From positions 224,001-288,000 of the forward strand of contig JAVRCV020000049.1 in assembly GCA_034530615.2 (NCBI GenBank): a DNA stretch of 64,000 nucleotides, written 5' to 3'. The notes below the pieces were generated by a model. The model was not told the DNA's origin and did no database searches. It saw only the letters and a program-made list of their open reading frames with translations. The translations under genes were made by a program, and so were the position numbers. The stretch comes from Aulosira sp. ZfuVER01 (GTDB lineage Bacteria > Cyanobacteriota > Cyanobacteriia > Cyanobacteriales > Nostocaceae). This document shows positions 1 to 64,000 of the stretch, in pieces. Numbering within the stretch: the stretch's first letter is position 1; every line of letters starts with the position of its first letter.

Positions 1-927
1 TGCTTTAAAACCCTTGCTACGCAATCTACCCGGTAACAAAGACAACCCTAAACCAGTCCATGCTTTAGTATTAGAAAAAGATTTACCTGCCAAAACTAGT
101 TCTCTACCAGTTTGCGTTTCGCCTTTTTCAATTAAACGTAAACCTAATATCAACTGAGCTTCAGTCAGTCTTTTTTGTCTAATTGCCTCTAATTTGTCTG
201 ACTCAAACTTATAACTTTCTAAATACTGAATCTTATCAAATAAATAAGGAATAGCTCGATTAATGCCTTGCTGTTCTGCATGGCAGCGATATTCCATCAA
301 TAGTTCTGGTAGATAATAACCTTTTTTACCAGCCAAAGCTAGTCTTACAAATAAATCATTGTCTTCACAATTTTGCATATTGGGAAGCATAAAGCCCAAT
401 TCTTGCAATGTTTGAAGCCGAAATAATGTTGCGCCAATTTGAAAGCTTTGGTAAATAAATACAACCTCTAGTAAATTATCAACAACACCAGCAGATAATT
501 GTTCTCTACCCCAACGACGAGAATTTGTCTGAGTTACTTCATCATTACGGACATTATTAATATCGATGATCCAATGGTCAGTGCCTACAAAATCAATGCT
601 CGATTCTTGCTCTAGAATGGCAACAGTACGTGCTAAGAAATCAGGCGTAAGCCGATCGTCGTCATCAAACTTGATAAAATATTCGCCACTCGCTGCATTA
701 AACCCAGAGCGCATATTATTACTTTTACCAATATTTTGCTGATGACGGATGTAATGAATACGCGCATCTGTGTACTTTGACATCAATTCAGGTGTACCAT
801 CACTAGAACCGTCATCACAGATAATTAATTCAAAATCCTGGTAACTCTGCTTAATTACACTCTCAATAGCTTGAGGTAGGAGATTCACCCGATTAAAAGT
901 AGGAATACAAACAGTAACTTTAGCCAC
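1..927 (-). CDS. Glycosyltransferase family 2 (3' end runs off the window)
   Basis: Not in the ORF track. Manual translation from GTG at 927 gives MAKVTVCIPTFNR...IICDDGSSDGT...FIKFDDDD, the GT-A fold motifs; the frame stays open to base 1. Confidence 0.9.
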   Translation of the reverse strand, partial: MAKVTVCIPTFNRVNLLPQAIESVIKQSYQDFELIICDDGSSDGTPELMSKYTDARIHYIRHQQNIGKSNNMRSGFNAASGEYFIKFDDDDRLTPDFLARTVAILEQESSIDFVGTDHWIIDINNVRNDEVTQTNSRRWGREQLSAGVVDNLLEVVFIYQSFQIGATLFRLQTLQELGFMLPNMQNCEDNDLFVRLALAGKKGYYLPELLMEYRCHAEQQGINRAIPYLFDKIQYLESYKFESDKLEAIRQKRLTEAQLILGLRLIEKGETQTGRELVLAGKSFSNTKAWTGLGLSLLPGRLRSKGFKA

Positions 928-1367
928 AGTGATAATAAAAAATGTTGTTTAATTAGCAGTGATTACACAAATCGAAAATTTTAGTCTATTTAATATAATT
1001 GCCATCTTAACACGGGAATTTAAGACTTCAATTGATGAATATCTATCAACCGGAAAAACAAGTGAAATTTATCAAACAATTTATCATCCATAGTTACTAA
1101 CATAATTTGCTCAGTATATATAATCAACCAAGGTGACTTGATTTAATATTGCCATAAAAATTTCCGTATATACAACAGGTTAAATAGTAAAATACATGAA
1201 ATTCATCATATTGCTACTAACTCAGTAAGTAGCTTTTTATTTTCTTTAATTTACTAAAGTTTCATAAAAAATATCTCAGGGATATTCATGATGACAATCA
1301 GCAGTCATTGAAGTCATTGTATAGATATATGATTGTGTTTCTTAGTGTTATTACAGACATCAGTTAT

Positions 1368-2582
1368 ATGAATATCCTCATGCTATCTTCCACTTTTCCC
1401 TATCCACCAACACGGGGTGGAACCCAAGTCAGGACATTTAATTTGCTCAAGTACCTGAGTCAACGCCATAGTATTACTCTTATAACTCAGCGTGATGCTA
1501 CTGTCACAGATGCGGAAATAGCAGGATTAGAAGATTGTGTAGATCGTCTAGTTGTTTTTGAACGTCCCCCAGAAGCTGGAACATCAGCAGGAATGTTCAA
1601 GAAACTCCAACGCTTTAGCTCATTTTTGCAACAGGGAACACCGCCGAGTGTACTCAATCGTTACTCAATTGAAATGCAAGAGTGGATTGATAAGTCTGTA
1701 GAGGCGGGAAAATATGATGTAATTACCTGCGAGCATAGCGTCAATGAGATTTATGTGCGGCCTCATTTTCAAAAACAGCTAAAAACCGTAGTCAATATTC
1801 ATAGTTCTGTCTATGGCAGCTGTCATAATCAACTTGCAACTGGTATTTCCGACAATAGATTGAGGGATCAAATTAATCTGCCACTTTTACGTCGTTATGA
1901 GCAAAGCTACTGCTCTAAGTTTTCTGCCCTGGTGGTGACTACAGAAGAAGATAAAATTCAATTACAAGAATTCAACCCTAATAGTGGAATTACGGTTATT
2001 CCTAATGGTGTTGATTTAGTTTCCTTTCCTTATAGAACAGCCGATCCGGGAGGACATCGCTTAATATTTATCGGCGCAATGGATAATTTAGCAAATATTG
2101 ATGCGGTATGCTTCTTTAGTCAAGAAGTATTGCCAGAAATCCAGAAACATTACCCCGATACAACTTTTGAGATTGTTGGCGCTCATGCTGCACCAGAAGT
2201 TTTAGCACTGAAAAAACAATCAGGAATTACAGTAACTGGGCGTGTGCCCTCAATGGTAGAGTATCTACATAAATCAACCGTCTGCATCGTACCAATGCGG
2301 ACGGGTTTTGGAATTAAAAATAAAACTTTAGAAGCAATGGCAGCTGGTGTACCAATAGTAGCAAGCGATCGCGGTTTAGAAGGACTAGCGGTAGATGGTG
2401 CTGGTACACCCCTAAGAGCGCTCAGAGCAAATGTACCAGCAGAGTATGTTACGGCTATTAGTCAACTATTCGACTCTCCACAGCTACGACATGAGTTGTC
2501 TTATTCTGGTAGAGAACTGGTAGAAACAGAATTTACCTGGGATATTGCCGGTCAACACTATGAGCAAGTATGTTGTAGGTAG
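1368..2582 (+). CDS. Glycosyltransferase family 4 (GT-B fold)
   Basis: MNILMLSSTFPYPPTRGG N-terminus, VIPNGVD and KTLEAMAAGVPIV motifs; start moved from 1308 to ATG 1368. Confidence 0.9.
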   Translation: MNILMLSSTFPYPPTRGGTQVRTFNLLKYLSQRHSITLITQRDATVTDAEIAGLEDCVDRLVVFERPPEAGTSAGMFKKLQRFSSFLQQGTPPSVLNRYSIEMQEWIDKSVEAGKYDVITCEHSVNEIYVRPHFQKQLKTVVNIHSSVYGSCHNQLATGISDNRLRDQINLPLLRRYEQSYCSKFSALVVTTEEDKIQLQEFNPNSGITVIPNGVDLVSFPYRTADPGGHRLIFIGAMDNLANIDAVCFFSQEVLPEIQKHYPDTTFEIVGAHAAPEVLALKKQSGITVTGRVPSMVEYLHKSTVCIVPMRTGFGIKNKTLEAMAAGVPIVASDRGLEGLAVDGAGTPLRALRANVPAEYVTAISQLFDSPQLRHELSYSGRELVETEFTWDIAGQHYEQVCCR

Positions 2583-2660
2583 CGATCGCAAGGCCAATAT
2601 GAAGTGTAAAGCCTGAACTTTCAACCTTAATCATTTTTGAGCTGCTCATCTCAAATCTGA

Positions 2661-3005
2661 TTACTGTTGCATCGAAGGTACAGCAAAAATTCTACTGGAT
2701 ATGGGAACACGTGGATTAGAAATTGGAGCTGTTGTAGTTAGAGCAGCAGTGGTAGGGGGATTAGTAGAATTTTCAGATAATATATCTGCTTTGTTATTGG
2801 TAGAATTGCTCAAATCAATTGGCTGGGATGGCGCAGTTTGTATAGCTTTATCTAAACCCGTAGCTAGCTCTGAAGATATGGAGCTAGCATTCTGAGTATT
2901 GCTATTATTTGCTTCTCCCTGACTTTGTGCGTGACATGGAGTTAGAATGCAAGCAGAAGCTGAGGCTAAAACTAGGGCTATTAGGTTCTGAAGAGATTGG
3001 CGCAT
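2661..3005 (-). CDS. Hypothetical secreted low-complexity protein
   Basis: Signal-peptide-like N-terminus, S/T/N-rich body, RVPISSRIF tail. Confidence 0.6.
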   Translation of the reverse strand: MRQSLQNLIALVLASASACILTPCHAQSQGEANNSNTQNASSISSELATGLDKAIQTAPSQPIDLSNSTNNKADILSENSTNPPTTAALTTTAPISNPRVPISSRIFAVPSMQQ

Positions 3006-3505
3006 TTGTTTAAAGGAAGAGATAAAAAAGTAAGAATTGAAAAGGTAGATTCACGCTTGCTGGAAGAGGCAACTTAATCTGCACAGCAATTTTGACTGGA
3101 TAAAAATGCACAAGAAAATTTCAGGATGATTTCTATCCCAAATTTTTATGTGTTGTCATTAATGCTTTATGTAAAAAAATTGCTGCGATCGCCTGAAAAT
3201 CAAACAGGCTTTTAATGCAATACACTTCATTAACAACTAGGCTATGCAGCAGTAACTACTGAGTTGTTAGCTGAAGAGTAAGTTAGCAAATTAATACACC
3301 CCTGGCTCTTCGTGTTAGTTAGGTTGGTGAAACTATCAATAATATACTTGTATAGTCATTCTTCATAAAAGAGGAATTTTACTGATTTTTTGATTTCTCA
3401 GTATTTAGCTAGAATTAGCAACAAATTTGTATATTTAATGAAGTAAAGAATCACATATATAATATTTTCAAGAAGAGAAGTTCTGACAAGCGTTGGACAA
3501 ATGTA

Positions 3506-3622
3506 ATATCATGTCCGCTTAAAGACTTATCATTAAGCAGGAAACAGAGAGCAAGGAGGGAAAGAGTTTTTATTTTTTTGCACAGATGCACCGAATCATA
3601 ACTAGTCAGCAGGACGTGATAT
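3506..3622. mobile_element. MITE-like element with ATATCATGTCC termini
   Basis: Imperfect inverted ends ATATCATGTCCGC and GCAGGACGTGATAT; same end type recurs at 49958-50075. Confidence 0.55.
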
Positions 3623-3981
3623 CAACTTGGATTTCTTACAGATGCAAAATCTGGGGTTTACCTCTACAAATGAATCAAAAGAGTTTAGCAACCGCAACAA
3701 ACATTGCAACCATACCAACTTAAATATTGTGTCTTCTTTGGGGCAAAAGTTGCGATCGCCAATAACATTGCCGTCATTGCTTCAGTGCGCTGTGAGAAAT
3801 GGGAAATTCTCAATTATGAGGTAATGCGATCGCATCTCTCCTGTAGAGTTGTTGAGACGGGTGCATCCTAGTTTTTATTTTGCTATAAAAAAATAACTGT
3901 CATTGCCAGGAGGAACGACGTATTCCTACTGAGAAGCAAGCTACGCGAATCGTTCGCGTTAGCGTCTCCCCAGGAGAATAG

Positions 3982-4154
3982 CAGGGCCGTTTCATTCGTA
4001 ATGGTATGTATTTTGTCAATATGATTGGCAATAAATATCAGGGCAAAAGTCATAAATTGTTGACCATCTTGATGCCTAAGATTAAATACCAAGCTCGTTT
4101 TTTATCTCCTGAACCTTTGCATTTTCAAGCCTTTTAGGGGATGAAACAGCCCTG
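3982..4154. mobile_element. 173-bp MITE with 12-bp target-site duplication
   Basis: Ends CAGGGCCGTTTCAT and ATGAAACAGCCCTG; CCAGGAGAATAG directly repeated at 3970-3981 and 4155-4166. Confidence 0.85.
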
Positions 4155-4369
4155 CCAGGAGAATAGGGTTCCCGTTCGGCGTAGCCGTTGCCGCAGGCTA
4201 GGGTAGAGTAGCAATTGCATGAACTCGCTCTGATACTATTCCACTTTAAGAGTGATACAAATACGTGATGGGGGGTTTAGCAATGCTAAACCCCCTACGA
4301 AAAATATATCTGGATCGTGATTTTCGTGAAAACGATATACTGCCACTTGAATCAGTGGATATAAAAATA

Positions 4370-4398
4370 GCGATGTCTACGACGAGCTACGCCTACGC
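4370..4398. repeat. Small dispersed repeat (SDR5-like) inserted into a HIP1 site
   Basis: GCGAT + 21-nt GTCTACGACGAGCTACGCCTA + CGC; related copies at 13334-13368 and 49833-49867. Confidence 0.7.
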
Positions 4399-4548
4399 TA
4401 ATTTATACCGAAAAATGCAGTTTGAACGCGAAGAAACCCCAAATTGAAAGATTATCGATATCGGATGCGATCGCTGATGCTGATTAGTGTAGGTTGGGTC
4501 AAAGCATGATACCCAACCATTTTCCAGATTTAATTCATCATGAGCATT

Positions 4549-4731
4549 CTAAACAGCTGTATCTTCTCTTTCTATCTGTTGCCGAATGGTATCAATTGCT
4601 GCATTAATACCAGCCAGCTTGGACTCCAAATCATCTCGCATCCAAGTGAGGAATTTTAGTTTATGCTGTAAACGAGATTTGCGCGAAATAGTTTCGCCAC
4701 CATAACAGTAATTGCCCCAGAAAGGAAACAT
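4549..4731 (-). CDS. Small hypothetical coiled-coil protein
   Basis: MFPFWGNY...LTWMRDDLESKLAGINAAIDTIRQQIERE; ATG 4731 follows an AGAGG RBS-like site. Confidence 0.6.
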   Translation of the reverse strand: MFPFWGNYCYGGETISRKSRLQHKLKFLTWMRDDLESKLAGINAAIDTIRQQIEREDTAV

Positions 4732-5065
4732 AGTTAACCTCTGAATTAAGCCGAGTAACAGTGCAGGATTTTGCACCACCACATTACATTTTGGCTAAAA
4801 ACAATCAGACCGATGGTGTAGCTACCGATCCATTTCTTGGGTGTTTGGCGCACTCTAGCCTTTCTTTGGGGCGATTAATAAATGATTCAGGTGTTTCACA
4901 TTTAACTTGTATTAATTAAGTGAATGCTGAGAATTCACGTTAGGGGTAGACCAAATTCTATTGTTAGAATGCTATCAACAAGCGAAATGCTATCGCTTGG
5001 ATGATGAGATTAAGTACAAAAACAGCATACACTCTTTGATGGTAAATCTGACAAAAGGAGTTGCT

Positions 5066-5815
5066 GTGACTAGTTTTCTATTTGTAACTGATTTAGATAA
5101 TACTCTGGTAGGCAATGACAATGCACTTGTAGAATTAAACGATCGCCTACAGCAACATCGCCAAGAATACGGTACAAAAATTGTCTATGCTACTGGGCGA
5201 TCGCCTCTACTGTACCGCGAACTGCAAATAGAAAAAAATCTCTTGCAACCAGATGCGCTCGTCCTTTCTGTAGGTACGGAAATCTATCTGGATGGTAGCG
5301 ATACACCAGATTCAAGTTGGTCAGAAATACTCTCTCCCGGATGGGATCGCGAACTTATACTATCAATAACTGAAAAATACCCTGAGTTAGTTTTGCAACC
5401 AGAGTCAGAACAGCGCCCCTTCAAAGTAAGTTTTTTTCTCGAACAAGCTGTAGCACCTGGCATTTTATCGCAACTTGAGTTAGAGTTACAAAAATCTAAT
5501 TTAAAGAAAAAGTTAATCTACAGCAGCGGAATTGACCTTGACATTGTCCCCCTTACCAGCGATAAAGGTCAGGCAATGCAATTTTTGCGTCAAAAGTGGA
5601 AATTTGCAGCCGAACAAACAGTTGTCTGTGGTGATTCAGGTAATGATATTGCTTTATTTGCTGTAGGCAACGCACGGGGGATCGTAGTCGGGAATGCACG
5701 CCCTGAGTTAATCCAGTGGCATAATGACTATCCCGCTGACCACCGTTACCTAGCACAAGATTTTTGTGCAGGTGGCATTCTGGAAGGACTGAAATATTTT
5801 GGATTCTTAGAATGA
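5066..5815 (+). CDS. spp: Sucrose-phosphate phosphatase (HAD family)
   Basis: [25 protein letters not shown] and CGDSGND motifs; AAGGAG RBS before GTG 5066. Confidence 0.92.
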
Positions 5816-6453
5816 TTAGTTATCTAAAAGGTATCGTTGCTGGTGTTCAAACAATTAGCAGTAATCGCGTGATTTTGACTCTTGAGGTCAATAACATGGG
5901 GTATGATTTGCAAATTCCGCAACGGCTAGCAAAGCATTTGCCAGAGTCGGGAGGAGTGGTGCAAATCTTTACCCACTACCAAATCCGCGAAGAAGTGCCC
6001 TTATTGTATGGCTTTGCTTCTCCCGCCGAACGGGACTTATTTCGTCACCTGCTAACTGTTAGCGGGATTGGTGCGGCTTTAGCGATTACTCTGTTAGACA
6101 CGTTGGAACTACCAGATTTAGTCCAAGCAATTATTGCTGCTAACATCCAAATTCTGATTCAAGCTCCAGGTGTTGGTAAGAAAACCGCAGAACGCATCTG
6201 TTTGGAACTGAAAAGCAAATTGATCGAGTGGCGCAAATCAGCAGGATTCTTCGTCGCCACAGGCGGGCCCGCACCAGGGATTCTCGAAGAAGTGCAAATG
6301 ACTCTGTTTGCCTTGGGCTACACTGCTCACGAAGTCAGCCACGCCTTACACGTAGTCAGTGAAGATATTGGACTCCCAAAAGACGCCTATGTAGAAGATT
6401 GGATTAAACAAGCGATCGCTCATCTTAGCAGTAGCGAACAAATTGGTCAGTAG
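5812..6453 (+). CDS. ruvA: Holliday junction branch migration protein RuvA
   Basis: MISYLKG, LYGF, TVSGIG and [15 protein letters not shown] motifs; ATGA overlap with spp. Confidence 0.97.
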
Positions 6454-6512
6454 TCAATGGTCATTTGTCATTTGTCATTGGTAATTTGTCTCCCTTGTCC
6501 TCCTAACTTAAA

Positions 6513-7679
6513 ATGCCTATAGATCCTTATGCTTGGCTAGAGCAGTCTTTGGCAACTATTCATCGGGCGGATTGGTATCGCTCAGTACAACCAATCCACG
6601 GTCGCTCCGGTGCTACTGTGTTGATGGAAGGGCGGGAGGTAATTAATTTTGCCAGCAATGACTATTTAGGCTTGGCAGGGGATCGAAGACTAATTACAGC
6701 CGGGGTTGCAGCTACTCAAGAATTTGGCACAGGAAGCACAGGTTCTCGATTACTTAGTGGACATCGGGAATTACATAAAAACTTAGAAAGAGCGATCGCA
6801 TCTTTAAAGCAAACAGAAGATGCATTAGTATTTAGTTCAGGATATTTGGCGAATTTAGGTGCGATCGCAGCTTTGGTAGGTAAGCGCGATTTAATCCTCT
6901 CTGACCAGTACAATCATTCCAGCCTGAAGAATGGAGCAATACTCAGTGGTGCAGCAGTAATTGAATATCCGCACTGTGATGTTACGGCTTTAAAAAATCA
7001 CTTAATAGAACAAAGACAAAATTACCGACGCTGTTTAATCCTCACCGATAGCGTCTTTAGTATGGATGGTGATTTATGTCCTTTACCCACACTGTTAGAT
7101 GTAGCGGAAGAATTTAGCTGTATGCTGCTAGTTGATGAAGCTCACGCCACTGGAGTACTGGGTAAAACTGGCGCAGGGTGCGTCGAACATTTTGGCTGTA
7201 CGGGAAAGCAATTAATTCAAATTGGCACATTGAGTAAAGCTTTAGGTAGTTTAGGCGGATACGTTGCTGGCAGTGCTACCTTAATTGACTTTTTACGCAA
7301 TCGCGCACCGACTTGGATTTACACCACAGGACTTTCACCCGCAGACACAGCCGCAGCCTTAGCCGCGATTGAGATAGTACAACAAGAACCGCAGCGCCGT
7401 CAGCAATTATGGGCGAATGTAGATTATTTAAAAAAGTTAATGCAAGAGCAGGTAATTGAATTAAAATTACTGCCTTCAGAATCACCTATATTATGTTTTC
7501 AATTGCCAAGTGCCGCAGCAGCATTAGAAGCAGGTAAGTATTTAAAAGAATCGGGGATTTTTGCCCCAGCGATTCGTCCGCCAACCGTCCCCACAAGCCG
7601 CATTCGCATATCTGCAATGGCGACGCATCAAGCAACGCATATTGATAAACTCGTAGCAGCATTGCGCGACATTAATTAG
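6513..7679 (+). CDS. bioF: 8-amino-7-oxononanoate synthase
   Basis: [40 protein letters not shown] and AIRPPTVP motifs. Confidence 0.96.
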
Positions 7680-7807
7680 ATACCCGACTTCTTAGATAAA
7701 TCAGAGATCTGGGTGTTCTGGGCATCGAAAGTAACGCACCTTTAACTTCAAATTTCGTGTGACAATCAACAACATAAGACCAGATAGATCTTGTTTGCCA
7801 CAAATTA

Positions 7808-8038
7808 GATGAGGTTCTCAATGAATGAGTACTCGTTGATAAACAACCTCAACCCGTTCGTTGTGAATGCGATCGCGTTCTCTATAGATGAGGTCTCGTT
7901 AATAAACAACCCGATCTGGTTGGTCACAAATGCGATCGCGTTCTCTATGGATGAGTACTCATTGATAAACAACCTCAACTTGTTCGTTATGAATAGGTTG
8001 AGTTTCTCTATGGATGAGTACTTGTTGATCAACTATCC
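7808..8038. repeat. Degenerate tandem array: 11 subunits of 21 nt with a 63-nt higher-order period
   Basis: Recurring GTTCTCTATGGATGAGTACTC(A/G)TTGATAAACAACC at 63-nt spacing. Confidence 0.85.
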
Positions 8039-8191
8039 TGGCGTGGAGGATCTTTTTGGCGGGTGCTTTACCGTTTCGACTAATATTTGGCGATCGCGTT
8101 CTGCTTGTGTGAGATTGACGATGTACTTGCTGGGGTTCATTCGGCTCTCGTCCTTAACCTCTCTACCCAATATTTTAAGCTTGCCGCACTA
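8033..8191 (-). pseudogene. IS630-family transposase 5' remnant with probable left end
   Basis: ATG 8140 gives MNPSKYIVNLTQAERDR, then after a frameshift ISRNGKAPAKKILHARI; TAGTGCGGCAAGC end at 8191. Confidence 0.65.
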
Positions 8192-8193
8192 AA

Positions 8194-8367
8194 ATATTAT
8201 GTTTTCAATTGCCAAGTGCCGCAGATGCTTTAAAAGCAGGTAAGTCTTTAAAATATGTAGGGATTTTCGCCCAGCGATTCGTTTGCTAACTGTACCTTAT
8301 CTATCAACCGCATTAGGAGATCTGCAATGGCAACCCATGATGCAACGCCTGATAAACTAGTAGCAGC
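8194..8367 (+). pseudogene. Degenerate duplicate of the bioF 3' end
   Basis: Aligns to 7488-7660, starting with identical ATATTATGTTTTCAATTGCCAAGTGCCGCAG and ending in GATAAACTnGTAGCAGC; contains indels. Confidence 0.9.
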
Positions 8368-8626
8368 TTCAAAAGCAATGCAACCATAGCTTGACATTAG
8401 TTTATTACTTGTCATTAATAACTAATGTTTCATTCTTAAAATACAACACGAAAAGTCAAATTATCCCCTCACTTTGTTTCATCGTGAAAATGAACCCCAC
8501 AAATGGACTGCTTAAGACAAGGCGCTTCACCTCTACGCAGTAATTTTAAGAATAATTTTAAGAAATTGTATAGTCAGCAATTTCAATGAGAGAATCTGAG
8601 CTTATTTTCTCAATGTAAAGGAAGAC

Positions 8627-8902
8627 ATGGACGATCGCAAACAAGCTCTCCAGTCCATCGCTGCTGCACGCTGGCGGGTATCTCTAATGCTAAGTGGGGC
8701 CATGATGGTGATTTATTTTGGCTTTATTCTGCTGATTGCCTTCAATAAGCCTTTATTAGGGTCTTTAATTCTTCCTGGGCTGAGTCTGGGTATTTTGCTG
8801 GGGGCGCTGGTAATTGTCTCAGCATGGGTATTAATTTTTCTCTATGTGCGCTGGGCAAATAACAAATATGACAACCGCATCAGTAATCTAACACGCAAGT
8901 GA
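8627..8902 (+). CDS. DUF485 (YjcH-like) membrane protein
   Basis: Two TM helices, YVRWANNKYD motif, directly upstream of actP. Confidence 0.88.
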   Translation: MDDRKQALQSIAAARWRVSLMLSGAMMVIYFGFILLIAFNKPLLGSLILPGLSLGILLGALVIVSAWVLIFLYVRWANNKYDNRISNLTRK

Positions 8903-8944
8903 ATAGCTATACCTGTATCAAAAATTCAAAATTGTAACCAAAAT

Positions 8945-10522
8945 ATGATCGTAAATAGTCTCTGGTATATTCCGCAACTGGCTGTAGCTGATGTTAGCAG
9001 CCTTGGACGTTTCAATCCGTTGGCGATCGCCTTTTTCTTCCTGTTTGTGGCAAGTTCTCTAGGTATTACCTTCTGGGCTGCCAAGATGACTAAAAGCACA
9101 TCCCACTTTTACACAGCTGGGGGTAAGATCAGCGGTTTCCAAAATGGGCTAGCTTTAGCAGGAGACTTTATGAGTGCAGCTAGCTTTTTAGGGATTGCTG
9201 GACTGGTTGCACTCAATGGTTTTGACGGTTTAATTTATTCCATCGGCTTTTTAGTAGGCTGGCCTATCGTCATGTTTCTCATTGCCGAACCACTGCGGAA
9301 TTTAGGCAAATATACTTTTGCAGATGTGGTAGCTTATCGCTTGCAGCAAAAACCTGTACGCATCGCCGCCGCCATTGGTACATTAGCAGTCATCAGCTTT
9401 TATTTAATTGCCCAAATGGTAGGTGCGGGCGAACTTGTCAAACTATTGTTTGGTTTTGATTATGAATTAGCCGTAGTCATCGTTGGCGGCGTAATGATGG
9501 CTTACGTGATTTTTGGCGGGATGATTGCTACTACCTGGGTACAAATTATCAAAGCAGTTTTGCTGTTAGGCGGAACTATTTTGTTATCTATTTTGGTATT
9601 GGCAAAATTTGGTTTTAATCCCCTCAATCTCTTCGCCGCCGCTGCTGATAAATATTCTGGTGTATTAGCACCTGGTAAGCAAGTTTCCGATCCCTGGGAT
9701 GCAATTTCCTTGGGGATGTCGTTGATGTTTGGTACTGCGGGATTACCTCATATTTTGATGCGTTTCTACACAGTACCAGATGCCAAAGCAGCCAGAGTTT
9801 CAGTAACTTATGCCACAGCTTTTATTGGCTTTTTCTATCTTCTCACCTTTATTCTTGGCTTTGGAGCAATGGTACTAGTTGGTCAAGATGCCATCAAGCA
9901 AATTGGCACTGGTGGTAACATGGCTGCACCAATGTTAGCCGAATTTCTCGGTGGAGATGCTTTCTTAGGCTTTATTGCGGCTGTATCCTTCGCCACGATT
10001 TTAGCGGTAGTTGCAGGTTTAACACTTTCTGGTGCAGCGGCATTATCTCATGATTTATGGGTGAATGTGGTGCGAGGAGGTCATGCCAATGAATCAGAAC
10101 AACTGAAAGTAGCTCGTGGTGCGACAATGCTTTTAGGTGCATTGGCGATTATCCTGGGTATCTTATTCAAAGGACAAAACGTAGCCTACATGGTAGGTTT
10201 AGCATTTGCGATCGCAGCTAGTGCCAATTTCCCTGCTTTACTGCTATCGATGCTGTGGCGACGCTTCACCACCAATGGTGCTGTAGCGAGTATGTTAGTC
10301 GGAACCTTCGCCTCTTTGATATTGATTTATTGCTCCCCTACAATCCAGGTAACAATCCTCAATCATCCGGATGCACTTTTCCCATTAAAAAATCCTGGTT
10401 TGGTCACTATTCCCCTATCATTTATTGTGGGGATTATTGTTTCTCTAATGTCTAGCGAAACACAGGCAGAAGAAAAATTTGCAGAAGTCGAGAACCGCAT
10501 CCACATCGGTTCTGAAAATTGA
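8945..10522 (+). CDS. actP: Cation/acetate symporter (SSS family)
   Basis: [43 protein letters not shown] and [12 protein letters not shown] motifs. Confidence 0.9.
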
Positions 10523-10542
10523 GTAACGGATTCTTCATTTTC

Positions 10543-10573
10543 TTATGGGGTGAGGGCAAAACTCATCCCATAA
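10543..10573 (+). terminator. Probable terminator hairpin after actP
   Basis: TTATGGGGTGAG...CTCATCCCATAA followed by TTATTT. Confidence 0.55.
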
Positions 10574-10705
10574 TTATTTCTATCAAACTTTAGAGATTTA
10601 TCTTATTTTACTAAAATACTAACGATACTATGATACCAAAAGGTTCATAATGACAAGGCTTTCAGCCTGAGAGTCTTAATGTGCAGCCTCACATAAAATT
10701 GATAC

Positions 10706-10887
10706 AAGTAAGTCGGTGCTAATATTTCCAACTATGTTAAGGAATTTAAATGTAGAGTGTGTTGTCGCGCAGCGCAACGCACCGACACACCATTAACCTT
10801 TAAAGGTGCGTTAGCCTATGGCATAACACACCCTACCGATAATTTATATTTCTTTCCATACATTGAATTTTTCTCGTCTACTTACTT
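10706..10887. mobile_element. MITE-like element enclosing an inverted GTAG-type REP pair
   Basis: Ends AAGTAAGTCGG and TCTACTTACTT; internal GTAGAGTGTGTTG...AACGCACC and GGTGCGTT...AACACACCCTAC. Confidence 0.55.
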
Positions 10888-10920
10888 AACACTTCTCCAC
10901 CCTATACTCAGCACTTAAAT

Positions 10921-11949
10921 ATGACTCAGGTGCAACAAACGACAATTGAAGGTATTTACGAAGTATGCATTGGAATTACAGAGCCAATTTCTGCAATTCA
11001 ATATTGGGAGCAATTTGGTTATCGCATTGGTGAAACGGGTGAACTATCCGCAGATGTAGCAAATCAATTATATAAAGTAAATTCACCTTTACGCTCGATC
11101 CGCCTTTACCATCAAAATGCCGATCATGGATTAATTCGGTTGATGATTTGGCAAAATCCCACAAATCAGGGATTAGGAACAGGGTCGATGAAAATAAAGG
11201 GAAATCGTTGGGCGACTGCTTTAACTGCTGATGCGTTAACTATTTTAAATCATGCAGAAGAAGCAAAAGCCGCAGGTTGGGATATTAGGTACACCAATCC
11301 TTACTGGGAAATTATCTACAACAAAGAAAGAAAAAGCCGACCTTTTATCGATCCGGCGGTTGGGGTGCGAGAAATGTTGTTATTGCAACCCTTAGCTAGA
11401 CAAGTTTTATTTCAACGCTTTGGTTATACACTGCCACATTATGGGCAAATCAACCAAAATGCTGCATTCAAGACTAGTCAGTTTACCCACATGGGGTTAA
11501 TTGTTCAGGATGACAGCAAGGAAATTCTGAAATTTTACGAAGACGTTTTAGGCTTGCTGCGGGTGCGTGATGATGTCGAGACTAGCTATGAATCTTCATT
11601 AGCAGGTCGGGATCTTTTTGACCTCAACCCTGGTGAAAAATTTATTGTTACCGCTTTTGATGACCCACGTTCTTCTGTGTCTGACTTCACGGCGGCGCGT
11701 AGTGGCAGACTTTATATTGTGCGATTTCCAGATGCGATAAATTTAGAGTCGCGGTTTGAAGCCGCACAACCAGGTAGCTTAGGAATGTCGTTATATACCT
11801 ACCGCGTGCGAGGAATTGAAACATATTGCGATCGCATTAGACAAAGTTCAGCACAAAATATAACTAACTTAGTCACCAATGAATTTGGCGAAATGAGTTT
11901 CTCCTTCATTGCACCCGATGGCTACTTCTGGACTTTGGTAGAAGCTTGA
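10921..11949 (+). CDS. VOC (glyoxalase-like) family protein
   Basis: FTHMGLIV...FYEDVLGL and C-terminal FIAPDGYFWTLVE. Confidence 0.8.
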   Translation: MTQVQQTTIEGIYEVCIGITEPISAIQYWEQFGYRIGETGELSADVANQLYKVNSPLRSIRLYHQNADHGLIRLMIWQNPTNQGLGTGSMKIKGNRWATALTADALTILNHAEEAKAAGWDIRYTNPYWEIIYNKERKSRPFIDPAVGVREMLLLQPLARQVLFQRFGYTLPHYGQINQNAAFKTSQFTHMGLIVQDDSKEILKFYEDVLGLLRVRDDVETSYESSLAGRDLFDLNPGEKFIVTAFDDPRSSVSDFTAARSGRLYIVRFPDAINLESRFEAAQPGSLGMSLYTYRVRGIETYCDRIRQSSAQNITNLVTNEFGEMSFSFIAPDGYFWTLVEA

Positions 11950-11978
11950 GAGAAGGAAGATGAGGGGGAGAATAACAA

Positions 11979-12578
11979 ATGCCAAAATTAACAAAGCGAT
12001 CGCTGATGCTAATTTTACTAGCTTTGGTATCTGCCCTATTGCTAGCAATAACATCTACAGCTATCAGTATTTATGTGTATGGTAATAAAATTAATCATAA
12101 TCAGGCAGAAGCAGCAATTGTTTTAGGTGCAGCAGTTTGGGGAAAAGAACCATCTCCGGTTTTTAGAGAACGAATTAATCATGCTATTAATTTGTATAAA
12201 AATCAGGATGTTAATAAGATAATTTTTACTGGCGGAGTTGGCGAAAGTAATGAACCTGCTGAAGCTGTAGTTGGAAAACGCTATGCTTTAGCACGCAAAG
12301 TAAAATTAAATGATATTCTCACTGAAACGGAATCGCGAACTACTTACCAAAATCTCAAAAATGCTCGTTCAGTAGCATTTACTTCCCAAATAAATAAGTT
12401 TCTCATTGTTAGCGATCCATTACACATGAAACGGGCTGTAATGATGGCAAGAAATTTAGGAATGGATGCATATCCATCACCCACACCTACCACTCGCTAT
12501 AGTACTTTCCGTAGTCAAATTGACTTTCTTATACGAGAGACTTTTTTTTACTTTGTCTATCTCGTGTTTAAAATTTAA
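11979..12578 (+). CDS. YdcF/DUF218 family protein
   Basis: AIVLGAA, IIFTGG, SRTTYQN and VSDPLHMKRA motifs; N-terminal TM helix. Confidence 0.88.
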   Translation: MPKLTKRSLMLILLALVSALLLAITSTAISIYVYGNKINHNQAEAAIVLGAAVWGKEPSPVFRERINHAINLYKNQDVNKIIFTGGVGESNEPAEAVVGKRYALARKVKLNDILTETESRTTYQNLKNARSVAFTSQINKFLIVSDPLHMKRAVMMARNLGMDAYPSPTPTTRYSTFRSQIDFLIRETFFYFVYLVFKI

Positions 12579-12670
12579 CTATTAAATTTTTTGCCTAATT
12601 GTCAGCAGCTTCAACCCGGAACATAGGTCAGAAGACTTGAAATAATTAGCAAAAGATCCAACCAAAAAAT

Positions 12671-13207
12671 ATGTTGATGAGAATTTGGGCTGTTACTGTT
12701 GTACTAACTTCTTCTTGGTTAATAACTGGTGTCATAGCTGCTGAACCAATCAAAGCTGTAGCAGCTTCTCCACAAAGCGATGCTCAACCAATTATTGTCA
12801 ATAAAGCAGATTTTGGGGTACAGCGAAAGGATTCCCAAGGTAAAGAAACTTTTATCCCCACTTTTAGAGTGCCACTTCAAGAAGGAAACAAATACGGTTG
12901 GCAAATTCAACTAAAAAATTACAAGGGTGCAGTGACTTGGAGAGAAGTTCTACGATTACCAAAACGTCCAGAAACTTGGGGTGTAGATGGTGGACAAGAC
13001 CTGGCAATCTCCCCAGATGGCAAAGAAGCCGTGACAAAGCGCACACAAAATACTACTGATGGGGTGATTAAAAATTTCTGGACGATCGCACCTGGCGACC
13101 CAGATGGTAAGCATAAGATACAGGTCTATATTGATGACCGCCTGATTGCTGCTTTTGAGTTTGAAATTGTGCCTTTGAAAAAGCCAAAAGCAGAAGGCAG
13201 AATCTAG
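12671..13207 (+). CDS. Hypothetical secreted protein
   Basis: Signal peptide; beta-rich body ending GDPDGKHKIQVYIDD. Confidence 0.75.
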   Translation: MLMRIWAVTVVLTSSWLITGVIAAEPIKAVAASPQSDAQPIIVNKADFGVQRKDSQGKETFIPTFRVPLQEGNKYGWQIQLKNYKGAVTWREVLRLPKRPETWGVDGGQDLAISPDGKEAVTKRTQNTTDGVIKNFWTIAPGDPDGKHKIQVYIDDRLIAAFEFEIVPLKKPKAEGRI

Positions 13208-13375
13208 ATCGATGTAGTGTCGTAACTGCAAATAAAGCCCAAATTGTCACAAAGGCTTTACGCTAAACATCTGGAAGCATAGCCTGGATAATTTTGGCTG
13301 CTTCCAGATGCAACAGCCTCTTAACCGACAGAGGCGATGTCTAGCGACAAGCCGCTTTGCGTCTACGCAATTTTG

Positions 13376-13762
13376 CTAAACCTCAATTTTATAATCGAGT
13401 TCATGTTCATCCCCCGGTAGCCCACGAAAACCCCAATTATGCTTGGGATTCTCGAAGATTGTAATCTCTAAATCTTGGGAAGTGATACCTACTGAGAGCG
13501 ATCGCTCAAACAACAGCCGGATCAATTGTTTTTTTGCTGCTACACTCCGCCCTTCAATCATACTGAACTCGATGATGGTATAACGGTCAGTACGCCCAGA
13601 TGGGTAGTAAAAATCTGACTTATCTAACGGAAAAAAGCGATGTGCCCGCTTATTTGCGGGATACTGTAATGCTTCCATCATACAAGTATGAATTACATCC
13701 GAAAGCTGCTGTTTGATGGGGTTAAGATAATCCCGTATTCCGTAAATCTTGACTTGAACCAT
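13376..13762 (-). CDS. Tautomerase family protein
   Basis: GRSVAAKKQLIRLL...ENPKHNWG pattern of YrdN/Tautomerase_2 proteins. Confidence 0.85.
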   Translation of the reverse strand: MVQVKIYGIRDYLNPIKQQLSDVIHTCMMEALQYPANKRAHRFFPLDKSDFYYPSGRTDRYTIIEFSMIEGRSVAAKKQLIRLLFERSLSVGITSQDLEITIFENPKHNWGFRGLPGDEHELDYKIEV

Positions 13763-13913
13763 ACTTTATTCTCTTTTTCACGATCGCGGTTAACTTTCTT
13801 AACTAAAATTACTTTTAAACCAGTGTTATTGAATGAACTAATAACTTTGATACTCTAGCTCCTCGAAATTTTACTTAATCAATAGTTGTTTTTATTGAGT
13901 AACCTAAAATTTA

Positions 13914-13956
13914 GTATCAAAGATAACAATTTAATGGTTAAATATCAAACTAATAT
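13914..13956 (+). promoter_or_regulatory. NtcA-activated promoter of urtA
   Basis: GTATCAAAGATAAC (GTA-N8-AAC, a near match to GTAN8TAC) with a TAATAT -10 box 23 nt downstream. Confidence 0.75.
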
Positions 13957-14027
13957 CACAGTTTAAAGCTCGATCTAGCGAACTTTCTAGCAGCTAGCTG
14001 ATTCATTGGAGGAAAATTAACAACTAT

Positions 14028-15332
14028 ATGAGTAGACTTAACCGACGTAGGTTTTTGATTTACAGCTCTGCAACTATTGGTAGTAGCATCTTTCTAAAGG
14101 CTTGCGTCAATAATTCTCCCAGCACTACGACGAACACCCCGACTGCTGCTCCTGTGGCTGCTGCTACTGGTGACAAAATCAAAATAGGTATTCTGCACTC
14201 CCTCAGTGGCACAATGGCTATTAGTGAAAAAAGTGTCGTCGATGCTGAGAAATTAGCTATCAAAGAAATTAACGCCGCTGGTGGTGTTTTAGGTAAACAA
14301 ATTGAAGCAATTGTCGAAGATGGTGCTTCTAACTGGGATACCTTTAGAGAAAAAGCCACCAAGTTGATCGATCAAGATAAAGTAGCTGTAGTTTTTGGCT
14401 GTTGGACTTCAGCTAGCCGCAAAAATGTTAAACCAGTCTTTGAAAGTAAAGACCACATGCTGTGGTATCCCGTGCAGTATGAAGGTCAAGAGTGTTCTAA
14501 AAACATTTTTTACACAGGTGCAGCACCAAATCAACAAATTGAACCTTCTGTTGATTGGTTGTTAAAAAATAAAGGCAAAGAATTCTTTTTAGTAGGCTCG
14601 GACTACGTTTTCCCTCGGACTGCTAACACGATTATAAAAGCCCAATTAGAAGCTCTAGGTGGAAAAACAGTTGGTGAAGATTACTTACCCTTGGGTAATA
14701 CAGAAGTTACACCAATCATCACAAAAATTAAGCAAAATTTGCCCAACGGTGGGGTAATTTATAACACATTGAATGGTGATAGCAATGTAGCATTCTTCAA
14801 ACAATTGAAAGGTGCTGGATTAACACCAGACAAATATCCTTCTATGTCGGTAAGTATTGCCGAAGAAGAAGTTAAGGCAATTGGTGTTGAATATCTAAAA
14901 GGTCACTACGCTGCTTGGAATTACTTCCAAACAGTAGACACTCCTGCTAATAAGAAATTTGTCGAAGCTTTTAAAAAAGAATATGGTGCTGACCGGGTAA
15001 CAAATGACCCAATGGAAGCTGCATATATCGCCGTTTATTTGTGGAAGCAAGCAGCAGAAAAAGCAGGTAGTCCTGACTTAGCTAAAGTGCGTGCTGCGGC
15101 TTATGGTCAAACCATCGATGCACCAGAAGGCAAAGTGACAGTAAATGCTAATCATCACATATCCAAAGTAGTGCGGATTGGTCAAGTTAGAGATGATGGT
15201 TTGTTTAATATTGTCTATGCTACACCTGCACCAGTTGACCCAGTTCCTTGGAATCAATTTGTGAAAGAGACTAAGGGATTTGCTTGTGATTGGTCAGATC
15301 CAGCTAAGGGTGGTAAGTACAAAAAAGCTTAA
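14028..15332 (+). CDS. urtA: Urea ABC transporter substrate-binding lipoprotein
   Basis: RRRFL Tat-like signal; ILHSLSGTMAISE, FGCWTSASRK, YPVQYEGQE and GSDYVFPR motifs. Confidence 0.97.
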   Translation: MSRLNRRRFLIYSSATIGSSIFLKACVNNSPSTTTNTPTAAPVAAATGDKIKIGILHSLSGTMAISEKSVVDAEKLAIKEINAAGGVLGKQIEAIVEDGASNWDTFREKATKLIDQDKVAVVFGCWTSASRKNVKPVFESKDHMLWYPVQYEGQECSKNIFYTGAAPNQQIEPSVDWLLKNKGKEFFLVGSDYVFPRTANTIIKAQLEALGGKTVGEDYLPLGNTEVTPIITKIKQNLPNGGVIYNTLNGDSNVAFFKQLKGAGLTPDKYPSMSVSIAEEEVKAIGVEYLKGHYAAWNYFQTVDTPANKKFVEAFKKEYGADRVTNDPMEAAYIAVYLWKQAAEKAGSPDLAKVRAAAYGQTIDAPEGKVTVNANHHISKVVRIGQVRDDGLFNIVYATPAPVDPVPWNQFVKETKGFACDWSDPAKGGKYKKA

Positions 15333-15469
15333 GCAAAGATAATTCGCAATTCGTGAGGGAGTTGCCGTCTTGGCGCTTTGCGTCGATGGCAAACTCCCGA
15401 ACCCGAAGGGTAATTCGTAATTAATTACCAATTACGAATTATTCTGTTAGTAGCTTCGGAGAAAAATAC

Positions 15470-16630
15470 GTGTTAACTGGTTTTTTAGATGCTGTATTTA
15501 ATGGTACAAGCATCGGTTCTGTGTTATTAATTGCTGCCTTGGGATTAGCCATTATCTTTGGCTTAATGGGTGTGATTAATATGGCGCATGGCGAATTGAT
15601 GATGTTTGGAGCTTATACAACATTTGTTGTACAGAATGGCTGTAAACAATTAGGCGGATTTTGGTTTGAAATTTATATATTTTTGGCTTTAATCGTTGCT
15701 TTCATTTTCACGGCATTGATTGGTTTAATTCTAGAAAGAGGTGTGATTCGTTACCTCTATGGCCGACCACTAGAAACTCTGCTAGCAACTTGGGGAGTCA
15801 GTTTGATTTTTCAGCAGTTTGTGCGGAGTGTGAATTGGGTATTATTTATTGGCTTGATATTGTTTTGTTTGTTGTTTTTTGGTGGTTTATGGTTTTTAAA
15901 TTCCCGCACAAATTTAGAGAGAATTCGTAACTGGGTTGTAGGAGCGATTTTCTTGCTATCTTTGGGCATAACGATTACCACCAGCAATTTATTGAGTCAA
16001 ACTTATCAGCTAGCGGCCACTAAACCTTGGTTTGGCGCACAAAATCTTGATGTAACCGCACCTAGTTGGTTACAAACTGGTATATCTTTAGGCGGGGTGC
16101 AATTACCATTTGCCAGGTTATTTATTATTGCTTTGACAGCAATTTGTGTAGGGGGAATTTATCTCTTCTTACAGCGTTCTAACTGGGGATTAAAAATTAG
16201 GGCTGTTACCCAAAACCGCAGTATGAGTGCTTGTTTAGGTATCCCCACTCAAAAAGTTGATGCGATCGCATTTGCTTTGGGTTCTGGTTTAGCTGGTGTG
16301 GCTGGGTGTGCAATTAGTTTATTAGGTTCTGTGGGGCCTAATACCGGGCAAAATTACATTATCGACACATTTATGGTTGTGGTTGTCGGTGGTGTGGGTA
16401 ATTTAGCGGGTACTATTGTCGCTGCTTTAGGAATTGGTACAGCGAACTTTTTAATTGGTTCTGGAACTATAGCTTTGTTGTTGTCTCCTGTGAAGCCTTT
16501 AGCGGACTTTTTGACGTTTTTTGCAACAACAAGTATGGCCAAGGTGATGGTATTTCTACTGATTATTGTGTTTTTACAGTGGAAGCCTGCGGGGATGTTT
16601 CCGCAGAAAGGCCGGACTGTTGATGTTTAA
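15470..16630 (+). CDS. urtB: Urea ABC transporter permease
   Basis: FGLMGVINMAHGE, LYGRPLETLLATWG and PQKGR motifs. Confidence 0.95.
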   Translation: MLTGFLDAVFNGTSIGSVLLIAALGLAIIFGLMGVINMAHGELMMFGAYTTFVVQNGCKQLGGFWFEIYIFLALIVAFIFTALIGLILERGVIRYLYGRPLETLLATWGVSLIFQQFVRSVNWVLFIGLILFCLLFFGGLWFLNSRTNLERIRNWVVGAIFLLSLGITITTSNLLSQTYQLAATKPWFGAQNLDVTAPSWLQTGISLGGVQLPFARLFIIALTAICVGGIYLFLQRSNWGLKIRAVTQNRSMSACLGIPTQKVDAIAFALGSGLAGVAGCAISLLGSVGPNTGQNYIIDTFMVVVVGGVGNLAGTIVAALGIGTANFLIGSGTIALLLSPVKPLADFLTFFATTSMAKVMVFLLIIVFLQWKPAGMFPQKGRTVDV

Positions 16631-16651
16631 TATCACGCAGAGGCGCAGAGG

Positions 16652-17773
16652 ATGAAGCAAAAGAGGCGAAGATTAATCTTAATTGAGGCTGGGGTGGTGG
16701 TGGCGATCGCACTCATCCTGATTGTAATAATGCCAGTGGTGCTGTCAGAGTTTCGCTTGAATTTATTGGGGCGATTTTTGTCACTGGCGATTGTGGCTTT
16801 AGGTATTGATTTGATTTGGGGTTATACTGGCTTACTCAGTTTGGGACATGGTATTTTCTTTGGTCTGGGTGGATATGCGATCGCAATGTACCTAAAACTG
16901 CAAGTCCCACAAGGTGAGTTACCTGATTTCATGGGACTGTATGGTGTCACCGAACTTCCCTGGTTTTGGCGACCTTTTTATTCTTTCCCCGTAGCAGTAG
17001 CGGCTGTAGTCATCATTCCTGGGTTGCTGGCGGGATTGCTGGGATATTTAGTATTCCGCAATCGCATTAAGGGAGTTTACTTTTCAATTTTGACTCAAGC
17101 CGCAATTATCGTATTTTTCAACTTTTTTAACGGTCAACAACAATTTTTTAATGGGACAAATGGACTGATAGATTTCACAACATTGTTTGGTGCAACTGTC
17201 AGTTCGCCGCAAACAAAATTTATTTTCTACACACTCACAGTATTGTTTCTCGCCGCTACCTATGGGATTTGTCGCTGGTTAACAAGTGGACGTTTTGGAC
17301 GACTTTTAATAGCGATTCGAGATGATGAAAGCCGGGTAAGATTTTCTGGTTATGACCCTACAGATTTTAAAACATTAGTGTTTGCAGTTTCCGGTGCGAT
17401 CGCAGGCATAGCAGGAGCATTTTACACCCTGCAAAGTGGTTCCGTCTCACCCAGAGCAATGGATATTGCTTTTTCCATTGAAATGGTGATTTGGGTAGCC
17501 GTAGGAGGCCGTGCGACATTAATCGGCGCAATTGTGGGAACTTTATTAGTTAATTATGCTCGTGCTATTTTAAGCGAGCAATTTTCGGAAATTTGGCTAT
17601 TTTTCCAAGGCGCACTCTTTTTAATTGTCGTCACCGTCCTTCCTGACGGACTAGTAGGATGGTTGCGTAGTCAAAACATTGCTATTTTCAAACGTCCTCA
17701 AGAAATTTCTACATATCCCAGCTTGGAAGAAGATCCGGAAGTGCAACATGAACGCCAAAATCTTGGAAACTGA
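16652..17773 (+). CDS. urtC: Urea ABC transporter permease
   Basis: DLIWGYTGLLSLGHG, KGVYFSILTQA and AIRDDESRVRFSGY motifs. Confidence 0.95.
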   Translation: MKQKRRRLILIEAGVVVAIALILIVIMPVVLSEFRLNLLGRFLSLAIVALGIDLIWGYTGLLSLGHGIFFGLGGYAIAMYLKLQVPQGELPDFMGLYGVTELPWFWRPFYSFPVAVAAVVIIPGLLAGLLGYLVFRNRIKGVYFSILTQAAIIVFFNFFNGQQQFFNGTNGLIDFTTLFGATVSSPQTKFIFYTLTVLFLAATYGICRWLTSGRFGRLLIAIRDDESRVRFSGYDPTDFKTLVFAVSGAIAGIAGAFYTLQSGSVSPRAMDIAFSIEMVIWVAVGGRATLIGAIVGTLLVNYARAILSEQFSEIWLFFQGALFLIVVTVLPDGLVGWLRSQNIAIFKRPQEISTYPSLEEDPEVQHERQNLGN

Positions 17774-18494
17774 AAACGTCACTGTCAGTTTTGATGGTTT
17801 TAAAGCACTCAACCAGCTAAATTTTAGTATGGATGTGGGAGAATTGCGAGTAGTGATTGGCCCTAACGGTGCTGGTAAAACCACATTTCTTGATGTGATT
17901 ACAGGTAAAGTACAACCAACAGTAGGAAGAGTTTTATTTAAAGGTAAAAACTTACGTTCTATACCTGAACATCAAATTGCACGGCGAGGAATTGGGCGCA
18001 AATTTCAAACACCTAGAGTTTATCTCAACTTAACACCAAGAGAAAATTTAGAAATTACCAGCAACCGTAATAAGAATGTTTTTTCGACATTGTTTGGGCG
18101 TTCTCATACCACTGAACAGAAGAGTATTACAGGGCTATTAGAAACCATCGGTTTAACTTCTAAAGCAGACATCCCAGCTGCCTTATTATCCCACGGCGAA
18201 AAGCAACGTTTAGAAATTGGAATGTTAGTAGGACAGTCACCAGACTTATTACTTGTAGATGAACCAGTCGCAGGTTTAACCGATGAAGAAACATATAACA
18301 TCGGCGAACTACTTTTAACCTTAGCGCAGAGTCATTCAATTTTAGTGATTGAACATGACATGGAATTTGTACGTCAAATTGCCAAAAAAGTCACAGTTTT
18401 ACATGAAGGTACGGTACTGTGTGAAGGCAATTTTGAAGAAGTGCAAAATGATTCTCGCGTGATTGAAGTATATTTAGGAAAACAGGAAGTATGA
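17748..18494 (+). CDS. urtD: Urea ABC transporter ATP-binding protein
   Basis: GPNGAGKT, GRKFQTP, LSHGEKQ and DEPVAG motifs; start moved to ATG 17748. Confidence 0.95.
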   Translation: MNAKILETENVTVSFDGFKALNQLNFSMDVGELRVVIGPNGAGKTTFLDVITGKVQPTVGRVLFKGKNLRSIPEHQIARRGIGRKFQTPRVYLNLTPRENLEITSNRNKNVFSTLFGRSHTTEQKSITGLLETIGLTSKADIPAALLSHGEKQRLEIGMLVGQSPDLLLVDEPVAGLTDEETYNIGELLLTLAQSHSILVIEHDMEFVRQIAKKVTVLHEGTVLCEGNFEEVQNDSRVIEVYLGKQEV

Positions 18495-18529
18495 ATTGGG
18501 GACTGGGGACTGAGAAGATGATAAACAAA

Positions 18530-18635
18530 TGTCTGGATCGCGGATTTTGACGGATTTTAAGATTACGCAGATTTTAAGATTACAACACCATTCCATAATC
18601 TGTGTTATCCCGTAATCCATCTAATCCGTGAGACA
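18530..18635. repeat. Imperfect palindrome of roughly 9-nt CGGATT-type units, 3' flank of the GxxExxY gene
   Basis: CGGATTTTGACGGATTTTAAGATTACGCAGATT pairs with AATCTGTGTTATCCCGTAATCCATCTAATCCG. Confidence 0.75.
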
Positions 18636-18643
18636 TTTTTCGC

Positions 18644-19021
18644 TCATCTAACCAACCGCTTAAAAGTCATACTTTTACTTCCAAAATTAATTAACAAACC
18701 AACCTCCAACTTATATGCTTTCAAATAATTCAAAGCTTGAGCTAAATGCACATCTTCAAGATTAATAACAGCCTTTAACTCAACCAATACCTTCCTCTCA
18801 ACAACAAAATCAGCCCTGCGAGTCCCAATCGGTTTATCCAAATCCTTATAAAAAATACTCTGTTCAATTTCACGCACAAACTGTAATCCTACTTGGCTCA
18901 TTTCGTGAGCCAAAGCCCTTTGATAAATTACTTCCTGAAACCCATTACCCAAAAACTTATGAACCTCAAAACTAGCCCCGATAATTTTCTGAGTAATATC
19001 AGCATACTTCAAACCCTCCAT
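18644..19021 (-). CDS. GxxExxY protein (PD-(D/E)XK nuclease-like)
   Basis: HKFLGNGFQEVIY, RADFVVE...VELKA, AQALNYLK and GLLINFG motifs. Confidence 0.93.
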   Translation of the reverse strand: MEGLKYADITQKIIGASFEVHKFLGNGFQEVIYQRALAHEMSQVGLQFVREIEQSIFYKDLDKPIGTRRADFVVERKVLVELKAVINLEDVHLAQALNYLKAYKLEVGLLINFGSKSMTFKRLVR

Positions 19022-19033
19022 ACAACACACTCA

Positions 19034-19129
19034 ATCACGAATTAAACAGATTTAAAGATTACAGCGATTTTATCTTTCAATACGATCCAAAAAAATCAGT
19101 GACATCCCGTAATCCGTAAAATCCGTGAT
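19034..19129. repeat. Second imperfect palindrome, 5' flank of the GxxExxY gene
   Basis: ATCACGAATT...GATTTT pairs with AAAATC...CCCGTAATCCGTAAAATCCGTGAT; shares ATCCCGTAATCC with the other flank. Confidence 0.75.
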
Positions 19130-19152
19130 AACTAATAGTAGAAAATTATTTT

Positions 19153-19851
19153 ATGCTAAAAATCTCTAACCTTAACGTTTACTACGGCGAAAGCCACATT
19201 CTCCGCAATGTAGATTTAACTGTACCAGCAGGGCAAATGATTTGCCTAATTGGACGCAATGGTGTAGGTAAAACAACCCTACTTAAAACTATTATGGGGT
19301 TACTTAAACCGCGCAGTGGCACAATTAACTTAGCTGGGAATTTAATTAACTCCAAATCACCAGACCAAAGGGCAAAAATGGGAATTGGTTATGTTCCCCA
19401 AGGACGAGAAATTATTCCCCGTTTGACAGTTAAAGAAAATCTGCTATTGGGATTAGAAGCTAGGCAGAAACAGGTTAAAAAAGCTGAAATTCCAGAAGAA
19501 ATTTTTAGCTTATTTCCGGTGTTGAAAACCATGTTATCGCGGATGGGTGGTGATTTAAGTGGCGGCCAGCAACAACAATTAGCGATCGCGCGTGCTTTAA
19601 TGGGACAGCCGCAATTACTCGTCTTGGATGAACCTACCGAAGGTATTCAACCCTCAATCATCCTCGAAATTGAAGCAGCCGTTCGCCGCATTATTGAAAC
19701 TACAGGCATTTCTGTTTTACTGGTAGAACAACACTTACACTTTGTCCGACAAGCTGATTATTATTACGCCATGCAAAAAGGCGCTATTGTTGCCTCTGGT
19801 TCAACCGATGAACTTAGTCAGGATGTGATTCAAAGGTTTTTGGCGGTTTAA
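19153..19851 (+). CDS. urtE: Urea ABC transporter ATP-binding protein
   Basis: YYGESHILR, GRNGVGKT, YVPQGRE, LSGGQQQQ and DEPTEGIQPS motifs. Confidence 0.96.
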   Translation: MLKISNLNVYYGESHILRNVDLTVPAGQMICLIGRNGVGKTTLLKTIMGLLKPRSGTINLAGNLINSKSPDQRAKMGIGYVPQGREIIPRLTVKENLLLGLEARQKQVKKAEIPEEIFSLFPVLKTMLSRMGGDLSGGQQQQLAIARALMGQPQLLVLDEPTEGIQPSIILEIEAAVRRIIETTGISVLLVEQHLHFVRQADYYYAMQKGAIVASGSTDELSQDVIQRFLAV

Positions 19852-19937
19852 TATTATTGGGCAATGCCCCATTAAATCACTCACCGCCAAAACACGCAGT
19901 ATCTTTAAGATAGAGAGTTGATACTGTTTGAGTAGCA

Positions 19938-20261
19938 ATGGTGACTTTAGCCGAATTTCAGCAGTTAATCGAAAAACAGAGCTTATGTCCGGAGATAGTA
20001 CCAAAAGCTCTACAAGCTCTGTTTTATGAGAGAAAAGGTAATTGGGGCAAAGCTCATGAAATAGTGCAAAATGCCAGCGATGCAGACAGTGCTTGGGTTC
20101 ATGCCTATTTACACCGCAAAGAAGGCGATTTGAGCAATGCTCGTTACTGGTATCGACGCAGCAATCAGCCAGAGTTTTCTGGAGGACTCAACCAGGAATG
20201 GGAAGAGATTACTTCTTGTTTACTAAATAAGGTGAAAGAAGCATGGACGCAGAAGAATTGA
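19938..20261 (+). CDS. Conserved hypothetical protein
   Basis: AHEIVQ...AWVHAYLHRKEGDLSNARYWY pattern. Confidence 0.8.
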   Translation: MVTLAEFQQLIEKQSLCPEIVPKALQALFYERKGNWGKAHEIVQNASDADSAWVHAYLHRKEGDLSNARYWYRRSNQPEFSGGLNQEWEEITSCLLNKVKEAWTQKN

Positions 20262-20611
20262 TCCGACGTTATGCTGGAGGAGAGAGATATTTTCCCGCCG
20301 CCAATTTAATTAAAGCCAAGTTAATTGGAGCCGATTTACCTGGAGTCAATTTCTGGGGAGCAGACTTGAGTGGAGCTAACTTAGCTAAAGCTAAACTATG
20401 GGGATCGGACTTGAGTAGAACTAACCTGGCAAAAGCAAACTTAACCAGAGCAAATTTAAGTGGTGTGAAGCTGAATGAAGCGAATCTCCGGGGAGCCAAG
20501 CTGAATTATGCCAAGATGTATGGAGCTGATTTAAGTGGAGCTTACTACGATGAAAGTACCAAATTTCCTATAGGTTTTGACCCAGTTAGTAGGAATATGC
20601 GAAAGTTTTAA
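20243..20611 (+). CDS. Pentapeptide repeat protein
   Basis: A(D/N)Lxx repeats after MDAEELIRRYAGGERYF. Confidence 0.9.
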   Translation: MDAEELIRRYAGGERYFPAANLIKAKLIGADLPGVNFWGADLSGANLAKAKLWGSDLSRTNLAKANLTRANLSGVKLNEANLRGAKLNYAKMYGADLSGAYYDESTKFPIGFDPVSRNMRKF

Positions 20612-20774
20612 AAGCTTTTTGTCCCCACTCAAATATTTACTTTCGGCTGTATTGGTAGTGAGTGATACTTATACCATTTATACATGAAGATAGATGCACT
20701 AAACAGAGAATTAGTATTAAGCCTTTGTCAATAGCATTTTTACGATTTGTCCTATTTGGGGTATTAATTAAGCA

Positions 20775-21737
20775 ATGAAAGTAAGAAAAACACGGCGGAA
20801 TTTCTTGCTTACGAGTGTTGCTGTAGCTAGCAGCATTGTTAGTGCTGATGCGTTAACAACTAATACTTCGGGAACACCATCAGCAACAATGCCAGAACGG
20901 ATTTTAGGACGCACAGGAATAAAAGTTCCGATTCTGGGATTGGGAGGTGCAGGTACAAATACGCCAATAGACAAGCCAGATCAAGAACGAGAAGCTGTGG
21001 CGATTATTGAAAGAGCGATCGCACTCGGTATTCGTTACTTTGATACTGCTCGAAGTTATGGAGCAAGTGAACTTCATTTAGGGAAAGTACTACCAAAGCA
21101 TCGTGACAAGATTTTCTTAGCAAGTAAAACAGATAAAAGAGATAGAGACGGAGCATGGCGAGAACTAGAAAGTTCGCTGAAACGTCTGAATACAGATCGT
21201 TTAGATTTATGGCAATTACATCATGTTTCTTTCCTTGAAGAACTTGATACTATATTTAGTGCTTCAGGTGCAATCAAAGCTTTAGAAGAAGCAATGCAGC
21301 AAAAAATCGTGCGGTTTGCAGGTATTACCGGACATCACGATACAAAAGTAATAGCGGAAGGACTACGTCGCTTTCAATTTCACACAACACTGATTCCAAT
21401 AAATGCTGTAGAAAATCATCATCCAGACTCATTTATTCCAGCAATTTTACCTTTAGCAAAGCAACAAAACTTAGGTGTAATTGCTATGAAAGTTCCTGCT
21501 TATGGAAAGTTATTTCAAACAGGTGGTTTGCAAAATATACAGCAAGCTTTAGGATATACTCTGTCTCAGTCAGGAGTTCATTGTTGCATCATTCCGGCTG
21601 ATAGCGTGCAACAGTTAGAAGAGAATGTGCAAGCAGCTGTTTCTTATCAACCCTTAACTAATCAGCAACTAGCGGCAATTGAGCAGCTTACTGCGGGGAT
21701 ATGGCAAGATACTACATTTTATCGGGCTTGGCATTAG
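20775..21737 (+). CDS. Aldo/keto reductase with Tat-like N-terminus
   Basis: TRRNFLL, LGRTG, YFDTARSYG, SLKRLNTDRLDLWQLH and IAMK motifs. Confidence 0.9.
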   Translation: MKVRKTRRNFLLTSVAVASSIVSADALTTNTSGTPSATMPERILGRTGIKVPILGLGGAGTNTPIDKPDQEREAVAIIERAIALGIRYFDTARSYGASELHLGKVLPKHRDKIFLASKTDKRDRDGAWRELESSLKRLNTDRLDLWQLHHVSFLEELDTIFSASGAIKALEEAMQQKIVRFAGITGHHDTKVIAEGLRRFQFHTTLIPINAVENHHPDSFIPAILPLAKQQNLGVIAMKVPAYGKLFQTGGLQNIQQALGYTLSQSGVHCCIIPADSVQQLEENVQAAVSYQPLTNQQLAAIEQLTAGIWQDTTFYRAWH

Positions 21738-21756
21738 AGATGATATTTGAATTAGC

Positions 21757-22956
21757 CTACCACTTGCCAGAGTAATCTTCTTGTTGCAAACCGATAAACT
21801 GTCGCCGCTTCCAAGCATAATGCAGAATATTAATCCCTAATTCCTGGGCTGTTCTAATAGTTAACCGGGGTAAAGTCAATTCTCTATCTAATCCCCAAGC
21901 AGTTGCTAAATCACCAATTACTAAAATAATTCCGCCCCCAATTAACATTTTAATTAACTGTTGATTGATAATTGGCAAAGCAGCAAATAAGAAAGGTTTG
22001 GTTCGTAAAGGATGACTTCTTTGTAATTCTTCTAAAGGTCTTAAAGGATTTTCTAATTGCTGGGCTAAGGCATGTGTACTTTCAATCAGAGGGTTAGCAT
22101 CTTGAGGTGCATCAACTAAAAGTATGCCACCAGAATTTAAATAATTTCGTAGCGATTCAAATTCAATACTGTTAAAAGATAGTGCCTGCTGACCTGTTAA
22201 ATAAAGTAAGTCATAGTCTTGAATATTTTCACTTAAGGAAACCTGTCCTGGCTCATCGATTCCGCGTAAAGATGGGTATAGAGGTTCGATTGATTGCAAC
22301 AAATATGAGAGGTTGAAAAAATTCCGGGCGCATTCAGAATCGCTATGATTTACCTGCGCGATCGCAACATTTGTCTGTGGACGTGCTTGTGCATGACGGC
22401 GGTAACGTAAATCAATGTTTTGATAACCAGGAAAGAAAACATCCGCAGGTTGGCTAATGGCATTTTGTCCTGGCTGCAAAAGTATTCTACACAGTTCTAT
22501 TTCTGAACTTTCTAGGGTAGAGTTTTTTTGGTCAATGCGATATGTTTCTTGGACAATATCTCTTGGTTGTCCACGCCGCAATTCATCAGGATCTACATAA
22601 CTGACTACTAAGTAAATGGTAGCTGGTTCAGAACTTGCTACTTCTAAATCAATGGGAAAGTCATAAGCATTGGGCACTACAATTAAATTTCCAGCTACAT
22701 CAATGGCAATTCCTGGTTGAATTTGTACCCAGCGTCCATCTCGATATTTAGCTTCTACTTGGCGGGGTGCAGGAATGACTCTCACGCCTAAACCGCAGAC
22801 TATTCCAGGTTGGTTTAAGCATTGATAATGAGTGTTTTGTCGCAGTCGGTGGTAATCATGGGCTTTACTCCAACGTTCTGCATTTATTAGTAGTCCATCT
22901 GAAGCTTGTAGGCGTTCAAAGGATTTTATATTTGGTGGTGGGAATGGATGAGTCAC
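21757..22956 (-). CDS. CIS-associated protein: fibre-attachment-like N-domain plus DUF4159-like C-domain
   Basis: N-terminal PGIVCGLGV...QPGIAIDVAGNLIVV; C-terminal LLYLTG...YLNSGGILLVDA...DLATAW...LGINILHYA. Confidence 0.75.
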   Translation of the reverse strand: MTHPFPPPNIKSFERLQASDGLLINAERWSKAHDYHRLRQNTHYQCLNQPGIVCGLGVRVIPAPRQVEAKYRDGRWVQIQPGIAIDVAGNLIVVPNAYDFPIDLEVASSEPATIYLVVSYVDPDELRRGQPRDIVQETYRIDQKNSTLESSEIELCRILLQPGQNAISQPADVFFPGYQNIDLRYRRHAQARPQTNVAIAQVNHSDSECARNFFNLSYLLQSIEPLYPSLRGIDEPGQVSLSENIQDYDLLYLTGQQALSFNSIEFESLRNYLNSGGILLVDAPQDANPLIESTHALAQQLENPLRPLEELQRSHPLRTKPFLFAALPIINQQLIKMLIGGGIILVIGDLATAWGLDRELTLPRLTIRTAQELGINILHYAWKRRQFIGLQQEDYSGKW

Positions 22957-22971
22957 GTCGCTTCGCTCCGA

Positions 22972-22996
22972 ATTCAAAATTCAAAATTCAAAATTT
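22972..22996. repeat. Example heptamer STRR (AAATTCA)n; other 7-9 nt arrays near 6452, 26292, 26759, 26925-27045, 29588, 39340, 58826 and 58970
   Basis: Short tandem units at gene boundaries, typical of heterocystous cyanobacteria. Confidence 0.8.
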
Positions 22997-23035
22997 AAAG
23001 AAATATTGTAGTAGGGTGGGCATTGCCACATAATT

Positions 23036-24064
23036 TTAATTATTTTGATTTTCTATTAACAATTGATAGGTACAAAATGCAGGTTTTTCTTGTTCAATAA
23101 TTTTTCTGACTAATTGTTCATTTATCTGATGAGAAGAGGTTGTACGCAAGCGGACTATAAAGTGATATGCTTGTCCACCTGCTAAAACTGCGCTGCCGAT
23201 TTGGGCATCACCTAAGATAAAACTGGGGCCGAAGGGTTCTGTAATACTGATATGTTTATCAGCTTCGTTTGGGACATCCTCGTCTAAAGGTAAACCTGTA
23301 TAAAGGTGCAAGTAAAGACGCAATCCTTTCCGAGTTCCTCGCCAGCGATAAATTTCTACTGCACGGCGAATTAAACGGCGCTGTTGGTCGAGATTCCAGA
23401 CGGAATCTACTTGCCAAGCTACCCAATGGGCTAAAAAGGGTAGTATTGCCCTTGGTGCTGTCAAGGGGTCGATGTTTGCCCACATGACGTTAAAACTATC
23501 AATTGCAGGTTGATAAGCTTGTTCAAATATCTTGATGAAACGACCAATAAAGTCTATTTCTCGATAGAGAACTGGCAAAAATTCCATGTAGGCACTGTAG
23601 GGACGAATATATAAATTAAATGTCTCACTTTGCTGGATTTGTTCTTGCTCTGTACCTGGGTCGATATTAACAAGTACTAGACAGCGAAAGTTGAGAGTTA
23701 ATTTGTCTTTTTTCGCTGGTGAAATTGCTTCTTGGTCTTCAAAAAATGTGGCGGGAACAGTGAAATATAGCACTGCATCCATCTGTCCACCGGGCGGAAT
23801 TTCGCTACCTTCTGTACCAATTTGGCACCATTGGGATGGAAATTCACCTTCTACTTTTAAACTTAGTTGTAAGGGACGTTGTTCTAAGTTTTTTACTTGG
23901 ACAATCATCTCGCTGGGTTGTCCCGGATGCAAAAGCAAACTATGCCCTGTTTCATCTATACCTTCTGGGCCAGCAAATGCTAAACCTGCCCCAGGTACAG
24001 CTTCGGGAATTTGCATTGGGGTTAATTGAATGCTGATGGCTGGGCTATAACGGCTTTGAACCAT
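23036..24064 (-). CDS. CIS baseplate/tail protein (P2 gpI-like, TIGR02242-like) with N-terminal beta-sandwich extension
   Basis: DPLTAPRAILPFLAHWV, IYRWRGTRKGL and EKPAFCTY motifs. Confidence 0.85.
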   Translation of the reverse strand: MVQSRYSPAISIQLTPMQIPEAVPGAGLAFAGPEGIDETGHSLLLHPGQPSEMIVQVKNLEQRPLQLSLKVEGEFPSQWCQIGTEGSEIPPGGQMDAVLYFTVPATFFEDQEAISPAKKDKLTLNFRCLVLVNIDPGTEQEQIQQSETFNLYIRPYSAYMEFLPVLYREIDFIGRFIKIFEQAYQPAIDSFNVMWANIDPLTAPRAILPFLAHWVAWQVDSVWNLDQQRRLIRRAVEIYRWRGTRKGLRLYLHLYTGLPLDEDVPNEADKHISITEPFGPSFILGDAQIGSAVLAGGQAYHFIVRLRTTSSHQINEQLVRKIIEQEKPAFCTYQLLIENQNN

Positions 24065-24075
24065 AAGGTTTTCCC

Positions 24076-26265
24076 TCAGCGAGTAATGATTTGGATGTCG
24101 TGACCGGAACGCAGATTGGGGTCAAACCAAGAACAAACTAAACCTTGCACTCCTGGGTCAATTAATTGTTCTGGTGATGGTTGTCTTCTCCAGGTTTCTC
24201 CTTGCTTGCGGATGGGAAACAGCAGGACTGGGCCTAAATAACGCACGCCTGGGGTTTGTTGCATTAAGGCGATAATATCTGAAGTATAAACGGGTCGCCC
24301 AAAAGGCCAACCTTTACCTTCAGTGCCTCCGGTGAGGGGATTTAAATATTTATACAGAGCTATTCTTAAGTTGCGAAGAATTTCTGCTCTCGCTAAGGGG
24401 TTGTCATAAGTGGGTTCGAGAATAACTTCTGTTTGTACAGAAACACCGACGTAATCAGGTTCTAAGAGCCTGACTTGTACTCCTAATAACTTTCTTTCGT
24501 CTAAGTATTGTAAAACTTGCTCTTGCAGTGCGGGGCTGAGGGCAAATTGTGTCGGTGCAATACCTTCGCCTTGAGTAATGGCATCTGTATTCGCTTGGGG
24601 AACTACCAATAAGCTCACTGTACCCGCCTGACTAGTAGATAAACAACGCACACGAGCGATCGCACCTGCACCAGCTTGCTGCGCTAATACTTCAAAGTCT
24701 TCCGCAGTCACAGCGCGATCGCGTGTACGCAGGATGCGGGGAGCCTTAATCACAGCTTGTTCCAAAGATTCGGCATCTGCGCCGTTAATCGCAGCTTTGT
24801 AATTTGTGACACTAGCTACGTAGGGTACAGCGGACTTTAAAAACTGGAGTGAGCCTACTTGTACATTACCTTCTCTGCCGCCTCCTGTGCGGTAAGCGAG
24901 GATTCTAATCTCAGCGCCGCGTGGAGGAACTGCTCCGTATTGGTGTTCAAGTTGGTTTTCAATATCACTTACTTGCACAACGGTATCTTCTATTCTTGGC
25001 TGCTGAATACGCGATCGCACTTGTGTTTGGCGTTGGAGTTGTCCAGGTTCCCGAATTAACGGCCCAAACTGGACTACACCAGTTAGCGAATCAATAATAT
25101 AGTGACGGTCTTGGGGTGTAGAATCGGCAAAATCTCGCACCTCACGCCAAGTTTGCGGTAAGCCACCAGGGGGAGTAACGATGATGTATTCAGTTTCACG
25201 GCGTTCTAAAACGGGTGGTGCTTGTAATTGAAAGGTTTGTCCTGGTGTACCGTTACTAATTCCTAAGCGTTCATCTTGCAGCAAGGTGCTATGACTCGCC
25301 CTGACTGTTCCACCAATTGACCGCACCGCTAACCCAGTAATGCGTGGCGGACGGCTATAACCTTCTTGATTTGCTTCTGGGGTGGTAAAGCTACAACGCA
25401 GCCAGCGTCCTCGGTAAGCAGTAAAAGTCGTCACAGGCCAAGATTGGGGTAAATGCAGCCGCACATCTGCACCTTGCGCCGGATTTCCTCCCTGTTGGTT
25501 AATTTCGTAAAAACTGAAACCCCGTGTTTGGTCGTCTGACTCTTTCAGTAACACAGGTTGCCAATTTTCCCCATCCCAAGCTTCCCATTTGCGGGGCGGA
25601 TGATTGGGGTCAATACCTGTAGGTGTCGCCGCAGCCCCTTGGATAGTCACTTCTAGGACATTACCATCTAAAGGATCGTCAGAATTAATTACTAAATAAA
25701 AGCAGTTTCCAGCTTGCGGTTGTTCGTTAAATACAGGTTGTTCGCTACCAGCCCAGTAACCGTTAGGCTGACGAGTCCAGATATTTGAGAGGCGTTCGCG
25801 CAGAGATTGGGGAATATCTTCAATAGCTTGGGCGGTGAGGAAATGCTGTAAACGCGGTTTACCAATAATTAAAGGCGAATCTGTACTAAAGGTAATCGCT
25901 GGTGTAGTTTCCGTGCGGATTGTAGAAACTTCAATACCTGTAGGAATCGTATAAGCTTCAGGTAAGTCAGAACTTAAATAAAAAGTTAATTCTGTATGCG
26001 CTGGGGCGGGAGGTTGGAGGCGAATGCCCAATAATTCTAAAAAAGCTACATAATTTTTTCTTGGTACTTGGTTAAACCTGAGTAACATCTGGTCAGTTAA
26101 CCAAGCAAATAACTCAACTAGCGTCATTCCAGGATCGCTGAGGTTGTGGTCTGTCCATTCAGGACAGTAGCGCGGGATGCGCATTGTACACTCTTCGACT
26201 AAATCATCAAAAGTGCGATCGTCTAAGTTGGAAGATGGTAAGTGCGGTAAAAAATCAAATTTCAC
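24076..26265 (-). CDS. CIS baseplate assembly protein (baseplate J/Afp11-like, TIGR02243-like)
   Basis: NLDDRTFDDLV, PEWTDHNLSDPGMTLVELFAW, YRTGGG, RAVTAEDFE and GWPFGR motifs. Confidence 0.92.
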   Translation of the reverse strand: MKFDFLPHLPSSNLDDRTFDDLVEECTMRIPRYCPEWTDHNLSDPGMTLVELFAWLTDQMLLRFNQVPRKNYVAFLELLGIRLQPPAPAHTELTFYLSSDLPEAYTIPTGIEVSTIRTETTPAITFSTDSPLIIGKPRLQHFLTAQAIEDIPQSLRERLSNIWTRQPNGYWAGSEQPVFNEQPQAGNCFYLVINSDDPLDGNVLEVTIQGAAATPTGIDPNHPPRKWEAWDGENWQPVLLKESDDQTRGFSFYEINQQGGNPAQGADVRLHLPQSWPVTTFTAYRGRWLRCSFTTPEANQEGYSRPPRITGLAVRSIGGTVRASHSTLLQDERLGISNGTPGQTFQLQAPPVLERRETEYIIVTPPGGLPQTWREVRDFADSTPQDRHYIIDSLTGVVQFGPLIREPGQLQRQTQVRSRIQQPRIEDTVVQVSDIENQLEHQYGAVPPRGAEIRILAYRTGGGREGNVQVGSLQFLKSAVPYVASVTNYKAAINGADAESLEQAVIKAPRILRTRDRAVTAEDFEVLAQQAGAGAIARVRCLSTSQAGTVSLLVVPQANTDAITQGEGIAPTQFALSPALQEQVLQYLDERKLLGVQVRLLEPDYVGVSVQTEVILEPTYDNPLARAEILRNLRIALYKYLNPLTGGTEGKGWPFGRPVYTSDIIALMQQTPGVRYLGPVLLFPIRKQGETWRRQPSPEQLIDPGVQGLVCSWFDPNLRSGHDIQIITR

Positions 26266-26349
26266 AGTTACACCAAATTAGAGAGGGTGGGGTGTGGGGA
26301 GTGTGGGAAGTGTGGGGAGACAAGGGAGTATCTGACAAATTAGGAATTA

Positions 26350-26754
26350 TTATTCAGGAGGCAATAAATAAAACGGATAAACAAAGTTGTGAATATCAGG
26401 ATTGTCTTTAAGTCGATAATTAATATTGATGTCTACTCGGCCACGCACCGGGTCGGGTTCGGTGATGACTTGATCGACAATAATGCGTGGTTCCCAAACT
26501 TCTAGCGCTTCTAAAACATAAATCCGAATTCGCAGTAGAGTGTCGTTATTCATCGGTGCAAATGCCAATTCCGACAAACGGGAGCCAAAATTAGGGCGAT
26601 ATACCCGTTCACCTACGCCAGTCCGAAGAATTATCCAAATAGATTCTTTAACTTTTTGCGCTTCACTGCTGAGTTGTATCCCGCCTTGCAAACTCAAGCG
26701 CAAGGGAAAAGCCCAGCCTGTTCCTAAATAGTCTCGTTGCTGACCATAAACCAT
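26350..26754 (-). CDS. GPW/gp25 family baseplate protein (Afp9-like)
   Basis: LGTGWAFP, GERVYRPNFGS, WEPRI and VYPFY motifs. Confidence 0.93.
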   Translation of the reverse strand: MVYGQQRDYLGTGWAFPLRLSLQGGIQLSSEAQKVKESIWIILRTGVGERVYRPNFGSRLSELAFAPMNNDTLLRIRIYVLEALEVWEPRIIVDQVITEPDPVRGRVDININYRLKDNPDIHNFVYPFYLLPPE

Positions 26755-27045
26755 AAACAATTCAAAATTCAAAATTCAAAATTCAAAACCTAAGGTGGCA
26801 AGCATTAAGTAGCCAAAATGCTCGCAAATTAGACAGTCGTTGCTATATGGCTGTGATATCTATACTTTCAAAGATATCGGCACAGCAGATTTAAGCCTAT
26901 TCGCCAAAGGTCGAGATGAGGAAGACATGGGGACATTAAGACGCGGGGACATGAGGAAGTGCGGAAGTGAGGACATTAGAAAATTGTCATTCTCCATCTT
27001 TCTATCTCCGCGTCTTTGCGTCTCCCCCTCTCCGCGTCTCTTTCA

Positions 27046-27546
27046 TCAGCCCCCAATCAAAACAGTCATTTCACCTTTGGTAATTTTATTAGGTGGGCCG
27101 ACGGCTTCGAGAACGGTGTCACCCATGCGACTGGCTGGTAGTCCATTAATTAATACTGTTTGGCTACCATCAATCACAACACCAGGGCCGTGGGGAGGTA
27201 GAGGTAAGGGTGTGGTGCAATTATGAATATCAGCACCAACGGCGGCGGATGTAATTGCACTACCCATTGTAGCGGCTGCTGTGGCTTTGGTAGTTTGTTC
27301 AGCTGCGATCGCAGCTGGCGCACCTGGTGTCCCCGCCGCTGCTTTGGAAGCAGCCTCAGCTACTTGAATAGCCGTATCAGAAACTTGTTTCGCCGCCTGC
27401 AAAGCCTGCGCCGCCGCCGCAGGTATACCCCGCCATGCAGGTAAAGAGCCAATTAATACATTAGAGCTACCAGGGCCTCCCGTCAAAACTGGCGGTAACG
27501 GATGCGCCACAGAGTCAGTAATTCTTGCTGCTGGTCTTCCACTCAT
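27046..27546 (-). CDS. PAAR spike-tip protein with Ala-rich insertion
   Basis: GRPAARITD, LPAWR, LPASRMGD and VLIGG motifs; H/C residues in ADIHNC...PHG. Confidence 0.92.
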   Translation of the reverse strand: MSGRPAARITDSVAHPLPPVLTGGPGSSNVLIGSLPAWRGIPAAAAQALQAAKQVSDTAIQVAEAASKAAAGTPGAPAAIAAEQTTKATAAATMGSAITSAAVGADIHNCTTPLPLPPHGPGVVIDGSQTVLINGLPASRMGDTVLEAVGPPNKITKGEMTVLIGG

Positions 27547-27567
27547 TTTTCTTTGCGCCTACTCTAC

Positions 27568-27798
27568 GCTTGTGTTGTTGACCAAAGTACTTGCGTTGTG
27601 AACCAACGGACTTGTGTTGTGAACCAACGGACTTGTGTTGTGAACCAACGGACTTGTGTTGTGAACCAACGGACTTGTGTTGTGAACTAACGGACTTGCG
27701 TTGTGAACCAACGGACTTGTGTTGTTGACCAACAGACTTGTGTTGTTGACCAACGGACTTGTATTGTTGACCAACGGACTTGCGTTGTTGACCAACAG
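27568..27798. repeat. Tandem array of 11 x 21-nt units
   Basis: Consensus ACTTGTGTTGTGAACCAACGG, head to tail with no spacers. Confidence 0.95.
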
Positions 27799-27838
27799 AC
27801 TTGTGTATACACCCTAGGCCTCATGCCCTCTGCCTTTC

Positions 27839-29578
27839 TTAATTCAACCGAATTAGCGTACCTTTAACAGTCACATTCATCCCTGCGCTAATATCGATGT
27901 TGCCACTGGGTGCATCTAATGACAAGTCGCCTGTGGATTCTACGGAAATCTTTGCTCTACCCATATCGTCCATTTTAATTTTATGCCCGCCGTTGGTTTC
28001 AATTTCAATACAGCGATCGCTATCGTTGAGATAGATTTTATGTCCGCCTTTGGTTTCGACACGCACCCCTGCTTTACTGCTACCTTTATCTTCTTCGACA
28101 AACTGCAAGGTATGTCCTGTACGGGTTTTCACAGTCCGTAATCGCACTTTCCCCCCTACGACTGTATCATCCACTGCTTCGGGTGGCGCGTCTTTGCCGT
28201 TCCAAACACCGCCCAGTACATAAGGACGATGAATATCACCATGTTCACAACCAACTAACACTTCATCATTGACTTCTGGTAGACAGTCAAACCCCCGTTG
28301 ATTCGCTGCGCCCGAAGCTACAACTCGCGCCCAGTTGCTAGCGTGTTCTTCTGTGAGGGTGGGGAATTTGACTTTCACTCTCCCCAATCCCTTGGGGTCT
28401 TTGTTATCGGTGACAATTCCCACTAGAAAGGTTTGACCAGGCTGGAGGCGGGTTTGTGAAGAGAGAGTGGTGAATAAATTACCAGCCCGTAGCCCCCGGA
28501 TGCTGAACTCTGTAGTATAAATTCGCTGGGTGTAGAAATGGCGAGTTTCGGTCACATAATATTTCCCACTATAGCGATCGCCCATACCTGTAAGTTCAAT
28601 CACTTTCCCCGGTCTAACTTTGGGATTACCTACAGCTTTCGCATCTGCATAGACAAATTCTCCTCCCAATTCATCACACAAAGCCTGAGCCATTTTCTGT
28701 GCTTGTGTAGTGCTATTAATTGGTTGATCGACAACGGTCATTTTCGGCGGCTTTAAGTTGGAGAATTTAGTACTACTACTGCTACCTTTTTTATTACCTG
28801 TGTCAGTTATTACCGTTTCTGCTTTAGCTGTGGAAGCGATCGCTTTTTTCTGAGTATAATCCCAGCCACGTACTTCTACAGCACTCACTTGTTCCGCACT
28901 GGTAACGCGGGTACTAAATTTACTAATATCAACTAGCCATTTTAATTGGATAGATTCCTGACTTTCTGGTTTACGAAAATATATTTTGTCATTCTGAATG
29001 AATAATTCAAAACCAATGCGAGCAGCCCGTTCTCGCAAAAACTCCATATTAGTTTGGTTTTCTTGAAAGACATACTCATGAACTTCACCGCTTGCATCTA
29101 TTTTGCCGACTTTGATTCCTACTTCTGAAGCTATTTGCTCTACGATATCGCTATCAGTTTTATTTAAAAAGGAACGATTATAACGACCTCTGTGCAGACG
29201 ATGAGAAATATCATAGCCACGAATAATCATATGGGCTTCAGATTTTTCATTGAAGTGAACTTCCATTGCTGTAATTTCACCTTCAATTAAGTGGTCTTCT
29301 AACTTTTCATCAAAATCAGCATCTTGGGTAGTACTGGAAACAAAACCCAACTTGACTTTTTTACCAATTTCAAACAGTTTTTCATGCCGCCAAGGTTGGT
29401 ATTCTGCACGGTCAACTGTGGGAATATAGCTATTATGTACTACCAGCGTAAACATAGCTGGTAAATGCAAGCTTTCTTCTACGGTAATTTGTAATAAATC
29501 CTTAATTAGCTCAGGAGAAGCCTCTTGTCCTCCTAATTCTAATTTAGGTTGGCTTAAATAAAGACTTTGGTCGGGCAT
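27839..29578 (-). CDS. VgrG-related CIS hub/spike protein (Afp8-like)
   Basis: RGYDISHRLHRG, QENQTNMEFL, DPKGLGRVKVKFP, LPEVNDEVLV and PYVLGGVWNG motifs. Confidence 0.93.
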   Translation of the reverse strand: MPDQSLYLSQPKLELGGQEASPELIKDLLQITVEESLHLPAMFTLVVHNSYIPTVDRAEYQPWRHEKLFEIGKKVKLGFVSSTTQDADFDEKLEDHLIEGEITAMEVHFNEKSEAHMIIRGYDISHRLHRGRYNRSFLNKTDSDIVEQIASEVGIKVGKIDASGEVHEYVFQENQTNMEFLRERAARIGFELFIQNDKIYFRKPESQESIQLKWLVDISKFSTRVTSAEQVSAVEVRGWDYTQKKAIASTAKAETVITDTGNKKGSSSSTKFSNLKPPKMTVVDQPINSTTQAQKMAQALCDELGGEFVYADAKAVGNPKVRPGKVIELTGMGDRYSGKYYVTETRHFYTQRIYTTEFSIRGLRAGNLFTTLSSQTRLQPGQTFLVGIVTDNKDPKGLGRVKVKFPTLTEEHASNWARVVASGAANQRGFDCLPEVNDEVLVGCEHGDIHRPYVLGGVWNGKDAPPEAVDDTVVGGKVRLRTVKTRTGHTLQFVEEDKGSSKAGVRVETKGGHKIYLNDSDRCIEIETNGGHKIKMDDMGRAKISVESTGDLSLDAPSGNIDISAGMNVTVKGTLIRLN

Positions 29579-29693
29579 AATAAAATTAATTCGTAATACT
29601 TCGACTTCGCTCAGTACAAGTTCGTAATTCGTAATTAGGAAAAAAAATCAGGGTAGACATTGCCCATCATTTGTCAGTTTTAATTACAAATTT

Positions 29694-30242
29694 TTAGGTT
29701 TTTCCAAGGCTGGGATGTGGCTGACGATTTTCGCCTGTAGAAGCCGATTGTCTGCCCCCTGGAAGGTTATTTTTATCTACTTCTTGCAAAGCTATATCTA
29801 CCATTGCTCTAACTGGTGTGCCATCAGTCAGAAACATATTTAAATTGTAGGTGAGACTAGTAATTACACAATGAAAATATTCTGTTCCCCAAGTAAATAT
29901 ATAAACAGGTGGGCGCTTGTCTGGGTTACGTTCAATAGTTTCTACGCCTTTCTTGATAATGTCTATATATTTCATTACAGATTGTTTGGTTTCATATGTA
30001 TCAAACAGTAGTTGTTTGAGGGTGAATTTGTAAGGCTCTACCCCAGAAAAATTTACTTTAGGTAATAGAGTTGTTCCTCTATTACCTGGATCACTTTGCC
30101 AACTAACAGTCCGAGAAAAACTGATTTCTGTAGGATTAAACATCAATTCAATATCAGGCGCTTCACTGTTATAAGCTACGAGTTTAGCTTTTACCAGTTG
30201 GGGATTTTTCTTTTGGGGAATTACAATTGTTTGATTCGCCAT
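29694..30242 (-). CDS. CIS tube-initiator protein (Afp7-like), no LysM tail
   Basis: MFNPTEI, LLFDTYE, RPPVYIFTWG and MFLTDGTPVRA motifs; start moved to ATG 30242. Confidence 0.85.
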   Translation of the reverse strand: MANQTIVIPQKKNPQLVKAKLVAYNSEAPDIELMFNPTEISFSRTVSWQSDPGNRGTTLLPKVNFSGVEPYKFTLKQLLFDTYETKQSVMKYIDIIKKGVETIERNPDKRPPVYIFTWGTEYFHCVITSLTYNLNMFLTDGTPVRAMVDIALQEVDKNNLPGGRQSASTGENRQPHPSLGKT

Positions 30243-30284
30243 TTGAATATTTCTTCTCCTTTGCGGTTCGTTTTTATTAAACAA

Positions 30285-33227
30285 TTACCAAGGTAAGCGA
30301 CCGAAATAGATACCTTGACGCTCTCGCTCAATTTCTATACGTTGTCGCAATCTGTTATATATTTCATAGGCTAAAGCTTCCAAATTTCCAGATTCATCAG
30401 CTTCGGGAACAGCAGCAGATGGACTTTGTATGGTTTCAGTTATTGGCTGTATATCTCTAGCTATATCAGGTGCGATGACTTCTCCACCATTAGCAAAGCC
30501 TTTCGGAGAAGTTAAGGGTTTAGTAAAAATCTGTGGTGATGCTGATGATTGTAAAACTTGAGAATATTCTGGATTTTGCCAGTTAGATTCTCCACTATTA
30601 AAGTTAAAAGATGTAAATGGATCGTTGTTACCGTTGAGTAATTCTTCCACACTTGACCATTGGGTAGGTGTTTCATAGCCTGCGTTAGTATTGGAACTCG
30701 GTTTGCGGAAAATTAATGTAGGTAATGAGTAATGAGGTGAAGGTTCCGTTTTTGCAGTGGCTTTGTTTTCTACAGTATTGAGTTGCAAAAAACTGGGTGA
30801 AGAAAGTCTATGTTTACTAATTTCTGTTCCCAACGAAGAAGGTATTAGCGAGTTAGATTCCTCCGATGAGTGATTTTCAGAGTTTTGCCGCTGTAATGAA
30901 ATGTCAGCAAAAGAATCGACTTTAGTCGGAGTCTCTGGAGTCGGTATTTCTAAACTCGGAAGAATAATATCCTCTGGTGTACCGCCAGTATTGATATGCC
31001 GAAGTATGGGAAGATTTTTTTGAGCATCATTAGCATTAACTACAAACTCCCCAGGTGTGAGCATTGCAGGTATAGTATCCGAAGAGGCTATCTGTGGATT
31101 TTCGACTGAGGACTGTGTTACTTGTCCGCCTGTTGCAAAACCTTGGGGTGCGGGTAAATTGTTTAAGACTGTATTTTGTTCAACTTCTTTGGGAGTCTGG
31201 TCAATAAAGTTTGTCACCGCAGATGGTAAATTTGCTTCTACAGGTTGTTCGTGAGTAGCGACTTCCGGGAAAATACTTGATGCTGTTGTAAAATTTGGTG
31301 GGGTAACAAATGAAAGTGCGATCGCACTCTCATCTAGTTGAGTAACTTCTTTAGTTTCAGCTAATATAGGCGGCTTTACAACAGTCGGAATATCTGTGTT
31401 TGCTTGGCTATCATCTGGTGAGAAAACCATACTTTCCGACGCATCCCCCAAATTAACCGATTCCGCAGACTGTAATTCTGAAGGAACTATCAGGTTATCT
31501 GTAATTACAGGTGAGGTTGGCGCTAGCTGAACGGGTACATTGTTGGTGCTTTCAGTTTGTTGGGGAGTTAGATTTGCTGACGCATCCACAAAATTCACCG
31601 ATTCATCAGACTGTGTTTCTGAAGAAACTATTAGTTTATCTGCAATTACAGGTGAGGTTGGCGCTAACTCAACAGGTACGTTACTGGTGCTGTCAGTTTG
31701 TCGGGAAGTCAGATTTGCTGACACATCTACAAAATTAACTGATTCCGCAGACTGTAATTCTATCGGGTTATCTGCAATTACAGATGAAGTTGGCGCTAAC
31801 TCAACAGGGATATTGCTGGTACTGTCAGTTTGTTGGGAAGCCAGATTTGCTGACGCTTCCACAAAATTCACTGATTCCGCAGACTCTAATTCTATCGGGT
31901 TATTTGCAATTACAGGTGGAGTTGGTGCTAGCTGAATGGGTACATTGCTGATAATCTCAGGTGTGGTTAGAGTTGGAATATCTTCTACGTCTAAAGCATT
32001 AATTATGGTTGAATATTCAGTGCTAAGTACAGCAGATTGTACTTCAGAGACATTTGCTAAAATATGGGATAAGTTAGGGGTTTCTTCAACACTAAGTAAA
32101 GTAGTTTTTGCTAAAGGATTGTTAGATTCTGGAAGAATATTTGAGATTAATTCAGTTGCAATTTCCCTACTTGTATGCGGTAAACCTTCTTGCTGTTGTA
32201 GAGTTAAGGCTTCTTCTTGTCTAAAAATATTTGGATTATTAGCTATCTCTTGTGGTTGTGAAGTTGGGTTAATTAGAATATTTGAGACATCAACAGCTTG
32301 TGGCGCTTCTTGTACTATAGGCTGTTCGCTATTATTTAAGTTATCAATATTAGTTATATTAGTTTCTGCTGTTAAAATTTGAACTGAATCTTTGATAATA
32401 TGTGGCGATCGCGTGATGATTTCAGGTATATTGACAGCATGAACTATTGTTGTTAACTCAGTACTAGTCACAGTAGAGCCTAAAGCATGAATCACTTGGT
32501 TTTCATCACTAGTGAAATTCTCGAACAAGACAGATCCATTGTCAACTATAGGCGGAATTTCTAAGCTATTCAGGGGAGTAATACTAATAAAATCTCTATC
32601 ATTGATACTGTTATTTACAACTGGATATGGTTGTATTTTATGCTCTTGGGTGTTTTCAGGATTAGCTAATAAAACAGCAGACTCATCTTGGCTTCCTAAG
32701 CCAATTTCATTAAAATTATTAACAACAGTAATCTCATCAAGTTGCCTATTAACTTGCTCTGTTGCAGAAATGTTAGGATTTTTTTGGGATTTATTTTTTG
32801 CTCGTGTACTACGAGATTTCTCTGTTTTTTTAGGTTTAGACTTAGCTTTAATATTTAATTCTGGCGTAATATTATTTGGCTTACTGTTTTCTGGCTCAGA
32901 TAATATATTTGGGATATCACCTTGGATATTTTCACTAACTGAATCAACTGTATCAAATTGAATTAAGGGAAAATCAGCATTAATATACTCAGGTTCAGGA
33001 ATATTAGCATCTATTAATGGATTGCTGAATGCTGGATTTTCATGAGATAGTAAAAATTGTGAGTAGGTGGCTAAAGGTACTTGATTTACTAAAGGCTTGA
33101 TCGTACTGCCATGTCCATGTACAGAAATAGACTCTTTTCTTGATAAAAGTCTATGAGAATAACCTAGAGGCTTTCTTACCCCAAGTGGTTGTAATCTAGT
33201 ACCCAGTAGTGGTTGAATGATTTGCAT
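30285..33227 (-). CDS. 980-aa acidic low-complexity protein with internal repeats and tape-measure-like motifs
   Basis: Long ORF inside the CIS operon; four repeats of about 44-47 aa; GFATGG...DTIPAMLTPGEFVVN; C-terminal LEALAYEIYNRLRQRIEIERERQG. Confidence 0.8.
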   Translation of the reverse strand: MQIIQPLLGTRLQPLGVRKPLGYSHRLLSRKESISVHGHGSTIKPLVNQVPLATYSQFLLSHENPAFSNPLIDANIPEPEYINADFPLIQFDTVDSVSENIQGDIPNILSEPENSKPNNITPELNIKAKSKPKKTEKSRSTRAKNKSQKNPNISATEQVNRQLDEITVVNNFNEIGLGSQDESAVLLANPENTQEHKIQPYPVVNNSINDRDFISITPLNSLEIPPIVDNGSVLFENFTSDENQVIHALGSTVTSTELTTIVHAVNIPEIITRSPHIIKDSVQILTAETNITNIDNLNNSEQPIVQEAPQAVDVSNILINPTSQPQEIANNPNIFRQEEALTLQQQEGLPHTSREIATELISNILPESNNPLAKTTLLSVEETPNLSHILANVSEVQSAVLSTEYSTIINALDVEDIPTLTTPEIISNVPIQLAPTPPVIANNPIELESAESVNFVEASANLASQQTDSTSNIPVELAPTSSVIADNPIELQSAESVNFVDVSANLTSRQTDSTSNVPVELAPTSPVIADKLIVSSETQSDESVNFVDASANLTPQQTESTNNVPVQLAPTSPVITDNLIVPSELQSAESVNLGDASESMVFSPDDSQANTDIPTVVKPPILAETKEVTQLDESAIALSFVTPPNFTTASSIFPEVATHEQPVEANLPSAVTNFIDQTPKEVEQNTVLNNLPAPQGFATGGQVTQSSVENPQIASSDTIPAMLTPGEFVVNANDAQKNLPILRHINTGGTPEDIILPSLEIPTPETPTKVDSFADISLQRQNSENHSSEESNSLIPSSLGTEISKHRLSSPSFLQLNTVENKATAKTEPSPHYSLPTLIFRKPSSNTNAGYETPTQWSSVEELLNGNNDPFTSFNFNSGESNWQNPEYSQVLQSSASPQIFTKPLTSPKGFANGGEVIAPDIARDIQPITETIQSPSAAVPEADESGNLEALAYEIYNRLRQRIEIERERQGIYFGRLPW
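31435..31945 (-). repeat. Four intragenic repeats of about 132-141 nt
   Basis: Recurring P(V/I)(E/Q)LAPT...S(A/D)ESVN(F/L) blocks. Confidence 0.85.
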
Positions 33228-33250
33228 ATCTATCGTCGGAAAATTGTAGA

Positions 33251-33784
33251 TTAATTAGACAAGAAAAATCCCGACTTCATCTCTCGTGTTTGGGGATTAC
33301 CTCCTCCTTTGGCTTTACCTAATTGCAAACCTTCATAAGCTAAAGTTAATTCTTCTATAGCAACTGCATTACCATCTGCCTGCAAGGTTGGGGTTTTCCA
33401 AGATATAGGAATAGCCCCAATCAATGTCCAACTCATCATCGTTTCGCCACCTTGATTAAAAACAAGAATATTCACATTACGTCGAGGTGTGGCTTTGTTT
33501 TCATCAAAGACTGCATTAATCCAATTCCAAAAACCAGGGTGGTCAGTAACACCACGTTTCAGGGTGACATCGGCAAATTCTGTATGTCCTAAATAAATTC
33601 TTTGCTGGTCGTTGACACCTCCTTCAAAAAAAACATTTTTCTTCATTTGCAGACTTAAGCCCGAACATTCAGTAAAAGATGCAGCAATTGAACTATCTAT
33701 TTCTACATAGAAATGATTGGTGGTGACATAATTTAACTCGTGAGAGACATTGCCGTTATTATTGCTTCCAGCCATTACAACCAC
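33251..33784 (-). CDS. CIS tail tube protein (T4 gp19-like, Afp1/Afp5 type)
   Basis: FYVEID...FTECSGL, EGGVND, VTLKRG and VAIEELTLAYEG motifs. Confidence 0.92.
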   Translation of the reverse strand: MVVMAGSNNNGNVSHELNYVTTNHFYVEIDSSIAASFTECSGLSLQMKKNVFFEGGVNDQQRIYLGHTEFADVTLKRGVTDHPGFWNWINAVFDENKATPRRNVNILVFNQGGETMMSWTLIGAIPISWKTPTLQADGNAVAIEELTLAYEGLQLGKAKGGGNPQTREMKSGFFLSN

Positions 33785-34014
33785 CTTTGATGACTATAAT
33801 TATTGAACCTTTCGCGTTGATAACGTAGGTCTTCAAGTAACAGTTCATACACACGCTCAGTCAGCTTGTGCAAAAGCAATGAGTCTTTGAGGTACTTGTC
33901 GGCTGCTTTAGCCGCTTGGCTAGCGTTAGAGGTGATTGACAGCCCCGCGTAACCAACACTACCCCCAACTTCGCCAACAGGTGTAAAAAAAGTTTGCTTG
34001 ACTTCGGAGTCCAT
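33775..34014 (-). CDS. Small CIS-associated protein
   Basis: First ORF of the operon, overlapping the tube gene; LTERVYELLLEDLRYQRER resembles the 980-aa protein C-terminus. Confidence 0.7.
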   Translation of the reverse strand: MDSEVKQTFFTPVGEVGGSVGYAGLSITSNASQAAKAADKYLKDSLLLHKLTERVYELLLEDLRYQRERFNNYSHQRWL

Positions 34015-34378
34015 AACTCAAAATAAAAAATTCATCCTAAAGTCAAGGCTAAAGGTAGTCCATCAGAATCAACACTAGCCAAAAGTCGAACTTAAATTTT
34101 GCCTGATTTAGACTTTGGCAGAATTGTTTGATAAATGCGATCGCAGTATCCTAGATACCTCAATTGGTAAAAAATTTGCTTGCTGCTCGGGCTTGAGGAA
34201 AAAACATCAAAGAACGCATATTCGCCCAGCGCCAGAAGGCCGACACTACGCCCGTTTCCATACCTACTCTTAAGCAACCAAAACGTGGCTTCGGTTTACA
34301 ACCGTCTGAAGCTTCGACCCAAAACCTTGACACGCTACTTCTTGGAAAGTGTAATTACTAATTACGAATTAATTCCCA

Positions 34379-37300
34379 TTATTCCCAGTGATGAAATTCA
34401 TCATTGGTATTGCGCAATAAAGAACTAATTTGCGCTCGGCGCGTTTCAAAGTTAGCAGCAATGGAAATTAAGACTATCCCTACGAATAAGCCCACAACCC
34501 ATTTTAAGAATGGATAACGCAAACTGAAAATTACTAATTGGTAAATACTAGTAATTAAAAATGCGGCTGTACCAATGTAAAGAAATGCTCTGATTCGCAA
34601 ACCCAATCCCGCAAAAATGGCGATGAGGCTGAAAATTCCCGGTATCAAGGCTGTATCTTGATTGAAAATAATTGCCCATCCGCAAATTAATCCACTAGCA
34701 AACATTCTTAAACTGTGACGAGCAGCTTTCGATTCTGGTAGCCTCAGTAGGGGATCTATTTGGGCAATATATAAAAGCGATAAACCAATTACTGTGACAT
34801 ACCACAAACTATCAGTTAGGCGTAAGTCATAAAACCAGCGAAATAGTGCCCAATCAATTAATACGACGCTGATATATGTAAACCGAATGTTATTGCCAAC
34901 CTTGGCGAGGAATATATAGTAACAAGCTGCGATCGCTAAAGTAATCGGGTAAACTTTCAGGCTGGTTTCAGCTAAAATTATCAATGGAATAATATATGCT
35001 GCCGTTTGCCAAGGTCTTTTCGGCCAACCCCAATTCTCCCAAGGTAAGATGTAGAGAAAGTAGGCAACTACACAGGCGATCGCACCATTCCAAGGAATTA
35101 ATGGCCCTGTTATCAAATGTCCTACTATTGTTTCGCGCCAATAAATTCTGATAGCTGCTACCTGTAATAAACCGAGATAAACCCACATCTCTGCTATGGT
35201 AATTCCTCCCAGAATACGGGAAGATGCAGAAGCACCTCTGCCTTGAAAAATCGCATACTGAATCAAAACAACCCCTGTACCCAACCCTAACAGGCGATTT
35301 ACTTGGATGGGAGCGCTAATCGCAGTGAGTAATAAAAAACTACTCCAAGCCCAGTGAAGATGGGCGATACTATTCAATTGTTGACGAGTCAGACCTAAGT
35401 AATCTAATAGCCAAGGCGATAAAATGCGATAGGCATACATAATACTAGTACCCAGAGCAGCCATAGCAATTAAGCCATCGCCATACGCGCCGCCTTTAGC
35501 TTGTGACATTTGGTAGAACAACAATTCATAGGCAGAAATTGATACGCCAATCAATCCCAAATACAACAAGGGTTTGAAGCTTTCTTGCCGTCTTCCGACA
35601 CCAATGACAATCAAAGCTACACCTAAAGAACATAAACCTGTCCAGTCTTCAAATGTCTGCAAGCGTAGTAATACACTTAAGGCAGCATACATCAGTGGCA
35701 GAATGTGCAGGCTACTCTTGAGCCTTTGTGTTTGATAGCGTCGTCGCCACCATTCTCCCAAAATTTGGGTACTCAAACCTAGGGCAATATTTGCGATCGC
35801 CATATTCACAACTGAACGTCCCCAAAACCCTAGCAATTCGGCAATCAGCAATTCCAGGCACCAACCGATGCCATAAAATGCCCAATTGCTGGGTTGTCCC
35901 CAACTGCGGTAGGTGATGGCTACTAAATTTATGGCAATGGCGGTTAAATATAACCATCCCGGCGCAACAGTTCCCTGATAAACAACAAGGGAATGGATTG
36001 TCAGCAAGAATAACTCAACGCTACACAAAGCGATCGCCCATTTATCGCTGGCGGCTGCATATATAGTTGTGAGTTCGCTACCTTGGCGAATTAAGGCTGT
36101 ACGCCCTAACCATAAACTCAAAGTTGCGATCGCACCAACAATAAACCAACCTGCTAGGCTTAATTTTGCTAATCCCGGTATACCTTCCCACAGCAGCACA
36201 CCAATAAAACTCAGCCCAAAGCCAATTGTAATTGCAGCTGATATTTGATATTGCAAATAGCGTGTATTGGCAAACATCAAAACTGTAGCCACAGCCAAAC
36301 CGATTAATCTAGTTCCTGGTAGCTGTAATGTTAGTAATTGGGCAACACCTACAGCCAAAATACTCAAGCTAGTACTGATAGTGCGACGCTGTGCAGTTGT
36401 GCGGCTAGCGATCCCTGTGAGTGTTAAAGGTGTAACTAGCCAAATAATTCCCCAGTGGTGGTAACTACGAACAACGCCAAACCAAGATGTTTCGGCATTT
36501 ACCCAAAATAGAGCGAAACTGACAAAGGCTAGTGCTAAACCAATATGCCATGCACTACGTCGCCATATTCCACTACTAAGGCTATATCCCCACTCCACCA
36601 CCATCAAAACTAACAAAATGCTTGCCCAGATTTCTCTACCCAAACTTGGTAACAGCCAATTAACGATTGAGCAAAGTGTCAGCACTGCCATGATATGAGT
36701 TAGGTAAAGCAAAGGAGAAGATTCTCTTTGTCTTTCTTCTCTGTCAAAGCGGCGTTTGGTGACAACTGCAAGGGTAATGGTAGAAAATAACAAATTTAGC
36801 GATCGCAATGTGGGATTTACTAAGGCGATCGTTGTTAAGACAGTTCCCAGCATCAGCGCTAACATCTCGCCAAATTCACCCAAGTCTCTTTTTTGGGCAC
36901 GATAAAAGCGATCCGTCAGCGCCACTATGAAAATGATGTAAGGAAATAAAGCAACACTCAGCAAAGCCCAAGGTTCATTTTGCGACTTCGTAAGTTGCGT
37001 ACCAAAAGCGATCGCTCCTTCCTGAACGCTTGCAGGTACTAACCGCCAACCTAACCAAATAGTCTGTAAGCCAATCGCAAAAACTGCTGCTAAGTCAGTC
37101 TGTAAACTATACCTCTGCAAGCGACTGCCCACAAACTGCAAACTCAACCCACTTACAGCTATGGCTTGCCAAGGGTAGTTTGTCACTGCAACCAACCAAC
37201 CCAGGAATAGTAATACACTACCAAGCCTTTCCCAGATGAGGAAGGATGAGGAGGACGAGGGGGACAAGGGAGAAGAAGAAACTGCTTCCCCGGCTCCCTG

Positions 37301-38326
37301 CTCTTTCACCTCCCGCTGTGCTAACCAAGTCATCAACCAGCCGCAAATCCCAATTGCTAACCCTAGCTGAGTGACTTCTACCTTGGCAATAAAAATTGCC
37401 CGTACTAATAGCACTACTAGAGCATAAATAATTACTGCTGCTGGTAAGTTGATGCCTACACTAATTCGGCTACTACTTTCACTTGGTGAAGCTTCTGGAG
37501 CTTTTTGCCGATGGTAGCGATGGTGATAAATAGTAATGATAGTTGTGCCGATTGTTGCCAAATACACGGCAATTAAGGGAAAGCCTGGTAATTTCCAACC
37601 CCAATTGAGGAAAGATAGCCCCAGAATATTTACTAGTAATAATTTATCAGTGCGTAAATTAGTAGAAAATAGGCGATTACTGAAGAGTAAAACAGTTATA
37701 GCTGTTAGTACAGGAGCTGCGATCGCAACTGCAATCCAATCCAAAGGATTCTGCCACAACTTGAAGCTATCCATTGCCCAGAAGTTTACTGGTACTAACA
37801 ACAGCGTCACCAGCAGCAATGTTTGCGCCGTTAATCTCAAGTTGTTTTGTTTAGCAGCCCAAAAGCCAAAACCCCAAAAACTTAAGGTATAAGCAAATAA
37901 AACCCCATACTGTCCAGAGGCGGGAAACTTCTCCCACTGGCTTGCGGCTAGTACCCCAGAAGATACCACCACCAGAAATACCCCTAAAAACAGCAGCCAG
38001 CGGACACTCAATTCCGCCCCCAACGACTGCAACATTGTAGTGACAAAGTTGGGTTTTGCTGGTTCTGCGGGTGGGAGTTTGCGGCTACGGGATTTTAGAG
38101 GTGCTTCCTGTAACATTTCTACAGGTAATTGTTTTACCGGATCGGAAGTTGCTTTAGCTACCTGTGGTTGCAGTACCACCGGACACACCAAAAATTCTTG
38201 GCAAATCTGCCTAACTTGGGCATCCGAGATCAAACCTAAACGCAACCATAGATCTAGCCCTTCTAATAGCTGAGGATGGGAAGATGGCAACCTGATTTCA
38301 AATTTTAGCGGGCGATCGGGTAACAT
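34379..38326 (-). CDS. Very large polytopic membrane protein (DUF2157-like)
   Basis: LDLWLRLGLIS and ELSVRWLLFLG near the N-terminus, then many hydrophobic helices. Confidence 0.8.
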   Translation of the reverse strand: MLPDRPLKFEIRLPSSHPQLLEGLDLWLRLGLISDAQVRQICQEFLVCPVVLQPQVAKATSDPVKQLPVEMLQEAPLKSRSRKLPPAEPAKPNFVTTMLQSLGAELSVRWLLFLGVFLVVVSSGVLAASQWEKFPASGQYGVLFAYTLSFWGFGFWAAKQNNLRLTAQTLLLVTLLLVPVNFWAMDSFKLWQNPLDWIAVAIAAPVLTAITVLLFSNRLFSTNLRTDKLLLVNILGLSFLNWGWKLPGFPLIAVYLATIGTTIITIYHHRYHRQKAPEASPSESSSRISVGINLPAAVIIYALVVLLVRAIFIAKVEVTQLGLAIGICGWLMTWLAQREVKEQGAGEAVSSSPLSPSSSSSFLIWERLGSVLLFLGWLVAVTNYPWQAIAVSGLSLQFVGSRLQRYSLQTDLAAVFAIGLQTIWLGWRLVPASVQEGAIAFGTQLTKSQNEPWALLSVALFPYIIFIVALTDRFYRAQKRDLGEFGEMLALMLGTVLTTIALVNPTLRSLNLLFSTITLAVVTKRRFDREERQRESSPLLYLTHIMAVLTLCSIVNWLLPSLGREIWASILLVLMVVEWGYSLSSGIWRRSAWHIGLALAFVSFALFWVNAETSWFGVVRSYHHWGIIWLVTPLTLTGIASRTTAQRRTISTSLSILAVGVAQLLTLQLPGTRLIGLAVATVLMFANTRYLQYQISAAITIGFGLSFIGVLLWEGIPGLAKLSLAGWFIVGAIATLSLWLGRTALIRQGSELTTIYAAASDKWAIALCSVELFLLTIHSLVVYQGTVAPGWLYLTAIAINLVAITYRSWGQPSNWAFYGIGWCLELLIAELLGFWGRSVVNMAIANIALGLSTQILGEWWRRRYQTQRLKSSLHILPLMYAALSVLLRLQTFEDWTGLCSLGVALIVIGVGRRQESFKPLLYLGLIGVSISAYELLFYQMSQAKGGAYGDGLIAMAALGTSIMYAYRILSPWLLDYLGLTRQQLNSIAHLHWAWSSFLLLTAISAPIQVNRLLGLGTGVVLIQYAIFQGRGASASSRILGGITIAEMWVYLGLLQVAAIRIYWRETIVGHLITGPLIPWNGAIACVVAYFLYILPWENWGWPKRPWQTAAYIIPLIILAETSLKVYPITLAIAACYYIFLAKVGNNIRFTYISVVLIDWALFRWFYDLRLTDSLWYVTVIGLSLLYIAQIDPLLRLPESKAARHSLRMFASGLICGWAIIFNQDTALIPGIFSLIAIFAGLGLRIRAFLYIGTAAFLITSIYQLVIFSLRYPFLKWVVGLFVGIVLISIAANFETRRAQISSLLRNTNDEFHHWE

Positions 38327-38732
38327 AAGCCGCAGCCGTATAAGTATATACTTTCATCAAATATTGCTTCAAGTATATTGTGGCCTTATCTGTGCCACTT
38401 ATCTAGCTGACCAATCTAAAAGTTTAAGTTCTTAATAATTAAGCAGCATTACATGAATATTACAAAAGTTTTTTGACGCTAAAAATCCTAATTTTATTGT
38501 TAAGCAGTTACTTGAGGATTATCCAAATGCGCTACTACAGCCTGAGTAAAATCCTTACTCAATAATACTTTTAAGCTTGCCTCGGCTTTCTTTGCCAAAA
38601 ATTATCATAGTCCTAGTTGTGATGTGTTCAGTTTTTCGAGTTATAGCACTTCTAAATGAGCTACAAACATTAATCCCCTCTTCTTCCCCTTGTCCTTTTT
38701 GTTTGGATATTAAATAGGATTGCTATATTTCT

Positions 38733-38945
38733 TTAGTATCTCTCTGGGTCTTCCTCATCGATAAATTTGATTAATGCTATTACTTCTAGCAAACTTTTCC
38801 AAAAACCTAATCTTGGCTGTTTCTGATTAAGTTGATCTATATCAACTGTTTCTATTTCGGTATTTTCAATTGGTTGAGTACGATTTTTTTTATCTACAAA
38901 ATTTTTTGTTATCTCTGTTTTAGAAATTTTATCGTTAACGTTCAC
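38733..38945 (-). CDS. Small hypothetical protein
   Basis: 70-aa ORF with a GTG start after an AGAGG RBS-like site. Confidence 0.45.
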   Translation of the reverse strand: MNVNDKISKTEITKNFVDKKNRTQPIENTEIETVDIDQLNQKQPRLGFWKSLLEVIALIKFIDEEDPERY

Positions 38946-39157
38946 GAGCTTTTGCCTCTAGCTTTCTATTTTTGGAGATGTGATTACCATTAGCTATTGA
39001 ACAAACAATAGCTTCTATAACCTTAGAAGCACTCAGCATAATAGTTATCTTTATAGAAAATTTAATTATTTAATAATAGAAAATTCAACTAGCATAATAG
39101 AGTATAAATTACATAAAATTTAAGTAAACTTACTGAGATATTGCCAATATCACTCAG

Positions 39158-39232
39158 ATGCAAAACATGAGCGTAAATTGGTGTGCGCTCTCGCACCGTC
39201 TCAAACAGTTCTGCCTGGAACTGTTATGCTGA
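39158..39232 (+). CDS. Putative Cys-rich leader peptide (uORF)
   Basis: MQNMSVNWCALSHRLKQFCLELLC-stop (alternative ATG 39167), overlapping hairpins, upstream of a CysR-like gene. Confidence 0.5.
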   Translation: MQNMSVNWCALSHRLKQFCLELLC

Positions 39233-39537
39233 TTCTTTTCAGCATAACCGGAATTGATCTGTCTGAGCCAACATATAATCTTTTTTGCCCAGCAATTGGA
39301 TGCTCTTTGACAGGCATCTCCACTCTTTTTTGAGGAGTAGGCAGAGGGCAGGAGGCAGAAGGCAGAAGGGAATTCTGGTTCCTGTCCTCTGCTCGTGACC
39401 CTACGGTGTACACACAAGTAGAAGCATCAACACACAAAATGTTAGGAAACGTTGCTGAGTGCAATACCCATACCCTCTTGGAACCTGATATAGATATACT
39501 ACGATTAGTTTATCAAGAAATAGTATTATCTAAAGTG

Positions 39538-40125
39538 ATGGCTTTATACCCAGTTGTTACCAATCAAGTAAGTAAAAATACTCGGCAGATTTTTACACGC
39601 AGGTCATTTTTACCAGAGCATCAAAGCCTGCTTTGGAAGATTGAAACAGGCTTTGTGCGGACTTTTACATATTTAGAAGATGGGACGACAGTGGCTTTAG
39701 GATTGTGGGGGCCAGGAGATATCATTGGTAAACATTTATCTAGGTTAGAACCATATCAAATGGAGTGCTTAACGAAAGTCGAGGCAAAAATCTTACTGAT
39801 AGAAGAATGGGAACGACCTACAGAGACTTTGCTGAGTCACATTAAACAAGCTGAAGAATTGATGGTCATTCGTAGCTATAAAAAGGTAGACACCATGCTA
39901 ATCAAATTACTGGCATGGTTATCCAAAAAGTTCGGTTTAGAAGTTGAGAAAGGACGTTTGATAGATATGCGTCTAACTCATGAAGACCTTGCGGAAATAT
40001 TAGGTTCTACTCGCGTTACTATTACTCGTGTTTTGGGACAATTTGAGCAGGAAGGCTTGATAGACCGTCTTTCTTTGCATCGCATTGTGCTGCGAGAAGA
40101 AGAAATTTGGTATTACGAGATTTAA
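39538..40125 (+). CDS. Crp/Fnr family regulator, CysR-like
   Basis: LWKIETGFVRT...LGLWGPGD; HTH LTHEDLAEILGSTRVTITRVL; start moved to ATG 39538. Confidence 0.88.
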   Translation: MALYPVVTNQVSKNTRQIFTRRSFLPEHQSLLWKIETGFVRTFTYLEDGTTVALGLWGPGDIIGKHLSRLEPYQMECLTKVEAKILLIEEWERPTETLLSHIKQAEELMVIRSYKKVDTMLIKLLAWLSKKFGLEVEKGRLIDMRLTHEDLAEILGSTRVTITRVLGQFEQEGLIDRLSLHRIVLREEEIWYYEI

Positions 40126-40314
40126 GTCCATGAGTTTTGGCGTCTTTCTTTCATCCTGAAAGTACGCCCAGCCAGGATATAGACTGCTGACGACAAGCCT
40201 CTGGCGCATCTACGCACTCAGAGAAATCTCAGCCTGGGCGCGATCGCAGTATTTGAGAGAAATCATGAAAAGATAGAATAGGCTGTTTGTCTAAGACAAA
40301 TAAACTAGATATCT

Positions 40315-40914
40315 ATGAGTTCGACCATTCCCTCTAAAATTCGGAAGTTACCAACTCAAGCAATCGGAGCTAAGATTTTCCACACTGGTAATATCATTAG
40401 TTTGTTTCTCATGCTTACCAGTGGACTGCAAATTTATAATGCCAATCCAGTGTTTGGTGGGCGTGCAGGTTTACATATTTTCCCTCTATTTACATTAGGA
40501 GGTTGGCTAGCTGGGGGTAGACACTGGCATTTTTTCGCCATGTGGTTATTTTCGCTCAATCTCTTGTGGTACGGAGTTTACATTTTAATTACCCGACGTT
40601 GGCGGCATAGATTTGTCGGTGCCAATGACATCAAAGCATTACAAAAAAGCCACAATTCCCAGCGACGGATTTATGCTTGGCATCGCATTGTTTATACAGC
40701 GATTATTCCTATCTTGCTCTTAGCATTATTTACTGGCATAGGGATGTATAAACCTGCACAATTTCCCTGGATTGTCAATATATTTGGCAGTTGGCAAGCA
40801 TTGCGGATTGTTCACTTTGCCTCAGTCCCTATAGTGATTATATTTGCGATCGCTCATTCTCTACTAGGACGTAAAGCTGGGGGTGAGCAACTTACAGAAT
40901 CTATGTTTTGGTAA
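40315..40914 (+). CDS. Cytochrome b/b6-domain membrane protein, partner of the molybdoenzyme
   Basis: SGLQIYNA, GGWLAGGRHWHF and RIVHF heme-His motifs. Confidence 0.85.
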   Translation: MSSTIPSKIRKLPTQAIGAKIFHTGNIISLFLMLTSGLQIYNANPVFGGRAGLHIFPLFTLGGWLAGGRHWHFFAMWLFSLNLLWYGVYILITRRWRHRFVGANDIKALQKSHNSQRRIYAWHRIVYTAIIPILLLALFTGIGMYKPAQFPWIVNIFGSWQALRIVHFASVPIVIIFAIAHSLLGRKAGGEQLTESMFW

Positions 40915-40955
40915 CCTCACGGCTTTTGCTACTAAGGAATTTGAGATTTTTAAAT

Positions 40956-41678
40956 ATGGGTTTAATTCGCATTCATAAACTTCAATTAACACGCCGTCAA
41001 TTTTTCCAAATTTCTGGATTATCTGGTATTGGGTTTCTGCTTGGTGGCTGTGGAACAATGGGTTTTGAAGATTTAGTGGGTAAACTTTCCGAACCGCTAA
41101 ATCAAAAGGTAGAAGCATTGATATTTAATCCCCAAAAGCCAGTACCAGAATTTTCAGCTAGTGAAATTCAACCAGAAGCGTTAATCGTTAATACCTTTAG
41201 AGATACCCCAATTATTGACCAAGAAAAATATCGACTAATTGTAGATGGAGAGGTGAATAATCCCTTAAGTCTGAGTATGACAGAAATTCAGGCTTTACCT
41301 TTAACTTCCACGATCATTCGCCATGTTTGTGTAGAAGGTTGGGCTGCAATTGTCCAGTGGGGTGGTATCCGTTTAAAGGAAATTATTAATCTTGCCCAAC
41401 CAAAACCTAATATCAAGTATGCTTATTTTAAATCAGCCGATGGCTACTATGAAAGTTGGGATATAGCATCAGTATTGCATCCCCAAACTTTATTAGCTTA
41501 TCAAAAGAACGGTGAACCTTTACCAATTGATAATGGCGCACCTCTGCGTTTGGCTTCACCTATCAAACTGGGTTATAAACAGAGTAAATGGGTAACTCAA
41601 ATTACACTAACGAGTTATTTATCACCTTTTAAAGGCTACTGGGAAGACCAAGGTTACGAATGGTTCGCCGGACTGTAA
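40956..41678 (+). CDS. Molybdopterin oxidoreductase, sulfite-oxidase family (MsrP/YuiH-like)
   Basis: TRRQFF...LGGC signal; HVCVEGW, GAPLRL, KLGYKQSKWV and GYWEDQGY motifs. Confidence 0.88.
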   Translation: MGLIRIHKLQLTRRQFFQISGLSGIGFLLGGCGTMGFEDLVGKLSEPLNQKVEALIFNPQKPVPEFSASEIQPEALIVNTFRDTPIIDQEKYRLIVDGEVNNPLSLSMTEIQALPLTSTIIRHVCVEGWAAIVQWGGIRLKEIINLAQPKPNIKYAYFKSADGYYESWDIASVLHPQTLLAYQKNGEPLPIDNGAPLRLASPIKLGYKQSKWVTQITLTSYLSPFKGYWEDQGYEWFAGL

Positions 41679-41735
41679 AAATCAAGAATGAACCTCAACA
41701 AATACAGCTAATAAATTTAGCAAACTTAATTAATT

Positions 41736-43169
41736 ATGAATTTTTTTGATAAACTACACGATAATATTGCCCGCAATCAAAGCTTACTATTTGTAGGACT
41801 CGATCCAAATCCCGAAATGATGCCTGCTTGCTATGAATCTCAAGATATCATGGCTGGCTTATGGAATTGGTTGCAATTTATTATTGCTGAAACTGCTGAT
41901 TTTGTCTGTGCTTATAAGCCAACACTTGGCTTTTATGAAGCATTAGGTATCCCAGGTTTAGAACTACTGCACAAAACTTTAACAGCTATTCCAGACCAAA
42001 TTCCAATTATTTTAGATGCTAAACATAGTGACTTAAATACCAGTACTATTTTCGCTCGCACTGTGTTTACACAATGGCGAGTAGATGCTATTACCCTCAG
42101 CCCTTACACCGGACAAGATCATGTAGCACCATTTTTGGTTTATCCTGATAAGGCTGTATTTATTTTGTGTTGTACATCTAATCCAGGGGCGGAAAGTTTA
42201 CAGCAATATCCTACAAACGAATCACCTTTATATTTGCAAGTAGTAAAAGAATCAAAAAATTGGGGTACTCCAGAACAATTAGGACTAGAAGTGGGAACTA
42301 AAAATCCCGATGTTTTGGCATTGATTCGAGCAGTTGCACCAGAAAGAATTATCATGGCTCGTAGTATCTGGGCAGAGGGTAGCAATCTCAATCAAATTTT
42401 AGCAGCAGGCTTGAATAAGAATGGTGATGGATTGCTGATTCCTGTACCTCAAGATATGTTAGGAAACTCACAATTAGCTCAAGAAATCCAGTCTCTACAG
42501 ACAGAAATTAATCAAGCTAAAAATAACATTATCCAGGATAATTCTACCTGCTCTTTATGGGTACCAGATGTCTGCTTTTTAAATCAACACCCACAGCAAG
42601 ATTTAATTTTACAACTGTATGATATTGGCTGCATCATGTTTGGTAACTTTGTGCAAGCATCTGGAGCAATATTTCCATATTACATTGACTTACGTAAAAT
42701 TATTTCTAATCCTCAAGTTTTTAATCAAGTTCTGAGTGCTTATGAGCAGATTTTGCAAAACCTGAATTTTGATAGGATAGCAGGTATTCCCTACGGTTCT
42801 TTACCCACCGCCACCGGTTTAGCTTTACGCCTTAATTATCCAATGATATTTCCACGTAAGGAAGTAAAAGCACACGGAACTCGCAAGGTAATTGAAGGTA
42901 ACTTCCATCCTGGGGAAACTGTTGTGGTTGTTGATGATATTCTTATCAGTGGCAAAAGTGTGATGGAAGGTGCAGAAAAATTACAGTCTGCCGGACTAAA
43001 CGTTAATGATATTGTGGTATTTATCGACCATGAACAAGGAGTAAAAAATAGGTTAAAAGAAAATGGTTACAACAGTTATGCAGTTTTAACGATTTCCGAA
43101 ATTACAGAAACGCTGTATCAAGCAGGACGTATAAGTGAAGAGCAATTTTTAGCTTTTAAAGAAAGTTAG
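41736..43169 (+). CDS. pyrF-pyrE: Fused OMP decarboxylase / orotate phosphoribosyltransferase
   Basis: VGLDP, AYKP, LDAKHSD; then YIDLR, RKEVKAHG and VVVVDDILISG. Confidence 0.9.
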   Translation: MNFFDKLHDNIARNQSLLFVGLDPNPEMMPACYESQDIMAGLWNWLQFIIAETADFVCAYKPTLGFYEALGIPGLELLHKTLTAIPDQIPIILDAKHSDLNTSTIFARTVFTQWRVDAITLSPYTGQDHVAPFLVYPDKAVFILCCTSNPGAESLQQYPTNESPLYLQVVKESKNWGTPEQLGLEVGTKNPDVLALIRAVAPERIIMARSIWAEGSNLNQILAAGLNKNGDGLLIPVPQDMLGNSQLAQEIQSLQTEINQAKNNIIQDNSTCSLWVPDVCFLNQHPQQDLILQLYDIGCIMFGNFVQASGAIFPYYIDLRKIISNPQVFNQVLSAYEQILQNLNFDRIAGIPYGSLPTATGLALRLNYPMIFPRKEVKAHGTRKVIEGNFHPGETVVVVDDILISGKSVMEGAEKLQSAGLNVNDIVVFIDHEQGVKNRLKENGYNSYAVLTISEITETLYQAGRISEEQFLAFKES

Positions 43170-43312
43170 GACTGCTATACAGAATAGAAAAATCAAAAGT
43201 TATGTATTCTAAGTTTCTGGATAATTTGTCAAGGATTAAGCATCTCATCCTAGAATCAATATCGATGAATAATCAACAAATTTAAGGAATATTTATTCCG
43301 CTATATTGCAAA

Positions 43313-44419
43313 TTGATGATGAACATTTCTCTAAATCAACTGATTAAAATATTAATTTTTACACTGCTGTTTCCCTTAGTATTCCTTAATGGTTGGCTAG
43401 CATTTCAATTTTTCAAATACTTTCAACCTATAGTGACAATTTTAGTGCTAGCAAGTTTACTTGCTTTTATTTTAAACTATCCTGTTTCAATTCTTCAAAA
43501 ACGTGGTATTGCACGCAATTATGCTGTAGGATTAGTTTTCATATCAGCTTTAATAGTATTTATCGGTTTAGGGATTATTTTATTACCCATTGTATTAGAA
43601 CAATTTAATGAAATGGTTAAATTGCTACCACAATGGATTGATGCAAATGAAGCAAAACTCCAAAGTTTAAATAATTCAGATTTAAATCAAAAATTGAAAG
43701 TTAATATAGGTCAAATATTAACTCAAGTTACCGATCGCGTCCCTGATGAATTAGAATATTTATTTAATCACTTGCTAACTATTGTCAAAGATACTATTGA
43801 TAGCCTTTCGGAAGTAATAGTAACAGTCGTATTAACTTTTTATTTATTAATAGATGGAAAACGAATCTGGGAGGGTATCTTTAACAAGATACCTTGGGGC
43901 TTTGCACAGAAAATAAGAGAATCTCTGCAACTAAATTTTCAAAATTACTTGATTGGTCAAGTAAGTTTAGCTTTAATCATGGGAGTTGCCGAAACTTTAT
44001 TATTTTTAGTTTTTCAAGTCCAGTTTGCTTTACTTTTTGGTTTAGGAGTGGGGCTTTTAAGCTTAATTCCCTTTGGTGATGTTATCAGCTTAATTATAAT
44101 TATTTTAATTATCGCCTCTCATAATCTTTGGCTAGCAGTGAAGATTTTTGCAGTAGCTATTATTATAGACCAGTTAATTGACCAAGCGATCGCACCTCGT
44201 CTTTTAGGGCGTTTTACAGGCCTTAGACCGATATGGGTGATAATTTCCTTACTAGTAGGAACTTATATAGGGGGCTTATTGGGTTTGCTAATTGGTGTAC
44301 CTGTGGCTGGGTTTATTAAAGATGCAGCAGATGGTTTTGTGTCTATATCTGATGATGCTAATAATGTAATTGAGGGTAAAGAAATATCGGAAATATTAAC
44401 AGAAGAATCAACTTCTTAA
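43313..44419 (+). CDS. AI-2E family transporter
   Basis: LAFILNYPV, LIPFG, APRLLG and GLLIGVP motifs. Confidence 0.88.
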   Translation: MMMNISLNQLIKILIFTLLFPLVFLNGWLAFQFFKYFQPIVTILVLASLLAFILNYPVSILQKRGIARNYAVGLVFISALIVFIGLGIILLPIVLEQFNEMVKLLPQWIDANEAKLQSLNNSDLNQKLKVNIGQILTQVTDRVPDELEYLFNHLLTIVKDTIDSLSEVIVTVVLTFYLLIDGKRIWEGIFNKIPWGFAQKIRESLQLNFQNYLIGQVSLALIMGVAETLLFLVFQVQFALLFGLGVGLLSLIPFGDVISLIIIILIIASHNLWLAVKIFAVAIIIDQLIDQAIAPRLLGRFTGLRPIWVIISLLVGTYIGGLLGLLIGVPVAGFIKDAADGFVSISDDANNVIEGKEISEILTEESTS

Positions 44420-44431
44420 CTACCTCACGAA

Positions 44432-45121
44432 TTACGAAGCAATTCTTAACATTTGATTTCCACCAATCTGTAGTTCATATTCGACTTTTTCAATCTCTAC
44501 ATTGTAACCTTTGGCAGTGTAATGCTTGATTATTGCATCTAAATGTGGAGAAGGTTTCAACATTAAAGTTATTAAAGGAAATATCCTAATTTCCTTAGCG
44601 ATACGTAGCATCTCCTCAATTGAATTGAGGTGAAAATTATAAGTGTAATGATCTGAATATAAAAATAAAAAGTGCGAACAAAGCGCTAGATCAAATGCTT
44701 GGTTTGGATATGCTAATTTTGGCAATTCACCAACTTGGTATCTATGATTTTTCTTACCAGCATCATAATCAGCAATAAATTTTTGGATAACTTTTACTCG
44801 ATTAGAACGTAAATCATCTGGAGATTTGTGATAGCTCCATACCCAATCATTAGGTGTAGCTTTAACTTGGTTAATGATGTTATCAACAACTTGATTAAAG
44901 CGTTGCAAAATTTCATCACCAGAAAATTGGTAAAGCGGATCAACTGAAACCACACTTTTCCCTTTATCTGTCATTTCAGTATTAAAACTAGCTGGCCCAT
45001 CCCCAATACCAATCATCTTTTTATTTAAATCTGTTTCTGTTAAATTGAAAATTTTGATATATTCATCCATTGACCTCCCAAAAGGAACGACTTGATCGAG
45101 AACCATTGCCATATCATTCAC
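44432..45121 (-). CDS. Putative SAM-dependent methyltransferase
   Basis: GDGPASF, DPLY, LALCSHFLFLY and EIRIFPL motifs. Confidence 0.75.
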   Translation of the reverse strand: MNDMAMVLDQVVPFGRSMDEYIKIFNLTETDLNKKMIGIGDGPASFNTEMTDKGKSVVSVDPLYQFSGDEILQRFNQVVDNIINQVKATPNDWVWSYHKSPDDLRSNRVKVIQKFIADYDAGKKNHRYQVGELPKLAYPNQAFDLALCSHFLFLYSDHYTYNFHLNSIEEMLRIAKEIRIFPLITLMLKPSPHLDAIIKHYTAKGYNVEIEKVEYELQIGGNQMLRIAS

Positions 45122-45367
45122 CTCATGAGTTTATCCGCACAGGATAATCACAATATTCAGAATATTTTTCCTAATTTTATACCAATTTCAAAAAATAAGG
45201 TGATAAATGGGTAGGGAATAATGTTGTATTCTCCAGAAGAATTTATATATCGCAAACATTATCAGAATTGGCATTACGTTAAGAATTAGACTTTACAAAA
45301 CGCTAATTATATGGATTTATCGGTTTGAATACAACAGCGATCGCAGGCTAGCATTTCTGCCAGATAT

Positions 45368-45928
45368 CTAAAATTGTTTATCCTCATCTGCACCTATTGT
45401 GATACGGCAATTATTCAACAGTGAATCCAGTTCTTTGACAACTTTAAAAGGATTTCTCCCAGTAAACACAGATGCGATCGCAGCTTCAGAAGGATTTCTG
45501 CCTGTACGCTTTACGGCTTTTATGGCAGCTTTATTCGATAATCCCCGAACGCTGACTAACCATGCAGCTAGTACATGTCCAGTACGTCCAATACCACCAG
45601 AACAATGGACAACAACCTTCTCGCCTTGTTTGTCGGCTGCTATTAAAAAAGGAAGTATTTTCGTTGTCAGTGTTTTTAGATCGCATAGATGGAAGTCTTC
45701 AATTGGTGCCCAACAAACTTGCAGATTACCAAATTCTTGTTCATATCTGTTGATAAGATTAACAGAATAATTAACTAATTGTTTTTCAGGAAGTAGGCAA
45801 CAAACTCGCTTGACATCTTGCTGCTTCATGAACTCAATCCAATTATCTACTTTCTGAGTTAAATACCCAGGTCGCGCTGCACCAAATACTATTGGTTCAT
45901 TCTCACCAGCCGGAGCAAATTTATACAT
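45368..45928 (-). CDS. Dual-specificity/tyrosine protein phosphatase
   Basis: VHCSGGIGRTG (HCX5R) and PIEDF. Confidence 0.92.
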   Translation of the reverse strand: MYKFAPAGENEPIVFGAARPGYLTQKVDNWIEFMKQQDVKRVCCLLPEKQLVNYSVNLINRYEQEFGNLQVCWAPIEDFHLCDLKTLTTKILPFLIAADKQGEKVVVHCSGGIGRTGHVLAAWLVSVRGLSNKAAIKAVKRTGRNPSEAAIASVFTGRNPFKVVKELDSLLNNCRITIGADEDKQF

Positions 45929-45974
45929 TTCTAGATATCTAACATCTGCATTCTCTGATTTTAACTTTTAGCCA

Positions 45975-46085
45975 GTAGTGGTGTGGCAAGACTAAAATGT
46001 TGCAATAAAAAATGTTCGTAGTTGCGCTTTAGCGCCCTATCAATTATAAATTTAATGCACAACTTTAGCCTTGAAACGCTACTAC
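45975..46085. mobile_element. Degenerate MITE-like element
   Basis: GTAGTGGTGTGGCAAGACTAA versus TTAGCCTTGAAACGCTACTAC inverted ends. Confidence 0.45.
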
Positions 46086-46102
46086 TTAATTTGGACAGAC
46101 AA

Positions 46103-46180
46103 CTAGTACAGCACGGCGTAAAGAAAGCTACTGTTTCAAACAGTCACATTTGACTTTTGACTTACGCCTTGCGGTACTAG
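46103..46180. mobile_element. MITE-like element at the stop codon of the GGDEF-EAL gene
   Basis: CTAGTACAGCACGGCGTAA and TTACGCCTTGCGGTACTAG inverted ends. Confidence 0.6.
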
Positions 46181-48816
46181 GGCTTTAATTGTTCTTTTTG
46201 CAGTATTTCTGTAATTTTCTGGGCGCAAAGCGGTCGGTAGAACAAATAACCCTGTACATCCTCACAATTAATAGATTTCAAAAATTCTAGTTCTTCTGGC
46301 TTTTCTACGCCTTCAGCAGTAAGCCGTAACCCTAAACTTTGCCCTAGTACTACGATCGCCTTAACAATATGAGCAACTTTTTGATCCGTTGTCAACTCTT
46401 GAATAAAAGACTTATCAATTTTCAGATGATGTAGTGGCAAAAGCTGTAGGCGCGATAGAGAAGAATGACCTGTCCCAAAGTCATCGATAGAAAGGTAAAT
46501 ACCCATCTGCTTTAAATTTTCCAGCACATTTCTGGTGAACTCTAAATCTTCAATAGCGGTTGATTCTGTAATTTCTAACTCCAAAAACTTCGGATTTAGA
46601 CCTGTCTCTTGTAAGATGCTAGCCAATGTGTCCACCAGATTCGGTTGGCGGAACTGTTTTAGAGAGAGATTGACGGCGACAGTAAGCTGAGGCAAACCTG
46701 CTTCTTGCCAAGCTTTATTTTGCCTACAAGCTGTTCTGATTACCCATTCTCCAATGGGGACAATCAATCCACTTTCTTCGGCAAGGGGAATAAAAATATT
46801 AGGCGCTACTAGTCCCATCTCCGGATGCTGCCAGCGTAATAGAGCCTCCATGCCAGTAATGTCTCCCGTGGCAATATTTACCCGAGGCTGGTAGTACAGC
46901 ATGAATTCATCCCGTTCTAGTGCATAGCGCAAACTCTTCTCTAATGTCAAGAGTTCAGGCGTCTTAGTACTTAGAGAAGTGTTGTATAACTGGTAATTAT
47001 TTCTCCCGGCATCCTTTGCATAATACAAAGCTGCATCCGAATGTTGGATTAGGGTTTCAGCATCAGGGCTATGTTCGTTGAACAGAGCAATGCCTAGACT
47101 GGCGCTCACATAGAGTTCGTGCCCTTCTATTTCAAAGGGATTCTCTAAAGCTTGGAGAATTCTCTGGGCTACCTGTTTTACCTCTTCAAGATAATTAACT
47201 TGGGGCAGTAGGATAGTAAATTCATCACCTCCCCAACGGGCAACAGTGTCCCCAATTCTGAGGCAGTCTTTCAATCTTTGAGCTACGGATTTTAACAGAA
47301 TGTCTCCTAATGTATGCCCCAAAGTGTCATTGATCACCTTGAAACGATCTAGATCGAGAAACATTACAGCTAGACTTTCTTTACTGCAAGCTGCATTAGG
47401 TAAAGCTTTATCCAACAGTTCATTAAAGAGTAGGCGGTTGGGTAAACCTGTGAGCAAATCATGAAGAGCTTGGTAACGAATTCTTTCTTCTACTTGCTGA
47501 CGCTGCCAAGCACCGCTGATACTAGCTGCCATAGTCAATAGAGTTGACTCTTCGTGTCTTGACCAGTGACGTTCTTGTGAACAGTCTGCCAAGCCCAAGT
47601 AACCCCAAAACTTATCCTCCAGACACAGAGGTACTAAGAAGATAGATTGAATCTTATCTCTAGTAAGAATCTTTTGTTCAGCAATAGGAAAGTCACGGGT
47701 AAGTCCAATGATGGATTGTCCCTGTGAGAGTGCAGTGTACCAACGGGCTAGTCCAGAAGAATCATAGGGCTGATTCTGCCAGTGATGGCGTGAAGGCTCA
47801 ATATGCGATCGCGTCCATTCAAATCTGAGACTGACTGCCATCTCTTTGGTAGTTGGGTGGATATGGTTTTTGAAGAGATAGGCACGATCTACTTCAGCAG
47901 CTTCACCCAACATAGCCAAAGCTTTCTCAACACCGCTTTCGTAGTTCATTTCCACCAGCAAATAATTGGCAGCTTCCGCGACTGCTTGTAGTAGACGGTC
48001 TCGCTGGCGAAGTTCGGCGGTTGCTCGTTTTTGCTCTGTAATATCCCTAATAATAAAAGTTCTAATTAAATCACTCTCAGGAAGGTAATGAATCGATTGT
48101 TCAAAAACTTCTGTACCAACTTCTACCTCACGAACAAAAGAATTGACCTCTCGATTCTCAATTGCACTCAGCAGTCCTGCCAAAACTGGATGATGCTCCC
48201 CGGCTTCCCTTAATCTGGGAAACTTCAAAGATGCGGCGGGATTGAGATAGATGACTGTTCCCTCTGTATCCATTTCGATAATTGGATTAGGGATAAGCTC
48301 TGGGAAGGATGCTAGGCGGGCTAGCACTGTTTCACTAGCTCCTTCAAAGTTAGAATCAGGAGCAACTAAGGTTTCAAAAGGATTGGCAGGATTGGCTTGC
48401 TCCGACAGGAAGCTAGATATATCTTCAACTGTAAAAGATTCAGTAAAAGCTTTTTCGGACAGATTGGAAATAGCATAGTATTTCGCACTAACTTGGTTGT
48501 TACCAAATGCAATGACATCTCCATGCTGAAGGTTATGAGAAAAGCATTTAGTAGCATTAACAAATACACCATTCGTACTTTTTTTTCCTTTAAAGTCGCC
48601 ATCGATAATCCGAAAACCATATTGATCGGTTTCGGGAATAGTTACCCTTAATAAAATGGCGTGCTGTCTCGACACGGAGCGCGAACGGAGGACAATAGCG
48701 TTTCTCGAATCCCGTCCGAGAGAATAAGTAGCCTCCTGAAGGGGAATAGTTCGTTGCCCTTGCAAATCTTTGACAACCAAAATGTGACGTATTTTTTCCC
48801 GTTCATTTGCTGCCAT
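46177..48816 (-). CDS. FHA-PAS-GAF-GGDEF-EAL signalling protein
   Basis: FHA GR...SRQHA...STNG; RWGGDEF; EALLRW; DDFGTG. Confidence 0.93.
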   Translation of the reverse strand: MAANEREKIRHILVVKDLQGQRTIPLQEATYSLGRDSRNAIVLRSRSVSRQHAILLRVTIPETDQYGFRIIDGDFKGKKSTNGVFVNATKCFSHNLQHGDVIAFGNNQVSAKYYAISNLSEKAFTESFTVEDISSFLSEQANPANPFETLVAPDSNFEGASETVLARLASFPELIPNPIIEMDTEGTVIYLNPAASLKFPRLREAGEHHPVLAGLLSAIENREVNSFVREVEVGTEVFEQSIHYLPESDLIRTFIIRDITEQKRATAELRQRDRLLQAVAEAANYLLVEMNYESGVEKALAMLGEAAEVDRAYLFKNHIHPTTKEMAVSLRFEWTRSHIEPSRHHWQNQPYDSSGLARWYTALSQGQSIIGLTRDFPIAEQKILTRDKIQSIFLVPLCLEDKFWGYLGLADCSQERHWSRHEESTLLTMAASISGAWQRQQVEERIRYQALHDLLTGLPNRLLFNELLDKALPNAACSKESLAVMFLDLDRFKVINDTLGHTLGDILLKSVAQRLKDCLRIGDTVARWGGDEFTILLPQVNYLEEVKQVAQRILQALENPFEIEGHELYVSASLGIALFNEHSPDAETLIQHSDAALYYAKDAGRNNYQLYNTSLSTKTPELLTLEKSLRYALERDEFMLYYQPRVNIATGDITGMEALLRWQHPEMGLVAPNIFIPLAEESGLIVPIGEWVIRTACRQNKAWQEAGLPQLTVAVNLSLKQFRQPNLVDTLASILQETGLNPKFLELEITESTAIEDLEFTRNVLENLKQMGIYLSIDDFGTGHSSLSRLQLLPLHHLKIDKSFIQELTTDQKVAHIVKAIVVLGQSLGLRLTAEGVEKPEELEFLKSINCEDVQGYLFYRPLCAQKITEILQKEQLKP

Positions 48817-49195
48817 GCCTTTTCCTCACATTCTCATATCTTGGGGGTCTTCGTTGGAAAAAATTACTCCAATAAGTCCTAACTTTGAGCTTCTACTTCT
48901 TGGATAAAGCTACTCAATCAATCCGATCGCTATTTATGAGAGGATTGCCTGGTCATGATTCCAGAATTTGGCTATCTAGAACGATATGCCTAATTATCTA
49001 GCCAGTTTTTCCCAGAGGAATCCTAGGCGTTTTCTCAACTCACTAGAATGATTGGAAAATTTGGCCTTATGGTCACATCTCTCGACTTTTTTTGTGTATT
49101 CACTCCCCAGAATAAATTCAAATACCTCTAAAGATGTATGGTATATTTGCGGATTTTTTGCATATTGACCAACTGTGTGGGTAGGCAGTCTTGAT

Positions 49196-49321
49196 GAAAA
49201 CTCTACCCACAAGGGGATGGAGTTTTTGGGCATGGGGAAGATGTACCGCCACAATGCCCCAAGCGACGGGCGAAACAACCTCTTGCACCCACAAGGGAAT
49301 GAAGTTTACCGTCGCTTTCAA
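49196..49321 (+). mobile_element. 126-bp non-autonomous IS200/IS605 derivative with ISDra2-like ends
   Basis: Preceded by TTGAT and ends in TTCAA; two subterminal hairpins both containing ACCCACAAGGG. Confidence 0.7.
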
Positions 49322-49957
49322 TGAAAAGGTTTCATCGCGCCTTCAGACAAGGGAGCAGGGGAATGAGGGAGATGAGGAAGCAAGGAGAGCAGCTAAAGCG
49401 ATCGCACTTTGTCTCTAAAATTTGAAATTGCTCACAGCTGAGGAGTTATATCGCTACAACATTACTAGGAAAAGTAAAGTTTAATTGCAATAAGAATTCG
49501 CCCCAAGATAAGAGTGATAACTTATTAACAAGAGCTAATCAGCTTCCCTGGCAGATCCAACAGCCAAGTCCCATAGTTAAATTAAGTAAAGAGGTAAAAA
49601 CGCTGTTTCAATATCTGTCTCGTCAACTAACAGCAACACCCAAATCGAACACTTACGTTTCCTCAAAGTAGTACTTAACAGGGGGCGATGTAACTGATTT
49701 TTTAATGGCATTTCCACAGTCATGTAATCAGTACAACCCCAGATAGTAGTGAAGAAAAGAGAGGAAAAACTAAGCTAGTGAAAGTTTGGGTGTTGTTGTT
49801 TTAAGTATACAAATTTCTCAAGCAATATTTCGGCGATGTCTATCGACAAGAAGCAGAGCTTCTACGCACCTTTTTAAATACGTACAAATAAACACCGATA
49901 AATTATCTATATTTATCGGTGTAAATGTGTGTTGATTTGTTCTTGAAAGAGGTTGTA

Positions 49958-50075
49958 ATATGATGTCCGGCAAATTACCATCAATATGTGATTGCGAGTG
50001 AAACGACGCAATTGCAAGGTTTTTGGGATTGCTTCCCTACGGTCGCAATGACGGTTATTTAAACGGACATGATAT
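49958..50075. mobile_element. MITE-like element, same end family as 3506-3622, with internal REP-like palindrome
   Basis: ATATGATGTCCG and CGGACATGATAT ends; internal ATTGCGA...TCGCAAT. Confidence 0.55.
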
Positions 50076-50086
50076 AGCTTGAAACT

Positions 50087-50428
50087 TTAATTCTCATCAC
50101 GCCCATGCACTTGAGCAGGCGGACTAGTGGCCTCAACGGCGGTAAACGGTTCTAAAATCTTATATGTGTGGTTTGACCCTTGAGGAACTACCCAAGAATC
50201 CCCAGGCTCTAACAAAATTTTTTGTCCTTCAATATGTAACTCAGCACGACCATTAATTACATAACCGACTGTTTCATAGTCGCGGGAGGTTGGCTGTTTA
50301 TCTTCGGTTGGTTGTTCATTATCCCAAAGACGCATTGCCACAGACTTGCCAGATGCAAGATACTTCTGACCGAGTTTACCTTTCGGAGAATGGCTAGAGT
50401 CTACTTTCTTGACGCTGGTGTCACTCAT
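50087..50428 (-). CDS. Cupin domain protein
   Basis: ETVGYVINGRAEL...LEPGDSWVVP...HTY. Confidence 0.88.
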   Translation of the reverse strand: MSDTSVKKVDSSHSPKGKLGQKYLASGKSVAMRLWDNEQPTEDKQPTSRDYETVGYVINGRAELHIEGQKILLEPGDSWVVPQGSNHTYKILEPFTAVEATSPPAQVHGRDEN

Positions 50429-50443
50429 ATTTCATGAATTTCC

Positions 50444-51613
50444 TTACGGTTTGAGTACAACTTTGATGCAGTTATCTTGCTTGTTCTTGAAAATTTCGTA
50501 GGCGTGGGGTGCTTTTTCAAGAGGTAGGCGGTGGGTGATAATAAATGATGGATCGATGTCACCCTTTTGAATGTGTTCCAGCAAGGGTTTTACATACCTG
50601 TGGACGTGAGTCTGTCCCATTTTCAAAGTCAAACCCTTGTTCATAGCAGCACCCATAGGTACTTTGTCTATAAAGCCACCGTAGACTCCGGGAATAGATA
50701 CGTGACCTGCTTTTCTACAAGATACAATTACTTGCCTTAATGCTGTGGGGCGGTCTGTTTCTAGGCGTACTGCTTGCTTTACTTTGTCGTACACCGCCAT
50801 CGCATCTGTACCGTGTGCTTCCATCCCCACTGCATCAATACAGGAGTCAGGGCCACGGCCTCCGGTCATTTCTTTGAGTGCTTCGCCAACATCCATTTCT
50901 TCGTAGTTGAGAACTTCAGCTTTAGCGTAGTCTTTAGCCATTTGTAAGCGTTCGGGGATGCGGTCAATGGCAATAACCCGTTCTGCACCTAACAAGTATG
51001 CGCTTTTAATCGCGAATTGTCCGACTGGGCCACAACCCCATACAGCAACGACATCACCGGGTTTGATGTTGCAGTTCTCAGCTGCCATGTAGCCTGTGGG
51101 GAAGATATCGGTTAAAAATAGTACTTGCTCATCCGTTAAGCCATCAGGAATTTTGAACAAGCCGACATCGGCAAAAGGGACTCTGGCGTATTCTGCTTGT
51201 CCGCCAGCATAACCACCCAATAAATGTGAGTAGCCAAATAGACCTGATGGGGAATAGCCCATTTGCTTTTCTGCTAACCAAGCATTGGGGTTAGAGTTAT
51301 CGCATAAAGACCAGAGATCGCGCTGGCAGAAGAAACAAGAACCACAGGAAATAGTGAAGGGAACAACTACGCGATCGCCTACTTTCACATGATTCACCGC
51401 ACTCCCCAATTCAACGACTTCCCCCATAAATTCATGCCCAAGGATATCGCCTTTTTGCATTGTGGGGATGTAGCCATTGTAAAGATGCAAATCAGAACCA
51501 CAAATTGCTGTGGAGGTAATTTTGATAATGGCATCACGGGGGTTAATCAGTTTAGGGTCAGGAACTGTGTCCACCCGCACATCGTTGACTCCATGCCAGC
51601 AAACTGCTTTCAT
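50444..51613 (-). CDS. Zn-dependent alcohol dehydrogenase (formaldehyde-dehydrogenase-like)
   Basis: ICGSDLH, GHEFMG, CGSCFFC...C, DIFPTG and GCGPVG motifs. Confidence 0.92.
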
Positions 51614-51809
51614 AATTATTAATCCTTAGGCTGCAAAATTTTTTGGATTTCAGAAGTAATATCTTGATTCAGTTTTATTTAGAGACGCGATGATTTGCGC
51701 CTCTACAAATCAAGAAATTGCTGACAATATCTTGTGGGATGGGTATTTATTCACCCTAACTATGCAATCTGTATGCTCATACCCACCCTAGAATCGTTCT
51801 GACTTATTC

Positions 51810-52259
51810 TTAATCCAAATTGAGCTTTTCGCGAATATTATCAGCACCTTCTCTGAGTTTATTTTTGCTACTCTCAATCAAGTTATTCTCAGGGGTGCCT
51901 TTGTAATAAATACCTTCTGGTGTTCTTACTGTCTCACCAATCTTGCCTTGATTGGCAGTATTGTCATAATATTCTCGATCGTCATTAAAATTTCGTCTGA
52001 GATTATTGTCAGCATTTGGATTGAGTTTATCTAGAGCTTTGTCCAATAGGTTCTTGTCATTGCTGACATTACCACTGTTATCGGGTGTTCCTTTATAATA
52101 GATACCCTCTGGTGTTTTCACAGTCTCAGCTTGTGCCTGCATTCCATTACTGTAGGCGAAAGTCTGCATTCCCAAAAACGCCAAACCTAGGAGAAAAACT
52201 ATCATAATCCGGCGCAAAATTACATTCTGTATCCAAGAAAATATACGTGTCATAGACAT
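51810..52259 (-). CDS. Hypothetical exported protein with a duplicated motif
   Basis: Signal-like N-terminus; ETV(K/R)TPEGIYYKGTP occurs twice. Confidence 0.7.
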   Translation of the reverse strand: MSMTRIFSWIQNVILRRIMIVFLLGLAFLGMQTFAYSNGMQAQAETVKTPEGIYYKGTPDNSGNVSNDKNLLDKALDKLNPNADNNLRRNFNDDREYYDNTANQGKIGETVRTPEGIYYKGTPENNLIESSKNKLREGADNIREKLNLD

Positions 52260-52623
52260 CCTCTGTTGTATTACAATCTGTTTTTTGTTAATAGCTATCA
52301 GCTATTTCATGTTTTAAGAACAACTTTGATAAAGTTGTCTTATTTTGGTTGAAAAATATGGTAGTCGTGGTGCAAGTATCGATGCCAAAACCACCAGTTA
52401 TTTGTTTCAACGCTTCGCCAGCATCAAATACTAAGAAGTTAATTGTTTTGAGGCTGATAAATTTTTTCGTAGTTTCTAGATTCTTCGTCTCTAGATATTG
52501 CTTATTGATTAAAAAGACGAAAGACTAAAGAATAGTGCAGCACTACGGATATAAATATCCAGTTGAAAAAAGTTAAAAAGCCTATGAAAAAAGCTTTCTT
52601 TCCTTTTGCCTACTGCCCTTGTA

Positions 52624-53322
52624 CTAATTGCGTCCTGTCGGTTGACCTTCTGTAGTAGCGATTTCTCCAGCTTCCATGAGCATTTTGAAGCGGCGCAAAT
52701 CATCGCCAATTTGCTGTTCTGGTTCTTCACCAAAAAGTTTGGCGATCGCCGCACTCAACTGCCCACCAAGAACGTTATACTCCAAAACAACCTTGACTTC
52801 CGTACCGCGATCGCCTGGTGCTTTTTGAAAGCGTATAAAACCAGAGTTATCCACATCTGCATTCGCTACTGAAGCCCAAGAGATAAATTGATTTTCTCGG
52901 TCTTCTAAAATGTCTGCATCCCATTCCACGCTGTTACCCAAAGGTGCATTGGCAATCCAATGCGAACGTGTCTCGTTGTACACCTTCACAGATTTGAGAT
53001 GCTTCATAAATGTTGGCAAATTCTCAAAGTTGTGCCAAAAGCGGTACAGTTCCTCTGCGGGTTTATTAATTGTTACCGTCTTTTCAACTTTGATTGGTTT
53101 GTTCATGCCTATTGCTTCCTGTGCTTGCTGAATCGTGCTTTGTTTGGTTACACCTTGATATATCAGGCCCCCGCCAGCCAAAGCCGTTAGCGCGCCTCGC
53201 AAAGAGCCTTGTTTTAAACCCATCAGCACCATAGCGCCGCCACCGATTAAAGAAGCCCAACGTTCAGCTTCACTGGCTTCACCCTGATTAATGTTTGTTC
53301 TATCTCCTGGTGTCGCAGTCAC
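52624..53322 (-). CDS. SRPBCC (cyclase/dehydrase-like) family protein
   Basis: FWHNFENLPTFMKHL, SHW and DLRRFK...EAGE motifs; GGGAGG RBS before GTG 53322. Confidence 0.88.
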   Translation of the reverse strand: MTATPGDRTNINQGEASEAERWASLIGGGAMVLMGLKQGSLRGALTALAGGGLIYQGVTKQSTIQQAQEAIGMNKPIKVEKTVTINKPAEELYRFWHNFENLPTFMKHLKSVKVYNETRSHWIANAPLGNSVEWDADILEDRENQFISWASVANADVDNSGFIRFQKAPGDRGTEVKVVLEYNVLGGQLSAAIAKLFGEEPEQQIGDDLRRFKMLMEAGEIATTEGQPTGRN

Positions 53323-53463
53323 TTTTTTCCTCCCGATTACAGTAAAATGACCACTGAAGGCGCAAAGACTCTCTTCTCTCTCTGTGTTCTTTGCGCTACG
53401 GACACTTTCCACTTTGGAAAAAATCCTGTATGGAAGTGTCCTCTTCTGTGGTTCCCAACCAAA

Positions 53464-54561
53464 TTACATAGCTGTAGCTGCCCCTGTGGTAGCCTTAGGA
53501 GGCTTAACCTCGGCTGACACAAGTCGGTGATACAGTGCGACTAATCGCTGTTCGCATGTCAATAAATCTTGGTAAATTTGTTTGAAAATAGCGGTTGCTA
53601 CTGGATCTGTAAATTGGGCACATAAATTGCCAATATCGCCAATTCCGGTTTGTAAATCGCCCAAAGCGCAACGTAGTTGATATACGTCATCGCTACCAGT
53701 AAAGCTTGTTTTTACCTTGGCATATTGTTCGGCGATATTTGCAGCTAAGGAGGGTTTTTCTCCTAGCCTATCGAGGTAAGTTTCTAATTTTTGGATATGG
53801 TGCTGTTTAGTGGCAATTAGTTCTTGAAAGATTGATCTTGCGTCTGTATTTGATTCTTTTTCAAGATATTTCTCTAATGCTTCTAGAGAATAACGCTCAC
53901 CAGCCAAAGCAGTATTTAAACCTTTAGCGATATCGCCTTTGGTTGAGCCACCCCAAGCATCAGCAATTTTCCACCATTCAGCAGATGTATCGGTTTCCTT
54001 GGGTAAGGCTGCGTCTTTACCACCGTAACCCAGACGGCTCAAGATAGCTGTGGTGAAAATCGCTAAATCCCCAGGTTCACGGGAAGTAATTAAATTGCCA
54101 TCAACTACTAGCGGCTCATCTATATAGTTTGCGCCAGCATTGATGATGTCTTTGCGAATAGCACTGAACCCAGTAATGCGTTTATCTTCGAGCAAATCGC
54201 CTTCAATCAAAAGTTGTGGGCCGTGACAAACAGCAGCCACCCATTTTCCTTGTTGTACTGCTTCTTGTACGAAGCTTACTGTGTTGGGGTTGCGCCGCAT
54301 GATGTCGGGAGCCATACCTCCGGGAATGACCACTGCATCATATTCAGATGCGATCACTTCTGTAGTAGTAGCATCGGGTTGGGTGTTAACTTTGCCATGC
54401 TTACCCTTATATTTCTCATTCATGCGAGAACCGAGGATAACTACCTCCATTCCCGCTTGTTTTAAGCCATTATAAGGAACAGTAAATTCTGAATCCTCTA
54501 CTCCATTTTCAATGAGGATCGCAACTTTTTTCTTACTGGAATGACTGTTATGGTGTACCAT
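53464..54561 (-). CDS. DJ-1/PfpI protein fused to a ferritin-like domain
   Basis: EDSE, IPGG, AVCHGP and LITSREPGDL; C-terminal helical ALAGE...KQHHIQKLE. Confidence 0.88.
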   Translation of the reverse strand: MVHHNSHSSKKKVAILIENGVEDSEFTVPYNGLKQAGMEVVILGSRMNEKYKGKHGKVNTQPDATTTEVIASEYDAVVIPGGMAPDIMRRNPNTVSFVQEAVQQGKWVAAVCHGPQLLIEGDLLEDKRITGFSAIRKDIINAGANYIDEPLVVDGNLITSREPGDLAIFTTAILSRLGYGGKDAALPKETDTSAEWWKIADAWGGSTKGDIAKGLNTALAGERYSLEALEKYLEKESNTDARSIFQELIATKQHHIQKLETYLDRLGEKPSLAANIAEQYAKVKTSFTGSDDVYQLRCALGDLQTGIGDIGNLCAQFTDPVATAIFKQIYQDLLTCEQRLVALYHRLVSAEVKPPKATTGAATAM

Positions 54562-54681
54562 CTGATTTTCCTATGTCACTATAGAATTCAATTAGCTAAA
54601 ATAGTCAATTAATTTGGTAATTTGCCTCATCAAAAAGGCTGATTTCTTCCTCAAATCTCATAAATTTTGAATTGGCGATTA

Positions 54682-55080
54682 TCAGGAAACTTCCCTAGTC
54701 GGTGCGCTAGTAAACAGTTCTTCGTAATCGTGAGAGAAATGGGTGTGAAAAGCCGTAAATTTTTCTGGTGTCACAGCATTTTCTAAGACTGTAAAAACAG
54801 CACGCACATGATTTACAGCAATTATTGGATCGATATTTTCTTTTTGACTTGTACGGGCAATAAATTCTTGTAATTTGAAGGATTGAGCAGATTCTTCCTG
54901 AATTGCTTCTAAATAGTTGCTCAGTTCATTAGGTAACTGGGCAGCTAATTCCTTGGCTGCATCAGATCCAATTCGTTCTTTAATCGTTTCCAATGTGGCA
55001 CGGGTAGCCCTTTCTGCCTCTGCACGAGAATTGGATTGAGCTAGGCTTTGTACGTGGGTAATAAACTCGTTGTATTCCAC
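54682..55080 (-). CDS. DUF2267 family protein
   Basis: ATRATLETIKERI...LAAQLP...HVRAVF; GGAGG RBS before GTG 55080. Confidence 0.8.
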   Translation of the reverse strand: MEYNEFITHVQSLAQSNSRAEAERATRATLETIKERIGSDAAKELAAQLPNELSNYLEAIQEESAQSFKLQEFIARTSQKENIDPIIAVNHVRAVFTVLENAVTPEKFTAFHTHFSHDYEELFTSAPTREVS

Positions 55081-55425
55081 TGTGTACCTCCGGTTCTCCC
55101 GATAAATGCTAAGATTTAGCATTCAAATAGCTGAAAGAAAAAATCAAATTCAAAAAATATTGATTAAACCAATACTTAAGGTTTTTAAATAAAAATTAGT
55201 TATAAGCAATAAGCGAGTAAGCAAAACTTTTATGTTTATTAACTTATTACTCATAACTAATAACTTCAACTACACGGGGTTTGACCATGAATTCATATTT
55301 ACCAGAGTATGGTTCAAATACTAAATTATCGTCGTTCTCAGGGGATAGATTCTTTTATTTCTAAAGTAATACATCCTTAGTTAGACAAGCTTCTGTTAGG
55401 AAAAGGTTATGGTGTAGATACAGAA

Positions 55426-55833
55426 ATGGCTAGAATTATGGCAGAAAAAAATCGTAATGAAGAAATAAACTCTGATGATTTGCCTCAAGCAATTACCGAA
55501 TCTTACGGCACTGGTGTAAAAGACCTGCCAGGATACAATATTGGTGGGCGCTCTATGCAAGCAGAACGACGCGAGTATACAGAAACTAGCCCCGAACTCA
55601 CTGGTGGCGATGTTGACGCTTATTGGGAAGATGCAGATGCAGTTGGAGATGAAGCGGTTGGTGGTACTGCTCCCACTCCCGATCAAAATGTTACTGAGGA
55701 ATTAGAAGCAGCAGTTGGGCTAGAAATGGACGATCGCAGTTTTCTCCGCACCAATGATATTTTAGAAGAGCGTGACGATCGCCGTTGGGAGTTAGATCCT
55801 CTGTCTTCTGAGGATTATCAAGAACGAAAATAG
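55426..55833 (+). CDS. DUF6335-like acidic protein
   Basis: LTGGDVDAYWE...GDEAVGG...PTPDQN...RWELDP. Confidence 0.75.
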   Translation: MARIMAEKNRNEEINSDDLPQAITESYGTGVKDLPGYNIGGRSMQAERREYTETSPELTGGDVDAYWEDADAVGDEAVGGTAPTPDQNVTEELEAAVGLEMDDRSFLRTNDILEERDDRRWELDPLSSEDYQERK

Positions 55834-55859
55834 GTGATAAATCTTACTTGCTAAACTCC

Positions 55860-55894
55860 TAGATCCCCGAATTCTTCAAGAATTCGGGGATCTA
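55860..55894. terminator. Perfect 17-bp inverted repeat (terminator or REP-like)
   Basis: TAGATCCCCGAATTCTT-C-AAGAATTCGGGGATCTA. Confidence 0.65.
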
Positions 55895-55929
55895 AATTGC
55901 TTTCACGCCTAGAGCGATCGCACATAAAA

Positions 55930-56195
55930 TAGATGAAACAGATCTGAGAAAAACTGATTTAAATAGCGCAGATTTGAGCTATGCTAAACTCAGTTGAGCT
56001 TTTCTCTGGAGAGCGAATTCGAGTTTGGGAATCTGACGGGATAATTTGTTTACCAATCTCAGAGAAACTGGCTAATGTGAATCAAACCTCAGTTATGCCA
56101 AATGCGGCAGTGTAGTTCTCCTCAAGACTGACGAAGTGGGGCTGATTTCACAAAGATAAATTGCCAATCCTGACTTGAGAGGAGCAACTATATCC
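55930..56195 (+). pseudogene. Decayed pentapeptide-repeat gene
   Basis: TDLRKTDLNSADLSYAKLS-stop-AFLWRAN, later NLSYAK and DLRGATI, with stops and frameshifts. Confidence 0.55.
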
Positions 56196-56399
56196 CATTT
56201 TGTAGGTAAAAAATAGGCTGACTCCTGTTTTTGACTGTCAATTATCCTCTGCCTATCTTGCGTAATCCTTACTCCTACTAAACTCTGAGCAGGCTTTGGA
56301 AACTTTGCCAACCTCAGGTTAATTTTTGAAAAGTTTAGTTTCCTTGGTTATCTATATAGCCATAGAGTTATATAGAAATTAAAAAATTAGGAATCAAGT

Positions 56400-57152
56400 A
56401 TGAGTAGCGATCTAGCAACTAAGTTACGGGAAGGAACGAGACAATCCCATACAATGGCGGAAAATACGGCGTTTATGAAATGTTTCCTTAAAGGGATTGT
56501 CGAAAAAGAGCCGTTCCGCAAACTGATAGCCAACTTGTATTTAGTCTATAGTGCCTTGGAAGAACAGCTTCAACGTTATAGCACTCATCCTGTAGTTAGT
56601 TTAATTTATTTTCCGGTGTTGAACCGGAAGACAAATTTAGAGAAAGACCTCGCTTTTTACTACGGTGAGGACTGGCACGAGCAAATAGTGGCGCTGGAAG
56701 CAGGTAAAGTTTATGTGGCGCGAATCAACGAAGTAGCCAACACCGAACCTGCATTACTAGTTGCTCATGCTTATGTGCGCTATATGGGAGATTTGTCTGG
56801 GGGACAAAGTTTGAAAAAAATTGTCCGTTCAGCACTGGAATTACCAGCAGATAAAGGAACCGGACTCCATGAATTTGAGCAACTACCTACGATTGAAGCC
56901 ATCAGAGCATTTAAAGCGCAGTATCGTGATGCATTGAATGCATTACCAGTAGATGATGCTTTAGCGGAAAAAATTGTTGCAGAAGCAAATTATGCTTTTG
57001 AACTCAATCGTAATGTTGTGCATGAGTTAGAAGCTGATGTGAAAGCTGCAATTGGCGATCGCATTTTTGATCTAATTACGCGCCAAGATCTACCCGGTAG
57101 CACAGAACATTCACATGGTAATACTTCAGTAAAACTCGTTGCAGCTGAATAA
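56400..57152 (+). CDS. Heme oxygenase (biliverdin-producing; low-oxygen ho2 type by context)
   Basis: LREGTRQSHTMAEN and HAYVRYMGDLSGGQ motifs; adjacent to hemN. Confidence 0.93.
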   Translation: MSSDLATKLREGTRQSHTMAENTAFMKCFLKGIVEKEPFRKLIANLYLVYSALEEQLQRYSTHPVVSLIYFPVLNRKTNLEKDLAFYYGEDWHEQIVALEAGKVYVARINEVANTEPALLVAHAYVRYMGDLSGGQSLKKIVRSALELPADKGTGLHEFEQLPTIEAIRAFKAQYRDALNALPVDDALAEKIVAEANYAFELNRNVVHELEADVKAAIGDRIFDLITRQDLPGSTEHSHGNTSVKLVAAE

Positions 57153-57423
57153 GCATCAACATCAACAGTGAAATTTAAGGACGAGTGTAGGTATCTTTTC
57201 TCTACAAACTGGATACCTGCACTGATGAAAGATTGTACCACTTTAGATTTTGGATTTTGGATTAAAAAAGAGTTAGTAAAAAACCTTTATTCCTCCATCT
57301 TTCATCATCATTTTTTCCAATTGGTATTAATGAGCTTTTAGTGGGGTGATACCTACAAGAGTAATTTTGACATTCCCATATAGCCACTATCACCAGATTA
57401 AAACATTCAAGGTTATTAGCATC

Positions 57424-58821
57424 ATGAAACTTGCAACGCAAACTGTCCAATTCAACTCGGAGCTACTCAAAAAATACGACCAAGCTTTGCCTCGATACAC
57501 AAGTTATCCCCCAGCAACGGAGTTAAAAGAAAATTTTGGCGAGTTGGATTTGCGATCGGCTATTGCAGTAGGCAATTATAAAAATACTCCTCTCTCTCTC
57601 TACTTTCATATTCCTTTTTGTGAGACTGCCTGCTATTTTTGCGGTTGTAATACAATTATTACCAAAAAGAAAGAAATAGTCGCTCCATATTTAAATTATG
57701 TGGTGCGTAATATCCGGCAATTTTCTGAGCTAATTTCCTCAAGACGCCAAGTACATCAACTACATTTTGGAGGTGGGACGCCTAATTATTTAAGTAAAGA
57801 ACAAATGTATTTTCTCTGGAATACGATTAATAGCCAATTTAATTTAGACACACAAGCAGAAGTTTCCATTGAAATCAATCCTAGATATGTTGATAAAAAC
57901 TATATCTTTTTCTTGAAAAACTTAGGCTTTAACCGCATTAGCTTTGGCATTCAAGATTTTAACTATCAAGTGCAAGCAGCTATTAACCGCGTCCAACCGG
58001 AAGCTATGCTTTTTGATGTAATGGAATGGATTCGGGATGCTGGATTTGAGAGCGTTAATGTTGATTTAATTTATGGCTTACCTTATCAAAGCCTTGCTAG
58101 CTTTAAAAACACAATTGCCAAAACCATAAAACTCGATCCCGATCGAATTGCTGTTTTTAACTTTGCTTATGTACCTTGGATGAAGCCTGTACAAAAAAAG
58201 ATTCCGCAGTCAGCATTACCTCAAGCTTCAGAAAAATTAGATATTCTTCAGATGACTATCGAAGAATTAACAGCAAATGGTTATTGGTTTATTGGTATGG
58301 ATCACTTTGCCAAACCCAATGATGAACTTACCATTGCCCAACAAAAAGGACAACTCCACAGAAATTTCCAAGGATACACAACAAAACCAGAATCGGATTT
58401 ATTTGGCTTTGGGATTACTTCTATTAGTATGCTGCATGATGTTTACGTACAAAATATTAAGCAGCTAAAAAGTTACTATCAAGCAATTAATACTGGCATT
58501 ATGCCAATTGAAAAAGGAGTAAGTCTTAATCGAGACGATATTCTCCGACGGAATGTAATTATGGAATTGATGTGTCAGTTTCAACTCTCGGTTAATGATG
58601 TAGAAGAAAAATATCATATAGCTTTTGATACGGATTTTAATGAGTATTTTGCTAGAGAATTATCTGAGTTGAAATTGCTAGAATCTGATGGATTGATTCG
58701 GATGTTACCAAATGGCATTGAGGTGACACCGAGTGGCAGATTACTGATTAGAAATATTGCCTCCGTCTTCGATGCTCATACCAGACAGAGAAAAAATGCA
58801 GCTTTTTCTAAAGCGATTTGA
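57424..58821 (+). CDS. hemN: Oxygen-independent coproporphyrinogen III oxidase
   Basis: PRYTSYP, HIPFCETACYFCGC, GGGTP, GMDHFA and RNFQGYT motifs. Confidence 0.96.
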   Translation: MKLATQTVQFNSELLKKYDQALPRYTSYPPATELKENFGELDLRSAIAVGNYKNTPLSLYFHIPFCETACYFCGCNTIITKKKEIVAPYLNYVVRNIRQFSELISSRRQVHQLHFGGGTPNYLSKEQMYFLWNTINSQFNLDTQAEVSIEINPRYVDKNYIFFLKNLGFNRISFGIQDFNYQVQAAINRVQPEAMLFDVMEWIRDAGFESVNVDLIYGLPYQSLASFKNTIAKTIKLDPDRIAVFNFAYVPWMKPVQKKIPQSALPQASEKLDILQMTIEELTANGYWFIGMDHFAKPNDELTIAQQKGQLHRNFQGYTTKPESDLFGFGITSISMLHDVYVQNIKQLKSYYQAINTGIMPIEKGVSLNRDDILRRNVIMELMCQFQLSVNDVEEKYHIAFDTDFNEYFARELSELKLLESDGLIRMLPNGIEVTPSGRLLIRNIASVFDAHTRQRKNAAFSKAI

Positions 58822-59049
58822 AGAAGGCAGGAGGCAGAAGGCAGAAGGTAATTAAAGATGATGTAGTTTTCTTCTAATTGTAGACCACTAAAATTGTGAT
58901 TTGGTAATGGTCTGAAAACTAGTTTGGATAAAGTAAAAGAGCATTAATATCCTTTACAACATCTTACCTTCTGCCATCTGCCATTTGCCTTCTGCCTTCA
59001 AATAATTTCATCCTTTCTCACCCCTCTTTTTAGCAGCAGGAAGAAAATT

Positions 59050-60672
59050 ATGCGTATCATGATGATTCAACCCAACTATCATTCTGGTGGTGCGGAAATT
59101 GCTGGTAATTGGCCGCCTAGTTGGGTTCCTTATGTTGGTGGAGCATTAAAGCAGGCTGGCTTTACCGATATCCGCTTTGTTGATGCGATGACAGACTATA
59201 TTCCTGATGATGTCTTAGCAGAAATTATCGCTAAATATCAACCGGATGTAGTACTAGCAACGGCGATTACGCCGATGATTTATCAATCGCAAATAACTCT
59301 GAAAATTGTTAAAGAAGTTTGCCCGCAAGCAACGACAATTATGGGCGGGGTTCACCCTACCTATATGTACAATGAAGTTCTTAACGAAGCACCTTGGGTA
59401 GATTACATTATCCGAGGCGAAGGCGAAGAGATTACAGTTAATTTACTCCGGGCGATCGCCAATGGTACAGATGAGAGCGATCGCCGTAATATTTTAGGTA
59501 TTGCTTTCCTCGAAGATGGTAAGGTGATAGCGACACCAGCCCATCCCCCAATTGCTGATTTAGATACCCTCACCCCAGATTGGGATCTCTTAGATTGGAA
59601 GAAATATATTTACACTCCTCTCAACGTCCGGGTAGCTGTACCCAACTATGCTAGAGGATGTCCATTTACCTGCCGTTTTTGCTCTCAGTGGAAATTCTGG
59701 CGCAAATATCGTTCCGGTTCTCCCAAGCGCTTTGTCGATGAAATTGAAATCTTGGTGAAAAAACACAAGGTAGGCTTTTTCATTCTGGCTGACGAAGAAC
59801 CGACAATCAACAAACCCAAATTTATCGCCTTATGTAACGAATTAATCGAACGTAATTTGGGTGTGCATTGGGGTATTAATACTCGAGTTACAGATATTTT
59901 GCGGGATGAACAAGAATTACCTCTTTACCGCAAAGCTGGACTAGTTCACGTTTCTTTAGGTACAGAAGCCGCAGCCCAATTAAAGCTGAACTTGTTCCGC
60001 AAAGAAACCACAATTGAACAAAACAAGCGGGCAATCCAACTGTTAAAACAAAATGGGATGGTTGCCGAAGCGCAATTCATTATGGGTTTAGAGAACGAAA
60101 CTCCAGAGACAATTGAACAAACTTATAAAATGGCTTTGGATTGGAAACCAGACATGGTGAACTGGAATATGTTTACCCCTTGGCCATTTTCAGAATTATT
60201 TCAAGAATTAGGCGATCGCGTCGAAGTGCGAGATTATTCTCAATATAACTTTGTCACGCCAATCATGAAGCCAAACGCAATGGAACGGGAGGAAGTTCTC
60301 AAAGGAGTGCTGCGGAACTATGCTCGTTTCTATCTGCGCAAAACGATTGAGTATTGGTTTGTCAAAGATCCCTTTAAGCGAAAATATCTTTTAGGCTGCT
60401 TGAAGGCTTTTGCTCAAACTACCCTCAACAAACGCTTCTACAACCTGAAGCGGGTGAAATATAAAGGACTACATACCGAAATTGAGTTAGGTTTTGATGA
60501 GTCCAAAATTCTCACTCGCGAACAAATCGCCCAACGCAAAGAACAACATCCAGAATTGTCAGCAGATGTAAATTTTACTGGCAATACCGGCGATATTTCC
60601 GCTTGTGGCGCACCCAACGATCTACCGGAATATCATGGTGACGAACAGGATGTGCCGAGTATGAAGATATAA
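59050..60672 (+). CDS. bchE: Anaerobic Mg-protoporphyrin IX monomethyl ester cyclase (B12-binding radical SAM; ChlE)
   Basis: QPNYHSGGAEIAGNWPP N-terminus, RGCPFTCRFCSQWKFW and LADEEP. Confidence 0.92.
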   Translation: MRIMMIQPNYHSGGAEIAGNWPPSWVPYVGGALKQAGFTDIRFVDAMTDYIPDDVLAEIIAKYQPDVVLATAITPMIYQSQITLKIVKEVCPQATTIMGGVHPTYMYNEVLNEAPWVDYIIRGEGEEITVNLLRAIANGTDESDRRNILGIAFLEDGKVIATPAHPPIADLDTLTPDWDLLDWKKYIYTPLNVRVAVPNYARGCPFTCRFCSQWKFWRKYRSGSPKRFVDEIEILVKKHKVGFFILADEEPTINKPKFIALCNELIERNLGVHWGINTRVTDILRDEQELPLYRKAGLVHVSLGTEAAAQLKLNLFRKETTIEQNKRAIQLLKQNGMVAEAQFIMGLENETPETIEQTYKMALDWKPDMVNWNMFTPWPFSELFQELGDRVEVRDYSQYNFVTPIMKPNAMEREEVLKGVLRNYARFYLRKTIEYWFVKDPFKRKYLLGCLKAFAQTTLNKRFYNLKRVKYKGLHTEIELGFDESKILTREQIAQRKEQHPELSADVNFTGNTGDISACGAPNDLPEYHGDEQDVPSMKI

Positions 60673-60961
60673 GGAATGAGAAAATAGAACTCTTCTAGAC
60701 TCTCCCACACCCATAACTAAAGGTGTGGGATTCTTGCTGGAAAAGGCTTTTCGTTGTACTTTGTAAAAATTCTTCGTGCCTTTGTATTTTTAGGGAAACA
60801 CACTGTTGCGATAATTTAAGCTGACATTCAGTATTTACAAAATCTGGGACGCTTTATACAAAGACTATTAGAAGCTGCAACGAAATTTTGTAGTCCCACA
60901 TCAATGTAATAAAACTACTCTAAGTAGCATTATTTGCGGCCACACTTAGGAGTTTTCTGCC

Positions 60962-61222
60962 TTAAAACTTTAAAACAACATTTGACCCTAAAGGCATGAT
61001 AGCAGTCGCAAAATGAGTGTTTTGGGTATCAGGGTTAACCCATTCTTTAATCAATACAAACTCAGTTTCTGGGTCATAAAATAAAACTGCTAAGGATATT
61101 TGACCTTCCCAGGAATAATGCACATTACCATCTTTAGAGAAGTACACAGCACCTCTGCCATGTGCATAAAAACCACTTAAGGCAGTTCTAGCAAGAGTAT
61201 TCCAAGAAACAAATTTCATCAT
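60962..61222 (-). CDS. Hypothetical protein
   Basis: GFYAHGRGAV...YDPETEFVL; GAGG RBS. Confidence 0.6.
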   Translation of the reverse strand: MMKFVSWNTLARTALSGFYAHGRGAVYFSKDGNVHYSWEGQISLAVLFYDPETEFVLIKEWVNPDTQNTHFATAIMPLGSNVVLKF

Positions 61223-61547
61223 GCCACCTCGTAGACTCAGATTTCATATCGCTTCATCCCAGATATACTTGCAAAAACATTACCCATCCGTATAAAAACT
61301 GAGATTTGTCAAAATTTTTTGTCGAGTCTACTTTGGATTTAAGCCATAAACAGGCTGATATTAAGCTGATTACTTCACTAAGCAAACAGCCCTAGGAATT
61401 TACTAGCCAATTTATATAGGTTTATTTTTTACCAAACCAAAGCCCGGAAATGTAGGCGTCAGCCTTCCCGTAGGGGATGAAGTGAAGCAATGCCAAATCC
61501 TGGCGATCGCTTCATTTCATCCCAACGAGAACCACTAGATGACAATC

Positions 61548-62261
61548 TTAGGCTGCGAGTTTTTCCTCAAGTGGTTTAAAAGTCTTTTTGGTAGCACCGC
61601 AGATTGGACACTTCCAGTCATCAGGAATTTCTTCAAATGGCGTTCCCGGTGCAATACCAGAATCTGGATCGCCAGTAACGGGATCGTAAATCATACTACA
61701 TTGTCTGCAAATCCATTTACGAGTTTTGGGATCTTCACCTGCAACTCTAGTTGCTGCTTGTCCGCCGTTCAGGACTTCTAAAGCTTCAGCGTAGCGATCG
61801 GCGTGGTAATTTTCGATAAATTTTAGCAAGCCAAAACGATGTGCTGCTTCTCGAAATGTGTTGGCATGATCGGTAGATTCTTTAGCTTGCTTGAGGAATT
61901 CTTCCGCAGCAGAACTATCGCGATCTTGTTGAGCAGCAGCGGCAAACTCTGGATACATTGTAGTGTATTCATAAGTTTCACCTTCAATTGCCAATGATAA
62001 ACAACGAGATACAATTTCTCGCTTTTGTTCATCAGTTAAAGCTGATGGATCTTTGACAACTAATTCTGGATGGAGCAAAACAAAATGTGCAAAAGCGTGT
62101 TCTGTTTCTTGATCTGCTGTTTCTTTAAAAAGTTTCGCTAAGTCTGTAAACCCAAGTTTACGCGCCACTTCAGCAAAAAACAGATACTTCCGATTTGCCA
62201 TCGATTCACCACCGAAGGCAGCTTCTAAGTTTTGGAGTGTAGCAAAGTTAGACAAATCCAT
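61548..62261 (-). CDS. rbrA: Rubrerythrin with C-terminal rubredoxin domain
   Basis: AFGGESMANRKY, ETEHA, GETYE, then CRQC...IPDDWKCPICGA. Confidence 0.88.
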   Translation of the reverse strand: MDLSNFATLQNLEAAFGGESMANRKYLFFAEVARKLGFTDLAKLFKETADQETEHAFAHFVLLHPELVVKDPSALTDEQKREIVSRCLSLAIEGETYEYTTMYPEFAAAAQQDRDSSAAEEFLKQAKESTDHANTFREAAHRFGLLKFIENYHADRYAEALEVLNGGQAATRVAGEDPKTRKWICRQCSMIYDPVTGDPDSGIAPGTPFEEIPDDWKCPICGATKKTFKPLEEKLAA

Positions 62262-62526
62262 AATTGTTGGAGGCTGGAAACGTTATTTTTTGTTGGGAAA
62301 TACAGACTTTAAAACTGGGTAAAAGAGAATATACTCTAATGATTCAGAAACGTTTTATACAACGTTATTTATGCTACTTGAGCTACCCGTTTTGTTAGCC
62401 GTTCCAGGACAATTATAAAACTTAAAAGTTTTGTATTCGGCAAATTCTAGTTTTAATTTATTAGTGCTGATGTATTTGCCGATAATTAGGGATTCTCAGC
62501 AATATTTATGTAGTGATTAATAAAAA

Positions 62527-63594
62527 CTAATTGCGTTTTGGGGGAATTCCCCAAATCTTAATTTGTTTATCAAATCCACCACTAGCTAGCATTTGCCCAT
62601 TAGGGCTAAAAGCGATCGCGCTTACCCAATCTGTATGACTGTTGAGTGTAGCGATCAACTCACCTGTAGTCAAATTCCACAATTTAATCCCATCTTTCCC
62701 CGCACTAGCTAGGGTTTTGCCATCGGGGTTAACAGAAATCGCATTTACCCAGTTGTTATGTCCTGTGAGAGTGCGGACTAGTTCGCCAGTGTGAATATTC
62801 CAAATTTTAATTGTGCGATCGTGGCTAGCTGTAATGATGGTCTGTCCATCTGGGGTAAAAGCTACAGTACTAACTAGATCGTAATGTCCTACATATCCGC
62901 GAATTAATTTCCCTGTACTCAAGTTCCACAGTTTAACTACACCTTTATAGTCTCCACTAACTAGCGTTTGACCATCAGGACTAACTGCTAGGCTATAAAT
63001 CAAGTTATCAAAGCTGGCTAGAGTACCCAAAGGGCGCTGCTGTGGTAAATCCCATAAACGGATTCCATCTATAGCACCACTGATGAGCACCTTACTATCA
63101 GGGGATACAGCTAAAGATAGAACATTAGTACTATGACCGACAAAAGAGCGTTTAAATTTCTGATTTTTTAGGTTCCACAGATTAATTGTGTAATCGCTAC
63201 TACAGCTAGCGAGGGTTTCTCCATCTGGCGAAATCACCAAAGATGCTACAGCTGTTTTGTGTGCTTTACGAATAGTCCCCACCCGTTCGCCTTTTACCAG
63301 ATTCCACAAGCGAATTACACCCTCATTTTCCGCACCACCACTGGCAAGAATTTTGCTGTCTGGACTGAAAGCTAGGGATTTTACGGTTCCCCCATGTCCC
63401 TTAAGGGTGTAAATTAACTGAGGATTCGCAAAGTTGGTTCTAGCTTGTAAGTTTAGTGCTTCTTGAGCCGCATCAGCATTTTTAATCGAAAACCCTTCCC
63501 AGATTGTAACTGGAAGGGTAATAAAAGCCATAAATGCCAGGACAATATACGGGCGAAGCACAGAATAATTCCTAACCTTTTCCTCGCTCCTCAC
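62527..63594 (-). CDS. WD40 repeat protein with N-terminal hydrophobic segment
   Basis: Seven GH...SPDG...IKLW repeats. Confidence 0.92.
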   Translation of the reverse strand: MRSEEKVRNYSVLRPYIVLAFMAFITLPVTIWEGFSIKNADAAQEALNLQARTNFANPQLIYTLKGHGGTVKSLAFSPDSKILASGGAENEGVIRLWNLVKGERVGTIRKAHKTAVASLVISPDGETLASCSSDYTINLWNLKNQKFKRSFVGHSTNVLSLAVSPDSKVLISGAIDGIRLWDLPQQRPLGTLASFDNLIYSLAVSPDGQTLVSGDYKGVVKLWNLSTGKLIRGYVGHYDLVSTVAFTPDGQTIITASHDRTIKIWNIHTGELVRTLTGHNNWVNAISVNPDGKTLASAGKDGIKLWNLTTGELIATLNSHTDWVSAIAFSPNGQMLASGGFDKQIKIWGIPPKRN

Positions 63595-63796
63595 TGTTTT
63601 TTCTCATTTTGTAACGCCTGTTGCTACCCTACTCTACGTTCCGAGCAGCTGTCCTCAGGGCGTATACGGTTCTCTTGTGGGGTATGGCAGGTTTAGGCTG
63701 AGTTATAGAACCAACACAAAATACTTCACTTGGTAAAACTCCCAGTGAAGAACATCTAATCTGGCTCTAACTTCTGTAGTACTCAGTACTATGTTA

Positions 63797-63894
63797 GGGA
63801 CTTCCAGAAAACAAATTATCCATTTACTCAGATAATATTTTTCTTTCTCCCCCTGCCTACACCGCGATGGGATATTTTTTTAGTTGGAAGTCCC
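63797..63894. mobile_element. 98-bp MITE with TTA target duplication
   Basis: GGGACTTCCA and TGGAAGTCCC ends; TTA at 63794-63796 and 63895-63897. Confidence 0.75.
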
Positions 63895-63999
63895 TTAGTG
63901 GGGTGGTTTTTTCTTGGTCACAGTTAGCATCGGTAAAGTTGGACTCGAAGAACGCGATGGTAAGTAATGTTGTACCACAGGCTCCTCTTCTGGTAAGGG
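63895..63999 (-). CDS. Possible 3' end of a gene starting beyond the window
   Basis: Open frame PLPEEEPVVQHYLPSRSSSPTLPMLTVTKKKPPH-TAA. Confidence 0.4.
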   Translation of the reverse strand, partial: PLPEEEPVVQHYLPSRSSSPTLPMLTVTKKKPPH

Positions 64000-64000
64000 A

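What the first reader, a model, noticed from the sequence alone, without database searches (positions are those of the whole stretch)
21757..34014. Contractile injection system operon with a full baseplate and spike but no sheath, cap or ATPase
Seen: ten co-oriented genes, namely a small ORF, tube, 980-aa protein, tube initiator, VgrG-like, PAAR, gp25, baseplate J-like, tail protein and a DUF4159 fusion. All reading frames are intact. No sheath, second tube gene, DUF4255 cap, AAA ATPase, lysis genes or T6SS membrane complex is recognisable in the 64 kb. Known: the TIGR02243/TIGR02242/VgrG-related gene set resembles the Streptomyces-type cytoplasmic CIS. Inference: this is either one half of a split CIS locus (more likely) or a sheathless derivative in a filamentous cyanobacterium.
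Basis: partly seen in the sequence, partly recalled or inferred. Interest (0 to 1): 0.75.

Follow-up and report, generated by a model that had tools for sequence, protein, structure and literature searches.

The report
Baseplate half of split injection system
These ten genes encode the baseplate and spike of a Streptomyces-type contractile injection system whose sheath, tube, cap and ATPase genes lie elsewhere in the same cyanobacterial genome, an already catalogued split layout, and the assembled machine likely fires at the cell's own membrane through a predicted docking adaptor.

Summary
The ten co-oriented genes are real and intact, but the system is not sheathless. The same genome carries a cap–sheath–tube–tube–chaperone operon (contig C68) with no baseplate of its own and a cap-like gene plus AAA ATPase (C33). 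The C68 sheath and the window's baseplate and spike all match the Streptomyces cytoplasmic CIS best among solved structures. In 251 genomes of the order, 77 of 77 with this baseplate also have this sheath; 25 keep them within 60 kb, and close relatives keep them hundreds of kb to megabases apart on one chromosome. Structural genes show dN/dS 0.02–0.17, so it is no relic. Split subtype IId loci in cyanobacteria are already catalogued (8 of the 13 split loci in Chen et al. 2019), and this scan noted one before in another genome. What remains of interest: the DUF4159 fusion is predicted to carry a TssK-like shoulder, and its gene travels with a single-pass membrane protein gene (contig C66), suggesting a membrane-docking adaptor; binding is untested. 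No experimental study of cyanobacterial IId systems turned up in my searches.

The parts
33775..34014 (-). 79-aa ORF; C-terminal helix motif shared with the end of the 980-aa protein; function unknown
   Evidence: HHalign probability 92.6%, E 4.5e-7; dN/dS 0.11-0.14
33251..33784 (-). tube protein, likely the baseplate-proximal tube adaptor (Cis1b/Cis5-like)
   Evidence: PF06841 E 1e-40; best CIS family NF053770 CIS5, below its cut-off
30285..33227 (-). 980-aa low-complexity protein with a phage tape-measure motif (res 695-752) and a conserved C-terminal helix; likely lumenal cargo, plug or length-control protein
   Evidence: PHROG 25241 E 5e-5; orthologues 605-2362 aa; motif ends proteins of 53-1421 aa
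29694..30284 (-). tube initiator (Cis7-like)
   Evidence: PF19266 E 4e-24
27839..29578 (-). VgrG-like spike/hub (Cis8)
   Evidence: NF033848 E 1e-114; best PDB 9GTR E 2e-56
27046..27546 (-). PAAR spike tip (Cis10)
   Evidence: PF05488 E 2e-13
26350..26772 (-). gp25-like sheath initiator (Cis9)
   Evidence: PF04965 E 5e-22
24076..26265 (-). baseplate J-like wedge (Cis11)
   Evidence: TIGR02243 E 1e-211; best PDB 9GTP E 2e-121
23036..24064 (-). Tail_P2_I wedge protein (Cis12) with an extra, likely Ig-like N-terminal domain
   Evidence: TIGR02242 E 2e-39, PF09684; weak NPCBM_assoc hit E 0.02 on the N-terminus
21757..22977 (-). fibre-slot protein: predicted TssK/eBAP3-like shoulder plus DUF4159 head; likely baseplate-to-membrane adaptor
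   Evidence: PF13709; model pLDDT 69.5; Foldseek 4I66 E 3e-9 and TssK 5Y0E E 1.5e-3; phage RBP shoulders; gene neighbourhood

Best explanation
The window holds the baseplate-and-spike module of a subtype IId (Streptomyces-type) contractile injection system whose sheath, tube, cap and chaperone genes sit on contig C68 and whose ATPase sits on C33, and the parts likely assemble in the cytoplasm into one contractile particle that is predicted to dock on the cell's own membrane before firing. Shown: the module's genes, the partner modules in the same genome, their co-occurrence and purifying selection. Inferred from the solved Streptomyces particle: VgrG, initiator and the window's tube seed the baseplate (two Cis11 to one Cis12 per wedge), the C68 tubes and sheath polymerise on it from gp25, Pvc16 caps it. 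Inferred from fold and gene neighbourhood (about 0.3-0.4): the DUF4159 fusion hangs from Cis12 by a TssK-like shoulder and its head binds one of two single-pass membrane proteins encoded on C66, doing the job that CisA does in Streptomyces. Inferred by analogy only (about 0.5): firing damages or signals in the producing cell under stress or during filament development.
For: Sheath, two tubes, Pvc16 cap, two tail-assembly chaperones and an FHA protein form an operon at C68:7043-13983 and no baseplate gene other than the window's is left over for it. C68 sheath matches 8BKY/9GTP at E 4e-126 against 1.5e-54 for the Anabaena sheath; window baseplate and spike match 9GTP and 9GTR best. 77 of 77 genomes with this baseplate hold this sheath, of 251 searched; 25 within 60 kb. 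Modules are joined in G013, G010:C106, G023, G018, G028. The C33-type ATPase follows the DUF4159 gene directly in 8 of 29 related loci. Sheath and baseplate trees share their supported clades. dN/dS 0.02-0.17 for structural genes of all modules. The C66 membrane-protein gene is in 75 of the 77 genomes and in none of the other 174; the DUF4159 gene lies within 8 kb of it in 61 of 78 copies, 19 of them away from the baseplate gene.
Against: No expression, particle or phenotype data for this genome. The TssK match is weak (E 1.5e-3, query TM 0.23) on a medium-confidence model, and the second aligner never ran. Some of the 19 neighbourhood cases may be contig breaks, and related genomes are not independent. 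In this genome the DUF4159 gene stays with the baseplate and away from C66. eBAP3-type shoulders are described as anchors of outward-facing fibres (PMC12923769), which fits a released particle. The system also occurs in unicellular genera (Chen Table S2 rows), so it is not tied to filament development. I found no motif shared upstream of the scattered modules.
Confidence: 0.92

Rival explanations
1. Same split IId system, but it works as a released extracellular CIS: the DUF4159 head is a receptor-binding domain for other cells and the C66 proteins are cargo or sensors, not a dock.
For: The shoulder resembles phage receptor-binding proteins and eBAP3 fibre anchors beside Tail_P2_I genes (PMC12923769 passages); Sco4256-4258, which share the C66 architecture, were described as toxic effectors; eCIS_core (DUF4157) genes flank the system in relatives.
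Against: The head is almost invariant across the order (75 of 77 genomes; dN/dS 0.06-0.09), unlike a host-range module; characterised IId systems stay in the cytoplasm. This rival shares the split-locus verdict and differs only in mode of action.
Confidence: 0.25
2. Sheathless derivative: baseplate, spike and one tube act without a contractile sheath.
For: No sheath gene within the 64-kb window, and at least 66 kb separate the module from the C68 sheath whatever the contig order.
Against: An orthologous IId sheath operon is in the genome and in 77 of 77 genomes with this baseplate; gp25, which starts the sheath, is under purifying selection.
Confidence: 0.01
3. A spare baseplate that borrows the sheath of the thylakoid-anchored CIS on C38 or of the third locus on C22.
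For: Both loci have sheath genes.
Against: C38 has its own complete baseplate and its sheath matches All3325 (E 3e-187); C22 has its own hub and spike genes; C38 parts are 26-36% identical to the window's; G015 and G019 have this baseplate and only the C68-type sheath at E<=1e-10.
Confidence: 0.02
4. A decaying relic of a broken-up cluster.
For: The ancestral cluster is scattered over five places; G016 has breaks in both sheath and baseplate genes, and G115 and G197 have a stop in the baseplate match.
Against: All frames are open here, and dN/dS against G003 and G011 is 0.02-0.17, like neighbouring control genes at 0.08-0.12.
Confidence: 0.04

Closest known systems
Streptomyces coelicolor cytoplasmic CIS (CIS-Sc, sco4242-4260; dbeCIS subtype IId; PDB 8BKY, 9GTP, 9GTR)
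   Same: Best structural-database match for sheath, baseplate J and spike; one Cis11 gene, one-piece Cis8, Tail_P2_I-type Cis12, Pvc16 cap, AAA ATPase; single-pass membrane proteins with Ig-like N-termini linked to the system.
   Different: Genes scattered over five places; three tube genes, two Pvc16 genes; PAAR present; a soluble TssK-like DUF4159 fusion, not the membrane protein CisA, follows Cis12; Cis12 has an extra N-terminal domain; linked two-component, kinase and FHA genes; diderm host.
Split IId eCIS loci of cyanobacteria in dbeCIS (Chen et al. 2019, PMC6899500 Table S2: Nostoc sp. PCC 7107, Anabaenopsis, four Arthrospira, Acaryochloris, Gloeomargarita)
   Same: Same subtype, same phylum, tube and baseplate genes in separate places. 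Orthologues at 77-84% lie on AP018223, a replicon on which that study lists a IId locus.
   Different: That study looked for split loci only in genomes without a contiguous one, so a genome like this, which also has a contiguous tCIS, would have been passed over; here ATPase, membrane proteins and regulators are separate too.
Anabaena PCC 7120 thylakoid-anchored CIS (tCIS, subtype Ib; Weiss et al. 2022, PMC8894136)
   Same: A cyanobacterial CIS; this genome has its own copy on C38.
   Different: A different lineage: 26-45% identity between matching parts; tCIS anchors through Cis12/Cis13 extensions, and none of the window proteins scanned for it (79 aa, 980 aa, PAAR, Cis12, DUF4159) has a clear transmembrane helix.
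T6SS TssK and eCIS eBAP3 fibre anchors (PDB 5Y0E; PMC12923769)
   Same: Predicted shoulder fold, gene beside a Tail_P2_I (TssG-like) gene.
   Different: Head is DUF4159 (Hoch_4089 fold), a term absent from that paper's main text; no TssJLM genes were looked for or seen.

Membership tests
eCIS/CIS superfamily (dbeCIS core) | Afp1/5 tube, Afp2/3/4 sheath, Afp7, Afp8, Afp9, Afp11, Afp15 ATPase, Afp16 cap all encoded | tested here: met
   window: Afp5/7/8/9/11; C68: sheath, tubes, cap; C33: ATPase
dbeCIS subtype IId | sheath and baseplate closest to Streptomyces CIS | tested here: met
   best PDB matches 8BKY/9GTP/9GTR; no tree with all six subtypes was built
dbeCIS subtype IId | single afp11, one-piece afp8, afp10 (PAAR) present | tested here: met
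   definition from PMC6899500 passages
dbeCIS subtype IId | no canonical Afp14 tape measure | tested here: inconclusive
   the 980-aa protein has no Pfam or NCBIfam match but carries a short phage tape-measure motif
split eCIS locus (Chen et al. 2019) | tube/sheath and baseplate genes more than 30 kb apart in one genome | tested here: met
   at least 66 kb in G000 by contig-end distances; 0.39 Mb round the chromosome in G003 and 2.5 Mb in G011
Streptomyces cytoplasmic CIS (CIS-Sc) | membrane protein CisA encoded after cis12 | tested here: not met
   the slot holds the DUF4159 fusion, hydropathy peak 1.89, modelled as soluble; a CisA homologue elsewhere in the genome was not searched
Streptomyces cytoplasmic CIS (CIS-Sc) | Sco4256-4258-like single-pass membrane proteins | tested here: inconclusive
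   C66 pair has the same layout (one TM at 355 and 375; Atlas lead 0.88 to actinobacterial Ig-like clusters); no direct sequence comparison; cyanobacterial homologues are reported in PMC10020575
Streptomyces cytoplasmic CIS (CIS-Sc) | cytoplasmic particles that contract at the own membrane and cause cell death | not testable with these tools
   needs cryoET and mutants
thylakoid-anchored CIS (subtype Ib) | All3325-type sheath, long Cis11, Cis6 plug (DUF5908), Cis13 with TM helix | tested here: not met
   these mark the separate C38 locus; DUF5908 does not match the window's 79-aa or 980-aa proteins

The most novel reading that the evidence does not exclude
Cyanobacterial IId injection systems dock on their own membrane by a T6SS-like route: a TssK-like DUF4159 adaptor on the baseplate binds conserved single-pass Ig/WD40 membrane proteins, under kinase/FHA and two-component control, giving about a third of this order a second, self-directed nanomachine for programmed cell death or filament breakage that nobody has yet looked at.
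Probability: 0.3. Interest if true: 0.65.

Novelty: new member of a known kind. Interest (0 to 1): 0.28.

Why it matters
The sheathless idea is wrong and the split layout is known, so the finding itself is ordinary. Its use is as a parts list: five scattered modules that a locus-based search would miss in a genome that also has a contiguous tCIS. The system is present in 77 of 251 genomes of the order and I found no experimental study of it. If the predicted TssK-like adaptor binds the C66 membrane proteins, it would explain how a CIS without CisA fires inside a diderm cell and would link cytoplasmic CIS to T6SS-style membrane docking.

Tried and rejected
Sheathless derivative: rejected. Borrowing the C38 or C22 sheath: rejected. 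Relic: rejected. Assembly artefact: rejected, the module is 59 kb and 246 kb from its contig ends and relatives show the split on single chromosomes. 980-aa or 79-aa protein as a Cis6/Afp6 plug: the gene slot fits, but DUF5908 matches neither and a search for more DUF5908 sequences found only the C38 copy in 121 genomes, so it stays a guess. C-terminal motif as a genome-wide cargo tag: a profile found only the 980-aa protein significantly among 70,412 frames; the 79-aa ORF scored E 0.57. Homology of the Cis12 N-terminus with the C66 proteins: none by BLASTP. Shared upstream motif among modules: 7 shared 8-mers against a shuffled mean of 3.9 and maximum of 11. Single-sequence fold of the DUF4159 protein failed (pLDDT 32). 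Complex prediction of the DUF4159 head with the two C66 N-termini: no verdict. RNA runs: none was listed. The VIA-align check of the TssK match did not run. No PDB sequence match for the 79-aa ORF. In one search the C68_114 column picked up the paralogue and was ignored. Supplementary Data 4 of PMC10020575 (Sco4256 homologues) was not among the text I could see and bears on the C66 assignment.

Full report
Observation. The ten minus-strand ORFs between 21757 and 34014 are present and open. Pfam and NCBIfam name eight of them: tube, tube initiator, VgrG-related spike, PAAR, gp25, baseplate J (TIGR02243, E 1e-211), Tail_P2_I/TIGR02242 protein and a DUF4159 fusion. The closest named relatives are Nostoc, Calothrix and Tolypothrix proteins at 89-96%, so the host is a heterocyst-forming cyanobacterium of that group. 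The window is G000:C49:224001-288000 of a 99.99% complete, 83-contig genome.

The missing parts are in the genome. Family searches found three sheath genes (C68, C22, C38), five tube genes and three Pvc16 caps (C33, C38, C68). C38 is a complete thylakoid-type CIS with its own baseplate; its sheath matches Anabaena All3325 at E 3e-187. C22 is a third locus with its own hub and spike genes. C68:7043-13983 is an operon of cap, 553-aa sheath, two tubes, two tail-assembly chaperones (PHROG 508) and an FHA protein, with no baseplate gene; apart from C38 and C22, the window's are the only baseplate genes in the genome. C33:10664-13899 has a second Pvc16-like gene and a 656-aa AAA ATPase. The C68 sheath matches the Streptomyces CIS sheath best (8BKY/9GTP, E 4e-126), as do the window's baseplate J (9GTP, E 2e-121) and spike (9GTR, E 2e-56).

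The modules belong together. Among 41 relatives, 18 of 18 genomes with a baseplate orthologue (60% identity or more) have the C68-type sheath; one fragmented genome has only the sheath. Among 251 genomes drawn from the order, with thresholds set at the score gap seen in those calls, 77 have the baseplate and 79 the sheath, 77 of 77 overlapping; three genomes have two of each; one split baseplate gene and one split sheath gene were counted once. In 25 of the 77 the two genes are within 60 kb, in 5 they are 0.14-2.2 Mb apart on one contig, and in 47 they are on different contigs, which mostly says nothing. Kin are not independent, so I give no weight to a P value. In G013, G010:C106, G023, G018 and G028 the modules lie 13-53 kb apart in shuffled order. 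In G003 baseplate, ATPase and sheath lie at 52, 798 and 8319 kb of an 8656-kb contig, in G011 at 116, 5347 and 2631 kb. In G000 the two main modules are at least 66 kb apart. Trees of 14 sheaths and 14 baseplates share the supported groups (G000, G003, G011), (G019, G010b, G013) and a nine-row clade, and differ in the places of G028 and the long-branched G023; shared descent alone would give this, but it shows that paralogous sets keep their partners. The C33-type ATPase directly follows the DUF4159 gene in 8 of 29 related loci; related ATPases also serve other CIS loci, so it may be shared with C22.

Not a relic. Pairwise dN/dS (Nei-Gojobori) against G003 and G011 is 0.02-0.17 for the structural genes of all three modules, 0.26 for the FHA protein and 0.45-0.54 for the poorly alignable 980-aa protein; two neighbouring control genes give 0.08 and 0.12.

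Two further modules. Genes that sit inside the cluster in relatives map in G000 to C66:75914-80453 (two proteins of 744 and 763 aa, each with one transmembrane helix, the first ending in WD40 repeats) and C36:36843-41532 (histidine kinase, LuxR-type regulator, kinase-like/PBP protein, FHA protein). The 744-aa gene is found in 75 of the 77 baseplate genomes and in none of the other 174. Its layout is that of Sco4256-4258 (PMC10066040 passages), homologues of which are reported in cyanobacterial IId regions (PMC10020575 passages); my own support is only an Atlas lead (0.88).

The DUF4159 fusion. It occupies the slot after Cis12, where Streptomyces has the membrane protein CisA. A model from 25 aligned sequences (pLDDT 69.5) matches Hoch_4089 (4I66, E 3e-9) and next T6SS TssK (5Y0E, E 1.5e-3, probability 0.97), and shoulders of phage receptor-binding proteins. 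TssK-like eBAP3 anchors beside Tail_P2_I genes are described in PMC12923769 (passages). The gene is in 75 of the 77 genomes. Of 78 copies, 42 lie within 8 kb of both baseplate J and the membrane-protein gene, 19 only of the membrane-protein gene, 10 only of baseplate J, 7 of neither; some of these separations are contig breaks. From established T6SS knowledge (recalled), TssK links the wedge to the membrane complex; I infer the same role here, at about 0.3-0.4.

The 980-aa and 79-aa proteins. The 980-aa protein is low-complexity, 605-2362 aa in eight relatives, has a short phage tape-measure motif and ends in a conserved helix found at the end of proteins of 53-1421 aa (150 of 184 hits listed, five dropped before the profile). 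The 79-aa family shares that helix (HHalign 92.6%). Its gene stands where tCIS has the Cis6 plug, but DUF5908 does not match. Lumenal cargo, plug or ruler are all open; tape-measure-related effectors are known in Streptomyces CIS (PMC13277306, part of text and passages).

How it likely works. Shown: parts, partners, selection. Inferred from the solved CIS-Sc particle (PMC12237407 passages): baseplate nucleates tube and sheath, Pvc16 caps. Inferred: docking on the own membrane through the DUF4159 adaptor and C66 proteins, triggered through the linked kinase, FHA and two-component genes. By analogy with Streptomyces and Roseiflexus IId systems the target is more likely the producing cell than a neighbour; a released particle remains a real rival.

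What is known. Chen et al. 2019 (PMC6899500; passages and supplement rows) define split eCIS loci and list 13, of which 8 are cyanobacterial and all 8 are IId. The layout is therefore in print. Searches of the held library showed no experimental work on a cyanobacterial IId CIS and no link of DUF4159 to CIS; subscription papers are mostly outside that library. Weiss et al. 2022 (PMC8894136, passages) concerns the other, Ib, system.

Verdict. Observation confirmed; split locus; new member of a known kind; interest 0.28.

Noticed in passing
G000:C38 (L012, L013): A complete thylakoid-type CIS (ATPase, cap, sheath, two tubes, Cis6 plug, initiator, spike, PAAR, gp25, large baseplate proteins); the genome thus holds three CIS lineages.
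   Followed up: partly
G000:C22 (L016:7849-19540, L040): A third CIS-like locus ending at the contig end, with a 379-aa sheath and an 1856-aa protein bearing OmpA, peptidoglycan-binding and protein-arginine deiminase domains; a 664-aa relative (36%) lies on C66 near the membrane-protein pair.
   Followed up: partly
L014:7043-9184: The last gene of the sheath operon fuses an FHA domain to a methylglyoxal-synthase-like domain (NCBIfam E 3e-21, below cut-off); kept in several relatives.
   Followed up: no
G000:C36:36843-41532 (L039): Four-gene regulatory module that adjoins the sheath or baseplate module in many relatives but stands alone here.
   Followed up: partly
G000:C62:50572-55722 (L041): 1716-aa protein with eCIS_core (DUF4157), DUF6861 and Ntox1 domains, away from any CIS locus: a candidate cargo for one of the three systems.
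   Followed up: no
window 34379-38326: 1315-aa multi-pass membrane protein with a weak DUF2157 match upstream of the module; not in that place in G003 or G011, so probably unrelated.
   Followed up: partly
window 14028-19851: An ABC transporter operon that looks like urea uptake urtABCDE, with a short opposite-strand gene (18644-19030) inserted before the last gene; the names are recalled, from no call.
   Followed up: no
G013, G010:C106, G015, G019, G024: The gene slot after VgrG varies: the PAAR gene is not matched there, and in G013 a DUF4142 gene takes its place.
   Followed up: no
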